A DNA stretch of 64,000 bases from Macrostomum lignano (GCA_002269645.1 NIVC01002343.1:46555-110554); one strand, 5' to 3'; counted from the first letter of the stretch, positions 1 to 64,000 are shown. The notes: generated from the letters alone by a model not told the origin. Numbers and translations: made by a program.

Positions 1-975
<975 letters not shown>

Positions 976-989
976 AACTACATAAAGAA

Positions 990-1260
990 GCTGTGAGCAG
1001 TCGTACAGAGATTTCTTGGTAACCCCAAGGTATCCAACCATAAGCAACTCATTGAGGACCTGCTCAAATCATACAGAAGAAAAGCAGTGAGCTCTCACCG
1101 AGGCTACAAAATGGGTGACTACTCAGAAGAGCACGGATGCCATCAGAACATCAAGGGCTTTGAGCAGGGGTAACAAAGGCCAAGAACATTGCTTTCTGCA
1201 GCCTTTGTTCTACAAAGAGCAACTTCTGATTAAATGCCGATGAAGTAAGAAGCTGTTGGG
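990..1260 (+). mobile_element. Degenerate DNA-transposon transposase fragment (family uncertain, possibly CMC/Chapaev-like)
   Basis: Translates to FLGNPKVSNHKQLIEDLLKSYR ... MGDYSEEHG-CHQNIK with deletions and a stop. This resembles the FLGNxKxxNYxxLVxxLLxxY ... SDEHGERFHQDI motif I recall from invertebrate transposases; family assignment is from memory only. Confidence 0.5.
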
Positions 1261-1406
1261 AAAGAATAATAAAATAATTTTACTAAGCTGAAGTTTTGTT
1301 GCAAACTGAAATCAGGAGGTGGAGCAACATTTTTTGCTACAGGCTGCGTGCTTTTTCCGAATTGTCACTCCTGCATTGAAGCCGACATACGGCTACACGG
1401 TGAAAG

Positions 1407-1656
1407 CATTCCCTGTGAATTCACTGGCACATTCCCAATTCCCTGTGAATTCACCGTCACATTCCCAATTCCCTGTGAATTCACCGTCACATTCCCAATT
1501 CCCTGTGAATTCACCGTCACATTCCCAATTCCCTGTGAATTCACCGTCACATTCCCAATTCCCTGTGAATTCACCGTCACATTCCCAATTCCCTGTGAAT
1601 TCACCGTCACATTCCCAATTCCCTGTGAATTCACCGTCACATTCCCAATTCCCTGT
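1407..1656. repeat. 30-bp minisatellite, ~8 copies (TTCCCTGTGAATTCACCGTCACATTCCCAA)
   Basis: Near-perfect tandem copies visible; explains the repetitive ORFs at 1319-1807. Confidence 0.97.
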
Positions 1657-2129
1657 CTCAGGCCCGGTTTATCCTCCCCTTCAAGGCTTTAAGCTGCCTG
1701 CAGGGGTCTGTCCAGCACTTCTTGTTGATTGGCACTTGCCACCGGCTCCAAAGCAGGCCGCTAATCTGCCGGATTTCTGGCGGCACAATTTTCCCCTTCC
1801 CCTTTGAGCGCTTTGGATCTCCCTGATTACCGCGCTGTACATCAGTGGACTCAGCACAAGATGAGGTGAGCAGTGAGGAAGGGATTAGTGAGCTCAGGCT
1901 GCACTCAGCAGAATTAGTCTGGCAGTCACCACCCGGTGGTTAAAAATAGCCGCAGATCTGGCGACTGTCTATGGCCGGGAGGGCCTCGGGCCCGCGGTGT
2001 ACAGTCAGCTCTAGTGAGCGATCTATTCCTAGGCAGCTAACACAGCTAGCAGCGAGAGCAGTGGTTGGAAAGCACAGATTGGGAGCCCGAGCGGATTCTA
2101 AAGTGCACTCAGGCCAGCCAGTCGCCAGC

Positions 2130-4396
2130 ATGACCGGCAGCTCCAGCATCGTCACCCGCAAGCTCGTGCCGGCACCGGCCGCGCCCGAGTCCCGCAACCT
2201 CAACAACCTGGCCAACGTGAACAACAGCTCGCACTACCCGCCGGTGCCCTACCCCCCACTGGCGGACTCCAGCGACTATGAGGTGCAGGTGCACGTGAAC
2301 TTCCAGACCAGGGAGATGCGCCTGCTGCGCGTGCAGGGCGTCGCCGACACCGAGGGCGCCGACGTGCTGCTGTTCACCAGGCAGAAATGCCGCGCGGACT
2401 GCGCGGACAGTGCCTGCCAGGCCTGTCGCACGCAGAAGCTGTACCAGGACCGCGCTGGCGACCCGCAGGGCTCCGTGCCCTTCACGCCGCACCAGGAGTA
2501 TCTGTACTGCCTGCGCTTCGACAAGCAGCCCGTCACCGCGCTGCTGGCGCTGACACCGCGAGAGCAAGACGTTGAAGTGCAGGAGAAGGGCGTCCTGGCC
2601 TACTGGTTCATGAAGTGGCTGGAACGGGCCAAGATCCTCAACCCCACTGGCGCGGTGGACGAGATCGGCAGCAGGCCGCTCGGCATCAAACCGGTCGCCT
2701 CCGCCCCGGCCGAGCCCGCGCCGGTGCAGCAGGCGGAGCCGCAACCGCCGCCCCGCCGCCGCCGCCCCCGCCAACATCGCTGCCGCCCCCACCGCCACCG
2801 CCGCCGCCGCCGTCGGAGGTCGAGGACCCGTACGACCAGCTTAAGGAGGAGGCACCGCAAGCGGAGGACCAGGCACCGCAAGCAGAGGACCAGGCACCGC
2901 AAGCGGAGGACCAGGCACCGCAAGCAGAGGACCAGGCACCGCAAGCGGAGGACCAGGCACCCGCCACCGAGGAGTGCCCGCACAAGCAGACCAGCGACTA
3001 CCTGCCCAACATGCAGGTGATCTACCAGGTGAAGAAGGACCAGCTGGGCGTCGTGCTGCCCAAGCCGGAGCAGCTCACCCGGCCCATCGACATCATTCTG
3101 ATCTCGCACGAAGAGGGCAACAGCAAGGTGCAGTCGGTCACGATGGAGCCGGGCGCGGTGAAGAGCGGCAGCAACCTGGTGGCGCTGCGCAATATGGCGT
3201 ACACCCTGCGGGTGCAGCTGCACGGCCTGGGCCGCCCCGTGGACTTGCTCGACTTCATCACCGAGCAGAAGATTTTGCGCGTCCAGGAATCAAAGGATGC
3301 CCCCAAGCAGCTCAACTTCCTGATGGAGCGCCTCATCGAGCAGCGCGGCACCTTCGTGCTGCACATCACTTTCGACGAGAAAATCGTGGAGGTCGGCACG
3401 AAGCCGCTCGGCGAGTTCTACCTGGACGTCGATGTTGACGCGCACCGGATGCTGATCGGCACCATCAAGTCGCACGTAGCCAAGCACTACCGCGTGGAGA
3501 AGGTGCTCAAGGAGACCAACTCGAACATCCTGCTGGCCGACAAGCAGCTCGTGTTCGAGGGCGGCGTGGACCCCGACAGCCTGACAATCCGGGAGAGCAT
3601 CCCCATCGAGCGGATGTCCGACTATCTCATCACGGTGGTGGACCCCGCCACCAAGCAGACGCTGCCCACCAGCGTGCTGGCCTTCCAGCGCAACGCCCTG
3701 TACGTCAAGGAAATCAAAAACAGCGACGTCCGCCTGCACGTGACGGTGCAGCGGCAGCCCACCATGGTGTCGCAGTCCTCCAACGCCAACAACCGGCGCT
3801 CCGCCGCCTCGCCGCTGATCTCCGTGGACCGGCAGGACCCAAGCGACCCCAGCTCGGCCTTCCACTGCCCGTTCCGCAGCGGCTGGAACTGCTTCCGCAT
3901 TCACCACAGCGCCTGCGCCGAGGGCGACCGCCCGCCGCTGTCTTCTGTCGGCTCCGCCTCGCCCGCCGAGTCCGTCCGAGACGCCGAGACGGCCACCGCG
4001 GCCACCGGCCAACTGGCGACATCCTCAACGTCCGAGCCAGTCAGCGGGCGGCGCAGCTCGACCGCCAAGTCCGCCAGCTTCAGCCTCGACGTCGACCTGC
4101 CGGCGCTGAAGGCCCGCCTGCTGCCCTGCGGCGAGGCGGCCGCTGCCCAGCCTCCCAGATCGGCGCTCTTCATCATCTACGAGGAGAGCTACGACGGCAA
4201 ACTGCGCTCTACGCCCTGCCACCTGGGCCAGGCCTTCAAGGTGAAGCACTGGTGCAAGTACACCGTCAAGTGCGTGGAGTCCGACTGCCTGAACCCTCTG
4301 CTGACCTTCTGCATCACCGACAAGGAAGTCGCCGACGTCCGCGCCTGCAGCTCCTCTGTGCGGCTCAGCAAGAGGTTCGTCCACGAGGTCGTCTGA
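2130..4396 (+). CDS. Intronless orphan protein (~755 aa): N-terminal Cys-containing region, poly-Pro, 5x QAPQAED, central region with a possible ubiquitin-like fold; one apparent -1 frameshift near 2750
   Basis: GC3-rich codon style from ATG 2130 (gccagcATG) to TGA 4396. ORFs 1971..3020 and 2615..4396 join in the CCG/CCC Pro tract; 2267 nt + 1 = 756 codons. AATAAA at 4520. An upstream in-frame ATG at 1971 is an alternative start. Confidence 0.75.
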
Positions 4397-4519
4397 CCCC
4401 AGCCGACCCCGCCTGTGTTGCGCCGATTCTGCGACCTATTTTTGAATTTGACCGCACAGCATTTGTTTGCCAGTCAGTTTTCTGTTCCTCCAGGTCCCCC
4501 CATTATTTTGAACGAAAAC

Positions 4520-4525
4520 AATAAA
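4520..4525 (+). terminator. Putative polyadenylation signal AATAAA of the orphan gene
   Basis: AATAAA ~125 nt after the stop codon. Confidence 0.5.
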
Positions 4526-4689
4526 AACCTCCGCACTTTGCTCTGCTGGCGAGAATTTTGCGGTTAAATTGGCAGCGCAGTTTATAAAATGTCAATTCTT
4601 CTGAAGCCGACAAAATGACCCTCCTGCTCTCGTGTCCCTTGCATGCCATTTTCAATTTGCTTGGTGGCTTCTTGCAGTCTAATACTTAA

Positions 4690-5110
4690 AGTCACTCACT
4701 CAGTGCGCGATCCGATCCTCAAGTCACTCTACTCAGTGTGCGATCTGATCCTCAAGTCACTCTACTCAGTGTGCGATCTGATCCTCAAGTCACTCTACTC
4801 AGTGTGCGATCTGATCCTCAAGTCACTTTACTCAGTGTGCGATCTGATCCTCAAGTCACTCTACTCAGTGTGCGATCTGATCCTCAAGTCACTTTACTCA
4901 GTGTGCGATCTGATCCTCAAGTCACTTTACTCAGTGTGCGATCTGATCCTCAAGTCACTCTAATCAGTGTGCGATCTGATCCTCAAGTCACTCTACTCAG
5001 TGTGCGATCTGATCCTCAAGTCACTCTACTCAGTGTGCGATCCGATCCTCAAGTCACTCTACTCAGTGTGCGATCTGATCCTCAAGTCACTCTACTCAGT
5101 GTGCGATTTG
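4690..5110. repeat. 33-bp minisatellite, ~12 copies (GTGTGCGATCTGATCCTCAAGTCACTCTACTCA)
   Basis: Direct tandem copies. Confidence 0.97.
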
Positions 5111-5785
5111 ATCATTGAGTCACCAGCCGTTAGTTGCATGGCAGGATCTGATGAATTCAGTTCAGCTGGTGATTCGCTCCCAATGCAGTCCTACTGCCTC
5201 ATCAAGTGCAGTGTACCAGATAGAACACGGGAACATGTAGGAGTTGAAGGCTGAGCTGCATCATCACACTCTCTTTCATTATCTCATCAGAAGTAATTGA
5301 TTCATTATTACAGAGAGCTTTTTTATTACAATTTATTTCCCACGTTTACAATGCCGTCAGTTTAAAGGCTTTTTTCTGCTTTTACTGCCCTAGATAGGGC
5401 CGGGCTTAACTAAAAGCAAGATTTCTATAACCGCTCTTCTAAATTAATCGAGTTTAGCACTTTTGTACGCTCCAATATCATGTTTACCGATTGGCAGTCC
5501 CCTATGCGGCTTCAATTCCTGGAAAACTTCATTAACCGTTGGCTGGTTGAACATGCTCCTGTCGGAGAAGCGGTTTGAAGTGGTGTGCAGCGGTTCCGCA
5601 GCCCCCCCCCCGTAGCCGCTCCAGTTCCGCTTCTCTATCGATGCCAATGGAAACCACGATGTTGTGAAGAGTTTAAGAGAGGTGATCAGTCACTCGAAAA
5701 CTCCCACTTCTAGACACTGGACAACAAGTGCCTATAGGTATATGCAAAATCAAACAACTCTCACTGCGGCGGATCCTCTTGTCCC

Positions 5786-6347
5786 TGAATGGGACAGGGA
5801 CAGCCCACTGAATGGGACAGGGACAGCCCACTGAATGGGACAGGGACAGCCCACTGAATGGGACAGGGACAGCCCACTGAATGGGACAGGGACAGCCCTA
5901 CACTGAATGAATGTGACAGGGACAGCCCTACACTGAATGGGACAGGGACAGCCCACTGAATGGGACAGGGACAGCCCACTGAATGGGACAGGGACAGCCC
6001 ACTGAATGGGACAGGGACAGCCCTACACTGAATGAATGTGACAGGGACAGCCCTACACTGAATGGGACAGGGACAGCCCACTGAATGGGACAGGGACAGC
6101 CCACTGAATGGGACAGGGACAGCCCACTGAATGGGACAGGGACAGCACACTGAATGGGACAGGGACAGCACACTGAATGGGACAGGGACAGCACACTGAA
6201 TGGGACAGGGACAGCCCACTGAATGGGACAGGGACAGCACACTGAATGGGACAGGGACAGCCCACTGAATGGGACAGGGACAGCCCACTGAATGGGACAG
6301 GGACAGCCCACTGAATGGGACAGGGACAGCCCACTGAATGGGACAGC
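5786..6347. repeat. 23-bp minisatellite, ~24 copies (CTGAATGGGACAGGGACAGCCCA)
   Basis: Direct tandem copies with minor variants. Confidence 0.97.
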
Positions 6348-6430
6348 TGGCTCACATCCAATATGTCTTTTCAGCAGGCTCGCATCTCTAGGCAAAAACG
6401 AAGACTCCGAATATCCGTCCAGAATCAAAG

Positions 6431-9100
6431 TCCTATATACTAAAAATGTGATGTCTATATATATATATGTGATCGATTAGAGAAAAAATGGCTGGACCGA
6501 TTTTGTTCGAACTTGCACTGTTCGATCAGAAATTTTCCCGTGACGGTACATGCATCGTGGCTAAGAAATTGCTCGATGCTAAAGGCATTAAATATTCGAA
6601 AAACATGCTTTTTTGCAAAGGTCAAGCAAACTTTTTGACTTGAAATGCATTGTAAGAATGCTAGAGAAAAAACTGACTGGTTGAATTCTGACTCTGAAAT
6701 AGATTGCATCATAACTGAATTGTAACTCCGACTTGAATTGAAAATGCAGTGTGGAAGCGTAGCACCAGACTTGATTTAAATTGCGTAACCATATTGTTAA
6801 CTGATACTGACTGACTGAGAAACTGATTATGTCATAACTGCTTCGTGTGATTTACTCTATGCTTGGATTTAAAAGTGTTGAGTTATATAAGTGCAAAAGT
6901 TGATGTTATCAAAACGATGAGAGCTAGCCTAAAGGTGAACAAACTGAACTGCTAAATGCAGTGACGATGGTTTGAATTTTCGATGGTTTGAATTTGAGTA
7001 TAATTTTTTTAATTAAAGCTTTTCAACGTCAGGAAAACTAAAAGACTTTTTAAAAAGAAGCGTCATATAAAAATCGTAGAAGCGTCATGTAAACAATCAT
7101 AGAAGCGTCATGTAAAAAATCGTAGAAGCGTCATGTAAAAAATCTTAGAAGCGTCATGTAAACAATCATAGAAGCGTCATGTAAACAATCATAGAAGCGT
7201 CATGTAAAAAATCGTAGAAGCGTCATGTAAAAAATCTTAGAAGCGTCATGTAAACAATCATAGAAGCATCATGTAAACAATCATAGAAGCGTCATGTAAA
7301 CAATCATAGAAGCGTAAACAATCATAGAAGCGTCATGTTAACAATCATAGAAGCGTCATGTAAACAATCATAGAAGCGTCATGTAAACAATCATAGAAGC
7401 GTCATGTAAAAAATCATAGAAGCGTCATATAAAAATCGTAGAGGCGTCATTTAAAAAACCATAGAAGCGTCATGTAAACAATCATAGAAGCGTCATGTAA
7501 ACAATCATAGAAGCGTCATGTTAACAATCATAGAAGCGTCATGTAAAAAATCATAGAAGCGTCATATAAAAATCGTAGAAGCGTCATGTAAACAATCATA
7601 AAAGCGTCATGTAAAAAATCGTAGAAGCGTCATGTAAAAAATCTTAGAAGCGTCATGTAAAAAATCTTAGAAGCGTCATGTAAACAATCATAGAAGCGTT
7701 ATGTAAACAATCATAGAAGCGTCATGTAAACAATCATAGAAGCGTCATGTTAACAATCATAGAAGCGTCATGTAAACAATCATAGAAGCGTCATGTTAAC
7801 AATCATAGAAGCGTCATGTAAACAATCATAGAAGCGTCATGTAAAAAATCATAGAAGCGTCATATAAAAATCTTAGAAGCGTCATGTAAACAATCATAAA
7901 AGCATCATGTAAAAAATCGTAGAAGCGTCATGTAAAAAATCTTAGAAGCGTCATGTAAAAAATCTTAGAAGCGTCATGTAAACAATCATAGAAGCGTCAT
8001 GTAAACAATCATAGAAGCGTCATGTAAACAATCATAGAAGCGTCATGTTAACAATCATAGAAGCGTCATGTAAACAATCATAGAAGCGTCATTTAAAAAA
8101 TCATAGAAGCGTCATATAAACAATCATAGAAGCGTCATATAAAAATCGTAGAAGCGTCATGTAAACAATCATAGAAGCGTCATGTAAACAATCATAGAAG
8201 CGTCATGTAAAAAATCATAGAAGCGTCATGTAAACAATCATAGAAGCGTCATGTTAACAATCATAGAAGCGTCATGTAAAAAATCTTAGAAGCGTCATGT
8301 AAACAATCATAGAAGCGTTATGTAAACAATCATAGAAGCGTCATGTAAACAATCATAGAAGCGTCATGTTAACAATCATAGAAGCGTCATGTAAACAATC
8401 ATAGAAGCGTCATGTAAACAATCATAGAAGCGTCATGTAAAAAATCATAGAAGCGTCATATAAAAATCGTAGAAGCGTCATGTAAACAATCATAAAAGCA
8501 TCATGTAAAAAATCGTAGAAGCGTCATGTAAAAAATCTTAGAAGCGTCATGTAAAAAATCTTAGAAGCGTCATGTAAACAATCATAGAAGCGTCATGTAA
8601 ACAATCATAGAAGCGTCATGTAAACAATCATAGAAGCGTCATGTTAACAATCATAGAAGCGTCATGTAAACAATCATAGAAGCGTCATGTAAAAAATCAT
8701 AGAAGCGTCATATAAAAATCGTAGAAGCGTCATATAAAAATCGTAGAAGCGTCATGTAAACAATCATAGAAGCGTCATGTAAACAATCATAGAAGCGTCA
8801 TGTAAACAATCATAGAAGCGTCATGTAAACAATCATAGAAGCGTCATGTTAACAATCATAGAAGCGTCATGTAAACAATCATAGAAGCGTCATGTAAAAA
8901 ATCATAGAAGCGTCATGTAAACAATCATAGAAGCGTCATGTAAAAAATCATAGAAGCGTCATGTAAAAAATCATAGAAGCGTCATATAAAAATCGTAGAA
9001 GCGTCATGTAAACAATCATAAAAGCGTCATGTAAAAAATCGTAGAAGCGTCATGTAAACAATCATAGAGTATAATTTTTTTAATTAAAGCTTTTCAACGT
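6431..9100 (+). mobile_element. 3'-truncated copy of the satellite-bearing Helitron-like element
   Basis: 6431-7056 (starts TCCTATATACTAAAAATGTG) is near identical to 9605-10227 and is followed by the same 23-bp satellite; no hairpin-CTAG end. Confidence 0.7.
7057..9068. repeat. 23-bp satellite array 1, ~87 monomers (AGAAGCGTCATGTAAACAATCAT)
   Basis: Direct tandem copies with recurring variant monomers; copy number estimated as length/23. Confidence 0.98.
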
Positions 9101-9289
9101 AGACGGTAGAAAAGTAGACGGGCAATGTTTGCCAGAAAATGATGAAGGATGCTGGACCTATTCGGAATTATAGAGTAACTCCCCCCCCCCCAAGAAACTC
9201 CACTCATAGCCCAACTGTTTGCTTGCGCTTTTCAAGTAGGGAGCTGAAGCTGCCCTCTTTGTTGGGCAGCTGAGACAGTCTGCAGCAAA

Positions 9290-9333
9290 TCTATCTATCT
9301 ATCCATCTATCTATCTATCTATCTGTCTATCTG

Positions 9334-9372
<39 letters not shown>

Positions 9373-9404
9373 GTCTATCTATCTGTCTATCTATCTATCT
9401 ATCC

Positions 9405-9484
<80 letters not shown>

Positions 9485-9485
9485 G

Positions 9486-9533
<48 letters not shown>

Positions 9534-9534
9534 C

Positions 9535-9581
<47 letters not shown>

Positions 9582-9604
9582 CTATCTATCTATCTGTCTA
9601 TCTA
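9290..9604. repeat. (TCTA)n microsatellite abutting the 5' end of the Helitron-like element
   Basis: Read directly; ends ...TCTA|TCCTATATAC. Confidence 0.97.
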
Positions 9605-10227
9605 TCCTATATACTAAAAATGTGATGTCTATATATATATATGTGATCGATTAGAGAAAAAATGGCTGGACCGATTTTGTTCGAACTTGCACTGTTCGAT
9701 CAGAAATTTTCCCGTGACGGTACATGCATCGTGGCTAAGAAATTGCTCGATGCTAAAGGCATTAAATATTCGAAAAACATGCTTTTTGCAAAGGTCAAGC
9801 AAACTTTTTGACTTGAAATGCATTGTAAGAATGCTAGAGAAAAAACTGACTGGTTGAATTCTGACTCTGAAATAGATTGCATCATAACTGAATTGTAACT
9901 CCGACTTGAATTGAAAATGCAGTGTGGAAGCGTAGCACCAGACTTGATTTAAATTGCGTAACCATATTGTTAACTGATACTGACTGACTGAGAAACTGAT
10001 TATGTCATAACTGCTTCGTGTGATTTACTCTATGCTTGGATTTAAAAGTGTTGAGTTATATAAGTGCAAAAGTTGATGTTATCAAAACGATGAGAGCTAG
10101 CCTAAAGGTGAACAAACTGAACTGCTAAATGCAGTGACGATGGTTTGAATTTTCGATGGTTTGAATTTGAGTATAATTTTTTTAATTAAAGCTTTTCAAC
10201 GTCAGGAAAACTAAAAGACTTTTTAAA

Positions 10228-13200
10228 AAGAAGCGTCATATAAAAATCGTAGAAGCGTCATGTAAACAATCATAAAAGCGTCATGTAAAAAATCGTAGAA
10301 GCGTCATGTAAAAAATCTTAGAAGCGTCATGTAAACAATCATAGAAGCGTCATGTAAACAATCATAGAAGCGTCATGTAAAAAATCGTAGAAGCGTCATG
10401 TAAAAAATCTTAGAAGCGTACTGTAAACAATCATAGAAGCGTCATGTAAACAATCATAGAAGCGTAAACAATCATAGAAGCGTCATGTTAACAATCATAG
10501 AAGCGTCATGTAAACAATCATAGAAGCGTCATGTAAACAATCATAGAAGCGTCATGTAAAAAATCATAGAAGCGTCATATAAAAATCGTAGAAGCGTCAT
10601 TTAAAAAATCATAGAAGCGTCATGTAAACAATCATAGAAGCGTCATGTAAACAATCATAGAAGCGTCATGTTAACAATCATAGAAGCGTCATGTAAAAAA
10701 TCATAGAAGCGTCATGTAAACAATCATAGAAGCGCCATGTAAAAAATTGTAGAAGCGTCATGTAAACAATCATAGAAGCGTCATGTAAAAAGTCATAAAA
10801 GCGTCATAAAATCATAGAAGCGTCATGTAAAAAATCATAGAAGCGTCATGTAAAAAATCATAGAAGCGTCATGTAAACAATCATAGAAGCGTCATGTAAA
10901 CAATCATAGAAGCGTCATGTAAAAAAATCATAGAAGCGTCATGTAAACAATCATAGAAGCGTTATGTAAAAAATCGTAGAAGCGTCATGTAAAAAATCAT
11001 AGAAGCGTCATGTATAAAGCATAGAAGCGTTATGTAAAAAATCATAGAATCGTCATGAAAAAATCATAGAAGCGTCATGTAAACAATCATAGAAGCGTCA
11101 TGTAAAAAATCATAGAAGCGTCATATAAAAATCGTAGAAGCGTCATGTAAACAATCATAAAAGCATCATGTAAAAAATCGTAGAAGCGTCATGTAAAAAA
11201 TCTTAGAAGCGTCATGTAAAAATCTTAGAAGCGTCATGTAAACAATCATAGAAGCGTCATGTAAACAATCATAGAAGCGTCATGTAAACAATCATAGAAG
11301 CGTCATGTAAACAATCATAGAAGCGTCATGTAAACAATCATAGAAGCGTCATGTAAAAAATCATAGAAGCGTCATGTAAAAAATCATAGAAGCGTCATAT
11401 AAAATCGTAGAAGCGTCATGTAAACAATCATAGAAGCGTCATGTAAACAATCATAGAAGCGTCATGTAAACAATCATAGAAGCGTCATGTAAACAATCAT
11501 AGAAGCGTCAGGTTAACAATCATAGAAGCGTCATGTAAACAATCATAGAAGCGTCATGTAAAAAATCACAGAAGCGTCATGTAAAAAATCATAGAAGCGT
11601 CATATAAAAATCGTAGAAGCGTCATGTAAAAAATCTTAGAAGCGTCATGTAAACAATCATAGAAGCGTTATGTAAACAATCATAGAAGCGTCATGTAAAC
11701 AATCATAGAAGCGTCATGTTAACAATCATAGAAGCGTCATGTAAACAATCATAGAAGCGTTATGTAAACAATCATAGAAGCGTCATGTAAAAAATCATAG
11801 AAGCGTCATATAAAAATCGTAGAAGCGTCATGTAAACAATCATAAAAGCATCATGTAAAAAATCGTAGAAGCGTCATGTAAAAAATCTTAGAAGCGTCAT
11901 GTAAAAATCTTAGAAGCGTCATGTAAACAATCATAGAAGCGTCATGTAAACAATCATAGAAGCGTCATGTAAACAATCATAGAAGCGTCATGTTAACAAT
12001 CATAGAAGCGTCATGTAAACAATCATAGAAGCGTCATGTAAAAAATCATAGAAGCGTCATGTAAAAAATCATAGAAGCGTCATATAAAAATCGTAGAAGC
12101 GTCATGTAAACAATCATAGAAGCGTCATGTAAACAATCATAGAAGCGTCATGTAAACAATCATAGAAGCGTCATGTAAACAATCATAGAAGCGTCATGTT
12201 AACAATCATAGAAGCGTCATGTAAACAATCATAGAAGCGTCATGTTAACAATCATAGAAGCGTCATGTAAAAAATCATAGAAGCGTCATATAAAAATCGT
12301 AGAAGCGTCATGTAAACAATCATAAAGCGTCATGTAAAAAATCGTAGAAGCGTCATGTAAAAAATCTTAGAAGCGTCATGTAAACAATCATAGAAGCGTC
12401 ATGTAAACAATCATAGAAGCGTCATGTAAACAATCATAGAAGCGCCATGTAAAAAATCATAGAAGCGTCATGTAAACAATCATAGAAGCGTCATGTAAAA
12501 AATCATAGAAGCGTCATGTAAAAAAACATAGAAGCGTCATATAAAAATCGTAGAAGCGTCATGTAAACAATCATAAAAGCGTCATGTAAAAAATCGTAGA
12601 AGCGTCATGTAAAAAATCTTAGAAGCGTCATGTAAACAATCATAGAAGCGTCATGAAAACAATCATAGAAGCGTCATGTAAAAAATCGTAGAAGCGTCAT
12701 GTAAAAATCTTAGAAGCGTCATGTAAACAATCATAGAAGCGTCATGTAAACAATCATAGAAGCGTCATGTAAACAATCATACAAGCGCATGTAAAAAATC
12801 GTAGAAGCGTCATGTAAAAAATCGTAGAGCGTCATGTAAACAATCATAGAAGCGTCATGTAAAAAATCTTAGAAGCGTCATGTAAAAATCTTAGAAGCGT
12901 CATGTAAAAAATCGTAGAAGCGTCATGTAAAAAATCTAGAAGCGTCATGTAAACAATCATAGAAGCGTCATGTTAACAATCATAGAAGCGTCATGTAAAC
13001 AATCATAGAAGCGTCATGTAAACAATCATAGAAGCGTCATGTAAACAATCATAGAAGCGTCATGTAAAAATCATTGAAGCGTCATGTAAACAATCATGAA
13101 GCGTACTGTAAAAATCATAGAAGCGTCATGTAAACAATCATAGAAGCGTCATGTAAACAATCATAGAAACGTCATATAAAAATCATAGAAGCGTCATGTA

Positions 13201-15440
13201 AAGAATCATAGAAGCGTCATGTAAAAAAATCATAGAAGCGTCATGTAAAAATCATAGAAGCGTCAAGAAAAAATCATAGAAGCCTCATTTAAAAACTAAT
13301 GAAAGTGTCATTTAAAAAATCATAGAAGCGTCATGTAAACAATCATAGAAGCGTCATGTAAACAATCATAGAAGCGTCATGTAAAAATCATAGAAGCGTC
13401 ATGTAAACAATCATAGAAGCGTCATGTAAACAATCATAGAAGCGTCATGTAAACAATCATAGAAGCGTCATATAAAAATCATAGAAGCGTCATGTAAGCA
13501 ATCATAGAAGCGTCATGTAAAAAATCATAGAAGCGTCATGTAAAAATCATAGAAGCGTCATATAAAAATCATAGAAGCGTCATGTAAAGAATCATAGAAG
13601 CGTCATGTAAAAAAATCATAGAAGCGTCATGTAAAAATCATAGAAGCGTCAAGAAAAATCATAGAAGCCTCATTAAACTAATGAAGCGTCATTAAAAATC
13701 ATAGAAGCGTCATGTAAACAATCATAGAAGCGTCATGTAAACAATCATAGAAGCGTCATGTAAACAATCATAGAAGCGTCATGTAAACAATCATAGAAGC
13801 GTCATGTAAACAATCATAGAAGCGTCATGTAAACAATCATAGAAGCGTCATGTTAACAATCATAGAAGCGTCATGTAAACAATCATAGAAGCGTCATGTA
13901 ACAATCATAGAAGCGTCATGTAAAAAATCATAGAAGCGTCATATAAAAATCGTAGAAGCGTCATGTAAACAATCATAGAAGCGTCATGTAAAAATCATAG
14001 AAGCGTCATGTAAAAATCTAGAAGCGTCATGTAAACAATCATAGAAGCGTCATGTAAACAATCATAGAAGCGTCATGTAAACAATCATAGAAGCGTCATG
14101 TAAAAAATCATAGAAGCGTCATGTAAAAATCATAGAAGCGTCATGTAAAAATCATAGAAGCGTCATGTAAAAAATCATAGAAGCGTCATATAAAAATCGT
14201 AGAAGCGTCATGTAAACAATCATAGAAGCGTCATGTAAAAAATCGTAGAAGCGTCATGTAAAAAATCTAGAAGCGTCATGTAAACAATCATAGAAGCGTC
14301 ATGTAAACAATCATAGAAGCGTCATGTAAAAATCATAGAAGCGTCATGTAAAAATCTAGAAGCGTCATGTAAACAATCATAGAAGCGTCATGTAAACAAT
14401 CATAGAAGCGTCATGTAAACAATCATAGAAGCGTCATGTAAAAAATCGTAGAAGCGTCATGTAAAAAATCGTAGAAGCGTCATGTAAACAATCATAGAAG
14501 CGTCATGTAAACAATCATAGAAGCGTCATGTAAAAATCTAGAAGCGTCATGTAAACAATCATAGAAGCGTCATGTAAACAATCATAAAGCGTCATGTAAA
14601 CAATCATAGAAGCGTCATGTAAAAATCATAGAAGCGTCATGTAAACAATCATAGAAGCGTCATGTAAACAATCATAGAAGCGTCATGTAAACAATCATAG
14701 AAGCGTCATGTAAAAATCATAAGCGTCATGTAAACAATCATAGAAGCGTCATGTAAAAAATCATAGAAGCGTCATGTAAACAATCATAGAAGCGTCATGT
14801 AAACAATCATAGAAACGTCATATAAAAATCATAGAAGCGTCATGTAAAAATCATAGAAGCGTCATGTAAAAAAATCATAGAAGCGTCATGTAAAAATCAT
14901 AGAAGCGTCAAGAAAAAATCATAGAAGCGTCATTTAAACAATCATAGAAGCGTCATGTAAAAAATCATAGAAGCGTCATGTAAACAATCATAGAAGCGTC
15001 ATGTAAACAATCATAGAAGCGTCATGTAAAAATCATAGAAGCGTCATGTAAACAATCATAGAAGCGTCATGTAAACAATCATAGAAGCGTCATGTAAACA
15101 ATCATAGAAGCGTCATATAAAAATCATAGAAGCGTCATGTAAGCAATCATAGAAGCGTCATGTAAAAAATCATAGAAGCGTCATGTAAACAATCATAGAA
15201 GCGTCATGTAAACAATCATAGAAGCGTCATGTAAAAATCATAGAAGCGTCATGTAAACAATCATAGAAGCGTCATGTAAACAATCATAGAAGCGTCATAT
15301 AAAAATCGTAGAAGCGTCATGTAAAAAATCATAGAAGCGTCATGTAAACAATCATAGAAGCGTCATGTAAAAAATCATAGAAGCGTCAAGAAAAATCATA
15401 GAAGCCTCATTTAAAAACTAATGAAAGTGTCATTTAAAAA
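10228..15440. repeat. 23-bp satellite array 2, ~225 monomers
   Basis: Same monomer as array 1, degenerating near 15400; copy number estimated as length/23. Confidence 0.98.
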
Positions 15441-16314
15441 ATTAAGAAGCGTCACGGTAGAATAAAAGAAACGTCATGTCAGACATGAAGGGTTCATGTA
15501 AAAATTAAATGCAACTATAATGCTGTGCTGGGGAGAAAAACTGAGACGTCAAGGCTCTCAGAGAATAACTGAGATTACGGGGGGGGGGGGTTTCTGAGAT
15601 GTCAAAGCAAAAGTCAGAAGCTACTTCAAAGTTCGTGTACTTTACTCCATTTTTTATTGCATTCTTTGTTGGCTCGTCACGGGGGGGGGGGCGCTGATAG
15701 AAGAAAAGTCATGTAAAAAATAAAAGTAGCACTATGTATACATAAAAGAAAAGTCATGTCGAAGTTAAAAGATTCATTTGGGAATTGCTACGATGTCAAA
15801 GCTTGGTGGAAATCGTTATAGTGCTGTGATTCTTAAAGAAAGAATCACTAAAATGTTAAGGCTTAGGGGAGAAGAATTGCTGAGATTTCAAGGCTTTAGG
15901 TTGGGTTAAAGTTAGGTTTAGGTCAGGTATGGGTTGAGGGTTATATTTTATCGGGTTTCAAGGTTAACAGGGGATTTTTTAGATTTCAAGGTTTATGGGG
16001 GCCATTGCTGACATGTCAAGGCTTACGGGGGAATAGCTGAGATGTCAAGGCTCACGGGGGTATAAATGAGATTTCAAGGCTAAAGTCAGAAGCTACATGT
16101 AGTTTATTGAAAACTTTTTATTACATTATTTGATGCCTCCTCAGGGGAGGGATCGCTGATAAAAAAGCGTAATGTAAAAAATAAAAGAAGCTTCATGTCG
16201 AAGTTAAGAGATTCATTTGGGAATCCCTACGATGTTGAGGCTTGCAAGGAATCGCTATAATGCTGTAGTAGTGCTATAATGACTCTTAGGGAGAATTACT
16301 GAAATTTCAATGCT

Positions 16315-16376
16315 TTAGGGTTAGGTTAGGGTTAGGGTTAGGGTTAGGGTTAGGGTTAGGCTAGGGTTAGGGTTAG
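16315..16376 (+). repeat. Interstitial telomeric-type (TTAGGG)n tract, ~10 units
   Basis: TTAGGG TTAGG TTAGGG... read directly; a degenerate paralogous tract lies at ~15895-15940. Confidence 0.9.
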
Positions 16377-17270
16377 AAGGTTGACAGATATTTTTAGATT
16401 TCCAAGGCTTATTGGGGGCATTGCTGAGATGTCAAGGGGGGAAGTTGATATGTTAAAGCTTGTGGGGGGGATAACTGACATGTCAAGGCTTACAAGGTTT
16501 GACAGGAGATTTTTTAAGATTTCAAGGATACATGTAGCTTATTAAAAAAACGTGTATTGCATTTCTTTGGCTCCCCAACGGGGGGCGTAGATTGCTAGTA
16601 TAAAACTAAACTCTACCTACTAAACAGATGACCAATGTACAAAAACTGCTCTTACAACACTTGGCCAACCTCAGCCACCGCTAAAAATAGCGACACCTGC
16701 TGAAATTCCCTTGTGGATGCGTGCAAGTGACATGGTGCGGTAGGCAGGCAGGCTATCAGCAGTGCACGAGGGACTGAAGTTGAAGATAACAAATTTTGCA
16801 CAAAGCCAGGCAGTGCAGAAACTGCTTTGACATCACCTGCAGTTTTACACGCGTGTTTAGCGAATGCCCGATTTAATCGCTTAGTCTTGAATAGCTGCAG
16901 TCAGTCCAGTAAGCCAAGGCCAGCATGACTAAACTCATAAAGTACTGCGGACGCGAATAAAAACTATTAAAAAATCGTCAGCGTCACATCTACGAATACG
17001 GAGATAACGCAGATAAGCTGCGACCTCATCCAAACTGCATAAAAGTAGCGCAGCTGCCGGGCATGTGGAGCATCGCCGGCATTTGCAGCTGCAGTGGAAG
17101 CCTCTCAATCTGAAGAGCAACACAGACAAGGTAAGTCTCCGTGCAGTGTCGCTGAATTCGAACGGTTTCAAGCATAGTCAGGTGTTTATGGCGTACTGGC
17201 GCTGCTGCCCCGCATAAACTCTTGTCCGTGTTTGATATCGTTGCTTCAGGAAGCCTCAATAGCATGCAGA

Positions 17271-17580
17271 CCAGCGGTTCCAACGGGGATCTGGGAGACC
17301 AGCGGTTCCAACGGGGATATGGGAGACCAGCGGTTCCAACGGGGATCTGGGAGACCAGCGGTTCCAACGGGGATCTGGGAGACCAGCGGTTCCAACGGGG
17401 ATCTGGGAGACCAGCGGTTCCAACGGGGATCTGGGAGACCAGCGGTTCCAACGGGGATCTGGGAGACCAGCGGTTCCAACGGGGATCTGGGAGACCAGCG
17501 ATTCCAATGGGGATCTGGGAGACCAGCGATTCCAAATGGGGATCTGGTAGGCCAGCGATTTTAATAGGGATCTGAGACCA
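17271..17580. repeat. 28-bp minisatellite, ~11 copies (GACCAGCGGTTCCAACGGGGATCTGGGA)
   Basis: Direct tandem copies, degenerate at the 3' end. Confidence 0.96.
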
Positions 17581-18159
17581 GGGATTCCTATGGGGATCGG
17601 AGAACAATGGGGGGTGGGAGTATGCTAGAGTATTCTACATGCAGGTGTACACTTGAGCTCATCTCACATAGAAAGCGCTAACAGGACTCTCGGACAACTT
17701 TCGCAACAACTCTACGATTCTACAGCTCACGTGATGCGTGACTCGATCAACAGTCGCCTCTCCATCGAATTATTGAGTCTCCCCAGTGTCGCTAGTGATT
17801 TACCGTTTGCAATGACTCCAAAGATAACTTTTTCAACGGGTAATAAACTAAATCCATTTACAGATTACGCGGTGCTTTGTAGAAGATAATAAAAAAGAAA
17901 CTCGTATAAAACTCTAAAATTTCAATTAACTTTGCTCCAAACAGGCAGAATTGAGTTAATTGCAGTAGTTTTGTTCTATTTGAGAAAAGCCACAAATAAA
18001 AGGCAGCTCGAAGGCAACAAAAACGATTATGAACAGACAGGAGTCTGGAAACTTTTCCTTCAAGCCGAGAAGCTGGGGCCGCCTGCAGTAAGGCTTCGGG
18101 AACAGGTCGTGTCTACTCAGCCAGCCTGCCAAGATTCTCCATGGCCTGGCAATGAGCCC

Positions 18160-18465
18160 ACAATGCAAACAACTATGCAGGAGCACTTGACCACCTTGTG
18201 CAGCTTGCCATCCTTGTCAATCTTGCACAGGCTGGCCTCAAGGGCCTCTGGCAGAGGGCCTCAACCAGCTTGGCATAGGCAGCATTGTCGCAGTCGCTGG
18301 CCAGCACGCACAGGTGGGCACTCCATTTCTCTAGTCTAGCACCTAAGCAGACTCATGCAGGCCATGCACAAGACCATCATGGCTTAGCAAAGGCTTCAGC
18401 CAACACCTAGACAGCATTTGCCATAGTCATCTTGCCATTGGGGGCATCTCCTTCTTGTTGCTCAC
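18160..18465 (-). pseudogene. RPS12: Processed pseudogene of 40S ribosomal protein S12
   Basis: Minus strand reads ...[53 protein letters not shown]-[deletion][21 protein letters not shown]. This matches RPS12 motifs ([46 protein letters not shown]). No introns, three stops, frameshifts. Confidence 0.85.
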
Positions 18466-19746
18466 GCTTTGGCTTGGCATGTTGCAAGAATCTAAAACAG
18501 ATATCCTCCTATGGGGAAAATGGGGGGAAATTAGTGAATAGCAATTTATATATTGAACTTATCATTTTTAAACAACTGGCAGATTATAAGCCTTATGGTA
18601 TGTTAGAATTGGGGTAGTTTGCCTGTGTCAGTCCTATCATTCACAGTCACTGATTGATTCTCAGTAAAAAGGCTCAGGTTTTTTCATCATTACAGGCAAA
18701 CAACTTTTCTAAACATTAGAAAGTGGATTACTTTTAAAAATATTAAGATTTTGAGCAAATACACAGCTTGGAGATTGAAAATCTCTAAGACTTGCCCCTT
18801 GACTTGCCCCTCTCAGTTGTTCTGCAAATGCATCCATGCAAAAACTAGCTAGATCTCTGCATTGCTATATATATATATTATATTTATATACCTCAGCTTA
18901 GCCCAAATCTTCAAATCTAACCCACATTGAAAAAAGTTTGCCAGCCCCTGATATAGATATTTCCAAGCTTGTATTGTGAATGTTAATGAAGTGAAAACCA
19001 CTGCTTCTATTTAAAAGCTGTTTGAAATAGGCCTAATAGATCATAGATCAAGTCATCTACCTTTAGTTTTGTATCTATACTTTTTGCAATCCTACTGGGT
19101 ATGGGTAACTGAATAACTTAGGCAGTCGCTAGGAGTTTATCCACAATAATTACTTACGATGCCACCAAAAACTTGTACGCAGACTCAGACAGACAGTTTG
19201 ATAGGTTGAAACCTGATGGCTTATTTTAAAGCAGCAGCCTTCCATAATTAACCTGTTTAATTGCGGCATAAACAACAAATGCTCAGTATAAAACGATCAA
19301 GAAAATAGGTAGGATAAAGGTAAAACAAATTAAGTTAAATTAGGTTGTTTTTTAATCTAAAAAACTCTTTAAAATAGTTACGCCGAGTACAAATGTGTAT
19401 AAATTAAAGAAAAAGAAATTAAATATTCTAATAATAAATACTTGTCAACAAATTTAAATAGTAATGAGATCGGACGAAATTGGTCGAAGTGTGTTTACAA
19501 ATGAAATTCAAAGAAGCTGTATGACGTCCTTAGTTGAATCAAAATGACTTCCTTTAATTTTAAGACACCATAGTTTGTTGGATTAAAATGTGATTGTCGA
19601 AATTAACGTTTTGCTTGTATCTTGTACATGCCATTTAAACCATTTTATCATTAGAAATTGATGCCAGAAATCCTTTAAGTATACTTTAGATTTTATCTTG
19701 TTATGTTTATAGTCTAAAGCAGGTTTTAGGTCTTTCACGCAACAAA

Positions 19747-22700
19747 ATGCTTGATGCACTGCAATTCGCTCTGGTACAAATAGAGAATTTGGTGAATTCT
19801 CTAAACAAGAAGACTCTAAAGCAGTCATTATCAGAAATATCTCAGGTAAGGTAACCAACTGTTTTAAGTTTGCATTTTTATAAAATTTGATACTTCACTA
19901 TTGCATTTTTATTAGATTTAATTGAAATTAATGTTACTGAGTTGAATTTAGCCATTTTTTTCCTAGGCTTATTGAATAGCCCCCCTAACTTTCAAAAAAC
20001 CCATCAATGTGCAACATGGATGCAAAAAAGTACACTAAATGTGCAATATAAAATACAAAAATGAAAAAGTGATACCTAGGATGTTCCAGGACATTTTGTC
20101 AAAAACTTTTCATCAAAAGCCTTTATATCCAACTATTATTAGGGCATTTTTTGTCAAATGCAATAAAATAAATAGAGCCCATATGAAGTGAAACGAAGGC
20201 GCCGTTAGCAAGAGGATGGGAGAAATCAGCCGACACGCGCGTGATGCGTGAACAAGCATCCAGCCTTGGCAGCAACTCCCAGATGCACAAGATCTGCATG
20301 CCTAAAAATAGTCCTGATGATCGGCGAGCAAGAAGCCCAGCCATGCGACCCTCGCGTGATGCATGCATAACCTCTGACCGACACTGCCTATTGGGCCTCG
20401 AAATCCCACTCTCTCCCCCTACTGCTCCTATTCCTCGTTGCTCGCGTACAGTGTGCTAGCTTATAAAATATACTGATTGAAGAGGAAAGATCCTCGCCTG
20501 AAGTTTGAGAATGTGACTCTAGAGATCATACAGAGAAAGTTACCATCGAGGTCCATTGTTCATTGTCTTCCTGAACTGTTGGCAGAAGGAAACGATTATA
20601 ATATGGGAAAAACCCATATAAATTGTCGTTTCACATAGTTATTTTAAACTTATATTAAAATTAAAATAGTTTTCTTATGTAACTAATTTAATGCCCTTCA
20701 AATTCTAAGTTAAAATTGTCTAAAAATGACTTAAATTTACTATTTTTGTTTAAGTAAAAGGTTTTTAAAAGACATGTTTTCAAAAAGGAGTCTAATCCTA
20801 ACTTTAAACCTTTTCCCTTTATATATTTTAGCTTTGTGCATAAAAAATATTTTACATTGTGAAATTATATTTCTATTATTATATTATTATTTCAAAGTCA
20901 ATACTAATGGTACAATTTAATTGTTTCATTGGCTAAAAATATATATTTAATAATAAGAATAATAACTAGCAATAAAGGTTGGACAATATTGATTTTTTAA
21001 GATTTTAAGATTAAATATTTTTGATGATATAATCATTTGGCTAAATCCTTTTAGTTTTAATATGGGTGACAGTATAATATGTTGATTTTTGATTTTGTTG
21101 ATAAGTTGATTTAAGTTGAAAATCAATGTGTTAATTTTTATGTCTAGATAATTAATGCTATATTCAAAAGATTGATATTCAACATAGGGCTCTTTACTTT
21201 ATTAAAAGTAATGTTCTGCTGCAGCTATAGCTATGGCTATAGATGCTTGGGCCCAACCTTGGGCGCAATCTTATATATGTTTAGGTGCAACCAAGCATAT
21301 ATAAGATTGTATATAGGATAAGTTGCTATTGGACAAAATAGTAGTCACGTGACTGCTCTCAGCCAATAGCGACTTATATATGTGTGTTGCCAATAGAAAT
21401 GGCCAAGTGAATCCCAAGGTTGCGCATATATGATCTTATGGCAAATATGGTAAAATAAGTGCCTATAGCAACTAAGGATATGCCTATGGTAGATAGTTGC
21501 TTTTATAGCTACAACTACAGAAATATGGTAGTCTTGTAGATTCTTATAGCCATAGTTATTAATTTGTTATGAGCTAATTTTTTTAATTAGCTAATTAGCA
21601 TTAGCATAGCATCACTATGCATTAAAGTTCTTTTGAATAATACAATAGATGGCTGTCTACTAAGATAGAATTTTCATACAAAATCCTAGATGCATTTTAT
21701 GCATACTAAAAAACTCATACATTTTATAGCACATTGTTGACAAACTTGTGTAGTTATATGGACTTTTTGTATAAAGCTAACAAGAAAATTGAAAGTTAGC
21801 ATGAATTTTTTAAAAAGGTTTATTTTCTATTTGTGACATAAAACAAATATTTTGCATGCAAAAGGTAATTGGTATTCTAAGAAAGGTTCTTTATAACATT
21901 TTTGTAAGGTTCTACCATAAGTGATATCAATGTGTTATAGCCATAGCCATAAGCAAAACTATGGCTTATTTCAATTCTCCATATTTTATAGCTATAAAGA
22001 CCCCAATATTATCATATTCTTATAGTTCCTTTAGCCATAGTTATAGTTTACAAACTCTAAGAAAAAATATATTTTCAATCATGAAGATAACCCAGTATTT
22101 AAACAACTACAAATGAAGGTAACTATGGCTATAGAATATATGGAATGTGACTTATGCTTATGCATGCCTAACTGCTGGCTAACCTGGCTGATCTGGCCAT
22201 TATAAATTGTGTTAGACTAGGGGTAAGTTGCAAAATTAAGCTAACCAAAAACAAAAAAGCCAAGAACTGAAAAAAGTAAAAAAGATACAAGGAAAAAGAA
22301 AAAGAAAAAAGTACAAATTTTACTAAATTAAAAATGGTGAAGCAAAAGAAAATCAAGTTGTACAAATGATTAGGTAAGTTGGAACAAGAGCAACTAAGTC
22401 ACAAAAAGATTTGTTAAGTCACAAAAGGAACAAACTCAGTTGCAAAAATGATTTTGTAAGTTGCAACAAGAGCAAACTAAGTTGCAAAATTGATTTTGTA
22501 AGTTGCAACAAGAGCAACTAAGTCACAAAAGGATTTGTTAAGTCACAAAAGGAGCAAACTCAGTTGCAAAATGATTTTGTAAGTTGCAAGAAAAGCAACT
22601 AAGTCACAAAAGGATTTGTTAAGTCACAAAAGGAGCAAACTCAGTTGCAAAATGATTTTGTAAGTTGCAACAAGAGCAACTAAGTCACAAAAAGATTTGT

Positions 22701-25700
22701 TAAGTCACAAAAGGAGCAAACTAAGTTGCAAAAATGATTTTGTAAGTTGCAAGAAAAGCAACAAGTCACAAAAGGATTTGTTGTCACAAAAGGAGCAAAC
22801 TAAGTTGCAAAATGATTTTGTAAGTTGCAACAAGAGCAACTAAGTCACAAAAGGATTTGTTAAGTCACAAAAGGAACAAACTAAGTTGCAAAAATGATTT
22901 TGTAAGTTGCAACAAGAGCAACTAAGTCACAAAAGGATTTGTTAAGTCACAAAAGGAGCAAACTCAGTTGCAAAATGATTTTGTAAGTTGCAAGAAAAGC
23001 AACAAGTCACAAAAGGATTTGTTGTCACAAAAGGAGCAAACTAAGTTGCAAAAATGATTTTGTAAGTTGCAACAAGAGCACCAAGTCACAAAAAGGATTA
23101 GATAAGTTGCAAAAATGCTGACCTAAAAATATAGGCATAGTACTAATTAGATTATAAGGCATTTAGCCTTAATAAGATAGGCATAGTTACTCTTACCATT
23201 TACCCAAAATTGTGTTGATATTTGCTCTACAGTTTTTTTACTAGTAAGTTGCATTTTTGGTCAAAAAGTAAGTTGCATAGCCAGTAAATCAGGGCATTGC
23301 ATATGTATGATATGACTGTAATTACTATATTTCCATAGTCATAGCTATAAGAGCAGCTATCTACTGTAATCATATCCAACATTTATATTAACATATTAAC
23401 ATAATTTTAGTCATATTAACATTGCAAGCACTCCTAATTAAAGTTTATATTCAGAAAAAATTGCACCTGAATTGTGTCTGGACTAAAATTAAAAAGGCCT
23501 CAATAATACATCAAATATTTTTGTCACTACACTAGTCTATTCATTTAGTTTTAAAGATCATTATTTCTTTTAAATGAAAAATTTATAACTTGTGTCTAAT
23601 TTATAGACGAAATATATATTTAGACTAGTGTTCTATTGTAATTAGGGTCTTTTCACTATTGGTACAGTTTTAAGCATAAAAATTGCTTCTTTTAAAGTCA
23701 TTATGTTTTCATATTTCTAGCCATGACTAAGAAAATAAATTGGTATTCAATATATTAGAGTTGGACATTATAGTTATTTTTCATTATTTTATAATGATTT
23801 TCATCTAAATGGGTTTTTTAATGTGAAAAGGGCTTGCTATGCTAGAACCCTTTTGATCTGGCTAAACATTAGTATTGACTAGCCATGAACATAAAATAGC
23901 TTATTATAGTTTATAATGTATTTTGTAACAATAGGTATGAATATATTAAAATATTTGACTTAACTAAAAACGTCCCAATTTTAAACTTGATCTCTGATTC
24001 TATTACAATTTATTTTGTTATGAAAATATCGCTGGCTATAAGACTTAATTGGTTAAAGTGAACAGACTTAAAGATTTACTGCCTAGCGCTATTAGTAACT
24101 CAAAGCTCGCCTTTTCCCATTGCTCAGCTGGTTAACCAGCATGGCTTCGAGGCCGAGCGCCACCTGTACAGGTGTCTGTTTTCCTCCATCGACTTCTCGG
24201 GCGCGCCGCACGACGCCAGAGGCTCGGTGAAGGACTACCACCAGACCCAGCTGCTCATCCAGGAGATGCACAGTCTGTTCGCCAAGCCCAACTTCGTCAC
24301 CCTCATCTGCTACGCCCTGGACCATCCGTTTGCCTCACAGAAGTCGCTGCGGCGGGGTCCGGCCTGCTGCCGCAGGTCAGCCGCACCCTGAAGCTCAGCC
24401 GGGTGCAGGAGGTCACCCTCGGCCTCGCCCTGCTGTCCTCGCTGCGCCTTGAGACTCGCGAAGGCGCCCAGGCCTGGCTGCGCGCCAAGTTGCCCGACCT
24501 GCTCGCCACCTACGTGGACGCTGACGCTGGTGCAGGCGGGCACGACGGAGTTGGCGGAGTCGGCGGAGGCGGCGCCGGCGGCGGTGTGGCCGGCCTGCAG
24601 GACATGAGCATCGAGATGGTGCACCTCATTCTCACCAAGCTGCGTGAGGAGCCGCACAGGTTCGGCGCCAGCAAGGACCTCATCGAGGCCTTCCTGCGCG
24701 TGCTGCGTAAGGATTTCCCCAAGCAGCGGGTGCCCGTAGTGCTGGCGCCGCTACTGTACGCAGAGACTGAGGATCTGCCAGTGTCGAAGGCCTTCCGCGA
24801 GCCGACCAGCCTGCAGCAGATGGTGGTGAGCTCCAACTCGGCGCTGCAGTCCAGCCAGCAGGTTGACAGCAGCCTGGCCGAGCTGCTGGAGGAGCTGGGC
24901 TACGGCTGCACGGCTACACCGGAGGAGATGCGGCTGACCCTGGCCGAGTTCGGAGTGCGGGACATCACCCCCGCCGCCGTGGCCCGTTGCATCTCCATGT
25001 TCATGCGCACCTGCGAAGGCCACGTTGGCAACCAGATCGCCCTGCACGGCCCCGGCTCAGCCAGCTCCATCAGTTGGAAGCTGGACCAGCAGCAGCAGCA
25101 GCCGGATACCTGGAATGTGGAAAATTTCCTCATGGCTGTGCGGGAGCTCAACTCCAGTCTGCAGCTTCGCAGCGTTGCATCCGAGCTGGACCATCCCGGC
25201 TTTGAGGTGAGGCTCAGTCCCGCTCAGATATGATTTATGGCATTGGGGCTTTTGCTCTGATGCCCATGCCATTTTAGTAACTTTATCAAATAATTGGCTC
25301 TTTGAGTAAATTATTGTAAGAGATCGCCGACTAACGAGTAGCAAGAAAGAACTTGATGTGTTCATAGGTGGGGGTTAGGTCAGCGGTTCCCCACTTCGTA
25401 GCCTGTCCGCTTGCCGCCTTGCGTCTTGACAAATTGATTCTTATTAGAAACTCGCTCATTGCCATTTGCCATTGACAACCCAGGTGAAGTCTAAGCGGGC
25501 ATTCGAGCTGCTCCGCAAGTGCCTCAGCAATGGCGCCCAGGCCTCCAGCAGCGACCTGCCCATTGACGTCTTTTACCGAGACTGGAACTACGCGCAGGGC
25601 CAGCTGTCCTTCCTGCGCCACTGCATCATCCACTCGGACGTGCTCTGCCTGACCTTCTATCGCTACAGACAGACCGACATTGGCCGCCTCAAGCTGCCGC

Positions 25701-28700
25701 CAGACTACGAGCTGCGCGGCAGCCCCACCCAGGTGTGGCGCAACCTGGACCTCATCGACGCCCTCATGAAGCTGTCTGAGCAGGGATTCTACACGGAGGT
25801 TCGCGAGCTGTTCGACTATCCGCTGAAAAGCTGCCCCGACCTGCTGATGCTGTCCTTGCTGCAGGCCCACGAGTCTATGGGGATATTGAAGCAGGAGCTG
25901 CTGCACTGCCTTATCTGCATCCTGCTGACCAGCCACTCCAGTGCTTCTCTGGTGAATTGCTTTGCGAATTTTCTGCTTTTGTTCCAGATCCCAATTTCAT
26001 TCTGCCGCCTTCCCAGATCCCCATCTCATCCTGCAACCTTCTGAGATCCCTATTGCATCCTGCCGCCTTCCCAGATCCCCATCTCATCCTGCAAACTTCC
26101 CAGATCCCCATCTCATCCTGCCACCTTCCCAGATCCCCATCTCATCCTGCCACCTTCCCAGATCCCCATCTCATCCTGCCACCTTCCCAGATCCCCATCT
26201 CATCCTGCCACCTTCCCAGATCCCCATTGCGTCCTGCCACCTTCCCAGATCCCCATCTCATCCTGCCACCTTCCCAGATCCCCATTGCATCCTGCCACCT
26301 TCTGAGATCCCCATTGCATCCTGCCGCCTTCCCAGATCCCCATCTCATCCTGCAACCTTCCCAGATCCCCATCTCATCCTGCAACCTTCCCAGATCCCCA
26401 TCTCATCCTGCCACCTTCCCAGATCCCCATCTCATCCTGCCACCTTCCCAGATCCCCATCTCATCCTGCCACCTTCCCAGATCCCCATCTCATCCTGCCA
26501 CCTTCCCAGATCCCCATCTCATCCTGCCACCTTCCCAGATCCCCATCTCATCCTGCCACCTTCCCAGATCCCCATCTCATCCTGCCACCTTCCCAGATCC
26601 CCATCTCATCCTGCCACCCCAGATCCCCATCTCATCCTGCCACCTTCCCAGATCCCCATCTCATCCTGCCACCTTCCCAGATCCCCATCTCATCCTGCCA
26701 CCCCAGATCCCCATCTCATCCTGTCCCTCCCCTCTCGCCACCTCACTAGATTCTAATTTAATATTAAATTCCCAAATCCCCACTCCCGCAATTTTATTCC
26801 ACTCAAACGTCACACCGATTCTTTCTTTTCCCCTCGCCGCCCAGCTGCTAAACTACGCGTGGAATTTCGCCCAAGTGCGGCCGATCCTCCTGCACGCCCT
26901 GGTCGACTGGGTCTCGGAAGGAGAGGCCGTGGCGGGCGAGGGCTACCGGGCCAGCCGCGCCCTGGACCTGGTGCTGGAAATGCTGCCCAATGGGCCGGCC
27001 ATGGACACCCTGGCCTGGGTGCTGAAGTCGCACAACCACCTGTTCAGCCTCAGCCTGGCCTGCCTGGCCGCCAAGCGGGACTACGTCAAGCTGGAGGCCT
27101 GGATAACCGAGCGGCTGGCCGAGTACGGCGACCAGTTCGCCCAGGCCGCGCTGAAGTTCCTGGCCGGCCGGGCCGGCCGCATGGTGGGCAAGGACGATCC
27201 GACAGACCAGATGCGGGCCGCTCAGGTGGACGCCGTCTCCGTCAAGACCATCCTGCAGTGCCTGGACCGGCGGCAGGACCGGCTGACCTTGGCGTCAGAG
27301 ATTAAGACCGAGCTCGACCTGATGAAGATTAGCTTTAACAAATATGTCACTTTGGCAACCGGGCGCGACCCTCAACAGCAGCAGCAGCCGCCAGTTCTGC
27401 CGCCTCAGCCGCCGCCGCAGCAACAGCAGCAGCCGCCGTTTGCGAAGGCGACCACGGCGGCCGCGGCTGCAGCGATGATTGGAGCGCCGGTGCCCACCAT
27501 CAGCTCGCAGCTGGCCGGTGAGTTTCACTGCATTTGTTGAAGCATATAGCTGTTGTATCTTATTGTATCAATAAGTGGCTTTTTGTGTGTATCTTAACGC
27601 TTCAATGCGAGATGTAGAGGATGGGTGAGGGGGGTCGATATTAATCACAAGCCATGCAGCCGAAACCGCAGCTCACAGGCATAGAAAAATATATAATGGA
27701 ATTGGAGTCCCACAATTTTGCTGCAATCAGTTGAATGTACATCTGATGCGATTCGCTCACTGAATGTCGGTGATGTGAAAAAAATAAAAATGTTCAGCTG
27801 GCTATTTGCAGTAGCTTCACTGTTCGTTGTGATCCAAAACTGATGTATCGAAAAACTGGCAACGCAGTTTGCAACTACTTTACTCTGGTCGCTCGATCCC
27901 ACAGGCCTGCCTATGTCGCCAGCCTCCGCCATGCTGAAGCAGACTCTGGCCAGCCAACTGCCCGGCTTCGTGCCCCAGCAGCAGCAGCCCGGCCTGGCCA
28001 CGCCCAAGCACAAGATCCCCATGTCCGCCATTCCCATCGGCTCGCCTGCTGGACTCGCCTTGCCGCCGCCGCAGGTGTCGCAGCAGCCGCCGCAGCCTCC
28101 CATGCCGATGTCGATGCACCATCACCCGCACCAGCAGCAGCCCATGCCGTCGATGCCGCCCGCTGGCAGATTCGGTCCCTCGCTGCCGCCTGAACTGACG
28201 GCGCCCAGCCCGCCCGAGCTGGACGAGCGCATCAACATGATGATGAAGAGCCTATTCAGCGGCACCATCACCTCCGACGAGGTGTTCAACATGCTGCGCG
28301 AGCCCAAGGAGAAGCCGCTGTGCAATTATTTCCTTCGCGTGCTGGTCGACGAGTTCCACCACATTCCCACCAGCTTCCCGCCAAAGCAGCGCGCCATCAT
28401 GGCCGAGCTGTTCGGCCAGGTGATCGCCCTGGGGTTTCAGCTCACTTCTCACTCTGTGCTGGCCTTCTTCCTGCGCCTGCTCAGCCTGATTGTCACCCGG
28501 AATATCGAGACCGAGGCAGAGCAGACATTCTTCAACTTTGGCGTGGACATTCTGTTAAGGTGAGCGACCTTTCCAGCCTGAGTCTTGAAAGAGCCTTGAA
28601 AATTGCACCCAAGCACTCATGACATTCAAATCACCTCTTAGCTGTCATTGAAGATCGCCCTCTAGATGTCATTGAGGATGGCCCTCTAGATGCCATTGAG

Positions 28701-31700
28701 GATCGCCCTCTAGATGCCATTGAGGATCGCCCTCTAGATGCCATTGAGGATCGCCCTCTAGATGCCATTGAGGATCGCCCTCTAGATGCCATTGAGGATC
28801 GCCCTCTCGATGTTATTGAGGATCGCCCTCTAGATGCCATTGAGTATCGCCCTCTAAATGTTATTGAGGATGGTCCTCTAGATGCCATTGAGGATCGCCC
28901 TCTCGATGTTATTGAGGATCGCCCTCTAGATGTCATTGAGGATCGCCCTCTAGATGTTATTGAGGATGGTCCTCTAGGTGCCATTGAGGATCGCCCTCTA
29001 GATGCCATTGAGGATCGCCCTCTAAATGCCATTGAGGATCGCCCTCTAGATGCCATTGAGGATCGCCCTCTAGATGCCATTGAGGATCGCCCTCCAGATG
29101 CCATTGAGGATCGCCCTCTAAATGCCATTGAGGATCGCCCTCTAGATGCCATTGAGGATCGCCCTCTCGATGTTATTGAGGATCGCCCTCTAGATGCCAT
29201 TGAGTATCGCCCTCTAAATGTTATTGAGGATGGTCCTCTAGATGCCATTGAGGATCGCCCTCTCGATGTTATTGAGGATCGCCCTCTAGATGTCATTGAG
29301 GATCGCCCTCTAGATGTTATTGAGGATGGTCCTCTAGGTGCCATTGAGGATCGCCCTCTAGATGCCATTGAGGATCGCCCTCTCGATGTTATTGAGGATC
29401 GCCCTCTAGATGCCATTGAGGATCGCCCTCTAGATGCCATTGAGGATCGCCCTCTAGATGCCATTGAGGATCGCCCTCTAGATGTTATTGAGGATCGCCC
29501 TCTAGATGCCATTGAGTATCGCCCTCTAGATGTCATTGAGGATCGCCCTCTAGATGTCATTGAGGATCGCCCTCTAAATGTTATTGAGGATGGCCCTCTA
29601 GATGCCATTGAGTATCGCCTTCTAGATGTTATTGAGGATGGTCCTCTAGGTGCCATTGAGGATCGCCCTCTAGATGCCATTGAGGATCGCCCTCTCGATG
29701 TTATTGAGGATCGCCCTCTAGATGCCATTGAGTATCGCCCTCTAAATGTTATTGAGGATGGTCCTCTAGATGCCATTGAGGATCGCCCTCTCGATGTTAT
29801 TGAGGATCGCCCTCTAGATGTCATTGAGGATCGCCCTCTAGATGTTATTGAGAATGGTCCTCTAGGTGCCATTGAGGATCGCCCTCTAGATGCCATTGAG
29901 GATCGCCCTCTAGATGTCATTGAGGATCGCCCTCTAGATGCCATTGAGGATCGCCCTCTAGGTGCCATTGAGGATCGCCCTCTAGATGCCATTGAGGATC
30001 GCCCTCTCGATGTTATTGAGGATCGCCCTCTAGATGTCATTGAGGATCGCCCTCTAGATGCCATTGAGGATCGCCCTCTAGATGCCATTGAGGATCGCCC
30101 TCTAGATGTTATTGAGGATCGCCCTCTAGATGCCATTGAGTATCGCCCTCTAGATGTCATTGAGGATCGCCCTCTAGATGTCATTGAGGATCGCCCTCTA
30201 AATGTTATTGAGGATGGCCCTCTAGATGCCATTGAGTATCGCCTTCTAGATGTTATTGAGGATCGCCCTCTCGATGCCATTGAGGATCGCCCTCTCGATG
30301 TTATTGAGGATCGCCCTCTCGATGTTATTGAGGATCGCCCTCTAGATGTCATTGAGGATCGCCCTCTAGATGTCATTGAGGATCGCCCTCTAAATGTCAT
30401 TGAGAATGGCCTTGGCATCTCGAATTGCAACTCTGGCTGCCCGCAGGTGCAAGAGTAGCCTGGTGAACTATCGCCAGGTGGCGGCCCACCTGCTGGCCAG
30501 CAACAACTTCGCCAAGTTCCCCAAGGACCTGCAGATCGGCATCCAGCTGGCCGCCAGGTCCCAGCAGAGCGGCGATCCCGACTCGCAGATTCGCCGAGCC
30601 GGCGAAGGCGAAATCAACGAAGAGGCGGCCGTCCCGCCGGAGGGCGTACAGGACGCGGTGTTCTTCATCTTCAACAACCTGAGCAAGATAAACATGAGCA
30701 CCAAGTCGGAAGAGCTGCGCAGAGCCGTCCCGGACGAGTTCATGCCCTGGCTCGGCCAGTACCTGGTGATGAAGCGAGTCACCACCGAGCCAAACTTCCA
30801 TCAGCTGTTCGTAGACCTGATGGACGCGCTGAATGTGCCCCGCCTGCGCGAGATCGTCCTGCAGCAGACCTTCCGCAGCATCCGCGCCCTGCTGCAGAAC
30901 ATGCGCCCGGACCTCAACGACTACAACGATCGCTCGCTGCTGAAAAACATCGGGCACTTTCTGGGCCTGCTCACCCTAGCAAAGAACCGGCCAATCCTGT
31001 TTGACGACATGGACCTGAAGGGCCTGCTGTTGGAGGCCTATTGCAAGGGCCAGGTAGAGATGCACTACGCCGTGCCGTTCGTAGCCCGCACTCTGGAGGC
31101 CTGCTCCCTGAGCCCCGTGTTCCGGCCGCCCAGCCCCTGGACCATGGGCATCGTCCGTGTGCTCAAGGAGCTGCACATGGACAAGGCGGTGAAGAACTCG
31201 CTCAAATTCGAAGTGGAAATCCTGTGCAAGAAGCTGGAAATCAACTTTGACCAGCTTGATCCCGCCTACTACTTGCGCGATAGCGACCGAATCCGCCAGA
31301 TCGAAGTGGAGAACTGCCTTATCCGGGGCTCCGCTGCCGGCGCCCGCGGCTCTGCAGCCGCACCGTCCACCGCCGCTGAGCACGAGCAGCAGCTGCCGCC
31401 CAGGATGACCGCCCCAGCCGAGGAGTTCGAGCCGCAGCAGCCGCTGCCGCCGCCGTCCCAGCAGCAGCTGCCGCCTCAGATGCACCTCGACCCGTCAGCG
31501 TTGCAGCTCATGCAGCAGCAGGGCGGCATGAACCCGCCGCTGCCGAGGTTCAAGTGGACCGACATCGAAACCAGTCGACCGCTAAGCGCCTTCTTCAACG
31601 TGAATCTCGGCCTCCCGCTGCTTCAGGCCAGCCCAGGCCTGGCCAGCGGCATCCGACAGACCCTGGAGCTCACAGTCGGCGAGCTGATGGAGCCTGTGGC

Positions 31701-34700
31701 TCAGCGCTGCGTTCGGATCGTCCTCGGCACCGTGGAGGGCGTCGTGCGCAAAGACTTTGCCCTGGACGACGACGAAAGCCACCTTAGGTCGGCGGCGCAC
31801 AACATGACCCGCTGCCTGACTGCCGGCATGGCCCTCATCACCTGCCGAGAGGCGCTGAGCGTCAACATGGAGACCAAGCTCAAGCAGCAGTTCATGCAGG
31901 GCCTTAGCTCTCCCACCGCCCATCAGCGCGAGTTGATCGAGGACGCCGCCCGCGTCATCGCCCAGGACAACTTCGAGCTGGGCACGGCCTACATACAGAA
32001 GGTGTGCGTTGAGAAGGCCCTGGTGCAGGTGGACGTGACCCTGGAGACCGAGTACCGGCTGCGCATCCACGCCCGGCAGGAGGGCAGGCGGTACTTCGAC
32101 CAGCAGCAGCTGAGCTACCAGAACGAGTTCATGCCGCCCCTGCTGCGCAAGGCCGTGGGGCCACCACCGCTCAACAGCCTGGCCGTGTACTCCGAGTACG
32201 CCAACTGCGTTCCCGGCTTCGCCAGTGACGCTCCGCCCGCCGTTCCTCCGCCCATGCCGGCCATGGCCGCCGCCCAGCCTTCGCAGCCGCCTCAGCAGCC
32301 ACCTCCGCAGGCGTCGCAGGTGGCCGCACCGGCGCAGCCGCAGCACCGCAACGAGGTTGCCCAGCTGTTCGACACCATCGTGGCCGAGGTTGAACGGCAG
32401 TCGCAGTACATCGCCAACTCGTCCAGCCTGGCTACGCCAACTTCAACAGCCGCGGCCGGTGCCGGCATCGGGGACAGCGCCCAGCTGGTGCAGCGCCTCC
32501 GCGTGCTGGTCGAGCGGGCCAAGCGTGCCAAGTCGTCCGCCAACGACGCTTACGCTAGCAAAGTGGTGGAGGCGGCCGTCCAGTCGCTGTTCCAGACGTT
32601 CCGGCGCCACCCAATGCAGGCGCAATTCCCCCAGGAGGTGCTGGAGCGCTACAAGGAGGCGCACACTGTGGTGCTCAGGCTGATGTACCAGCCCAAGCTC
32701 AGCGGCCTGGGCTACTCCAGCTGCATGAGTCACGTGGTGACGCAGATCTGGACGGACATGCCGGAGCCGCAGAAGTGGAATAGCGACGCCTTCATCGAGC
32801 TACTAAAGATTCACATCGTCAGTCTGCAGGCTGTGGACTCGCACCTGGCCAAGCAGATCCGGCAGAGCAACCTGCGAGCCCTGCGGTTTGTCATGGACCT
32901 GTTCCACGCGCTGGTGCTCAACGACAGCCGGGAGCAGACTGTGCTCAACGAGTGCGACCTCACCGGCACCATCGCGGTGATCGCCCATCTGATTGAGAAG
33001 TCTCCGCCAGATCACGTGCCCAGGGAGTACGTCCAGGTCTACCACCAGGTGCGCGGCCTGCTGGACTTTGGCCTGCTGGAGGCCCACCAGCAGCCCGCCA
33101 CCACCTATCTGTACAGCGGCTGCTCCCAGGCCAGGGAGTTCGACGATCCACACTGGCTGCAGGAGGCCAGCGAGAACCTCATGAAGAAGTGGTACACCAT
33201 GTACAGCACCCAGCGGGTGGTGGACCAGCGCGGGTTCAACACCTTCGTGAAGGATATGACGACGTTTGGAATACTAAAGACCGACGATATCATTACTAGG
33301 TAAATCTGTGGCTTTATAATATGTACTCTTAAATAATCTGAGATTCAGGATCTCATCTGCCCCATAGTCGCACCTGAGATTCAGATCTGCCCCCATAATC
33401 TGCATCTGAGATTCAGGATCTCATGTCTGCCACATAATCTGCATCTGAGATTCAGGATCTCATGTCTGCCACATTATCTGCATCTGAGATTCAGGATCTC
33501 ATGTCTGCCCCATAATCTGCATCTGAGATTCAGAATCTCATGTCTGCCCCATAATCTGCATCTGAGATTCAGGATCTCATGTCTGCCCCATAATCTGCAT
33601 CTGAGATTCAGGATCTCATGTCTGCCCCATCATCTGCATCTGAGATTCAGGATCTCATGTCTGCCACATCATCTGCATCTGAGATTCAGGATCTCATGTC
33701 TGCCACATAATCTGCATCTGAGATTCAGGATCTCATGTCTGTCCCGTAGTCTGCACTTGGGATACAAAACCATCAACTTCAAAGCGTTCCTCATTAGACT
33801 GCCAAACTTAGACTTGCTTAATTCAGCCATATCCTCCCCGAATCACTGCTCCACCCCTCCCACCGCTGCAGGTTCTTCCGGCTGACCACCGACTACGTGA
33901 TGGAGCACTGCTTCCGCGCTCTGCTCAAGTCCGGTCAGGAGGTCCTTGGCAACCGGGTCAGCTGCTATCAGGAGCTGGACGCCTACATCCGCCTCATCGC
34001 CGTGATGGTGAAGCACAGCGGCGAGCATGGGGCCGCCGCAGACATAGAGAGACAGCGAGAGCGCGAGGGCAGCGCCAGCACGAAGATCAACCTGCTGAAC
34101 AAAATCCTCGGCATCATTTCCGGCACCCTGCTGCAGGAGCAGGACATCCGGTCTGACCGGTTCCACCCGATGCCCTTCCAGCGGATCTTCATCCTTCTGT
34201 TCAGCGAGCTGCTCTCCCCGGCCACCGCCGATGCTGACAGCCCGCAGATCAACACCCTGACCACCTTGACCGTCCCCATGCTGGCGGCCTTCGCCAATGC
34301 GCTGCACATCGTCAGGCCTGCCAAGGCGCCGTCCTTCACCTACAGCTGGGTAAGGCGCTTGCTTTATGGCTTCTTCACTGACACCGGCCGTTTTGCGTTC
34401 TCTGGCCGCCGCCAGATCCTCAGTTGCTGGGCCACCGCCACCTCACTCCCAGATCCTCAGTTGCTGGGCCACCGCCACCTCACTCCCAGATCCTCAGTTG
34501 CTGGGCCACCGCCACCTCACTCCCAGATCCTCAGCTGCTAGGCCACGGCCACCTCACTCCCAGATCCTCAGCTGTTGGGCCACCGCCACCTCACTCCCAG
34601 ATCCTCAGCTGTTGGGCCACCGCCACCTCACTCCCAGATCCTCAGTTGCTAAGCCATCGCCACTTCACTCCCAGATCCTCGCTGGGCCACTGCCCCCCCC

Positions 34701-37700
34701 CTCCCAGATCCCCTAATGACTTTGCCACCCTCTTGGGTCGCGTATCAGTTTCCCAGTGCCAGCACCGCATCCTCACCAGCGCCCCAACCTGCGCACCCCC
34801 AGGTGGAGTGCATCTCGCACCGGTCCGTGCTGTCCAAGTACCTCGGCAACCAGGCGGCCTGGTCCATGTACGCCCAGCTGCTGGTGGACCTTCTGAAGTT
34901 TATCGCGCCATTCCTGGCCACCGCCAACTTCATCAAGACTGTGCACCTGCTGTACCGCGGCACCCTGCGCCTCATCCTGGTGCTGCTGCACGATTTCCCG
35001 GACTTCATCAGCGAGTATCACCATGCCCTGTGCGACGTGATCCCCGCCAACTGCATCCAGCTCCGCAACCTCGTCCTGTCCGCCTTTCCCAAGTTCGTGC
35101 AGCTGCTGGACCCCATCCAGAGCCCGGCCTCGCAGTGCTGCGCCCTGCCGGAGATGCAGCAGGAGCCGCGCGGCTCCTTCGCCGGCCTGGAGACCAACAT
35201 CCCCGCCAAGCTGCGCGAGGAGGTTGACGGCTTCCTGGCCACGCGGAAGCCGGTGCAGTTCCTCACGGACGTGCAAAGCCGCATCCGGGCTGACGACGGC
35301 GAGGAGGGCCGGCGCTACCACGTCGAGCTCACCAACGCGCTGGTGCTGTACGTCGGCAGGCGGGCCGTCAAGCGGATCAACGAGAGCGGCAACTCGCTGC
35401 AGCCGTACAACATGACTCACTGCGTTGAGACCGAGACCCTGCAGGCTCTGGTCATGCTGTGCTGTACCGAGGGCCGCTACCTGCTGCTCAACGCCATGGC
35501 CAATCAGCTGCGCTATCCGAACTCGCACACCTTCTACTTCAATCAGATCCTGTTGTTCTTCTTCCGCGAGAGCAACAACGAGCAGATTAAGGAGCAGATT
35601 ACCAGGTGATTACATAACTTGATTAAAAACCCAAATGGTGTTCAGTTGATAAACTGTTTAATGGTTTCGTTTGCTAGCAGAACCAAGGGTGTTACAGAAG
35701 GATCCTAGGGTGTTACAGAAGGATCATAGGCCCTAGGGTGTTACAGAAGGATCATAGGCCCTAGGGTGTTACAGAAGAATCATAGGCCCTATGGTGTTAC
35801 AGAAAAATCATAGGCCCTAGGGGTGTTACAAGAGGATTCTATGGTGTCAGAAAAGGCTGCAAGGGGAAACGTGGGGCAGCCACAGTAAGTAAAACTAAAG
35901 CTGGAATCACTAAATGGCATCCTTCAGCTGATTTCAATCTCGAGCCCGCCTTCCCCCCCCCCCCCGAACCGCAGGGTGCTGCTGGAGCGCCTGATCGTGA
36001 ACCGGCCGCATCCGTGGGGTCTCCTGCTGACCTTCACCGAGCTGCTGAAGAATCCCAGCTACAAGTTCTGGGATCACGAGTTCGTGCGCTGCTCGCCGAG
36101 CATTGAAAAGTGAGTCAGCTATCGGAGCTTGAAATTTGTTATTTTGCCTGTGTCACAGGGCTATTCACCTGGGCCTGTGTGTCACAGGGCTATTCACCTG
36201 GGCCTGTGTGTCACAGGGCTATTCACCTGGGCCTGTGTGTCACAGGGCTATTCACCTGGGCCTGTGTGTCACAGGGCTATTCACCTGGGCCTGTGTGTCA
36301 CAGGGCTATTCACCTGGGCCTGTGTGTCACAGGGCTATTCACCTGGGCCTGTGTGTCACAGGGCTATTCACCTGGGCCTGTGTGTCACAGGGCTATTCAC
36401 CTGGGCCTGTGTGTCACAGGGCTATTCACCTGGGCCTGTGTGTCACAGGGCTATTCACCTGGGCCTGTGTGTCACAAGGCTATTCACCTGGGCCTGTGTG
36501 TCACAAGGCTATTCACCTGGGCCTGTGTGTCACAGGGCTATTCACCTGGGCCTGTGTGTCACAAGGCTATTCACCTGGGCCTGTGTGTCACAAGGCTATT
36601 CACCTGGGCCTGTGTGTCACAAGGCTATTCACCTGGGCCTGTGTGTCACAGGGCTATTCACCTGGGCCTGTGTGTCACAAGGCTATTCACCTGGGCCTGT
36701 GTGTCACAAGGCTATTCACCTGGGCCTGTGTGTCACAGGGCTATTCACCTGGGCCTGTGTGTCACAAGGCTATTCACCTGGGCCTGTGTGTCACAGGGCT
36801 ATTCACCTGGGCCTGTGTGTCACAAGGCTATTCACCTGGGCCTGTGTGTCACAAGGCTATTCACCTGGGCCTGTGTGTCACAGGGCTATTCACCTGGGCT
36901 CTTGTGGCCTGAAAACTGATTAATAATCTTGCCACATACTGCAATCACTGCTGGCCATTGCGCTTTCCCCGGGCCCGCTGCGTCAGCCATAAAAGCCTGT
37001 CCTAATTGGTTGGCTAAACTAATTGGATTGAAAACCTAATCAAATCGGTGCGGGACCCAAGTGTAGCTGCGATGAAGGCGAGCTGGGATTCTGTGCAGGG
37101 CTTGTCAGTCTCTGGGCAGCACTGTTTATTCGGCCGCAATCTGGGCTTCGAGCGGCGCATTGTCTGCGTGTCCCCAGCTGTCCCGGCTGCTCCGGCCAAT
37201 AATCTGGCCAAATTGCATCGTAAAAACATTATATTTCTGCTTCAAGGAAACACTGCTATCGCTTGCTTGCGTCCATAGACCTGCCGCTGTGCCACTTTCA
37301 GTTTCCTGGCTGGGCTGGGGGGGCAGCTCAGTGATGGCGATAATAATGAGAATGCTCAAGCACTGAGCAGCTTTCCGTGTGTGTACCCCCTGTGAATGCC
37401 CACTTTATTTCCCTTTTCTCATAATTTTCATTCTCTTCATTCCTTATTTGATTCGATAATGAACTGTGCCTCTCCGGCCAAAATAACACCTGGGGGCTTT
37501 GCTAATTACATGACTACTGTGCTCACATTGAGAATTTGTCCACATTGTTTGCATTTTCTCGGCGTGGATTCGAAGTCCGGGATCTGAGGGTTGAGACTGC
37601 ACCTGGGAATCTGGGAGTTGAGACTGCATCTGGGGATCTGAGGGTTGAGACTGCACCTGGGAATCTGGGGGTTGAGACTGCATCTGGGAATCAGGGGGTT

Positions 37701-39356
37701 GAGACTGCACCTGGGAATCTGGGGGTTGAGACTGCATCTGGGGATCTGGGGGTTGAGACTGCACCTGGGAATCTGGGGGTTGAGACTGCACCTGGGAATC
37801 TGGGGGTTGAGACTGCACCTGGGAATCTGGGGGTTGAGACTGCACCTGGGAATCTGGGGGTTGAGACTGCACCTGGGAATCTGGGAGTTGAGACTGCACC
37901 TGGGAATCTGGGGGTTGAGACTGCACCTGGGAATCTGGGAGTTGAGACTGCACCTGGGAATCTGGGAGTTGAGACTGCACCTGGGAATCTGGGAGTTGAG
38001 ACTGCATCTGGGGATCTGGGGGTTGAGACTGCATCTGGGGATCTGGGGGTTGAGACTGCATCAGGGGATCTGGGGGTTGAGACTGCATCTGGGGATCTGG
38101 GGGTTGAGACTGCATCTGGGGATCTGGGGGTTGAGACTGCATCTGGGGATCTGGGGGTTGAGACTGCATCTGGGGATCTGGGGGTTGAGACTGCATCTGG
38201 GGATCTGGGGGTTGAGACTGCACCTGGGAATCTGGGGGTTGAGACTGCACCTGGGAATCTGGGAGTTGAGACTGCACCTGGGAATCTGGGAGTTGAGACT
38301 GCATCTGGGAATCTGGGGGTTGAGACTGCACCTGGGAATCTGGGGGTTGAGACTGCACCTGGGAATCTGGGGGTTGAGACTGCACCTGGGAATCTGGGGG
38401 TTGAGACTGCACCTGGGAATCTGGGGGTTGAGACTGCACCTGGGAATCTGGGAGTTGAGACTGCACCTGGGAATCTGGGGGTTGAGACTGCACCTGGGAA
38501 TCTGGGAGTTGAGACTGCACCTGGGAATCTGGGAGTTGAGACTGCACCTGGGAATCTGGGAGTTGAGACTGCACCTGGGAATCTGGGAGTTGAGACTGCA
38601 TCTGGGGATCTGGGGGTTGAGACTGCATCTGGGGATCTGGGGGTTGAGACTGCATCAGGGGATCTGGGGGTTGAGACTGCATCTGGGGATCTGGGGGTTG
38701 AGACTGCATCTGGGGATCTGGGGGTTGAGACTGCATCTGGGAATCTGGGGGTTGAGACTGCATCTGGGGATCTGGGGGTTGAGACTGCATCTGGGGATCA
38801 GGGGGTTGAGACTGCATCTGGGGATCTGGGGGTTGAGACTGCATCAGGGGATCTGGGGGTTGAGACTGCATCAGGGGATCAGGGGATAATAATCCCTGAC
38901 TTGAGTAGCTTATCCCCCAATCAGTTGGCCTAAGGTGTCGCTTCTGTCACACGAAACATTGTTAAGAGCCTCGTTTGATGGAGTGCAAAGTTGCCTGACA
39001 GGCTGTCAGATTGAGCTGTGAAGGGATCGAGAACTTGGGATTTCTTTCCCGCCTACGTAGTCCCCATTACCTTATTTGCGGCTCCATTAAGTGCATTCTT
39101 TGACCATGAGCATCGGTTGATGACGCCACAATCTCCCCTTCATTCGCCCCGCAGACTCCTGGAGTCCGTGGCCCGCTCTTGCGTTCCCGGCTTCCGGCTG
39201 CCTCCGCCGACACCGCTGCCCTTGACTGCCTCGGCCAGCGTCGCAGCCGCAGCCGCTGTCACCTCCTCGGCCGCTGGCGGAGTGCCGACCTCGGCCACCG
39301 GAGCGGCCTCGATGGCCAACGGGCCGCCGCCGGTGTCCGCCATCAACTCGCAGTGA
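19747..39356 (+). CDS. CNOT1: CCR4-NOT transcription complex subunit 1 (~2480 aa), 10 coding exons
   Basis: Exons 19747-19845, 24128-25206, 25484-25951, 26845-27517, 27905-28559, 30447-33299, 33872-34349, 34803-35605, 35975-36109, 39155-39356. All introns GT-AG with consistent phases. Recognisable motifs: [73 protein letters not shown]. One -1 frameshift near 24350. Confidence 0.95.
22360..23115. repeat. ~81-bp tandem repeat (~9 copies) built of AAGTTGCAA/AAGTCACAA subunits, CNOT1 intron 1
   Basis: Period seen between 22561 and 22642. Confidence 0.9.
25983..26722. repeat. 29-bp minisatellite in CNOT1 intron 3 (CCCAGATCCCCATCTCATCCTGCCACCTT)
   Basis: ~25 tandem copies between donor 25952 and acceptor 26844. 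Confidence 0.96.
28635..30410. repeat. 24-bp minisatellite in CNOT1 intron 5 (GAGGATCGCCCTCTAGATGCCATT), ~74 copies
   Basis: Fills most of intron 28560-30446. Confidence 0.97.
33338..33760. repeat. 39-bp minisatellite in CNOT1 intron 6, ~11 copies
   Basis: Unit CTGAGATTCAGGATCTCATGTCTGCCCCATAATCTGCAT. Confidence 0.95.
34410..34712. repeat. 37-bp minisatellite in CNOT1 intron 7, ~8 copies
   Basis: Unit CCCAGATCCTCAGTTGCTGGGCCACCGCCACCTCACT. Confidence 0.95.
35686..35850. repeat. 28-bp minisatellite in CNOT1 intron 8, ~5 copies
   Basis: Unit CTAGGGTGTTACAGAAGGATCATAGGCC. Confidence 0.85.
36147..36899. repeat. 29-bp minisatellite in CNOT1 intron 9, ~26 copies
   Basis: Unit TGTGTCACAGGGCTATTCACCTGGGCCTG. 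Confidence 0.97.
37578..38885. repeat. 27-bp minisatellite in CNOT1 intron 9, ~48 copies
   Basis: Unit GGGTTGAGACTGCA(C/T)CTGGG(A/G)ATCTGG, in blocks of two variants. Confidence 0.97.
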
Positions 39357-39990
39357 GCAGCGGCCAAGAGCAGAAGACACTCGAGCTGACTCTAAGTTGC
39401 ACCCCCCGTGTTTTTGCTGCCGTCTCCCCTGCTAACAATTCGCCGTCTGTGCCGTTCCGACTGTCCTGTTTGATTTTGCACCTGCACAGAGCCTGCAACT
39501 CTGCTTGTTATAATCTGCCGATTTTTATCCCATTGTTGAGAATCCGTGAAGCAGCTGCAATCCGCATATCAGCGCGCCCCCTCCCAATTTCTTTTCTTCT
39601 CGACAGTCTCTGGCGCCCTCCGTTCCGTTGTTAAGGCGCCCGCCCTGTGCTGCGAATTGAACTTAGAAAATTCCTCTATAAATTCCCCGCATTGGCAATT
39701 GTTTTTTAATCTGCGCGACACCCCTTAGCACTGTCAGGCCTTGTGTTATAAACCGCGTCTCCCCCCTGTTCATTTTTGCTCTCTTCATTTTTATCGCGCA
39801 AAACCCATTGCTGCGGGCGCCGTCCCGCTCTGCATTCGCCGGCCCCGCTGCTCTCTCTATAAATTTGCCCCCCTGGCAGCGCGCTGTGTTCGCACAAGCA
39901 GACTAATTACTACTATATCCATTACTCTCGCTATTTACTATACTACTATTATTATTACTGTTATACAGCGCTCGGACGGTTCTTTTCTTT

Positions 39991-39996
39991 AATAAA
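39991..39996 (+). terminator. Putative polyadenylation signal of CNOT1
   Basis: AATAAA ~635 nt downstream of the stop, after a U-rich tract. Confidence 0.4.
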
Positions 39997-40444
39997 CTTC
40001 GTCTTTAAGTAGCCGCCCGCGTCAACCAGCTCTGATCTCCCCACCTTGCTATGCTATAATTACTGCTGTAGGCTTGCTGTTGTCAACCCTGCCGCCCCCG
40101 CCATGCTGACTGTCACTCTCCATCTGGCACTCCGCCTGTCACCCTCCAACTGTCGATCTCGCATTGCATTGCTGTTGTTGAGGCGCTCAGCGGCGCGATG
40201 CTGAAAGCTCAGGGTCCTACTGGCCAGCGAGCGAAACTCCGAGGGATTTCAGATGCGAGACTGGCTGCCGGCTGGCGGTCTGCGGCAAAATACATTTTCA
40301 AAGACGCAAAAAAACTAATATAAGCTGCCTCGGGCCCGCCAACCAGTTGAAAAATGTGCATTTTGGCTTCTCTGCCTTCCACTGTGTTTCCTGATTTTCG
40401 ATTCAGCTCGGGTTTTCAATTCACTTCGGTTGGAAGGTTGGTTT

Positions 40445-40990
40445 CTTACACCTTACACCAAATCGGTCTCAGGACCCGCTCCTTACACCAAATCGGTCTC
40501 AGGACCCGCTCCTTACACAAAATCGGTCTCAGGACCCGCTCCTTACACAAAATCGGTCTCAGGACCCGCTCCTTACACAAAATCGGTCTCAGGACCCGCT
40601 CCTTACACCAAATCGGCTTCAGGACCCGCTCCTTACACAAAATCGGCCTCAGGACCCGCTCCTTACACAAAATCGGCCTCAGGACCCGCTCCTTACACAA
40701 AATCGGTCTCAGGACCCGCTCCTTACACAAAATCGGTCTCAGGACCCGCTCCTTACACCAAATCGGCTTCAGGACCCGCTCCTTACACCAAATCGGCTTC
40801 AGGACCCGCTCCTTACACCAAATCGGCTTCAGGACCCGCTCCTTACACAAAATCGGCCTCAGGACCCGCTCCTTACACAAAATCGGCCTCAGGACCCGCT
40901 CCTTACACCAAATCGGCTTCAGGACCCGCTCCTTACACCAAATCGGCCTCAGGACCCGCTCCTTACACCAAATCGCACTCAGAACCCGCT
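40445..40990. repeat. 30-bp minisatellite, ~18 copies (CCTTACACAAAATCGGTCTCAGGACCCGCT)
   Basis: Direct tandem copies. Confidence 0.96.
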
Positions 40991-41591
40991 CTGCATGGCA
41001 TCATCGTATGCTTCCTTGGAAAAGCATATTGCATTTTTTGACCATTCGATTCTTGCGAAAACTTTGATTTCATTCGTTATGAGACTTTCTCTGTTTGATA
41101 ATGTCCAAATTGACTGCCTGGCGGCCTCAAAGAGATGAGGAAAAAGCAGCTGTAAAAAGAATCGCACACGTGTCAGTCCAATGCATTTCGCCCTGGGTGG
41201 TTGTATTTAATCGTGGCGTGAAAAACACGAACTAACTTCACTGATGCTGAGCCTTTTGATGTGGTCTGGTTGCTTTTGCATTTGCCTTCTCTGCTCATTT
41301 TCCTTGACGCTTGCCGCCATCGCTTTGAGTCTCCCCTGCATCTATATTGAGCATTAGCGACTGGTCCTATATCAGCCCAACGTCATATCCCATCTCACAT
41401 CCCATCCCCAAATCCCATCTCACCATATTCTCATATCCTATCTCAAATCCCATTCCCATGTCTCATCTTATCCCATTCCCTTATCCCATCTCACATCCCA
41501 TTCCAATATCTTATCCCGCATCCTATTCTGATCTCACATCCCGTTCCCATGTCTCATCTCGCATTCCATTCCCATGTCTCATCTCCTCCCA

Positions 41592-42025
41592 ACAGCTAAA
41601 CTCCCCCCCCTTGGCGCGGCGCGGCTGGCTGGGTGTAAAATTGCAGGAATGTGGCTGTCAGTGGCAGTCAGGGATTGCGATTACTTCGGCCGAGCACCGA
41701 AGACGATCCGGCAGCTGCTGGCCAAGTGGCAACGCACCAGCACGGTCGCTCATGGCAACTCTGGCCGACTTCGTAGGCCGGCATCAACAGGCTCTTGTTA
41801 AGCATGTTACGGCAAGTTGCTGTCCTGCTTCGAGTTCGCGGGCGGCGTACACGCGCTAACTGACTTCTAGTGAGAGACTTGAATGTGTACTTTTGTGTGA
41901 TGCGATGCACTTTACTGCTGCAGCCTTCTGCTGAGGCGCAGTGGCTGTTACGCAACTGCTGAGCCGCGGAACCCAGCAAGCGACAGCCTCGCCGCGCTAG
42001 GTGGGGGGGGGGGGGGTTCAGCTGT
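41592..42025. mobile_element. MITE-like element with ~45-bp imperfect terminal inverted repeats
   Basis: Left end ACAGCTAAACTCCCCCCCCTTGGCGCGGCGCGGCTG; reverse complement of right end ACAGCTGAACCCCC...CACCTAGCGCGGCGAGGCTG. No clear TSD. Confidence 0.55.
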
Positions 42026-44806
42026 CGCTGAGTGTATGTGTAGGGTGCACCGGGCAGTGCAGGCACGCACGTACATGTAATTATGTTTAGCGGTAAGCGT
42101 TTCCTGAATTCTGAGTAGCGCAGCGCAGACCTTCGTACATTTTTATCCATTATTATCTCTCCCCTGTCAGTGCTGTTCGTTATCCCATTTTCTTATCCAA
42201 CAGGTCTTGTATAGGAGTTTCTTCCCTTAGTTTAGGGATCAGGACTTGTCTGCGCTGAGCCGAGACCCCCCACTTGGCTGTTCGCATGACTGCCGGAGAC
42301 GCACCGCAGCGGCCGCGCCCGTTTGTCCCCCGCAATTCCCAAATGAAGTTATGCGGATTTTCTTCGATGCGTCGCTTTTTTCCTCTTCCCCTTTCTTGGC
42401 GTCGAAATTATGGTTGTCGAGCTTCCAGCTACAGGGAGCAATCATAATTCGATTGAGCGCACAGACCCCAGTTTGTACAGTTGTCCTTTGGCAGTGACTA
42501 TCTCATCTTGTTAGCTAATTTGCTTTGTAGGCGAGACTGTTTCAGGTGCTGCAGAAGGCGATCGCGCCGCGGAATGGACTCAGCCGCAGTGCAGGCACAC
42601 ATTTGAAAAGCCAGTTTGAAGTCACCACCAGTCAAGACAGAGTCAAGATATTCAAGGAATATTTTAGATTATGACTTTGCTATTTTATATTTTAACTCAT
42701 AAACAAAATGGTTCGAGCGTCAGAAATAGATATTTTTGTTATAAATGGTGCGAAATTAAAGCTAGCCGAGTACATCCCGTGGCTCTGTTCCAGCCAGGAG
42801 GCAAATCTCATCAGCTCCTGCAGATTCAACTTTAAGCGTCTTGGAAGTGGGATGGCGGTATCGCATACAAGACCAAAACAGTGACGTGCAGACTGGATTG
42901 GGGTTGGGGCAGGGAATGTACACGGATAGCTAATGTACAGAGCCGGGCTGGCCAGAGCCGGGTGAGTGGGTGGGCATGTCTACCCAAACAGCCAGGGGCA
43001 GAAAACATAAGAGTGGAGTTGGGGTGGCGGCATCACGTGACCCAGGCCCAGACAGACGTGGACTCTAGGATGGTGGGTGGTTGTGAATCGCTGCTAAAGT
43101 GCAAGCGATTTCGTGAGCGTGCAGACAGTTGGTGCCTTGGTGAGTGGTCGCGTTATCAGCTGTTTATCAGAGTATCTGTTTATCAGATCTGGCCATCAAT
43201 CAAATCGCCAGATGTACATTAACTTTTAATGTGTGCATCTAAGGCTCGTTCATAAAAAAAGCCAACAAATCACAAAGTGCACATGATTCCCAGTTCGAAC
43301 GGACCTTCAGTAGCGCAGGCGCATCTCGGCACAGGTTACACGCCTCAGACACCTTGACATTTATTCATCATATTAACATCTACTGAGTGACTGAGTCCCA
43401 TGTTCCCTCAAAATGTAATGCAACTTTTGTAATCCGCCCGAAGGAAGTATACGTTTACGAGTAACTAATCTGGAGCATTTAACTCATCTCAATCCTTAGA
43501 ACAGTGTATTACTGGTTTTGTCATAATAAATACATGTAGCTCCGACTCATTTGTTCCCTTCTCTTGAGTTTTTCCCATCGTTGCCCAATTACAAAGCAAT
43601 TATGAATTAATTTGAATTCCAAGAAGAAAAACGGCTCTGCACGTTATGTGCTTTTGATAAATTAATTTCTCTCATACCTTTGCTTGTCATTAACAGCACG
43701 GCGCAATCTCCTTACTCTTTCTAATTGATCAGTGCAGTCAGGCAGGTTGAATTTGGGTGGCTGCATCGCTTCGTCTCCACCCACCGCCAACCTCGGCCTC
43801 CGCAGCGCCATCACTGGCGGAGAGGAGGCTGGATGGCCGCGCCCGCCCCAGCCTCCTGCAGCGGCCTCCTATATTTTTACTCGGTAAAAGTCGGCCGTCA
43901 GGAAAGTCGCCGATAAAGGAAGGAAGCGCACTCAGCCCTCAACCTCCGCCAGCGACTGCAGCAGCCCGACTCCGCCAGCCTTGAATAAAGTCAGGTGAGA
44001 AAGTTGCTTCAGCAGGCCAGAGAGACCCAGAGAGTATCAGAGAGCGGCTGCACTCGCTCAATACTGAGTGAGCAGACTGCGGGCAGCTGCAACTGACTTT
44101 AGACACTAATTGAGAACAATTAATAAGGGCCAGGGAGTCGATATGCACAGAGGTCTCCTTGCCAGTCGATATGCAAATGAAAAGCCTGGCTGGGCGGAAA
44201 GTCGCCTTCAATGCCCAGCAACACAGCGAAGGTCTCCGATGGGATCTATAGATAGCTGTGGGCCGTGTCCGCGCCCTCTGTTGCCGCCATGATGAGCAGC
44301 TCTCCCGATCCGCAATCAGCTTGTCCTGCAGCCAACATCGTCTCCGTTTATCCCCTGCAATCGATACCTCAGTAATCTCTTGTCTGCCGCGGATCTTTAT
44401 GGCCCCGGGATATCAGCCGCGGTCTCGAACCCGACTCAAATGAAAAATTCATCTGCAAAGCAGCCGCTTGCGCAGAATTTTTGCTGAATTCTGACTTGAA
44501 CTGCAGGCATGTCCGCTTGCGGTCTCGCGTGCGCTATGGTTGCTTATAATGAGGCTGAATAATTAATTAGCCCCAACCAGGGCTGCTGCATCCTCTCAAT
44601 GAGTCCGCGCAGTTTTCTAAGCCTCTTGAAGTTTTTTCTTGGCTAACTTTTTTGAGGCGCATCTTAGCGATTGGAAACAATTAGTCGTACAATTTTGCTG
44701 CCATGAATTCACGTGAAACTGTCTTTTGTCCCTGTCTAACTGACAAAAACCTCCTTGCAGAACCCAAGACGAAAATAGACTGTCTATCTACTGAAGCCAC
44801 GCTGAA

Positions 44807-45713
44807 ATGCGCCACAATTCCACCTGCCGGATTGGCCTGGCCTGCCTGATGGCCTTTCTGCTCTGTGCTGGAGTGACCCACTGCGAGGTGCGTGACGGGC
44901 TGGGTGACTGGCTGGGTGACTGGCTGGGTGACGGGCTGGGTGAGAAGCTGGATAAACTTGACCTCAAAGAAAACTCGCCTGTGAGCAAGGCATCCGGCCT
45001 CTGTGCAATGCCAGCAAGCGTCTGAGTTCTGTTTCAGTCACGCAGTCGGCGAAATGACGGCGAAATTTAATGTCATTTAAATGCCGACAGTTAAATGACA
45101 GCAATTTGCATTTCCAACAGGAGAATTCCATTAAGGCTCTGGAAGAAACGTTTTAGGGAGTTTAGCGATCTGAAAGTGACTTCAAAGTGCAGATTTGGAG
45201 ATTTAGTTTCGCTACAATTGATCTTAAAACTGATCTCTCCAGATGCCCGACTCCAAAGCCATGGAAGATGACAGTCGGGATGAAGAGAAGAGGTTCGACC
45301 CGCTGATGATGAAGAAGTTCGACCCGCTGATGATGAAGAAGTTCGACCCGCTGATGATGAAGAAGTTCGACCCGCTGATGATGAAGAAGTTCGACCCGCT
45401 GATGATGAAGAAGTTCGACCCGCTGATGATGAAGAAGTTCGACCCGCTGATGATGAAGAAGTTCGACCCGCTGATGATGAAGAAGTTCGACCCGCTGATG
45501 ATGAAGAAGTTCGACCCGCTGATGATGAAGAAGTTCGACCCGCTGATGATGAAGAAGTTCGACCCGCTGATGATGAAGAAGTTCGACCCGCTGATGATGA
45601 AGAAGTTCGACCCGCTGATGATGAAGAGGTTCGACCCGCTGATGATGAAGAAGTTCGACCCGCTGATGATGAAGCGCAGGTTTCTCCGCAAGCTTCACCG
45701 CCTGCACGAGTGA
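44807..45713 (+). CDS. Neuropeptide precursor (183 aa): signal peptide, acidic spacer, 16x FDPLMM flanked by KK/KR
   Basis: Exon 44807-44887 encodes MRHNSTCRIGLACLMAFLLCAGVTHCE (hydrophobic signal peptide), with donor GAG|GTGCGT. Phase-0 acceptor CTCTCCAG|ATG at 45243 gives MPDSKAMEDDSRDEEKR(FDPLMM-KK/KR)x16...RFLRKLHRLHE*. Confidence 0.88.
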
Positions 45714-47244
45714 ACTCAGCACAGAACCTTTCAGCCGTAGATTTCACACTTGAAGACCTGTCCTCACTTTCGGTGACTCAGAGTAGAGCAGAGCAGAGTT
45801 TGCGGTAGTGGGTGAAACTAACTACTGATGAAGCTACTATATTCGATTCCGAAATACACCAATTGAGCAAACTCGCTAGCCAGGGAAGCTCGGTGCAGAT
45901 TATCTTGAGCAGTCCGCGCCAATGTCACTTAACGATTATTTTTATATTTTGAGCATGAATTGCAGAACAGTCGGCTCTCTGATTCCAAATTTAAGCTACT
46001 GATCAAGAACTTCTGCATCACTCTGCAGCCCGCATTCGTGCAGGGCAGCTCAGATCTGCCGCTGAGGTGCTCAAATTACCAATTTAGATTGCTGGAGCCC
46101 CCAGGCCGCGGAATTGAAAGCTGAGAGGTGAGAGGAAAACAGAACTGTGTTTCAGGTGCACGGCAGGTCTGAGTCCAGTGAGCCCTTGTGAGCCGAAGTG
46201 GAGCTAATTATGATTGACACGGGAGCCTCCGCTGCAGTGCCGCGAAATTCTTCGGCTATTTCAGAGGCTCTTTGAGATTCTTTATTCCCAAAGAAGCCGT
46301 AGGCGGATCCAAAAATGTCCCAGAGCTTCGTCTGAGCTGCTGCCTCCAGTCCGTCATCAAATGACCGAAGATGGATTTCCTGCTGCTGAAGCCAGCCATC
46401 CCGCGCCGCTGCAGAATTATTGAGCCTCATCAATTACCCCCCCCCCCAGCTTACGCGGGTCTCAGCTTCCCTCAATCCTTCATCGTTCGGATTTTTTATT
46501 GTTTTAAAATAGGCCAACCAAGCGATCACAAAGCGATTAGGTAGACTTCCAAGAAACAGCAGCAGTCACCCGCACCTGACCAGGCCTTGGCAAACACGGG
46601 ACTGCCTGAGCTGCCCACCTGAGCAAAGTGGTTCGGCGCGCCAGCAAGAGGCTGCCTGTGCTCACCGAATGGCAACAATGCTGCTGCGGGGGAGACACTG
46701 AGGCTGTTTGCTCTCAGCAAGCAGAGCCGGCATCGGGGCTGTTTTTACACCATCAGAAACTGACTGATGCTGCACGGCATCATCGCTGCCGCTCTCAAGA
46801 CCCGGCAGGGCCCAGGAAGGCATTAGCGGGGCTGTCAATCACACGGACTGCGACTCGCCCCACAGACCACCATTAGAGTCGCACTCGGCGCTGATGCCCC
46901 TCGGCGATTAAAAAGCTGCGTTCTTTACGGCGTCCCTCCTGCAGGCAGCAACAGTTTTTTATGACTGATGAGTCTGACGCCATTTCTGTCTGAGACTGGC
47001 GCGAGGCATTACAGGTGCGATAATTGGCCTGGACTTTCCTCTAGGAGAGCTTGCTTTTAGTGGCAGCAGACTTGCCAATTTGCTTTGGCACAGCTCTTGT
47101 GGAGCTGTCAGGCGGCCTATTTTTAGGGCCCAGCTGCTTTTTATAATGGGGCAGACTGTCTGATAGGCGAGTTGGTTGAAGTCCGCAAAACATTTGCAAA
47201 TTGTCGAATTGCTTTTGCGAGACAGTGCAGCGCTAAATTGTTCC

Positions 47245-47996
47245 CTCAAGTCCTGCTGACACAGCCAGCATCCCTGCTGACAGTTTCCTCTAGTCCTGCT
47301 GACACAGCCAGCATCCCTGCTGACAGTTTCCTCTAGTCCTGCTGACACAACTGACACAGCCAGTATCCCTGCTGACAGTTCCCTCAAGTCCTGCTGACAC
47401 AGCCAGCATCCCTGCTGACAGTTCCCCCAAGTCCTGCTGACACAGCCAGCATCCCTGCTGACAGTTCCCTCAAGTCCTGCTGACACAGCCAGTTCCCTGC
47501 TGACACAGCCAGTATCCCTGCTGACAGTTCCCTCAAGTCCTGCTGACACAGCCAGCATCCCTGCTGACAGTTTCCTCTAGTCCTGCTGACACAGCCAGCA
47601 TCCCTGCTGACAGTTCCCTCAAGTCCTGCTGACACAGCCAGTATCCCTGCTGACACAGCCAGTATCCCTGCTGACAGTTCCCTCTAGTCCTGCTGACACA
47701 GCCAGTATCCCGGCTGACAGTTCCCTTAAGTCCTGCTGACACAGCCAGCATCCCTGCTGACAGTTTCCTCTAGTCCTGCTGACACAGCTGACACGGCTGA
47801 CACAGCCAGCATCCCTGCTGACAGTTTCCTCTAGTCCTGCTGACACAGCTGACACGGCTGACACAGCCAGCATCCCTGCTGACAGTTTCCTCTAGTCCTG
47901 CTGACACAGCTGACACGGCTGACACAGCCAGCATCCCTGCTGACAGTTTCCTCTAGTCCTGCTGACACAGCTGACACGGCTGACACAGCCAGCATC
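47245..47996. repeat. Complex ~43-bp minisatellite with GCTGACA subunits
   Basis: Unit GCTGACACAGCCAGCATCCCTGCTGACAGTTTCCTCTAGTCCT with internal duplications. Confidence 0.93.
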
Positions 47997-49634
47997 CAGC
48001 TGTTGAAGTTGTCAGCGCGTCACTCCGCAGGTCGGAGGATCTGTCAGCCTGGAATTGCCAGTTTCGCATTAAATCGCAAAGCTTTTAAATTTGCTTCTTG
48101 ATCGAAAAACTGATGAGAAAGGATGATGAAGCTTGCGATTTTTTACTTTAATTATAGCCCACATTTGAGATGGCACTGCACCGGAATTTTTGAGACACAG
48201 AGCCAGTCAGTGAGCGCCCTTGCATTTTACTATCAGTCATTCGATTAAGCTGAAGAGCTTTTTATGCCGAAGTACCCCGAACCCGCCTGCAGCCAGTCAG
48301 CCCAACTTTTTCGCTTTTGCATCGTCTGCTTTGTCCGGGGCTTTTTTGTCCGGGGCAAAATCACCTGCAATTTTTATTGAAATCTGCTTGAATTGGCGGC
48401 ACCAGCCGGTGGCCGAGCGACTGACTGACTGGCTGACTGACTGACTGCCAACGGACGGGAGAGTGGATGAATGCAGCTCACATTTTGGTTTTGTTCTGGC
48501 GACTGCAATTCAGATGAAAGCTTGATTTTGCGGTGAAGAAGAAATTATAATAAGTGCTCGCCATTTCTCCAATCTCTCAAATATTTTCATTTATTAATGC
48601 TACTACTGAATGCGATTTGAATAGTAGTAGTACGCTAGATTTTTATAGCTATTTGACCACAAACTATGAGCCCAAAAATTCGCAATGGCTTGTCTGCAGT
48701 GATCCGGTAAATTGCCCCAGTAAATGGGAGATTTTCCCCGCAACTCAGCCAATTGAGACGTAAAGACGATCTCTCGCGATTGCCTGTTTGGGTGCACTCT
48801 GCCTGGAGGGTACTTTTGTGTGTCCGGGGCAGCCTGGCTGACGAACTTGGCGGCTGAGCTGCTCGTATTTCAGGAAGAGTGCCGCGCTCTGTGCTGCTTT
48901 GAGCTGTCATTGCGCTAGGTGAACCTACCCGCGAAGGGAGCTGGTAAATGGACCACCTGGAAGGCATGAGCCCCAGAAGTTATTGGTACCCTGACAGTGT
49001 GACCCACCAGATACCGCGATCCTAGGCAATGGAGATGAGTGACAGACTTTCACGTGCTTACGGCAGGGGGATCAAGTGTTCACCGGTGGCGTAATTGATC
49101 TCACGGTCGACCCTGTCTGACGGGCATTTTGCACTCGATGGCACCCCCGTTTTAACAACAACAGCTCCCTCAGCCCCTTTCATCCGATTCGCTTTAGGCG
49201 ATGTACTTTAAGGCTTGTTCACATCGCCATCAAATAGACCGACGAACCCACGAACGACACGATGGCTGACAGAAAACTTTGCCCCCAAGTGCCTGTCTTG
49301 GCTTCGGCGTCTCCCTTCTGGCCGTTTTGTTTACGATTGCTCGGGTCAGCTCGGTGCAAAATACGAAGAAGACATGCCTGGTAGGCTAACAGCTTGGAGA
49401 TGACCGAAGTCTAGATAGTAGAGAATTAGCAACGGAATAAGATAAATAATTAAAACTAAGGGTAGAAGACGCTTCAGTTCAAATTCCAAAGTCTACGTAG
49501 CTGCATGTTGTTTGCATGCGACGTGCAGCCAATTATCAGATGAAAGTTTATGACGCGGGTAAATAAATGCTTCAAATGTGCGACCCCGAACTGAAATGCA
49601 TGTGGGCTCAATCCTGCACTGAAATCTTAACGCA

Positions 49635-49946
49635 ATGATTTTCTCTGCAAGCTTGGCATTGCTGGCCGCAGTCGCGACTGTTGCTGCCCAAGAGGACGCC
49701 GTGTCGCTGCGGAGGACGCACGGATGCACCGAGTTCCAGATGGTGAGCAGCGATGGCTGCGTCCCTTGTCCCGGGCGGGGCTTTGCCAGGCTGCCGCTTA
49801 ACAAAGACTGCTACGGTGAGCGCATGACGGAACTCTTGCGCTGTCCTTAACCGTGCATTTTGACCTAATCCAGATAGTGTCCGATTTTTTCTTACCAATT
49901 TCCACAGCTGAAGCTGAAGTTTACTGTACTCGCGTAACACCATGAT
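49635..49946 (+). CDS. Putative small secreted cysteine-rich protein (two exons; C-terminus uncertain)
   Basis: MIFSASLALLAAVATVAA signal-like start, then C-x9-C-x2-C-x13-C. Donor CG|GTGAGC at 49816; acceptor TTCCACAG| at 49908 continues AEAEVYCTRVTP and ends in TGA TAG TAA. Confidence 0.4.
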
Positions 49947-50169
49947 AGTAATGTTCACAAGAGTGCTGTGGGCTCCCTGCCGCAACACGCCTTCGACAAC
50001 AGCCCACGTCCCACAACGATGCGGCAATTTTGTCCATTCCGCTGATTGCTGATCACCTATAAGAGGGGGTTGGCCCTAATGGGTGTGAATCGTACGTCAA
50101 TCCCCAGCCAACTTTCATGCACAGGCCTCAAATGAATGATGGTCACGCACGTAATCAAACCAGGGGTCG

Positions 50170-50460
50170 TGGCACGAAATTCAGACCTGTTTTCAGACCT
50201 GTATCGACTTTCGATAGAAAACTCGTCTGACTGAACTCAACGCATCTTGCAGACGCTTTCGAGGTTCTGTCTGCCTTCACGGAGAAATTTTTCCGTGACG
50301 GTACATGCATCGTTGCTAAGATATTGCTCGATGCTAAAGGGATTAAATATTCGAAAAACATGTTTTTTGCAAAGGTCAAGCAGCTCTTTCGACTTGAAAT
50401 GCAGCGTCTTGATAAAATCAGAAGCGTCATGTAAAAAAACATAGAAGCGTCATTTAAGGC
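50170..50460 (+). mobile_element. Diverged fragment of the satellite-bearing Helitron-like family, with only ~2 monomers
   Basis: CCGTGACGGTACATGCATCG...TATTCGAAAAACATG...GCAAAGGTCAAGCA...GACTTGAAATGCA matches ~6535-6650 and is followed by AGAAGCGTCATGTAAAAAAACATAGAAGCGTCATTTA. Confidence 0.75.
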
Positions 50461-50700
50461 CGCTGTACACTCCTGTGTGAGTCTGTGACTGCGCACGCAT
50501 CCGTGTGCTTGTGTGCCTGCTCAGGGGAGTTTTCAGAATGGGTTATGTGACAATCCCGCTTAAAGTGCACCAGGGTGTGAAAAATGGTGAAAAAAAATTT
50601 CCCAGATGGACTTCGATCGTTTTTTATTTACTTCTTAATAACATCAGTAGTTACATCAGTAGTAAGTATATACGTGTTTTCTTTTTTAGATACTTCACTT
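50461..50700 (+). repeat. Dispersed repeat, paralogous to ~57105-57330
   Basis: Shared CTGTACACTCCTGTGTG...TGTGCCTGCTCAGGGGAGT...CAGAATGGG...TGTGACAAT...AAGTGC(A/G)CCAGGGTG. Confidence 0.6.
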
Positions 50701-50879
50701 CAAATTGAGCACTTCTTGAACACGATTCTCTATTTAGCTGAATTTCGTTTATAAAATTAGGATTCGATGTTAGTTTTACATCCTACGTGCAACACTAAAA
50801 ACAAAATGCGTAAAAATACGCAGCCCTGAAGGCAGGTCACAGTTAGAGCAGGGTGTCCCAGCGTCGCATAGCAGGCAGT

Positions 50880-51585
50880 CCACTTATCGACGGCTTCGGG
50901 CCTGACCCCGCCTGAACGGGCCCTGCAAGGTGAGCAGCAGGACGTCCTGAACAGGTTGGCGGCAGTAGCCCTCGGCCCGGATCACGTGACTCGCCAGTTG
51001 AGGTCGCCGCCGGCGCAGGATGGTGGACGTGCGCTGCAGCTTGGCCCGATCGTACAGGGCCTCGGTCCCGACGCTCTCGTCAGCTCGAAAGGCTGCACGG
51101 GCAGCCCTGAGTGCGCGGAGTCCAACTGCCGCTCGCTCCAGAGTACCCGTCAGCGTCCATGTCTCGACTACCGCCTGCAACAGCCGAGCCCTCTGGCGGG
51201 TCGGGCAGCGCTTCGGACGGAGGCTCGGATCAAACGGAAGGCCGCCGAGGCAAGTCCTCTGCGCCGCCGGAGGTTCTTTACGTGAAGCACCAGACCGCCG
51301 AAGTAGGTGAGCCGCTGGCAGCGTGCGAGCCTGATCATCTGCTGATCAGATGAGCCTGATCACCTGATCAGCGTGCGAGCCGCGGCACGTCAGGTCCTCT
51401 GGGATGTCGGCCGGCACAGTCAGCACCTCGGTCTTCAGCATGTTGACAATCAGACCGACGCTCGATGCCACCTCGACCAGCCTGTCGATCTGGCGCTGGG
51501 CGCCTTCAACCGACGATGACATGAGGCGAGGTCGTCGGCGTAGCCAAGCACGCTCAGGCGCTTTTCGCCAGCTGGAACTTTGAAC
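50880..51585 (-). mobile_element. 5'-truncated, decayed non-LTR retrotransposon (RTE-like LINE): RT and C-terminal fragment
   Basis: Minus strand, across frameshifts: RLSVLGYADDLA, VGLIVNMLKTEVL, ETWTLT, LYDRAKLQRTSTILRRRRPQLASHVIR, FRRGQAR. Confidence 0.8.
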
Positions 51586-51819
51586 TTTGAGCTTTGAGCT
51601 GGAAAGTTGCCAGCCGAGAAAATTTGCAGCAAGGAAGCAGCTCAGAAGGTTCAGTAGCTGTCGAACGTTACAATTATAAATTAACAATAAAAGCTAAGCT
51701 ATATCGGATAGATTTATTTATTACACTTATTATTACAGTATTAGGCTGCATAACAGACCTGTATTTTAAAAACGCTTTAGCAACTTGCTGCAAATTTTCT
51801 CGGCTGGCAAAGTTTTTAA

Positions 51820-52270
51820 GACCCGTTCATAACTGCTTCTTGTGACTGACTTACTGTAACCGACTTGATGTGTGAGTATTCAATTATAAGTGCTTCAATT
51901 CAGATCATCAGTTCGAAGAGAGCTGGACTAGATCTGAACACACTGAACTGCTAATGTAGCGACCTGGTTTCAAATTTTTAAAGTGTATACATTTTTATCA
52001 AAATTATTTTAAATGTCAAGAGCTGTAAACTCCACGAAAAACTAAAGAATAAGGAAGCGTCATGTCAAACATAAAAAGCGTCATGTCAAACATAAAAAGC
52101 GTCATGTCAAACATAAAAAGCGTCATGTCAAACATAAAGGAAGAGTCATGTCAAACATAAAAAGCGTCATGTCAAACATAAAGGAAGAGTCATGTCAAAC
52201 ATAAAAAGCGTCATGTCAAACATAAAAGAAGAGTCATGTCAAACATAAAAGAGGCATCATGTAAAACATG
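51820..52270 (+). mobile_element. Diverged fragment of the same Helitron-like family, with ~9 shortened (~21-bp) monomers
   Basis: CATAACTGCTTC, GAGAGCTGGACTAGATCTGAACACACTGAACTGCTAATG match ~6830-6975; followed by (AAGCGTCATGTCAAACATAAA)n at ~52055-52265. Confidence 0.7.
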
Positions 52271-52547
52271 AAAAAAACCTCGACGCAGCTGGCGTGTCAA
52301 GGTATCGACTTTGTCAGACATCAATGGCAAACAGGTTCTGTGCGTTTTATTTTTACTGACGCTCGGACATTGCAAATTTTGCTTTTCTCTCCGTCTCAGG
52401 TGCTTTCTACTAGCGAAATTTAACATACACATTTGCCATCGATGTCGGCTTGTTGTCCGGAATGTACTGTGCATCTGTAGTTACTCTGTCATTTATCCAG
52501 AGACTGTAGAAGGGCGCAGTGTGGTCCATCAGCTCAGGTACAGATGC

Positions 52548-53190
52548 ATGTTAATGTTAAGCCTTAAAACTGGCTGTGTCTACAGTGTCCAATGAGACAA
52601 ATGGCATGTTAATGTTAAGCCTTAAAACTGGCTATGTCTACAGTGTCCAATGAGACAAATGGCATGTTAATGTTAAGCCTTAAAACTGGCTATGTCTACA
52701 GTGTCCAATGAGACAAATGGCATGTTAATGTTAAGCCTTAAAACTGGATATGTCTACAGTGTCCAATGAGACAAATGGCATGTTAATATTAAGCCTTAAA
52801 ACTGGCTATGTCTACAGTGTCCAATGAGACAAATGGCATGTTAATGTTAAGCCTTAAAACTGGCTATGTCTACAGTGTCCAATGAGACAAATGGCATGTT
52901 AATATTAAGCCTTAAAACTGGCTATGTCTACAGTGTCCAATGAGACAAATGGCATGTTAATGTTAAGCCTTAAAACTGGCTATGTCTACAGTGTCCAATG
53001 AGACAAATGGCATGTTAATGTTAAGCCTTAAAACTGGCTATGTCTACAGTGTCCAATGAGACAAATGCTGGCTAATGTTAAGCCTTAAAACTGGCTATGT
53101 CTACAGTGTCCAATGAGACAAATGCTGGCTAATGTTAAGCCTTAAAACTGGCTATGTCTACAGTGTCCAATGAGACAAATGCTGGCTAAA
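52548..53190. repeat. 58-bp minisatellite, ~11 copies
   Basis: Unit TAATGTTAAGCCTTAAAACTGGCTATGTCTACAGTGTCCAATGAGACAAATGGCATGT. Confidence 0.96.
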
Positions 53191-53231
53191 AGAGCTGGCG
53201 TGTAATTGGTGATTGCAGCGCTTCAAAAAGA

Positions 53232-53269
<38 letters not shown>

Positions 53270-53328
53270 GCATAACGCAGTGGAGCGCCAATCCAGCAAG
53301 TTCTGATAAAACAGCAGCATATTTTGCA

Positions 53329-54634
53329 ATGTTAGTTGGTGTAATATCGCTATTGTTTTTGTGCTACCCAGCTGTAGCATGCGAGCAATGCTCTGCCGTG
53401 TATGAGCTTCTGACCAACACCTGTCCGAGTGCTCTGTCTGGCCTGGAGCCCGCGACCGCTGCGGTCGAGTCCGAGTGCGTGCTGCACTGCACTCTGAATA
53501 GTTGGTGCCGACTGTCTGTGTACCTGACAGACAGTGGTGCCTGCTACAGCCTGCCTAACGTGACTTTAGTGACTGGCAGCTGCGGCCTGGTGCGAAGGAA
53601 ACTGGCCATCTTTTCCGGTGAGCTTTTAGCATGGCAGTTGATGCAGACATATTTGTCTCGCACAATATGTGTGAGAATAATGTGTGAACTATCATCATTT
53701 CAGACGCATCAACGTCTGCAACTGCCTCAACGATCGGATCAACTGGTTCCACGACCAGCTCGACCAGCGCAACTGGGACTCAATCTCCAGTCACTGTAGC
53801 ATCGACCACAATGATGCAGAGTGTCACCACGGCTGCCATTTCGTCCGGATTGTCGAACCTGAGCTTCGCCTCAAGCGTACTGCTTTGGTACAACTTTCGA
53901 AAGGGTTTTATGAACCTGGCGAACCCGGGCCGTTTCGATGCCTCACCTTTTGGTGTTGCGGATCAGGATGCGCTCAAAGGAGTTCGCCTCAACGGGTCCT
54001 CCGGTTCCTATCTCGAGATTCATTCGACCAACTTTTTCAAAAATTTTAAATCAGGGAAAAGCTTCAGCTTCTTTTTTCAAGGGACTTTTGCTAACAACGC
54101 CTCGTGAGTTTTCTGCGAATTCAATACTAATATAATGTATTCGAAATTTTAACGCGTTATTACTCATTATTAACCACACAGCGGTTGCATACATTGCAGG
54201 CTTCGATGCATCAGTTCGTTTAGCAGCTGCTCGCACAACACCACCGTCAGCCACTTCAGCACTGACATCGCTGCCAGGATTTACTCCAAGACCTACTTTT
54301 CCGACGGCTCCGAAGAATTCGCGTCTGTGGGCGCAGAAGCAGCTCTTCCGAACAACGGTACTCAGCAAAGCTACTCTATTGGGCTGGCCTTTATTGGAGA
54401 GGACAATGAGTACCTGGACGAGTGGTACATGAACGGAAGTTTCTACGACACGGAATCACCGAACAAAGACGGCGACAGTCCAGCCGCCAACTCGACCTTC
54501 GACTGCCTGCGCATCGGCAACTGCTTCAGCGCCGGCCCTCGCCCTACAACGGCTGGCTGCAGTGCTGGGGCTTCGTCAACGGCACCCTCGGCCTGTCCGA
54601 GTTTAACGGCCTTCGCCACTTGTGCAACTCTTAG
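53329..54634 (+). CDS. Secreted protein (~374 aa): signal peptide, PAN/apple-like Cys domain, Ser/Thr-rich linker, LamG/concanavalin-A-like domain
   Basis: Exons 53329-53617, 53704-54103, 54200-54634 with phase-consistent GT-AG introns. Motifs ECVLHCTLNSWCRLSVY (PAN-like), STSATASTIGSTGSTTSSTS, VLLWYNF, VRLNGSSGSYLEI, LRIG...YNGWLQ...NGTLGLSEF (LamG-like). One -1 frameshift near 54535. Confidence 0.7.
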
Positions 54635-56284
54635 ACTGCGCGCTCTGAATCCACGGCGCAGCCAGAATGGCCAGAACTTTGTAAGAATGGTCAGAACTTT
54701 GTAAGAATGGCCAGAACTTTGTAAGAATGGCCAGAACCTCTATCGCTAAAATAGCATAGAATTGTCAACAGGCGTCCAAAGCGTCTTGAAAATGTAAATC
54801 AGTGAGTGAATCCAGTTGTTAGGCAAATAGCAAAGAATTGTAACAGCTTGGTAGATGCTAGGAAAAAAATCTGATAGAAGTGCAGAGAAAACGTGATGTA
54901 GAAATGATGCGGTACTGCTGACAGTTGCTAAGTTTGAGAAGCAGTCTAAGAAGTCCTCCCTTAACTCTTATACAACTGCCTAGCTGTCTATCCTTGCAGT
55001 CTTACTTTCTTTTCTATTTCTTGATTTTCTTTTCATCTATCTGCAGTTTTCATTGTTTGCTGAGATAATTGAAGAAACTTTGAAGAAAACATTTGCTGCT
55101 CCCAAAATCGATTTCTAAGACTGAGCAAAGTGAAACAAAGGCCTGCAACAGTTATTGCGGCAAACGAAGGCTCCGTTCTGCTTGTCTGCTTCCCTACAAT
55201 AGAGCGACTTTTCTCTAGTTGGGAACAATTTTCATCATCAAGGATGCTGAGCTTCCGATCACGGGGCTATAAATTTCAATCGATCGGTTCTGAAAAAGCT
55301 TTCCCAAGTCAAAGTATCCGGAGGCCGTTAAACACACGAGAGACTCCAGGCGGGTCTGTGGCTGTTGAATCCGACATGCACAAAACTGAAGCAGTGGAGG
55401 GAGCTGTTGCAGTAGATCAAAAAGCTTCTTTTCAAAGCCAGCTGTTTTAGTAGTTTTTTTGTTCTGGTCACACTGATTGATTTATTTACCAGATTACCCA
55501 ATCCAGAATTTTTATAATTAACGCCAGTCTATATTTTTAGCGCCTCGCATTCTGCCGTTTTGTTATTTTTTCTTATTCTGCAATCGTGTTGAGTTTCCAA
55601 CTGTTTTTACGCACAGCGCGATCTAAAAGTCACGCATGCCAGGTTTTTAATTCTGAGTTTGGACAAAAAATGGTGTTGACAAAAACGGATCCCTGACTTG
55701 ACCTGATCCTGATTGACAGCCTTTTAAGCACGCACAGATGTTGTTGGTATTTTTTGCCAAGCTGGTACGTGTTCCTCTTTACAAACCATTCATTCTATTT
55801 GCTATGCTTTAAATCTGCTCACTTTTCTCGATTTCCTTAGATAGATATAAACATGCGTAATTATGCATATTTGCCTTCTTATCGTCAGCGAACTATCCTG
55901 TTAAGTCTTAATATAATATGCCTATTTTTGTAGCCCAGTCCCTTCTGTCGGCTCTTGAATTTAAAGTAGTGAAAACCAGACACTCATATTCTAAAAAAAC
56001 TCTACCTTAAATTAATTTATACGTGACTGAATCAATTGCGACTAGCGAGCCCTGGCTGTGAAACAAACATGACGTGATGCAAATCGGACTGCTTCTCAGC
56101 AGCAGAATCATGGAGTAAAAATTTCACTTCACAATTTTCCTGCTGATGAGGAACTATTGGCTACAGAATCCATCCCGTAGATCTTCGGGCACAGGAAAAA
56201 ACTGACTGGTATGGTACGGCAGTTTTATATGAGAGTTTCTGTTCCAGATGCTAAGGTCTACATTTCTAGGGGCGCGGCCTGCTG

Positions 56285-56975
56285 TGCACTCTGATGTGCC
56301 TGATGTGCCTGATGTATGGTCTGATGTGCCTGATGTACCTGATGTGCCTAATGTATGGTCTGATGTGCCTGATGTACCTGATGTGCCTAATGTATGGTCT
56401 GATGTGCCTGATGTGCCTGATGTGCTTGAGGTGCCTAATGTATGGTCTGATGTGCCTGATGTGCCTAATGTATGTTCTGATGTGCCTGATGTGCCTGATG
56501 TGCTTGAGGTGCCTAATGTATGGTCTGATGTGCCTGAGGTGCCTAATGTATGGTCTGATGTACCTGATGTGCCTGATGTGCTTGAGGTGCCTAATGTATG
56601 GTCTGATGTACCTGATGTGCCTAATGTATGGTCTGATGTGCCTGATGTACCTGATGTGCCTAATGTATGGTCTGATGTGCCTGATGTGCCTGATGTGCTT
56701 GAGGTGCCTAATGTATGGTCTGATGTGCCTGATGTGCCTAATGTATGTTCTGATGTGCCTGATGTGCCTGGTGTGCCTAATGTATGGTCTGATGTGCCTG
56801 ATGTACCTGATGTGCCTAATGTATGGTCTGATGTGCCTGATGGGCCTGATGTGCCTAATGTATGGTCTGATGTACCTGATGTGCCTAATGTATGCTCTGA
56901 TGTGCCTGATGCACGCTCTGATGTGCCTGATGTGCCTTATGTGCGCTCTAGTGTTGCCTGGTGTGCACTCTGATG
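56285..56975. repeat. Minisatellite based on 9/12-bp units (GATGTGCCT / AATGTATGGTCT)
   Basis: Irregular tandem mix of the two units, bounded by TGTGCACTCTGATG at both ends. Confidence 0.93.
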
Positions 56976-57104
56976 GCACAGGCTCGATTCCAAGTTCTGT
57001 CACATTAATCTGGGGGCTAAATCAGAATCTCCGCTTGGGTCTGCTCGTACAATTAATTACAATTAATTGAGGAGCCAAAGCACAGTGAAGTGAACATGCC
57101 TAAC

Positions 57105-57330
57105 GGCCCCTGTACACTCCTGTGTGTCCGCGCGCTTTTGTGCCTGCTCAGGGGAGTCGGCAGAATGGGCTGTAATGCTTCGCCGGTTGTGTGACAATGT
57201 CGCTTGAAGTGCGCCAGGGTGCACACAGCCCCCGGCTCTAATAAAAAATCACTTCGTTCACTTCGATTTCCTTCTCAGTATTCTACTAATCAGTAGTATA
57301 GACGTTATATTTTCATTCTTCTTTCCACTT
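57105..57330 (+). repeat. Dispersed repeat, paralogous to ~50461-50700
   Basis: Same shared motif string as 50461-50700. Confidence 0.6.
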
Positions 57331-58246
57331 TTCTTCCCTTTTACGATTCTCCATTATTTTCTTGAAACACACCAGGCTAGACTCGTCTTCTTTGCTAATC
57401 TCTGAATCTAGTCGCGCCGGGCGGATCTTGGAAAAGCTCTGGTCCTGGACAAATTGTTGTCTATCTGTTTTAATTTTTTGACTCGCTTAGAAAATAATTA
57501 TTCGTTCCATTATGAAAATGGTGCCTGAATTTGAAAATTATGAAAATCTAATTTGTGAATAGTAATTTTATTAATTGCGAGAAGAACGCCTTCCGCAATA
57601 TTCTTTTAAGTTGTCTTGTCTACAGGAAAGTACATCAATGCACTTTCGAATGCTACGAGCGTAGCTACTCAATTGAATAAAGATTTCAACTGGATTCGAC
57701 CTTCAACCATCAGACTAAAAACAACTGAACTCATTTTCAACAAACGCAGCTATTTCTACTTATAGTAGTTCGTAGCAAAATAGTGCAGTTTGTATCTACG
57801 TGTACTGTTTCGCTATAACTGCTTCATTATTCTGACCATTTGTATAATATACTGTCACCCAAACACCATCACACATGACTTCTTTCCCACACGTTTATTA
57901 TTCATCAACTCTTCCTTACATTGGCCTGAAAAAGGTGGAATAATGGCCACGAATGTGTGGAATATTGGCCTTAAATGTGTGGCATCTGTGCTGGACAAAA
58001 TGCAGATAAAATGCACTTGTTTAGCATGCAGCTTGACTGGAAAACTCGGACGCTACGCGCGCTCGTATTTCGGCTCGAGCTCGGCTACATGCCTGCCATT
58101 GGCTGAGCTCTTCTACCCAATCAAATTCTGTTCGCGCATTTAAACCGCTCTCACTCGTAATTTTCTCTCCGTTTCGCTCAAGCCTCTCCAAATGAGATCG
58201 AAAGCTGCCCCTACAGTTTGCTCAGCTTGTGCTGTCTGAGTTGAAA

Positions 58247-61200
58247 ATGCTCCAGACAATTCTGTTGCTGCTCATGCAGACTGCTGGCAAGTATGCGGAA
58301 CAGAGAGACAATGACTGCTCATCTCAGCTCAGCGCAGCCATATTAAATGGCAACATTGAAACCGTGGACAGTTGCCTGGTCAGACATGTCGACGTCAACA
58401 GGCTCGCGCCATTCAAAGGCAGCTGGCTGGCTCCTGTGCATCTCGCGTGTGCATTCGGACAGAGGGAGATTCTCGATAAGCTAATAAAAGCAGAAGCCGA
58501 TGTTGACCTTCAACTCAGCAACGGGATGTCGGCCCTCTTCATCGCGTCTGGTAATGGGCAGGTGGAAGTTGTGGACTTGCTCATCAAGGCTCAGGCGGAT
58601 GTGAATCTTCGGGAAGCAAGCGGGCGCTCGGCCCTCAACGTCGCCTCACAAGAGGGCCATTTCCAGGTAGTGGAATCCCTGATCAAAGCGCATGCGGACC
58701 CCAACTTACAAGACAATGCAGGCTATTCACCTGTTTTTATCGCATTGCATTGCGGGCACCAGAGAGTGGTGAAGTCCCTGCTTAAAGCGAGTGCGGATCC
58801 CAACTTGGGCAGGAAAGATGGTGTCTCATCTTTGCACATCGCATCGCAACTGGGCGCTAAAGATGCGATGCAACTTCTTGTCAAAGCACTCGTGGATCTT
58901 GACATTCAGGAAGCACATGGCTGCACACCTCTTTACTTGGCATCGCAGAGCAACAGCATGGAAGTAGCGAACTGCCTACTGACCGCACAGGCGGATCCGA
59001 ATCTCCAGGTCGTTAGTGGAATTTCACCTCTGGCATTCGCAGCTCAGAAAGGCGGCTGTCGGGTAATTGAGGCGCTCTTGAAAGGGCGCGCTAATGTCGA
59101 CATTCAAGAAGTCTATGGCGCGCGCCGCTGTACGTTGCCTCCGAAAATGGCCATCACCAAATTGTAGACTTACTCATCAAGTCTCAAGCAAGCATCGATC
59201 TTCAAGAATTGAGGGGTCGGACGCCTCTCTACATTGCAGCAGAAAATGGTCACGAACGGGTGGCAAATTTTTTATTGAGGCCCAGGCCGATGTAAACCTG
59301 CAAGAAATTGAAGGGTGCTCGCCTCTCTTCATTGCCTCACAGCAGGGGCATCACCGAGTTGTCAATCTGCTCATTAAGACGCAGGCTGACGTCAATTTGC
59401 AGGGAATCGGTGGAGGATCGCCTCTCTTCATAGCATCGCAGAATGGTCATTGGGGAGTGGCTGAATCCCTCATAAATCAGAATGCCGACGTCAACCTGCT
59501 AACAGACGAGGGGATATCACCGCTTTATATCGCCGTGCAGAATGGCTACTACAGGATAGCTAAACAACTGATTGAGGCCGATGCCAAAGTCGATCTTCAA
59601 GAGAAGCACGGTCGCTCTGCCCTTCACATTGCAGCATATTCCGGTCAACGCTTAGCGGTAGAGCTGCTCATCAAAGGCCAAGCGGATGTCAACCTTCGTG
59701 AAAGCGACGGATCTTCACCTCTATTTGCGGCAGCATTGCGGGGACACCACAGTGTAGTAAGCGCTCTTATCGAAGCCAAGTCAGAAGTCGATTCCGTGCA
59801 AAGGACGGTGCAACTTCGCTCTTTGTTGCCTGTCAAAATGGTTTTATAGAAGTAGCGCGCTCGCTAATCAAAGCTCGGGCTGATGTTAATCTCCAGAGAG
59901 ACAATGGTGCATCGCCACTCTACACTGCCTCCGAAAACGGACATACCGCAATGGTTGAATTGCTGATCATGGCGCAGGCTGATATTAATCTTCAAAGGAA
60001 AAACTGCATGTCGCCACTGTACATTGCTTCTCAGAATGGAAATTGGCAAGCGGTGGACTTGCTAATCAAAGCGCTCGCTAATGTCGATGCCGTCAGTGAC
60101 ACTGGGTCTTCACCTATCTTCACCGCTTCTCAAAATGGCCATCATCGAGTAGTGCGCTTACTTATTAAGGCTAATGCAAGTGCTAATCAACAACTCCTCA
60201 ATGGCTGCTCTCCCCTGTACGCTGCATCGGAAAGCGGTCATCGGCAGGTCGTTGGGCTGTTAATTAAGGCTCAAGCCGACGCCAACTTGCCCAGTAGGAA
60301 TGGCTGCTCACCTCTTTTCGTGGCTTCGCAGAACGGCCACGAGCAAGTAGTAAAACTGCTCATAGAAGCCGGGCCGACGTTAATCTTCAAGACATCGAAG
60401 GACGCTCAGCCCTCTTCATTTCCTCACAGCAGGGTCATCATCAAATAGTGGAAAACCTCATCAAAGCAGAAGCTGATCTAAATGCTCAAGATTTTCAAGG
60501 CTGTTCACCCCTATACATCGCATCGCAGCAAGGGCATTCAAAAGTTGCACTTTCGCTGATAAAGGCAAACGCGGACGTGAACCAGCAAAAGCATGACGGA
60601 GTGACGCCACTTCATATCGCATCACAGAACGGTTTCTCTGAAATCGTGGAAGCCCTGCTCGAGGCAAGAGCAGAAGTCGGTCTTTATCTGAATCAGGTCA
60701 GTCGGCTCTAACGGCTGCATTTCATGGTGGCCATCGTGCTGTGATGTCTCTACTGATCAAGTCAATGGGAGGCAGGATAGTTCCCAATACAGGTAGTGTC
60801 GTCTCAAAAACAGGCTCTGCTAATTTCTTTGACGAGTTACTTTCGGGGTGAGTTTATTGCGAGCGTACATAAATTCGCTATAAAAGTTAAATAGGAATTA
60901 CAAACACGATTAAAACTTGTTAATTTCCATCTCCTAGCAAACTTTGCTCACTGATAATCCTCTTCATTTTTCAGGTCGGCTCTCGTTGAATACCGACTGA
61001 GCCAGCGGCTCTCTTCTGCTCTGTGTAAGTCAGGATTTGTTGATTCCAGAGCCGCCCTACAGAGTGCAGTCGCCGATGTCTTGCAAGCAATACTGCAGAA
61101 TCGGCGGTCGGACAAGTCCTTTGTTGTCGGAAGCTACTCAGAAGGCTGGGGCAACAATCTGAAGACGCTGGATGGCCGGACGGACTCGGAGTCCGATATT

Positions 61201-62843
61201 GACGTGATGAGTCTAATTCCTGGTAGGCTGTACCATCTGAGGGGCATCTGCAGTGCTGATTGTAGCGATGCGAAGGAGCACGTAGATTACATTAACGGCC
61301 ACGTAAAAATACCCGGATATGGTAAATAAGCAAACAATTTGTGTTGAAACCAGCAGTATCTGAGTAAAAAATTTCTGCAGTAGAATTTCGTTTACATTTT
61401 AGCCTCCAGCCCAGCGACCCCCTTTCACGGATCTTCACTCAAGCCAGCCGTGGATCAGGTCGATGCCAGCTGTCTCTGCCGCTACCCGCCCATCGCTCCT
61501 CTTCAGCCTGACAGAGTCATCAAATCCAACATCCCTCAGCACCTACTGGAGTCACTGAGGCAGGAGCTGCTGGCTTCGCCATGCCACGTGGTCCATGCTG
61601 CTTCTCCAGGTCAAGACGGCGAACAGCTTCGTGTGAGCACCACATTCCTAGAGAAGCGAATGCTCAGAAGTCTCTCCACCCTACAGGGCCAGCTATTTAT
61701 CGTACTAAAGTATTTGATTAAGAAGATTATTTCAAATAAATACGGCTTCAACGTGGCGGATTCAAGTCTTATCATGCCAAAACTATCACATTCCGAATGG
61801 TGGAGGAAACACCAAGGGAACTGTGGAAGCCAGAAAACCTCTTGAGCCTCGTGAGAAGATCGCTGCACATGCTACTTGACTGTGTGGAAAGCAGTCATAC
61901 CCCCGATAATGCTCATGGCCGGGTCATGAACCACTTCTTTCTGTGCAATGCAGACATTTACCTAAAAGGAGTGGAGCAGAAGGGTAGTGGTGTGAGCGCA
62001 GCTTTTGAAAAAGCCGCAGTTACCCTGAAAATTGTGATCGACTACCTGCCCCAGCTGCTGCTTCAGTTCCAAAGCAGTCTGAAGCCGGCCAGCAACTCCG
62101 GCAGGTTCTACTTTCACCCGTTCCTCCTCTTGCCACATTTCTGCATGTCCCAGAGACCCGCGTTGAGTTCTGGCAGCCTTGAATTTCACGAGATCTACTA
62201 TGTGGTCAGAGAAGCCATCGAGCGACTTTCTCACGGAGACTGTGGCAAGGAGTCCCAAGAGACTCTCACAGCACTGCTTGCCAGACTGCCAGACTGCGCC
62301 TTCTCAGCTCGAGAAGCACTCAGAATTGTTGCCAGTCTGAAATTCGGCTACCGAAGCACCGCGAAGAGAATAATTGACAACTGCAGGGGCCATGTAGTGA
62401 GCCGCGGCATCGACTGGTCCACTGAAAGGACCGCAACTGACGCCACCGTTGAGTTCGTGTGGCGACATCTGAAAAGTCGAGACTCACTGTGGAGATTTTG
62501 CTTTGAATTCAGCCAGCGACCGCATTAGTAAGAGAATTGTCTGCGGATATCTCAAGTGCTTTCCCATCAGGATGAGCAACTACGAGACATATTTCTATGT
62601 GAACTTCGACGCTCTGCTGCAGTCGCTTCGCCTGGAGTTGTGTGGAGTTGGTGACGCGGATGCGCTGGACTGGATCCGGGATATGGCCCGGCGTGAGGAT
62701 GCGGATGAGCAGGAGCTGCTATCAGCTGCTCTCTACTCACCGACTCCGAGCAGGTAGCGTCACTAACACTGAAGCTGAGACACCTGGTCGGCCCAGTTCC
62801 CGCCTGGTTTCTGGACCGCCTGGCAACCAAATGGCGGCTGTAG
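58247..62843 (+). CDS. Ankyrin-repeat / cGAS-like receptor (Mab-21-family nucleotidyltransferase) fusion; multiple apparent frameshifts
   Basis: ~25 ankyrin repeats (GxSPLxIASxNGH...) at ~58320-60750. Introns ~60793-60974 and 61322-61402. NTase motifs VVGSYSEG...SDIDVM and a probable third Asp in DQVDA...RYP. Mab-21 motifs CHVV, LRVSTTFLEKRML, LKYLIK, GFKSYHAKT, EETPRELWKPENL, MNHFF. Final frame ends LDRLATKWRL* at 62843. About 10 single-base frameshifts must be assumed. Confidence 0.82.
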
Positions 62844-64000
62844 AGTTTGTGAAGATGTAGAGAACTGCGGTCTGTCGGCAGCGCTCTTTTGGTGACGCTC
62901 TTGTGATCATACGGTTAACTGATTTCTTCTTTAAAAACACATGTTTTCCTTCAGAAATTCCCTGTTTAAAATGCCAACATTCTCCTTTAACAACTGAAAA
63001 CGCCTGTAGAGTTGTAGATGGTAGACATCCTCATCCAAAAAGAACAGTGTACATGTACAGATGCTAATGTGCATATGTGGATACTTGTATGGCTATTTTT
63101 TCTTTCGCTTCCTATTCCCCAACGCCCCAGCTACAATTTCCCAAATCCTTAGTGTATGTGCACTACAGTACAGTATTTGCACCAGCGCTTGTAATTGCTT
63201 TAAAATCGCGTCATTTTCTAATGACGACTGGAGCATTGCGGCAGTGCGGCCTGAGTTGGAGTAGCTGCTCGCCAATGCGTAAACAGGTAGAGTTTTTATG
63301 TACATTCATACTGTGCCTTCTGTGAGTATAGTACAGCAAAACGAAAAGCCATGAGCGCTGTTTTGAACCTTATAATTAGAGCAGCTCACAAGAGTACAGC
63401 AAACTCAGTCTAAAGTTATAGAAACATTTGCTGCTATACGTACGCAGCTGGGCAGACTGACGCTCAGGCGGCAGGGTAAGAGCTGCACTGCATCACCATG
63501 ATCGATAAGCCATAGGCGTAGGGTGATGGCATGGAGTTGCAGGTACATTTGAGCCCATGATACCGTGTGCACGTGCAGCTCTTTAACTGGTGCATGTACT
63601 CAGTGCTTGCTCTTGCTGCAAAGTTAAACACTTGTATACTAGGGTACTGTAGCTATAGCAGAGTGCCGACACTGACTAGTGGCGAGAAATCCGAAAGTTG
63701 CACTATTATGCATGTAGCTGCTGTACGCGAATGCACATGTGTGCTTCGGGTACATGTAGGTCTCATGTACATGCACTAATTTTAATGTCCCTAACCATGT
63801 ACCTGCAGTTCAGGGAAGCAGCCAGACTGACAAAAAAACCGAGAACTCAAACGCTCCTGGCCTATCGCCATTTCGAATCTCACTTTTGGACACATTTCAA
63901 AGCTTACATACGCAACAGCATGTAATAAAATGTTTCTATCCTGCGACATGCTTTTGGCGCATTGTCAGAAACCCTTGACATGCACTGGCGCCATGTACTG

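What the first reader, a model, noticed from the sequence alone, without database searches (positions are those of the whole stretch)
44807..45713. Neuropeptide precursor producing 16 identical non-amidated FDPLMM peptides, disguised as a 24-bp minisatellite
Seen: the 24-bp repeat AAGAAGTTCGACCCGCTGATGATG looks like the surrounding junk arrays. However, a signal-peptide exon 355 nt upstream splices into it in phase 0, and the repeat is preceded by an acidic spacer and KR. Every copy lies between dibasic sites and none has a Gly amidation donor. Established: signal peptide + acidic spacer + dibasic-flanked repeats is the prohormone architecture. Inference: the FDP-hydrophobic core recalls pedal-peptide/orcokinin-type peptides and flatworm FDPIxF-type peptides (from memory). 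The non-amidated, Met-Met-ending form and the near-perfect DNA homogeneity suggest a lineage-specific family expanded by the same slippage process that makes the intronic arrays.
Basis: partly seen in the sequence, partly recalled or inferred. Interest (0 to 1): 0.72.

Follow-up and report, generated by a model that had tools for sequence, protein, structure and literature searches.

The report
Flatworm FDPLMM neuropeptide precursor gene
The 24-bp "minisatellite" is the coding body of a real, spliced two-exon gene of the flatworm Macrostomum lignano that should be cut into 16 copies of the secreted hexapeptide FDPLMM. It most likely belongs to an already known flatworm neuropeptide family (planarian SPP-15, schistosome NPP-26), so it is a sound but fairly ordinary find.

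Summary
There are 16 exact FDPLMM units (45294-45671), each preceded by KK or KR and none with Gly. Upstream lie an acidic spacer ending in KR and a 27-codon signal-peptide exon (44807-44887), joined through a 355-nt phase-0 GT..AG intron.

It is not a chance ORF. The unit uses only the genome's most preferred codons. The exon-1 Met is the only non-repeat signal-peptide-like start in the window. No other array in the window shows this pattern.

GenBank PAA57848.1 (Macrostomum lignano, "hypothetical protein", from a transcript-derived annotation) carries exactly the predicted exon junction. Its own genomic locus also has 16 units, and all variants there are synonymous or K<->R. A M. lignano paralogue encodes FDPLIM repeats behind an unrelated pro-region.

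The peptide fits the flatworm F-D-P-[I/L]-x-hydrophobic family. Schmidtea SPP-15 gives FDPIQFamide x8, confirmed by mass spectrometry and expressed in the CNS. Schistosoma NPP-26 gives non-amidated xFDPILF-OH, also confirmed and a neuron marker. So it is not a new lineage-specific family, and the orcokinin/pedal-peptide link is unsupported.

Neuronal expression and the mature peptide remain untested in Macrostomum. Verdict: new member of a known kind, with moderate to low interest.

The parts
44807..44887 (+). Exon 1: start codon plus 27 codons, MRHNSTCRIGLACLMAFLLCAGVTHCE. This is the signal peptide: n-region with R2/R8, a 15-residue h-region IGLACLMAFLLCAGV, and c-region T-H-C.
   Evidence: Sequence read. 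It is the only non-repeat signal-peptide-like Met in six frames of the window. Mean Kyte-Doolittle value of the h-region is 2.55. It is 81/81 identical in locus L001 and forms the N-terminus of PAA57848.1.
44888..45242 (+). Intron, 355 nt, phase 0, from GTGCGT to TCTCTCCAG. It contains a 12-bp repeat (GTGACTGGCTGG, 44892-44943).
   Evidence: The splice sites resemble the CNOT1 junctions in the same window (AG|GTAAAT, AG|GTGATT, CTGCAG|G, CCGCAG|G). The junction matches P0083/PAA57848.1. The 12-bp repeat has 4.3 copies here and about two fewer in L001 (24-bp gap in the alignment).
45243..45293 (+). Start of exon 2: acidic spacer MPDSKAMEDDSRDEE followed by the first KR cleavage site.
   Evidence: The spacer differs at two residues (K->E, A->D) from L001/PAA57848.1, while the peptides do not differ.
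45294..45671 (+). 16 x FDPLMM (TTCGACCCGCTGATGATG), separated by KK (13 spacers) or KR (one spacer, before copy 15). This is the peptide-coding array, previously readable as a 24-bp minisatellite.
   Evidence: CAI is 1.0 in this frame. L001 also has 16 units, and its 8 differences are all synonymous or K<->R.
45672..45713 (+). C-terminal tail KRRFLRKLHRLHE plus the TGA stop. KR closes the last copy, and a basic tail follows.
   Evidence: It is 42/42 identical in L001 and identical in PAA57848.1.
44545..44569 (+). Candidate promoter elements about 240 bp upstream of the ATG: TATAAT (44545-44550) and the palindrome TAATTAATTA (44560-44569, homeodomain-site-like). This is inference only.
   Evidence: Read. 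Both are conserved in L001 although neighbouring bases differ. No functional test was made.

Best explanation
This is a real, transcribed two-exon gene of Macrostomum lignano or a very close relative. It encodes a 183-aa preprohormone.

**Proposed mechanism**
1. The 26-27-residue signal peptide directs the protein into the secretory pathway.
2. A prohormone convertase (PC2-type) cuts after each KR or KK.
3. A carboxypeptidase E-type enzyme removes the basic residues.
4. This releases 16 copies of the free-acid hexapeptide FDPLMM, an acidic N-terminal spacer peptide and a short basic C-terminal tail. There is no Gly, so there is no amidation.

The peptide is the macrostomid version of the flatworm F-D-P-[I/L]-x-hydrophobic family: planarian SPP-15 (FDPIQF/FDPIMF-amide) and schistosome NPP-26 (xFDPILF/IIY-OH). 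It is therefore most likely released by a small set of neurons as a neuropeptide.

**What is shown:** gene structure, splice junction, coding signature, a paralogue with a conserved peptide, and motif-level fit to the known family.

**What is inferred:** cleavage at KK/KR, the mature peptide, neuronal expression, and common descent with SPP-15/NPP-26.
For: - **Architecture and coordinates** are as described.
- **Chance controls** favour a real gene: a unique signal-peptide-like start, a unique in-frame dibasic array, and CAI 1.0 in the peptide frame with coding GC3 of 0.80.
- **The splice sites** match the local consensus.
- **An independent protein record exists.** P0083 = PAA57848.1, BOX15_Mlig023240g1 of M. 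lignano, has the identical 27-aa exon 1 fused to MPDS... exactly as predicted. The Mlig_3_7 annotation behind it is built only from RNA-seq and de novo transcripts.
- **Its genomic locus L001** has 16 units: 8 canonical, 4 KR, 2 GAC>GAT and 2 CCG>CCA. All variants preserve the peptide and the dibasic site.
- **Copy number is stable here only.** It is 16 in both loci, whereas the intronic 12-bp array and the 30-bp array at 40451-40991 differ between them.
- **A paralogue keeps the peptide.** P0096 (M. lignano) has FDPLIM x7 and FDPLII behind KR/RKR sites with an unalignable pro-region.
- **The known family is well documented.** Smed-spp-15 is a signal peptide, a spacer, then KR-FDPIQFG x8 and FDPIMFG. 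It is confirmed by mass spectrometry and expressed in cephalic ganglia, ventral nerve cords and pharynx.
- **Sm-npp-26 peptides** are confirmed by mass spectrometry as free acids, and the gene marks a neuron cluster in miracidia.
- **KK cleavage occurs in flatworms.** Planarian peptides such as KK.FRGLLa and ...QRF.KK were detected by mass spectrometry.
Against: - No expression pattern, peptidomics or SignalP run is available for this gene in Macrostomum.
- Similarity to SPP-15/NPP-26 rests on a 3-5-residue core repeated many times, so the BLAST E-values are inflated by the repetition. Nothing outside the repeats aligns.
- Position 6 is Met or Ile here, not the Phe/Tyr of the known members.
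- 14 of the 17 cleavage sites are KK, which is generally a weaker convertase site than KR (from my own knowledge).
- Selection evidence within the array is weak. There are three variant types, all transitions. The chance that all three preserve the peptide is about 0.006 if all substitutions are equally likely, and about 0.05 if only transitions are counted (my calculation).
- The exons are not more conserved than the flanks, because the two loci are only 1-2% diverged.
- No AATAAA lies within 1.2 kb of the stop.
Confidence: 0.72

Rival explanations
1. Processing is the same (signal peptide, dibasic cleavage, 16 x FDPLMM), but the family arose independently in macrostomids. On this view the resemblance to SPP-15/NPP-26 is convergence on a short motif.
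For: Only F-D-P plus an aliphatic residue is shared. The pro-regions do not align. Nematode precursors with KRFDP[YFL]x units score as well or better, which shows the motif recurs in distant phyla. The last residue is M/I, not F/Y.
Against: Three flatworm lineages share several features: a hexapeptide or hexapeptide core, the same F-D-P-[I/L] start directly after or close to the dibasic site, a hydrophobic position 6, tandem near-identical copies, and a short precursor of 120-190 aa. FDPIMF and FDPLMM share 4 of 6 residues, and a fifth is I/L.
Confidence: 0.2
2. It is a secreted repeat-peptide precursor made by non-neural gland cells, such as prostate or seminal-fluid glands, adhesive or pharyngeal glands. 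The peptide would then act as a pheromone, ejaculate component or defence peptide rather than a neuropeptide.
For: The architecture shows only regulated or furin-type secretory processing, not the cell type. Smed-spp-15 is also seen in unidentified sub-epidermal cells. Sm-npp-26 shows weak signal in apical gland nuclei. No expression data for this gene were found: the gene identifier is absent from two supplementary data sets and from full-text searches.
Against: The closest characterised relatives are CNS-expressed and serve as neuron-cluster markers. A small acidic hydrophobic hexapeptide is an unlikely antimicrobial or adhesive (inference).
Confidence: 0.12
3. It is a non-coding minisatellite with a fortuitous open frame. 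On this view the GenBank gene model is an artefact of reads mis-mapped onto a repeat.
For: One third of the window is tandem arrays. Five of the six frames through this array are open. The units are 99% identical, so within-array selection cannot be shown strongly. The GenBank model has a collapsed copy number, 5 against 16.
Against: The signal-peptide exon is unique in the window and in phase. The same junction appears in a transcript-derived model. CAI is 1.0 in only this frame. All variants preserve the peptide. A paralogue has a different pro-region but the same peptide core. Copy number is stable while neighbouring arrays vary.
Confidence: 0.03
4. It is an orcokinin/pedal-peptide-type precursor, as the first reader suggested as an alternative.
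For: It shares an F-D start after a dibasic site, and both types are non-amidated with many copies (from my own knowledge of that family).
Against: The peptide is 6 residues long, not about 13-15, and has no C-terminal G-F-type motif. No Pfam family passes threshold for the precursor. A closer flatworm family exists.
Confidence: 0.03

Closest known systems
Smed-SPP-15 (Schmidtea mediterranea secreted peptide prohormone-15, GenBank BK007013; Collins et al. 2010, PMC2953531)
   Same: Both are short precursors with a signal peptide, a short spacer ending in KR, and then tandem identical hexapeptides that start F-D-P-[I/L]. SPP-15 has FDPIQF x8 and FDPIMF x1. FDPIMF and FDPLMM share 4 of 6 residues, with I/L as a fifth. 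The SPP-15 peptides are confirmed by mass spectrometry, and the gene is expressed in cephalic ganglia, ventral nerve cords and pharynx.
   Different: The planarian units end in Gly and are amidated, with an aromatic Phe at position 6, KR sites only, and 9 copies. Here there is no Gly, position 6 is Met, most sites are KK, and there are 16 copies. The pro-regions do not align.
Sm/Sj-NPP-26 (Schistosoma mansoni Smp_071050 and the S. japonicum orthologue)
   Same: Both give non-amidated free-acid peptides with an FDPI[L/I/A][F/Y] core between KR sites. The Sm-NPP-26 peptides are confirmed by LC-MS/MS (NFDPILF-OH, SYFDPILF-OH, SYFDPIIY-OH, EHFDPIIY-OH). The gene is a unique marker of one neuron cluster in miracidia. 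Collins et al. already paired it with spp-15.
   Different: The schistosome copies are few (about 5), differ from one another, and carry 1-2 extra N-terminal residues. Position 6 is aromatic. The precursor also has a long N-terminal region containing another predicted peptide.
M. lignano paralogue UniRef A0A1I8HH48 (P0096, partial; labelled 'PSCyt2 domain-containing protein')
   Same: It comes from the same species and has 8 tandem FDPLIM/FDPLII units after ERR, separated by KR or RKR. It is 66% identical to the window protein over the repeat region.
   Different: Position 5 is Ile rather than Met. The spacers are KR/RKR rather than KK. The pro-region is unrelated and longer. Only a partial model is available and its DNA could not be retrieved.
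Unnamed clade-V nematode precursors (C. angaria P0001; Nippostrongylus, Heterorhabditis, Pristionchus, Cooperia and Trichostrongylus, P0229-P0237)
   Same: They have a signal peptide and 6-12 tandem KR/KK-FDP-[Y/F/L]-x units without Gly. They were the only non-flatworm hits. The peptide at their C-terminal end contains an F/I-D-P-x-A-[F/Y] core.
   Different: The units are pentapeptides and vary. Most end in a conserved amidated peptide (NIFDPxAYxVGFG in the strongylid, Heterorhabditis and Caenorhabditis members; a divergent form in Pristionchus) that is absent here. They are in a different phylum, and homology cannot be told from a 3-residue motif. No source gives them a name.
Generic multi-copy prohormones and Kex2-processed repeat proteins (e.g. 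yeast alpha-factor; from my own knowledge)
   Same: The logic is the same: a signal peptide, a spacer, and many identical peptides between dibasic sites, which amplifies peptide yield per transcript.
   Different: There is no sequence relationship. This is an analogy of mechanism only.

Membership tests
Flatworm SPP-15 / NPP-26 (FDPIxF-type) neuropeptide precursors | N-terminal signal peptide on a short (about 120-190 aa) precursor | tested here: met
   The precursor is 183 aa. It has two Arg in the n-region, a 15-residue h-region with mean KD 2.55, and small residues at -3/-1 (T, C). It is the only such non-repeat start in the window. This is a heuristic, because SignalP was not available.
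Flatworm SPP-15 / NPP-26 (FDPIxF-type) neuropeptide precursors | Tandem peptide copies bounded by dibasic cleavage sites | tested here: met
   There are 16 units, each between KK/KR sites. Cleavage at KK has been detected by mass spectrometry in planarian prohormones.
Flatworm SPP-15 / NPP-26 (FDPIxF-type) neuropeptide precursors | Core motif F-D-P-I-x-[F/Y] | tested here: inconclusive
   FDPLMM and FDPLIM have F-D-P identical, L in place of I, and a position 5 (M/I) that falls within the known range Q/M/L/I/A. Position 6 is M/I rather than aromatic.
Flatworm SPP-15 / NPP-26 (FDPIxF-type) neuropeptide precursors | Detectable sequence similarity or shared gene structure beyond the repeated peptide | tested here: not met
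   BLASTP alignments consist only of the K[KR]FDP[IL] repeats. Intron positions of spp-15/npp-26 were not available. This feature is commonly absent even between true neuropeptide orthologues (my own knowledge), so it counts only weakly against membership.
Flatworm SPP-15 / NPP-26 (FDPIxF-type) neuropeptide precursors | Expression in neurons (CNS) and a mature peptide detectable by mass spectrometry | not testable with these tools
   This is known for Smed-spp-15 and Sm-npp-26. No expression or peptidomic data for Mlig023240 were found.
Expressed, spliced protein-coding gene (as opposed to a non-coding minisatellite) | Transcript evidence for the exon 1-exon 2 junction | tested here: met
   PAA57848.1 (P0083) reads ...VTHCE|MPDS... 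It comes from an annotation built solely from RNA-seq and de novo transcripts. The evidence is for the 98-99% identical locus L001, not for the window copy itself.
Expressed, spliced protein-coding gene (as opposed to a non-coding minisatellite) | Coding signature: frame-specific codon bias and variants that preserve the peptide | tested here: met
   CAI is 1.0 in the peptide frame only. All 8 differences between the two arrays are synonymous or K<->R. Statistically this is modest, p about 0.006 to 0.05.
Orcokinin / pedal-peptide family | Peptides of about 13-15 residues with an N-terminal FD-type and a C-terminal GF-type motif (my own knowledge) | tested here: not met
   The mature unit is 6 residues with no Gly-Phe motif. 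No Pfam family passes threshold.
Amidated neuropeptides | A C-terminal Gly before the basic site as amide donor | tested here: not met
   No unit has Gly. The peptide is therefore predicted to be a free acid, like the Sm-NPP-26 peptides.

The most novel reading that the evidence does not exclude
The FDP peptides are an ancient protostome signalling family. On this reading, flatworm SPP-15/NPP-26, the Macrostomum FDPLMM/FDPLIM genes and the unnamed clade-V nematode precursors all descend from one ancestral multi-copy gene and act on orthologous receptors. The nematode precursors carry tandem KRFDP[Y/F/L]x units and most end in an amidated NIFDPxA[F/Y]xxGF peptide. Macrostomum, an early-branching rhabditophoran, would hold the most expanded and homogenised copy.
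Probability: 0.15. Interest if true: 0.55.

Novelty: new member of a known kind. Interest (0 to 1): 0.33.

Why it matters
- **A functional assignment for an unnamed gene.** The M. lignano gene currently called "hypothetical protein" gets a specific, testable function. It also extends the SPP-15/NPP-26 peptide family from planarians and schistosomes to Macrostomorpha. That suggests the family dates to the base of rhabditophoran flatworms, and that the free-acid form is not a parasite peculiarity.
- **Experimental reach.** M. lignano is transgenic and amenable to RNAi, so the family's unknown function and receptor could be studied there. NPP-26 is of interest as a schistosome neuron marker.
- **A practical warning.** In a genome that is about one third tandem repeats, repeat masking and short-read transcript assembly hide or truncate multi-copy peptide genes. 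The GenBank model shows 5 copies where the DNA has 16. Neuropeptide inventories for such genomes are therefore probably incomplete.

Tried and rejected
- **Exact look-ups.** The exon-2 ORF and the unspliced 72-aa ORF are not on record.
- **First word-indexed protein search** with the full precursor found only a C. angaria protein and missed the M. lignano proteins. They surfaced only with the exhaustive HMMER search and the profile search.
- **CNOT1 search to identify the organism** gave at most 38% identity over 92% of the query, to vertebrates, and no flatworm, so it was uninformative. The species came from P0083/L001 instead.
- **Rfam and tRNA scans** of the window found nothing.
- **Pfam** found only a sub-threshold Cornifin hit for the precursor and nothing for P0001.
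- **Degenerate DNA pattern scan of metagenome contigs** gave 0 hits.
- **Full-text searches** for FDPLMM, FDPLIM, KKFDP/KRFDP, Mlig023240, the accessions and the nematode motifs returned nothing relevant.
- **Supplementary tables** of two M. lignano expression papers do not contain Mlig023240.
- **McVeigh et al. 2009 (PMC2749192)** is not held. I therefore could not check whether a Macrostomum npp-26 has already been listed.
- **DNA of the paralogue P0096** could not be retrieved.
- **Most of the 432 hits** are unrelated low-complexity repeat proteins. I checked this by motif count over the 150 listed.
- **Exon-versus-flank conservation** is uninformative because the two loci are only 1-2% diverged.
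- **No canonical AATAAA** lies near the stop.

Full report
**1. The observation**

- TRF reports an array at 45287-45674 with period 24, 16.2 copies and 99% matches.
- An exact search finds 16 copies of TTCGACCCGCTGATGATG (FDPLMM) from 45294 to 45671. Fourteen are preceded by AAGAAG (KK) and two (copies 1 and 15) by AAGAGG (KR). No unit has a Gly codon.
- An ATG at 44807 opens 27 codons, MRHNSTCRIGLACLMAFLLCAGVTHCE, which end at 44887.
- GT follows at 44888 and the tract TCTCTCCAG ends at 45242. The intron is therefore 355 nt and lies between codons.
- Exon 2 (45243-45713) reads MPDSKAMEDDSRDEEKR, then the array, then KRRFLRKLHRLHE and the stop.
- The spliced product is 183 aa.

**2. Is it more than chance?**

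An open frame through the array means nothing by itself, because five of the six frames are open there and a third of the window is tandem arrays. Three controls separate this array from the others.
- **Start codon.** Of 2725 Met codons in all six frames, five pass a simple signal-peptide filter. Four lie inside the 56.3-57.0 kb minisatellite. The fifth is 44807, which sits 436 nt upstream of the array on the same strand.
- **Array pattern.** Of 138 array-frames, 42 are open. Only two have a period divisible by three and a dibasic pair in every unit: this one and an Arg-rich frame at 2850-2961.
- **Codon usage.** The genome's exons (CNOT1 and an ankyrin gene in the window) have GC3 of 0.80. 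In the KKFDPLMM frame each of the six degenerate codons is the most-used synonym, giving CAI 1.0. The other four open frames give 0.22-0.76.

The donor and acceptor also resemble the CNOT1 junctions in the same window.

**3. Independent evidence and the organism**

The exhaustive HMMER search with the exon-2 ORF returned P0083, 95 aa and 97% identical.
- Its sequence begins with the identical 27-aa exon 1 joined to MPDS... at exactly the predicted junction.
- It is GenBank PAA57848.1, "hypothetical protein BOX15_Mlig023240g1" of Macrostomum lignano, encoded on NIVC01002440.1 of assembly GCA_002269645.1.
- That annotation was built only from RNA-seq (StringTie/TACO) and BLAT-mapped de novo transcripts (PMC5730564). 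The junction is therefore RNA-supported.
- The same paper reports that 15% of the genome is simple and tandem repeats, and that there are large near-identical duplicated blocks.

The fetched locus L001 compares with the window as follows.
- It is 98-99% identical in the flanks once indels are set aside. The window is therefore M. lignano or a very close relative, as another haplotype or duplicate copy.
- L001 also holds 16 units, not the 5 in the protein record. The record's copy number is a collapsed-repeat artefact.
- Its units comprise 8 canonical, 4 with KR, 2 with GAC>GAT and 2 with CCG>CCA. Every variant preserves FDPLMM and the dibasic pair.
- The two arrays differ at 8 of 384 positions, all synonymous or K<->R. 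The acidic spacer carries two amino-acid changes.
- With only three variant types, all transitions, the chance that all preserve the peptide is about 0.006 to 0.05 (my calculation). This is supportive but not strong.
- Copy number is 16 in both loci. In contrast, the intronic 12-bp repeat differs by two units, and the 30-bp array at 40451-40991 spans 541 bp here against about 826 bp in L001.

**4. A paralogue**

P0096 (UniRef A0A1I8HH48, M. lignano, partial) carries the tail of a hydrophobic leader and a long pro-region that does not align with this gene. That is followed by ERR-FDPLIM-RKR-... for eight units (FDPLIM x7, FDPLII x1). Its source name, "PSCyt2 domain-containing protein", is evidently wrong. 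A conserved peptide core with dibasic flanks next to free divergence elsewhere is the usual signature of selection on a processed peptide.

**5. How it most likely works**

These steps follow from the anatomy and from established prohormone processing. None of them was tested for this gene.
1. The signal peptide is removed near C26|E27.
2. A PC2-type convertase cleaves after KR and KK.
3. The basic residues are trimmed off.
4. Sixteen FDPLMM free acids are released, together with an acidic N-terminal peptide and a small basic tail.

Two published observations bear on this scheme. KK sites are used in flatworms, because planarian peptides flanked by KK were detected by mass spectrometry (SPP-12 and SPP-13). 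Separately, pc2 RNAi changes the peptide profile of Schmidtea mediterranea.

**6. Comparison with what is known**

Collins et al. 2010 (PMC2953531) pair Schmidtea spp-15 with Schistosoma npp-26.
- **Smed-SPP-15** is a signal peptide, a spacer of about 20 residues, then KR-FDPIQFG x8 and FDPIMFG. The amidated and Gly-extended peptides were detected by mass spectrometry. The gene is expressed in cephalic ganglia, ventral nerve cords, sub-epidermal cells and pharynx.
- **Sm-NPP-26 (Smp_071050)** yields NFDPILF-OH, SYFDPILF-OH, SYFDPIIY-OH and EHFDPIIY-OH, confirmed by LC-MS/MS as free acids. It is the unique marker of one neuron cluster in the miracidium, with in situ signal in about six neurons.

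FDPLMM and FDPLIM fit F-D-P-[I/L]-x-hydrophobic, and FDPIMF and FDPLMM share 4 of 6 residues plus I/L. The differences are Met or Ile rather than Phe/Tyr at position 6, mostly KK sites, and 16 copies rather than 9 or about 5. Nothing aligns outside the repeats, and the BLAST E-values are inflated by repetition. I therefore rate membership as likely, not proven. The absence of amidation is not new for this family. The orcokinin/pedal-peptide idea finds no support (and the peptide length).

**7. Nematode look-alikes**

The only non-flatworm relatives found are unnamed precursors from clade-V nematodes: Caenorhabditis angaria, Nippostrongylus, Heterorhabditis, Pristionchus, Cooperia and Trichostrongylus.
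- They have a signal peptide and many KR/KK-FDP-[Y/F/L]-x units without Gly.
- Most end in a conserved amidated peptide of the NIFDPxAYxVGFG type; the Pristionchus members have a divergent C-terminal end.
- I found no paper text containing these motifs.
- Whether this is shared ancestry or convergence on a short motif cannot be decided here. It is the basis of the "novel case".

**8. Verdict**

- The finding is a genuine gene and almost certainly a secretory multi-copy peptide precursor.
- It is best read as the Macrostomum member of the flatworm SPP-15/NPP-26 family, so it is a new member of a known kind.
- The gene is in GenBank only as a truncated "hypothetical protein".
- I could not check whether Koziol et al. 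2016 or McVeigh et al. 2009 already list it.
- Neuronal expression and the mature peptide remain to be shown.
- Interest is moderate to low. The main practical lesson is that coding peptide arrays are hidden or truncated in repeat-rich genomes.

Noticed in passing
window 24172-36110 (+): This is a CNOT1 (CCR4-NOT subunit 1) gene with very large exons, one ORF of 969 aa. Its introns are packed with 24-39-bp minisatellites, for example 25984-26723, 28634-30411, 33386-33755 and 34412-34711. The best database identity was only about 38%, to vertebrates, and the word-indexed search returned no flatworm protein.
   Followed up: partly
window 1-64000: About 33% of the window (21.1 kb) is tandem arrays. 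These include (CTGT)n at 2-975 and an 8.4-kb 23-bp array at 7056-15454. The published M. lignano figure for simple and tandem repeats is 15% genome-wide.
   Followed up: partly
window 6431-7100 and 9605-10273: A 670-bp segment is duplicated at 99.85% identity. The second copy is embedded in the 8.4-kb 23-bp array, next to an (ATCT)n run at 9289-9606. A related 21-bp array (AAGCGTCATGTCAAACATAAA) lies at 52055-52275, which suggests a dispersed satellite family.
   Followed up: partly
window 16315-16376: An interstitial telomere-type repeat, (TTAGGG) x10.7.
   Followed up: no
window 44892-44943 (intron of the FDPLMM gene); L001 about 5086-5110: A 12-bp repeat, GTGACTGGCTGG, starts 5 nt after the splice donor. 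It has 4.3 copies in the window and two fewer in L001. If the intron were retained, the frame would stay open for 45 more codons (…GDWLGDWLGDGLG…) and give a 72-aa secreted product.
   Followed up: partly
window 44545-44569 and 44750-44760: Upstream of the ATG lie TATAAT, a TAATTAATTA palindrome (homeodomain-site-like) and an acceptor-like CCTCCTTGCAG 46 nt before the start. The last could be a spliced-leader or 5'UTR acceptor. All are conserved in L001.
   Followed up: no
L001 5001-5872 (NIVC01002440.1, GCA_002269645.1): GenBank protein PAA57848.1 has 5 FDPLMM copies, although its own genomic locus has 16. This is a collapsed-repeat artefact of a transcript-based annotation. Other multi-copy peptide genes in this annotation may be truncated in the same way.
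   Followed up: yes
P0096 (UniRef A0A1I8HH48): The FDPLIM paralogue is labelled 'PSCyt2 domain-containing protein' in UniRef. A nematode relative (P0230) is labelled 'GLOBIN domain-containing protein'. Both names look spurious.
   Followed up: partly
window 2615-4396 (+), array 2850-2961: A 593-aa ORF without any Pfam match contains a proline run and a 21-bp array that reads APQAEDQ in frame. It is possibly a second case of a minisatellite inside coding sequence.
   Followed up: no
window 58229-60448 (+) and 61450-62528 (+): There is a multi-exon ankyrin-repeat gene (Pfam Ank_2, E = 1e-45), followed by ORFs with no Pfam match. Every recognisable gene in the window is on the + strand. This may relate to the polycistronic, trans-spliced transcription units described for M. 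lignano.
   Followed up: no
P0001, P0229-P0237; L002 (Logan SRR23622349): A family of clade-V nematode precursors is conserved but apparently unnamed. It has many KRFDP[Y/F/L]x pentapeptides, and most members end in a NIFDPxAYxVGFG-type peptide.
   Followed up: partly
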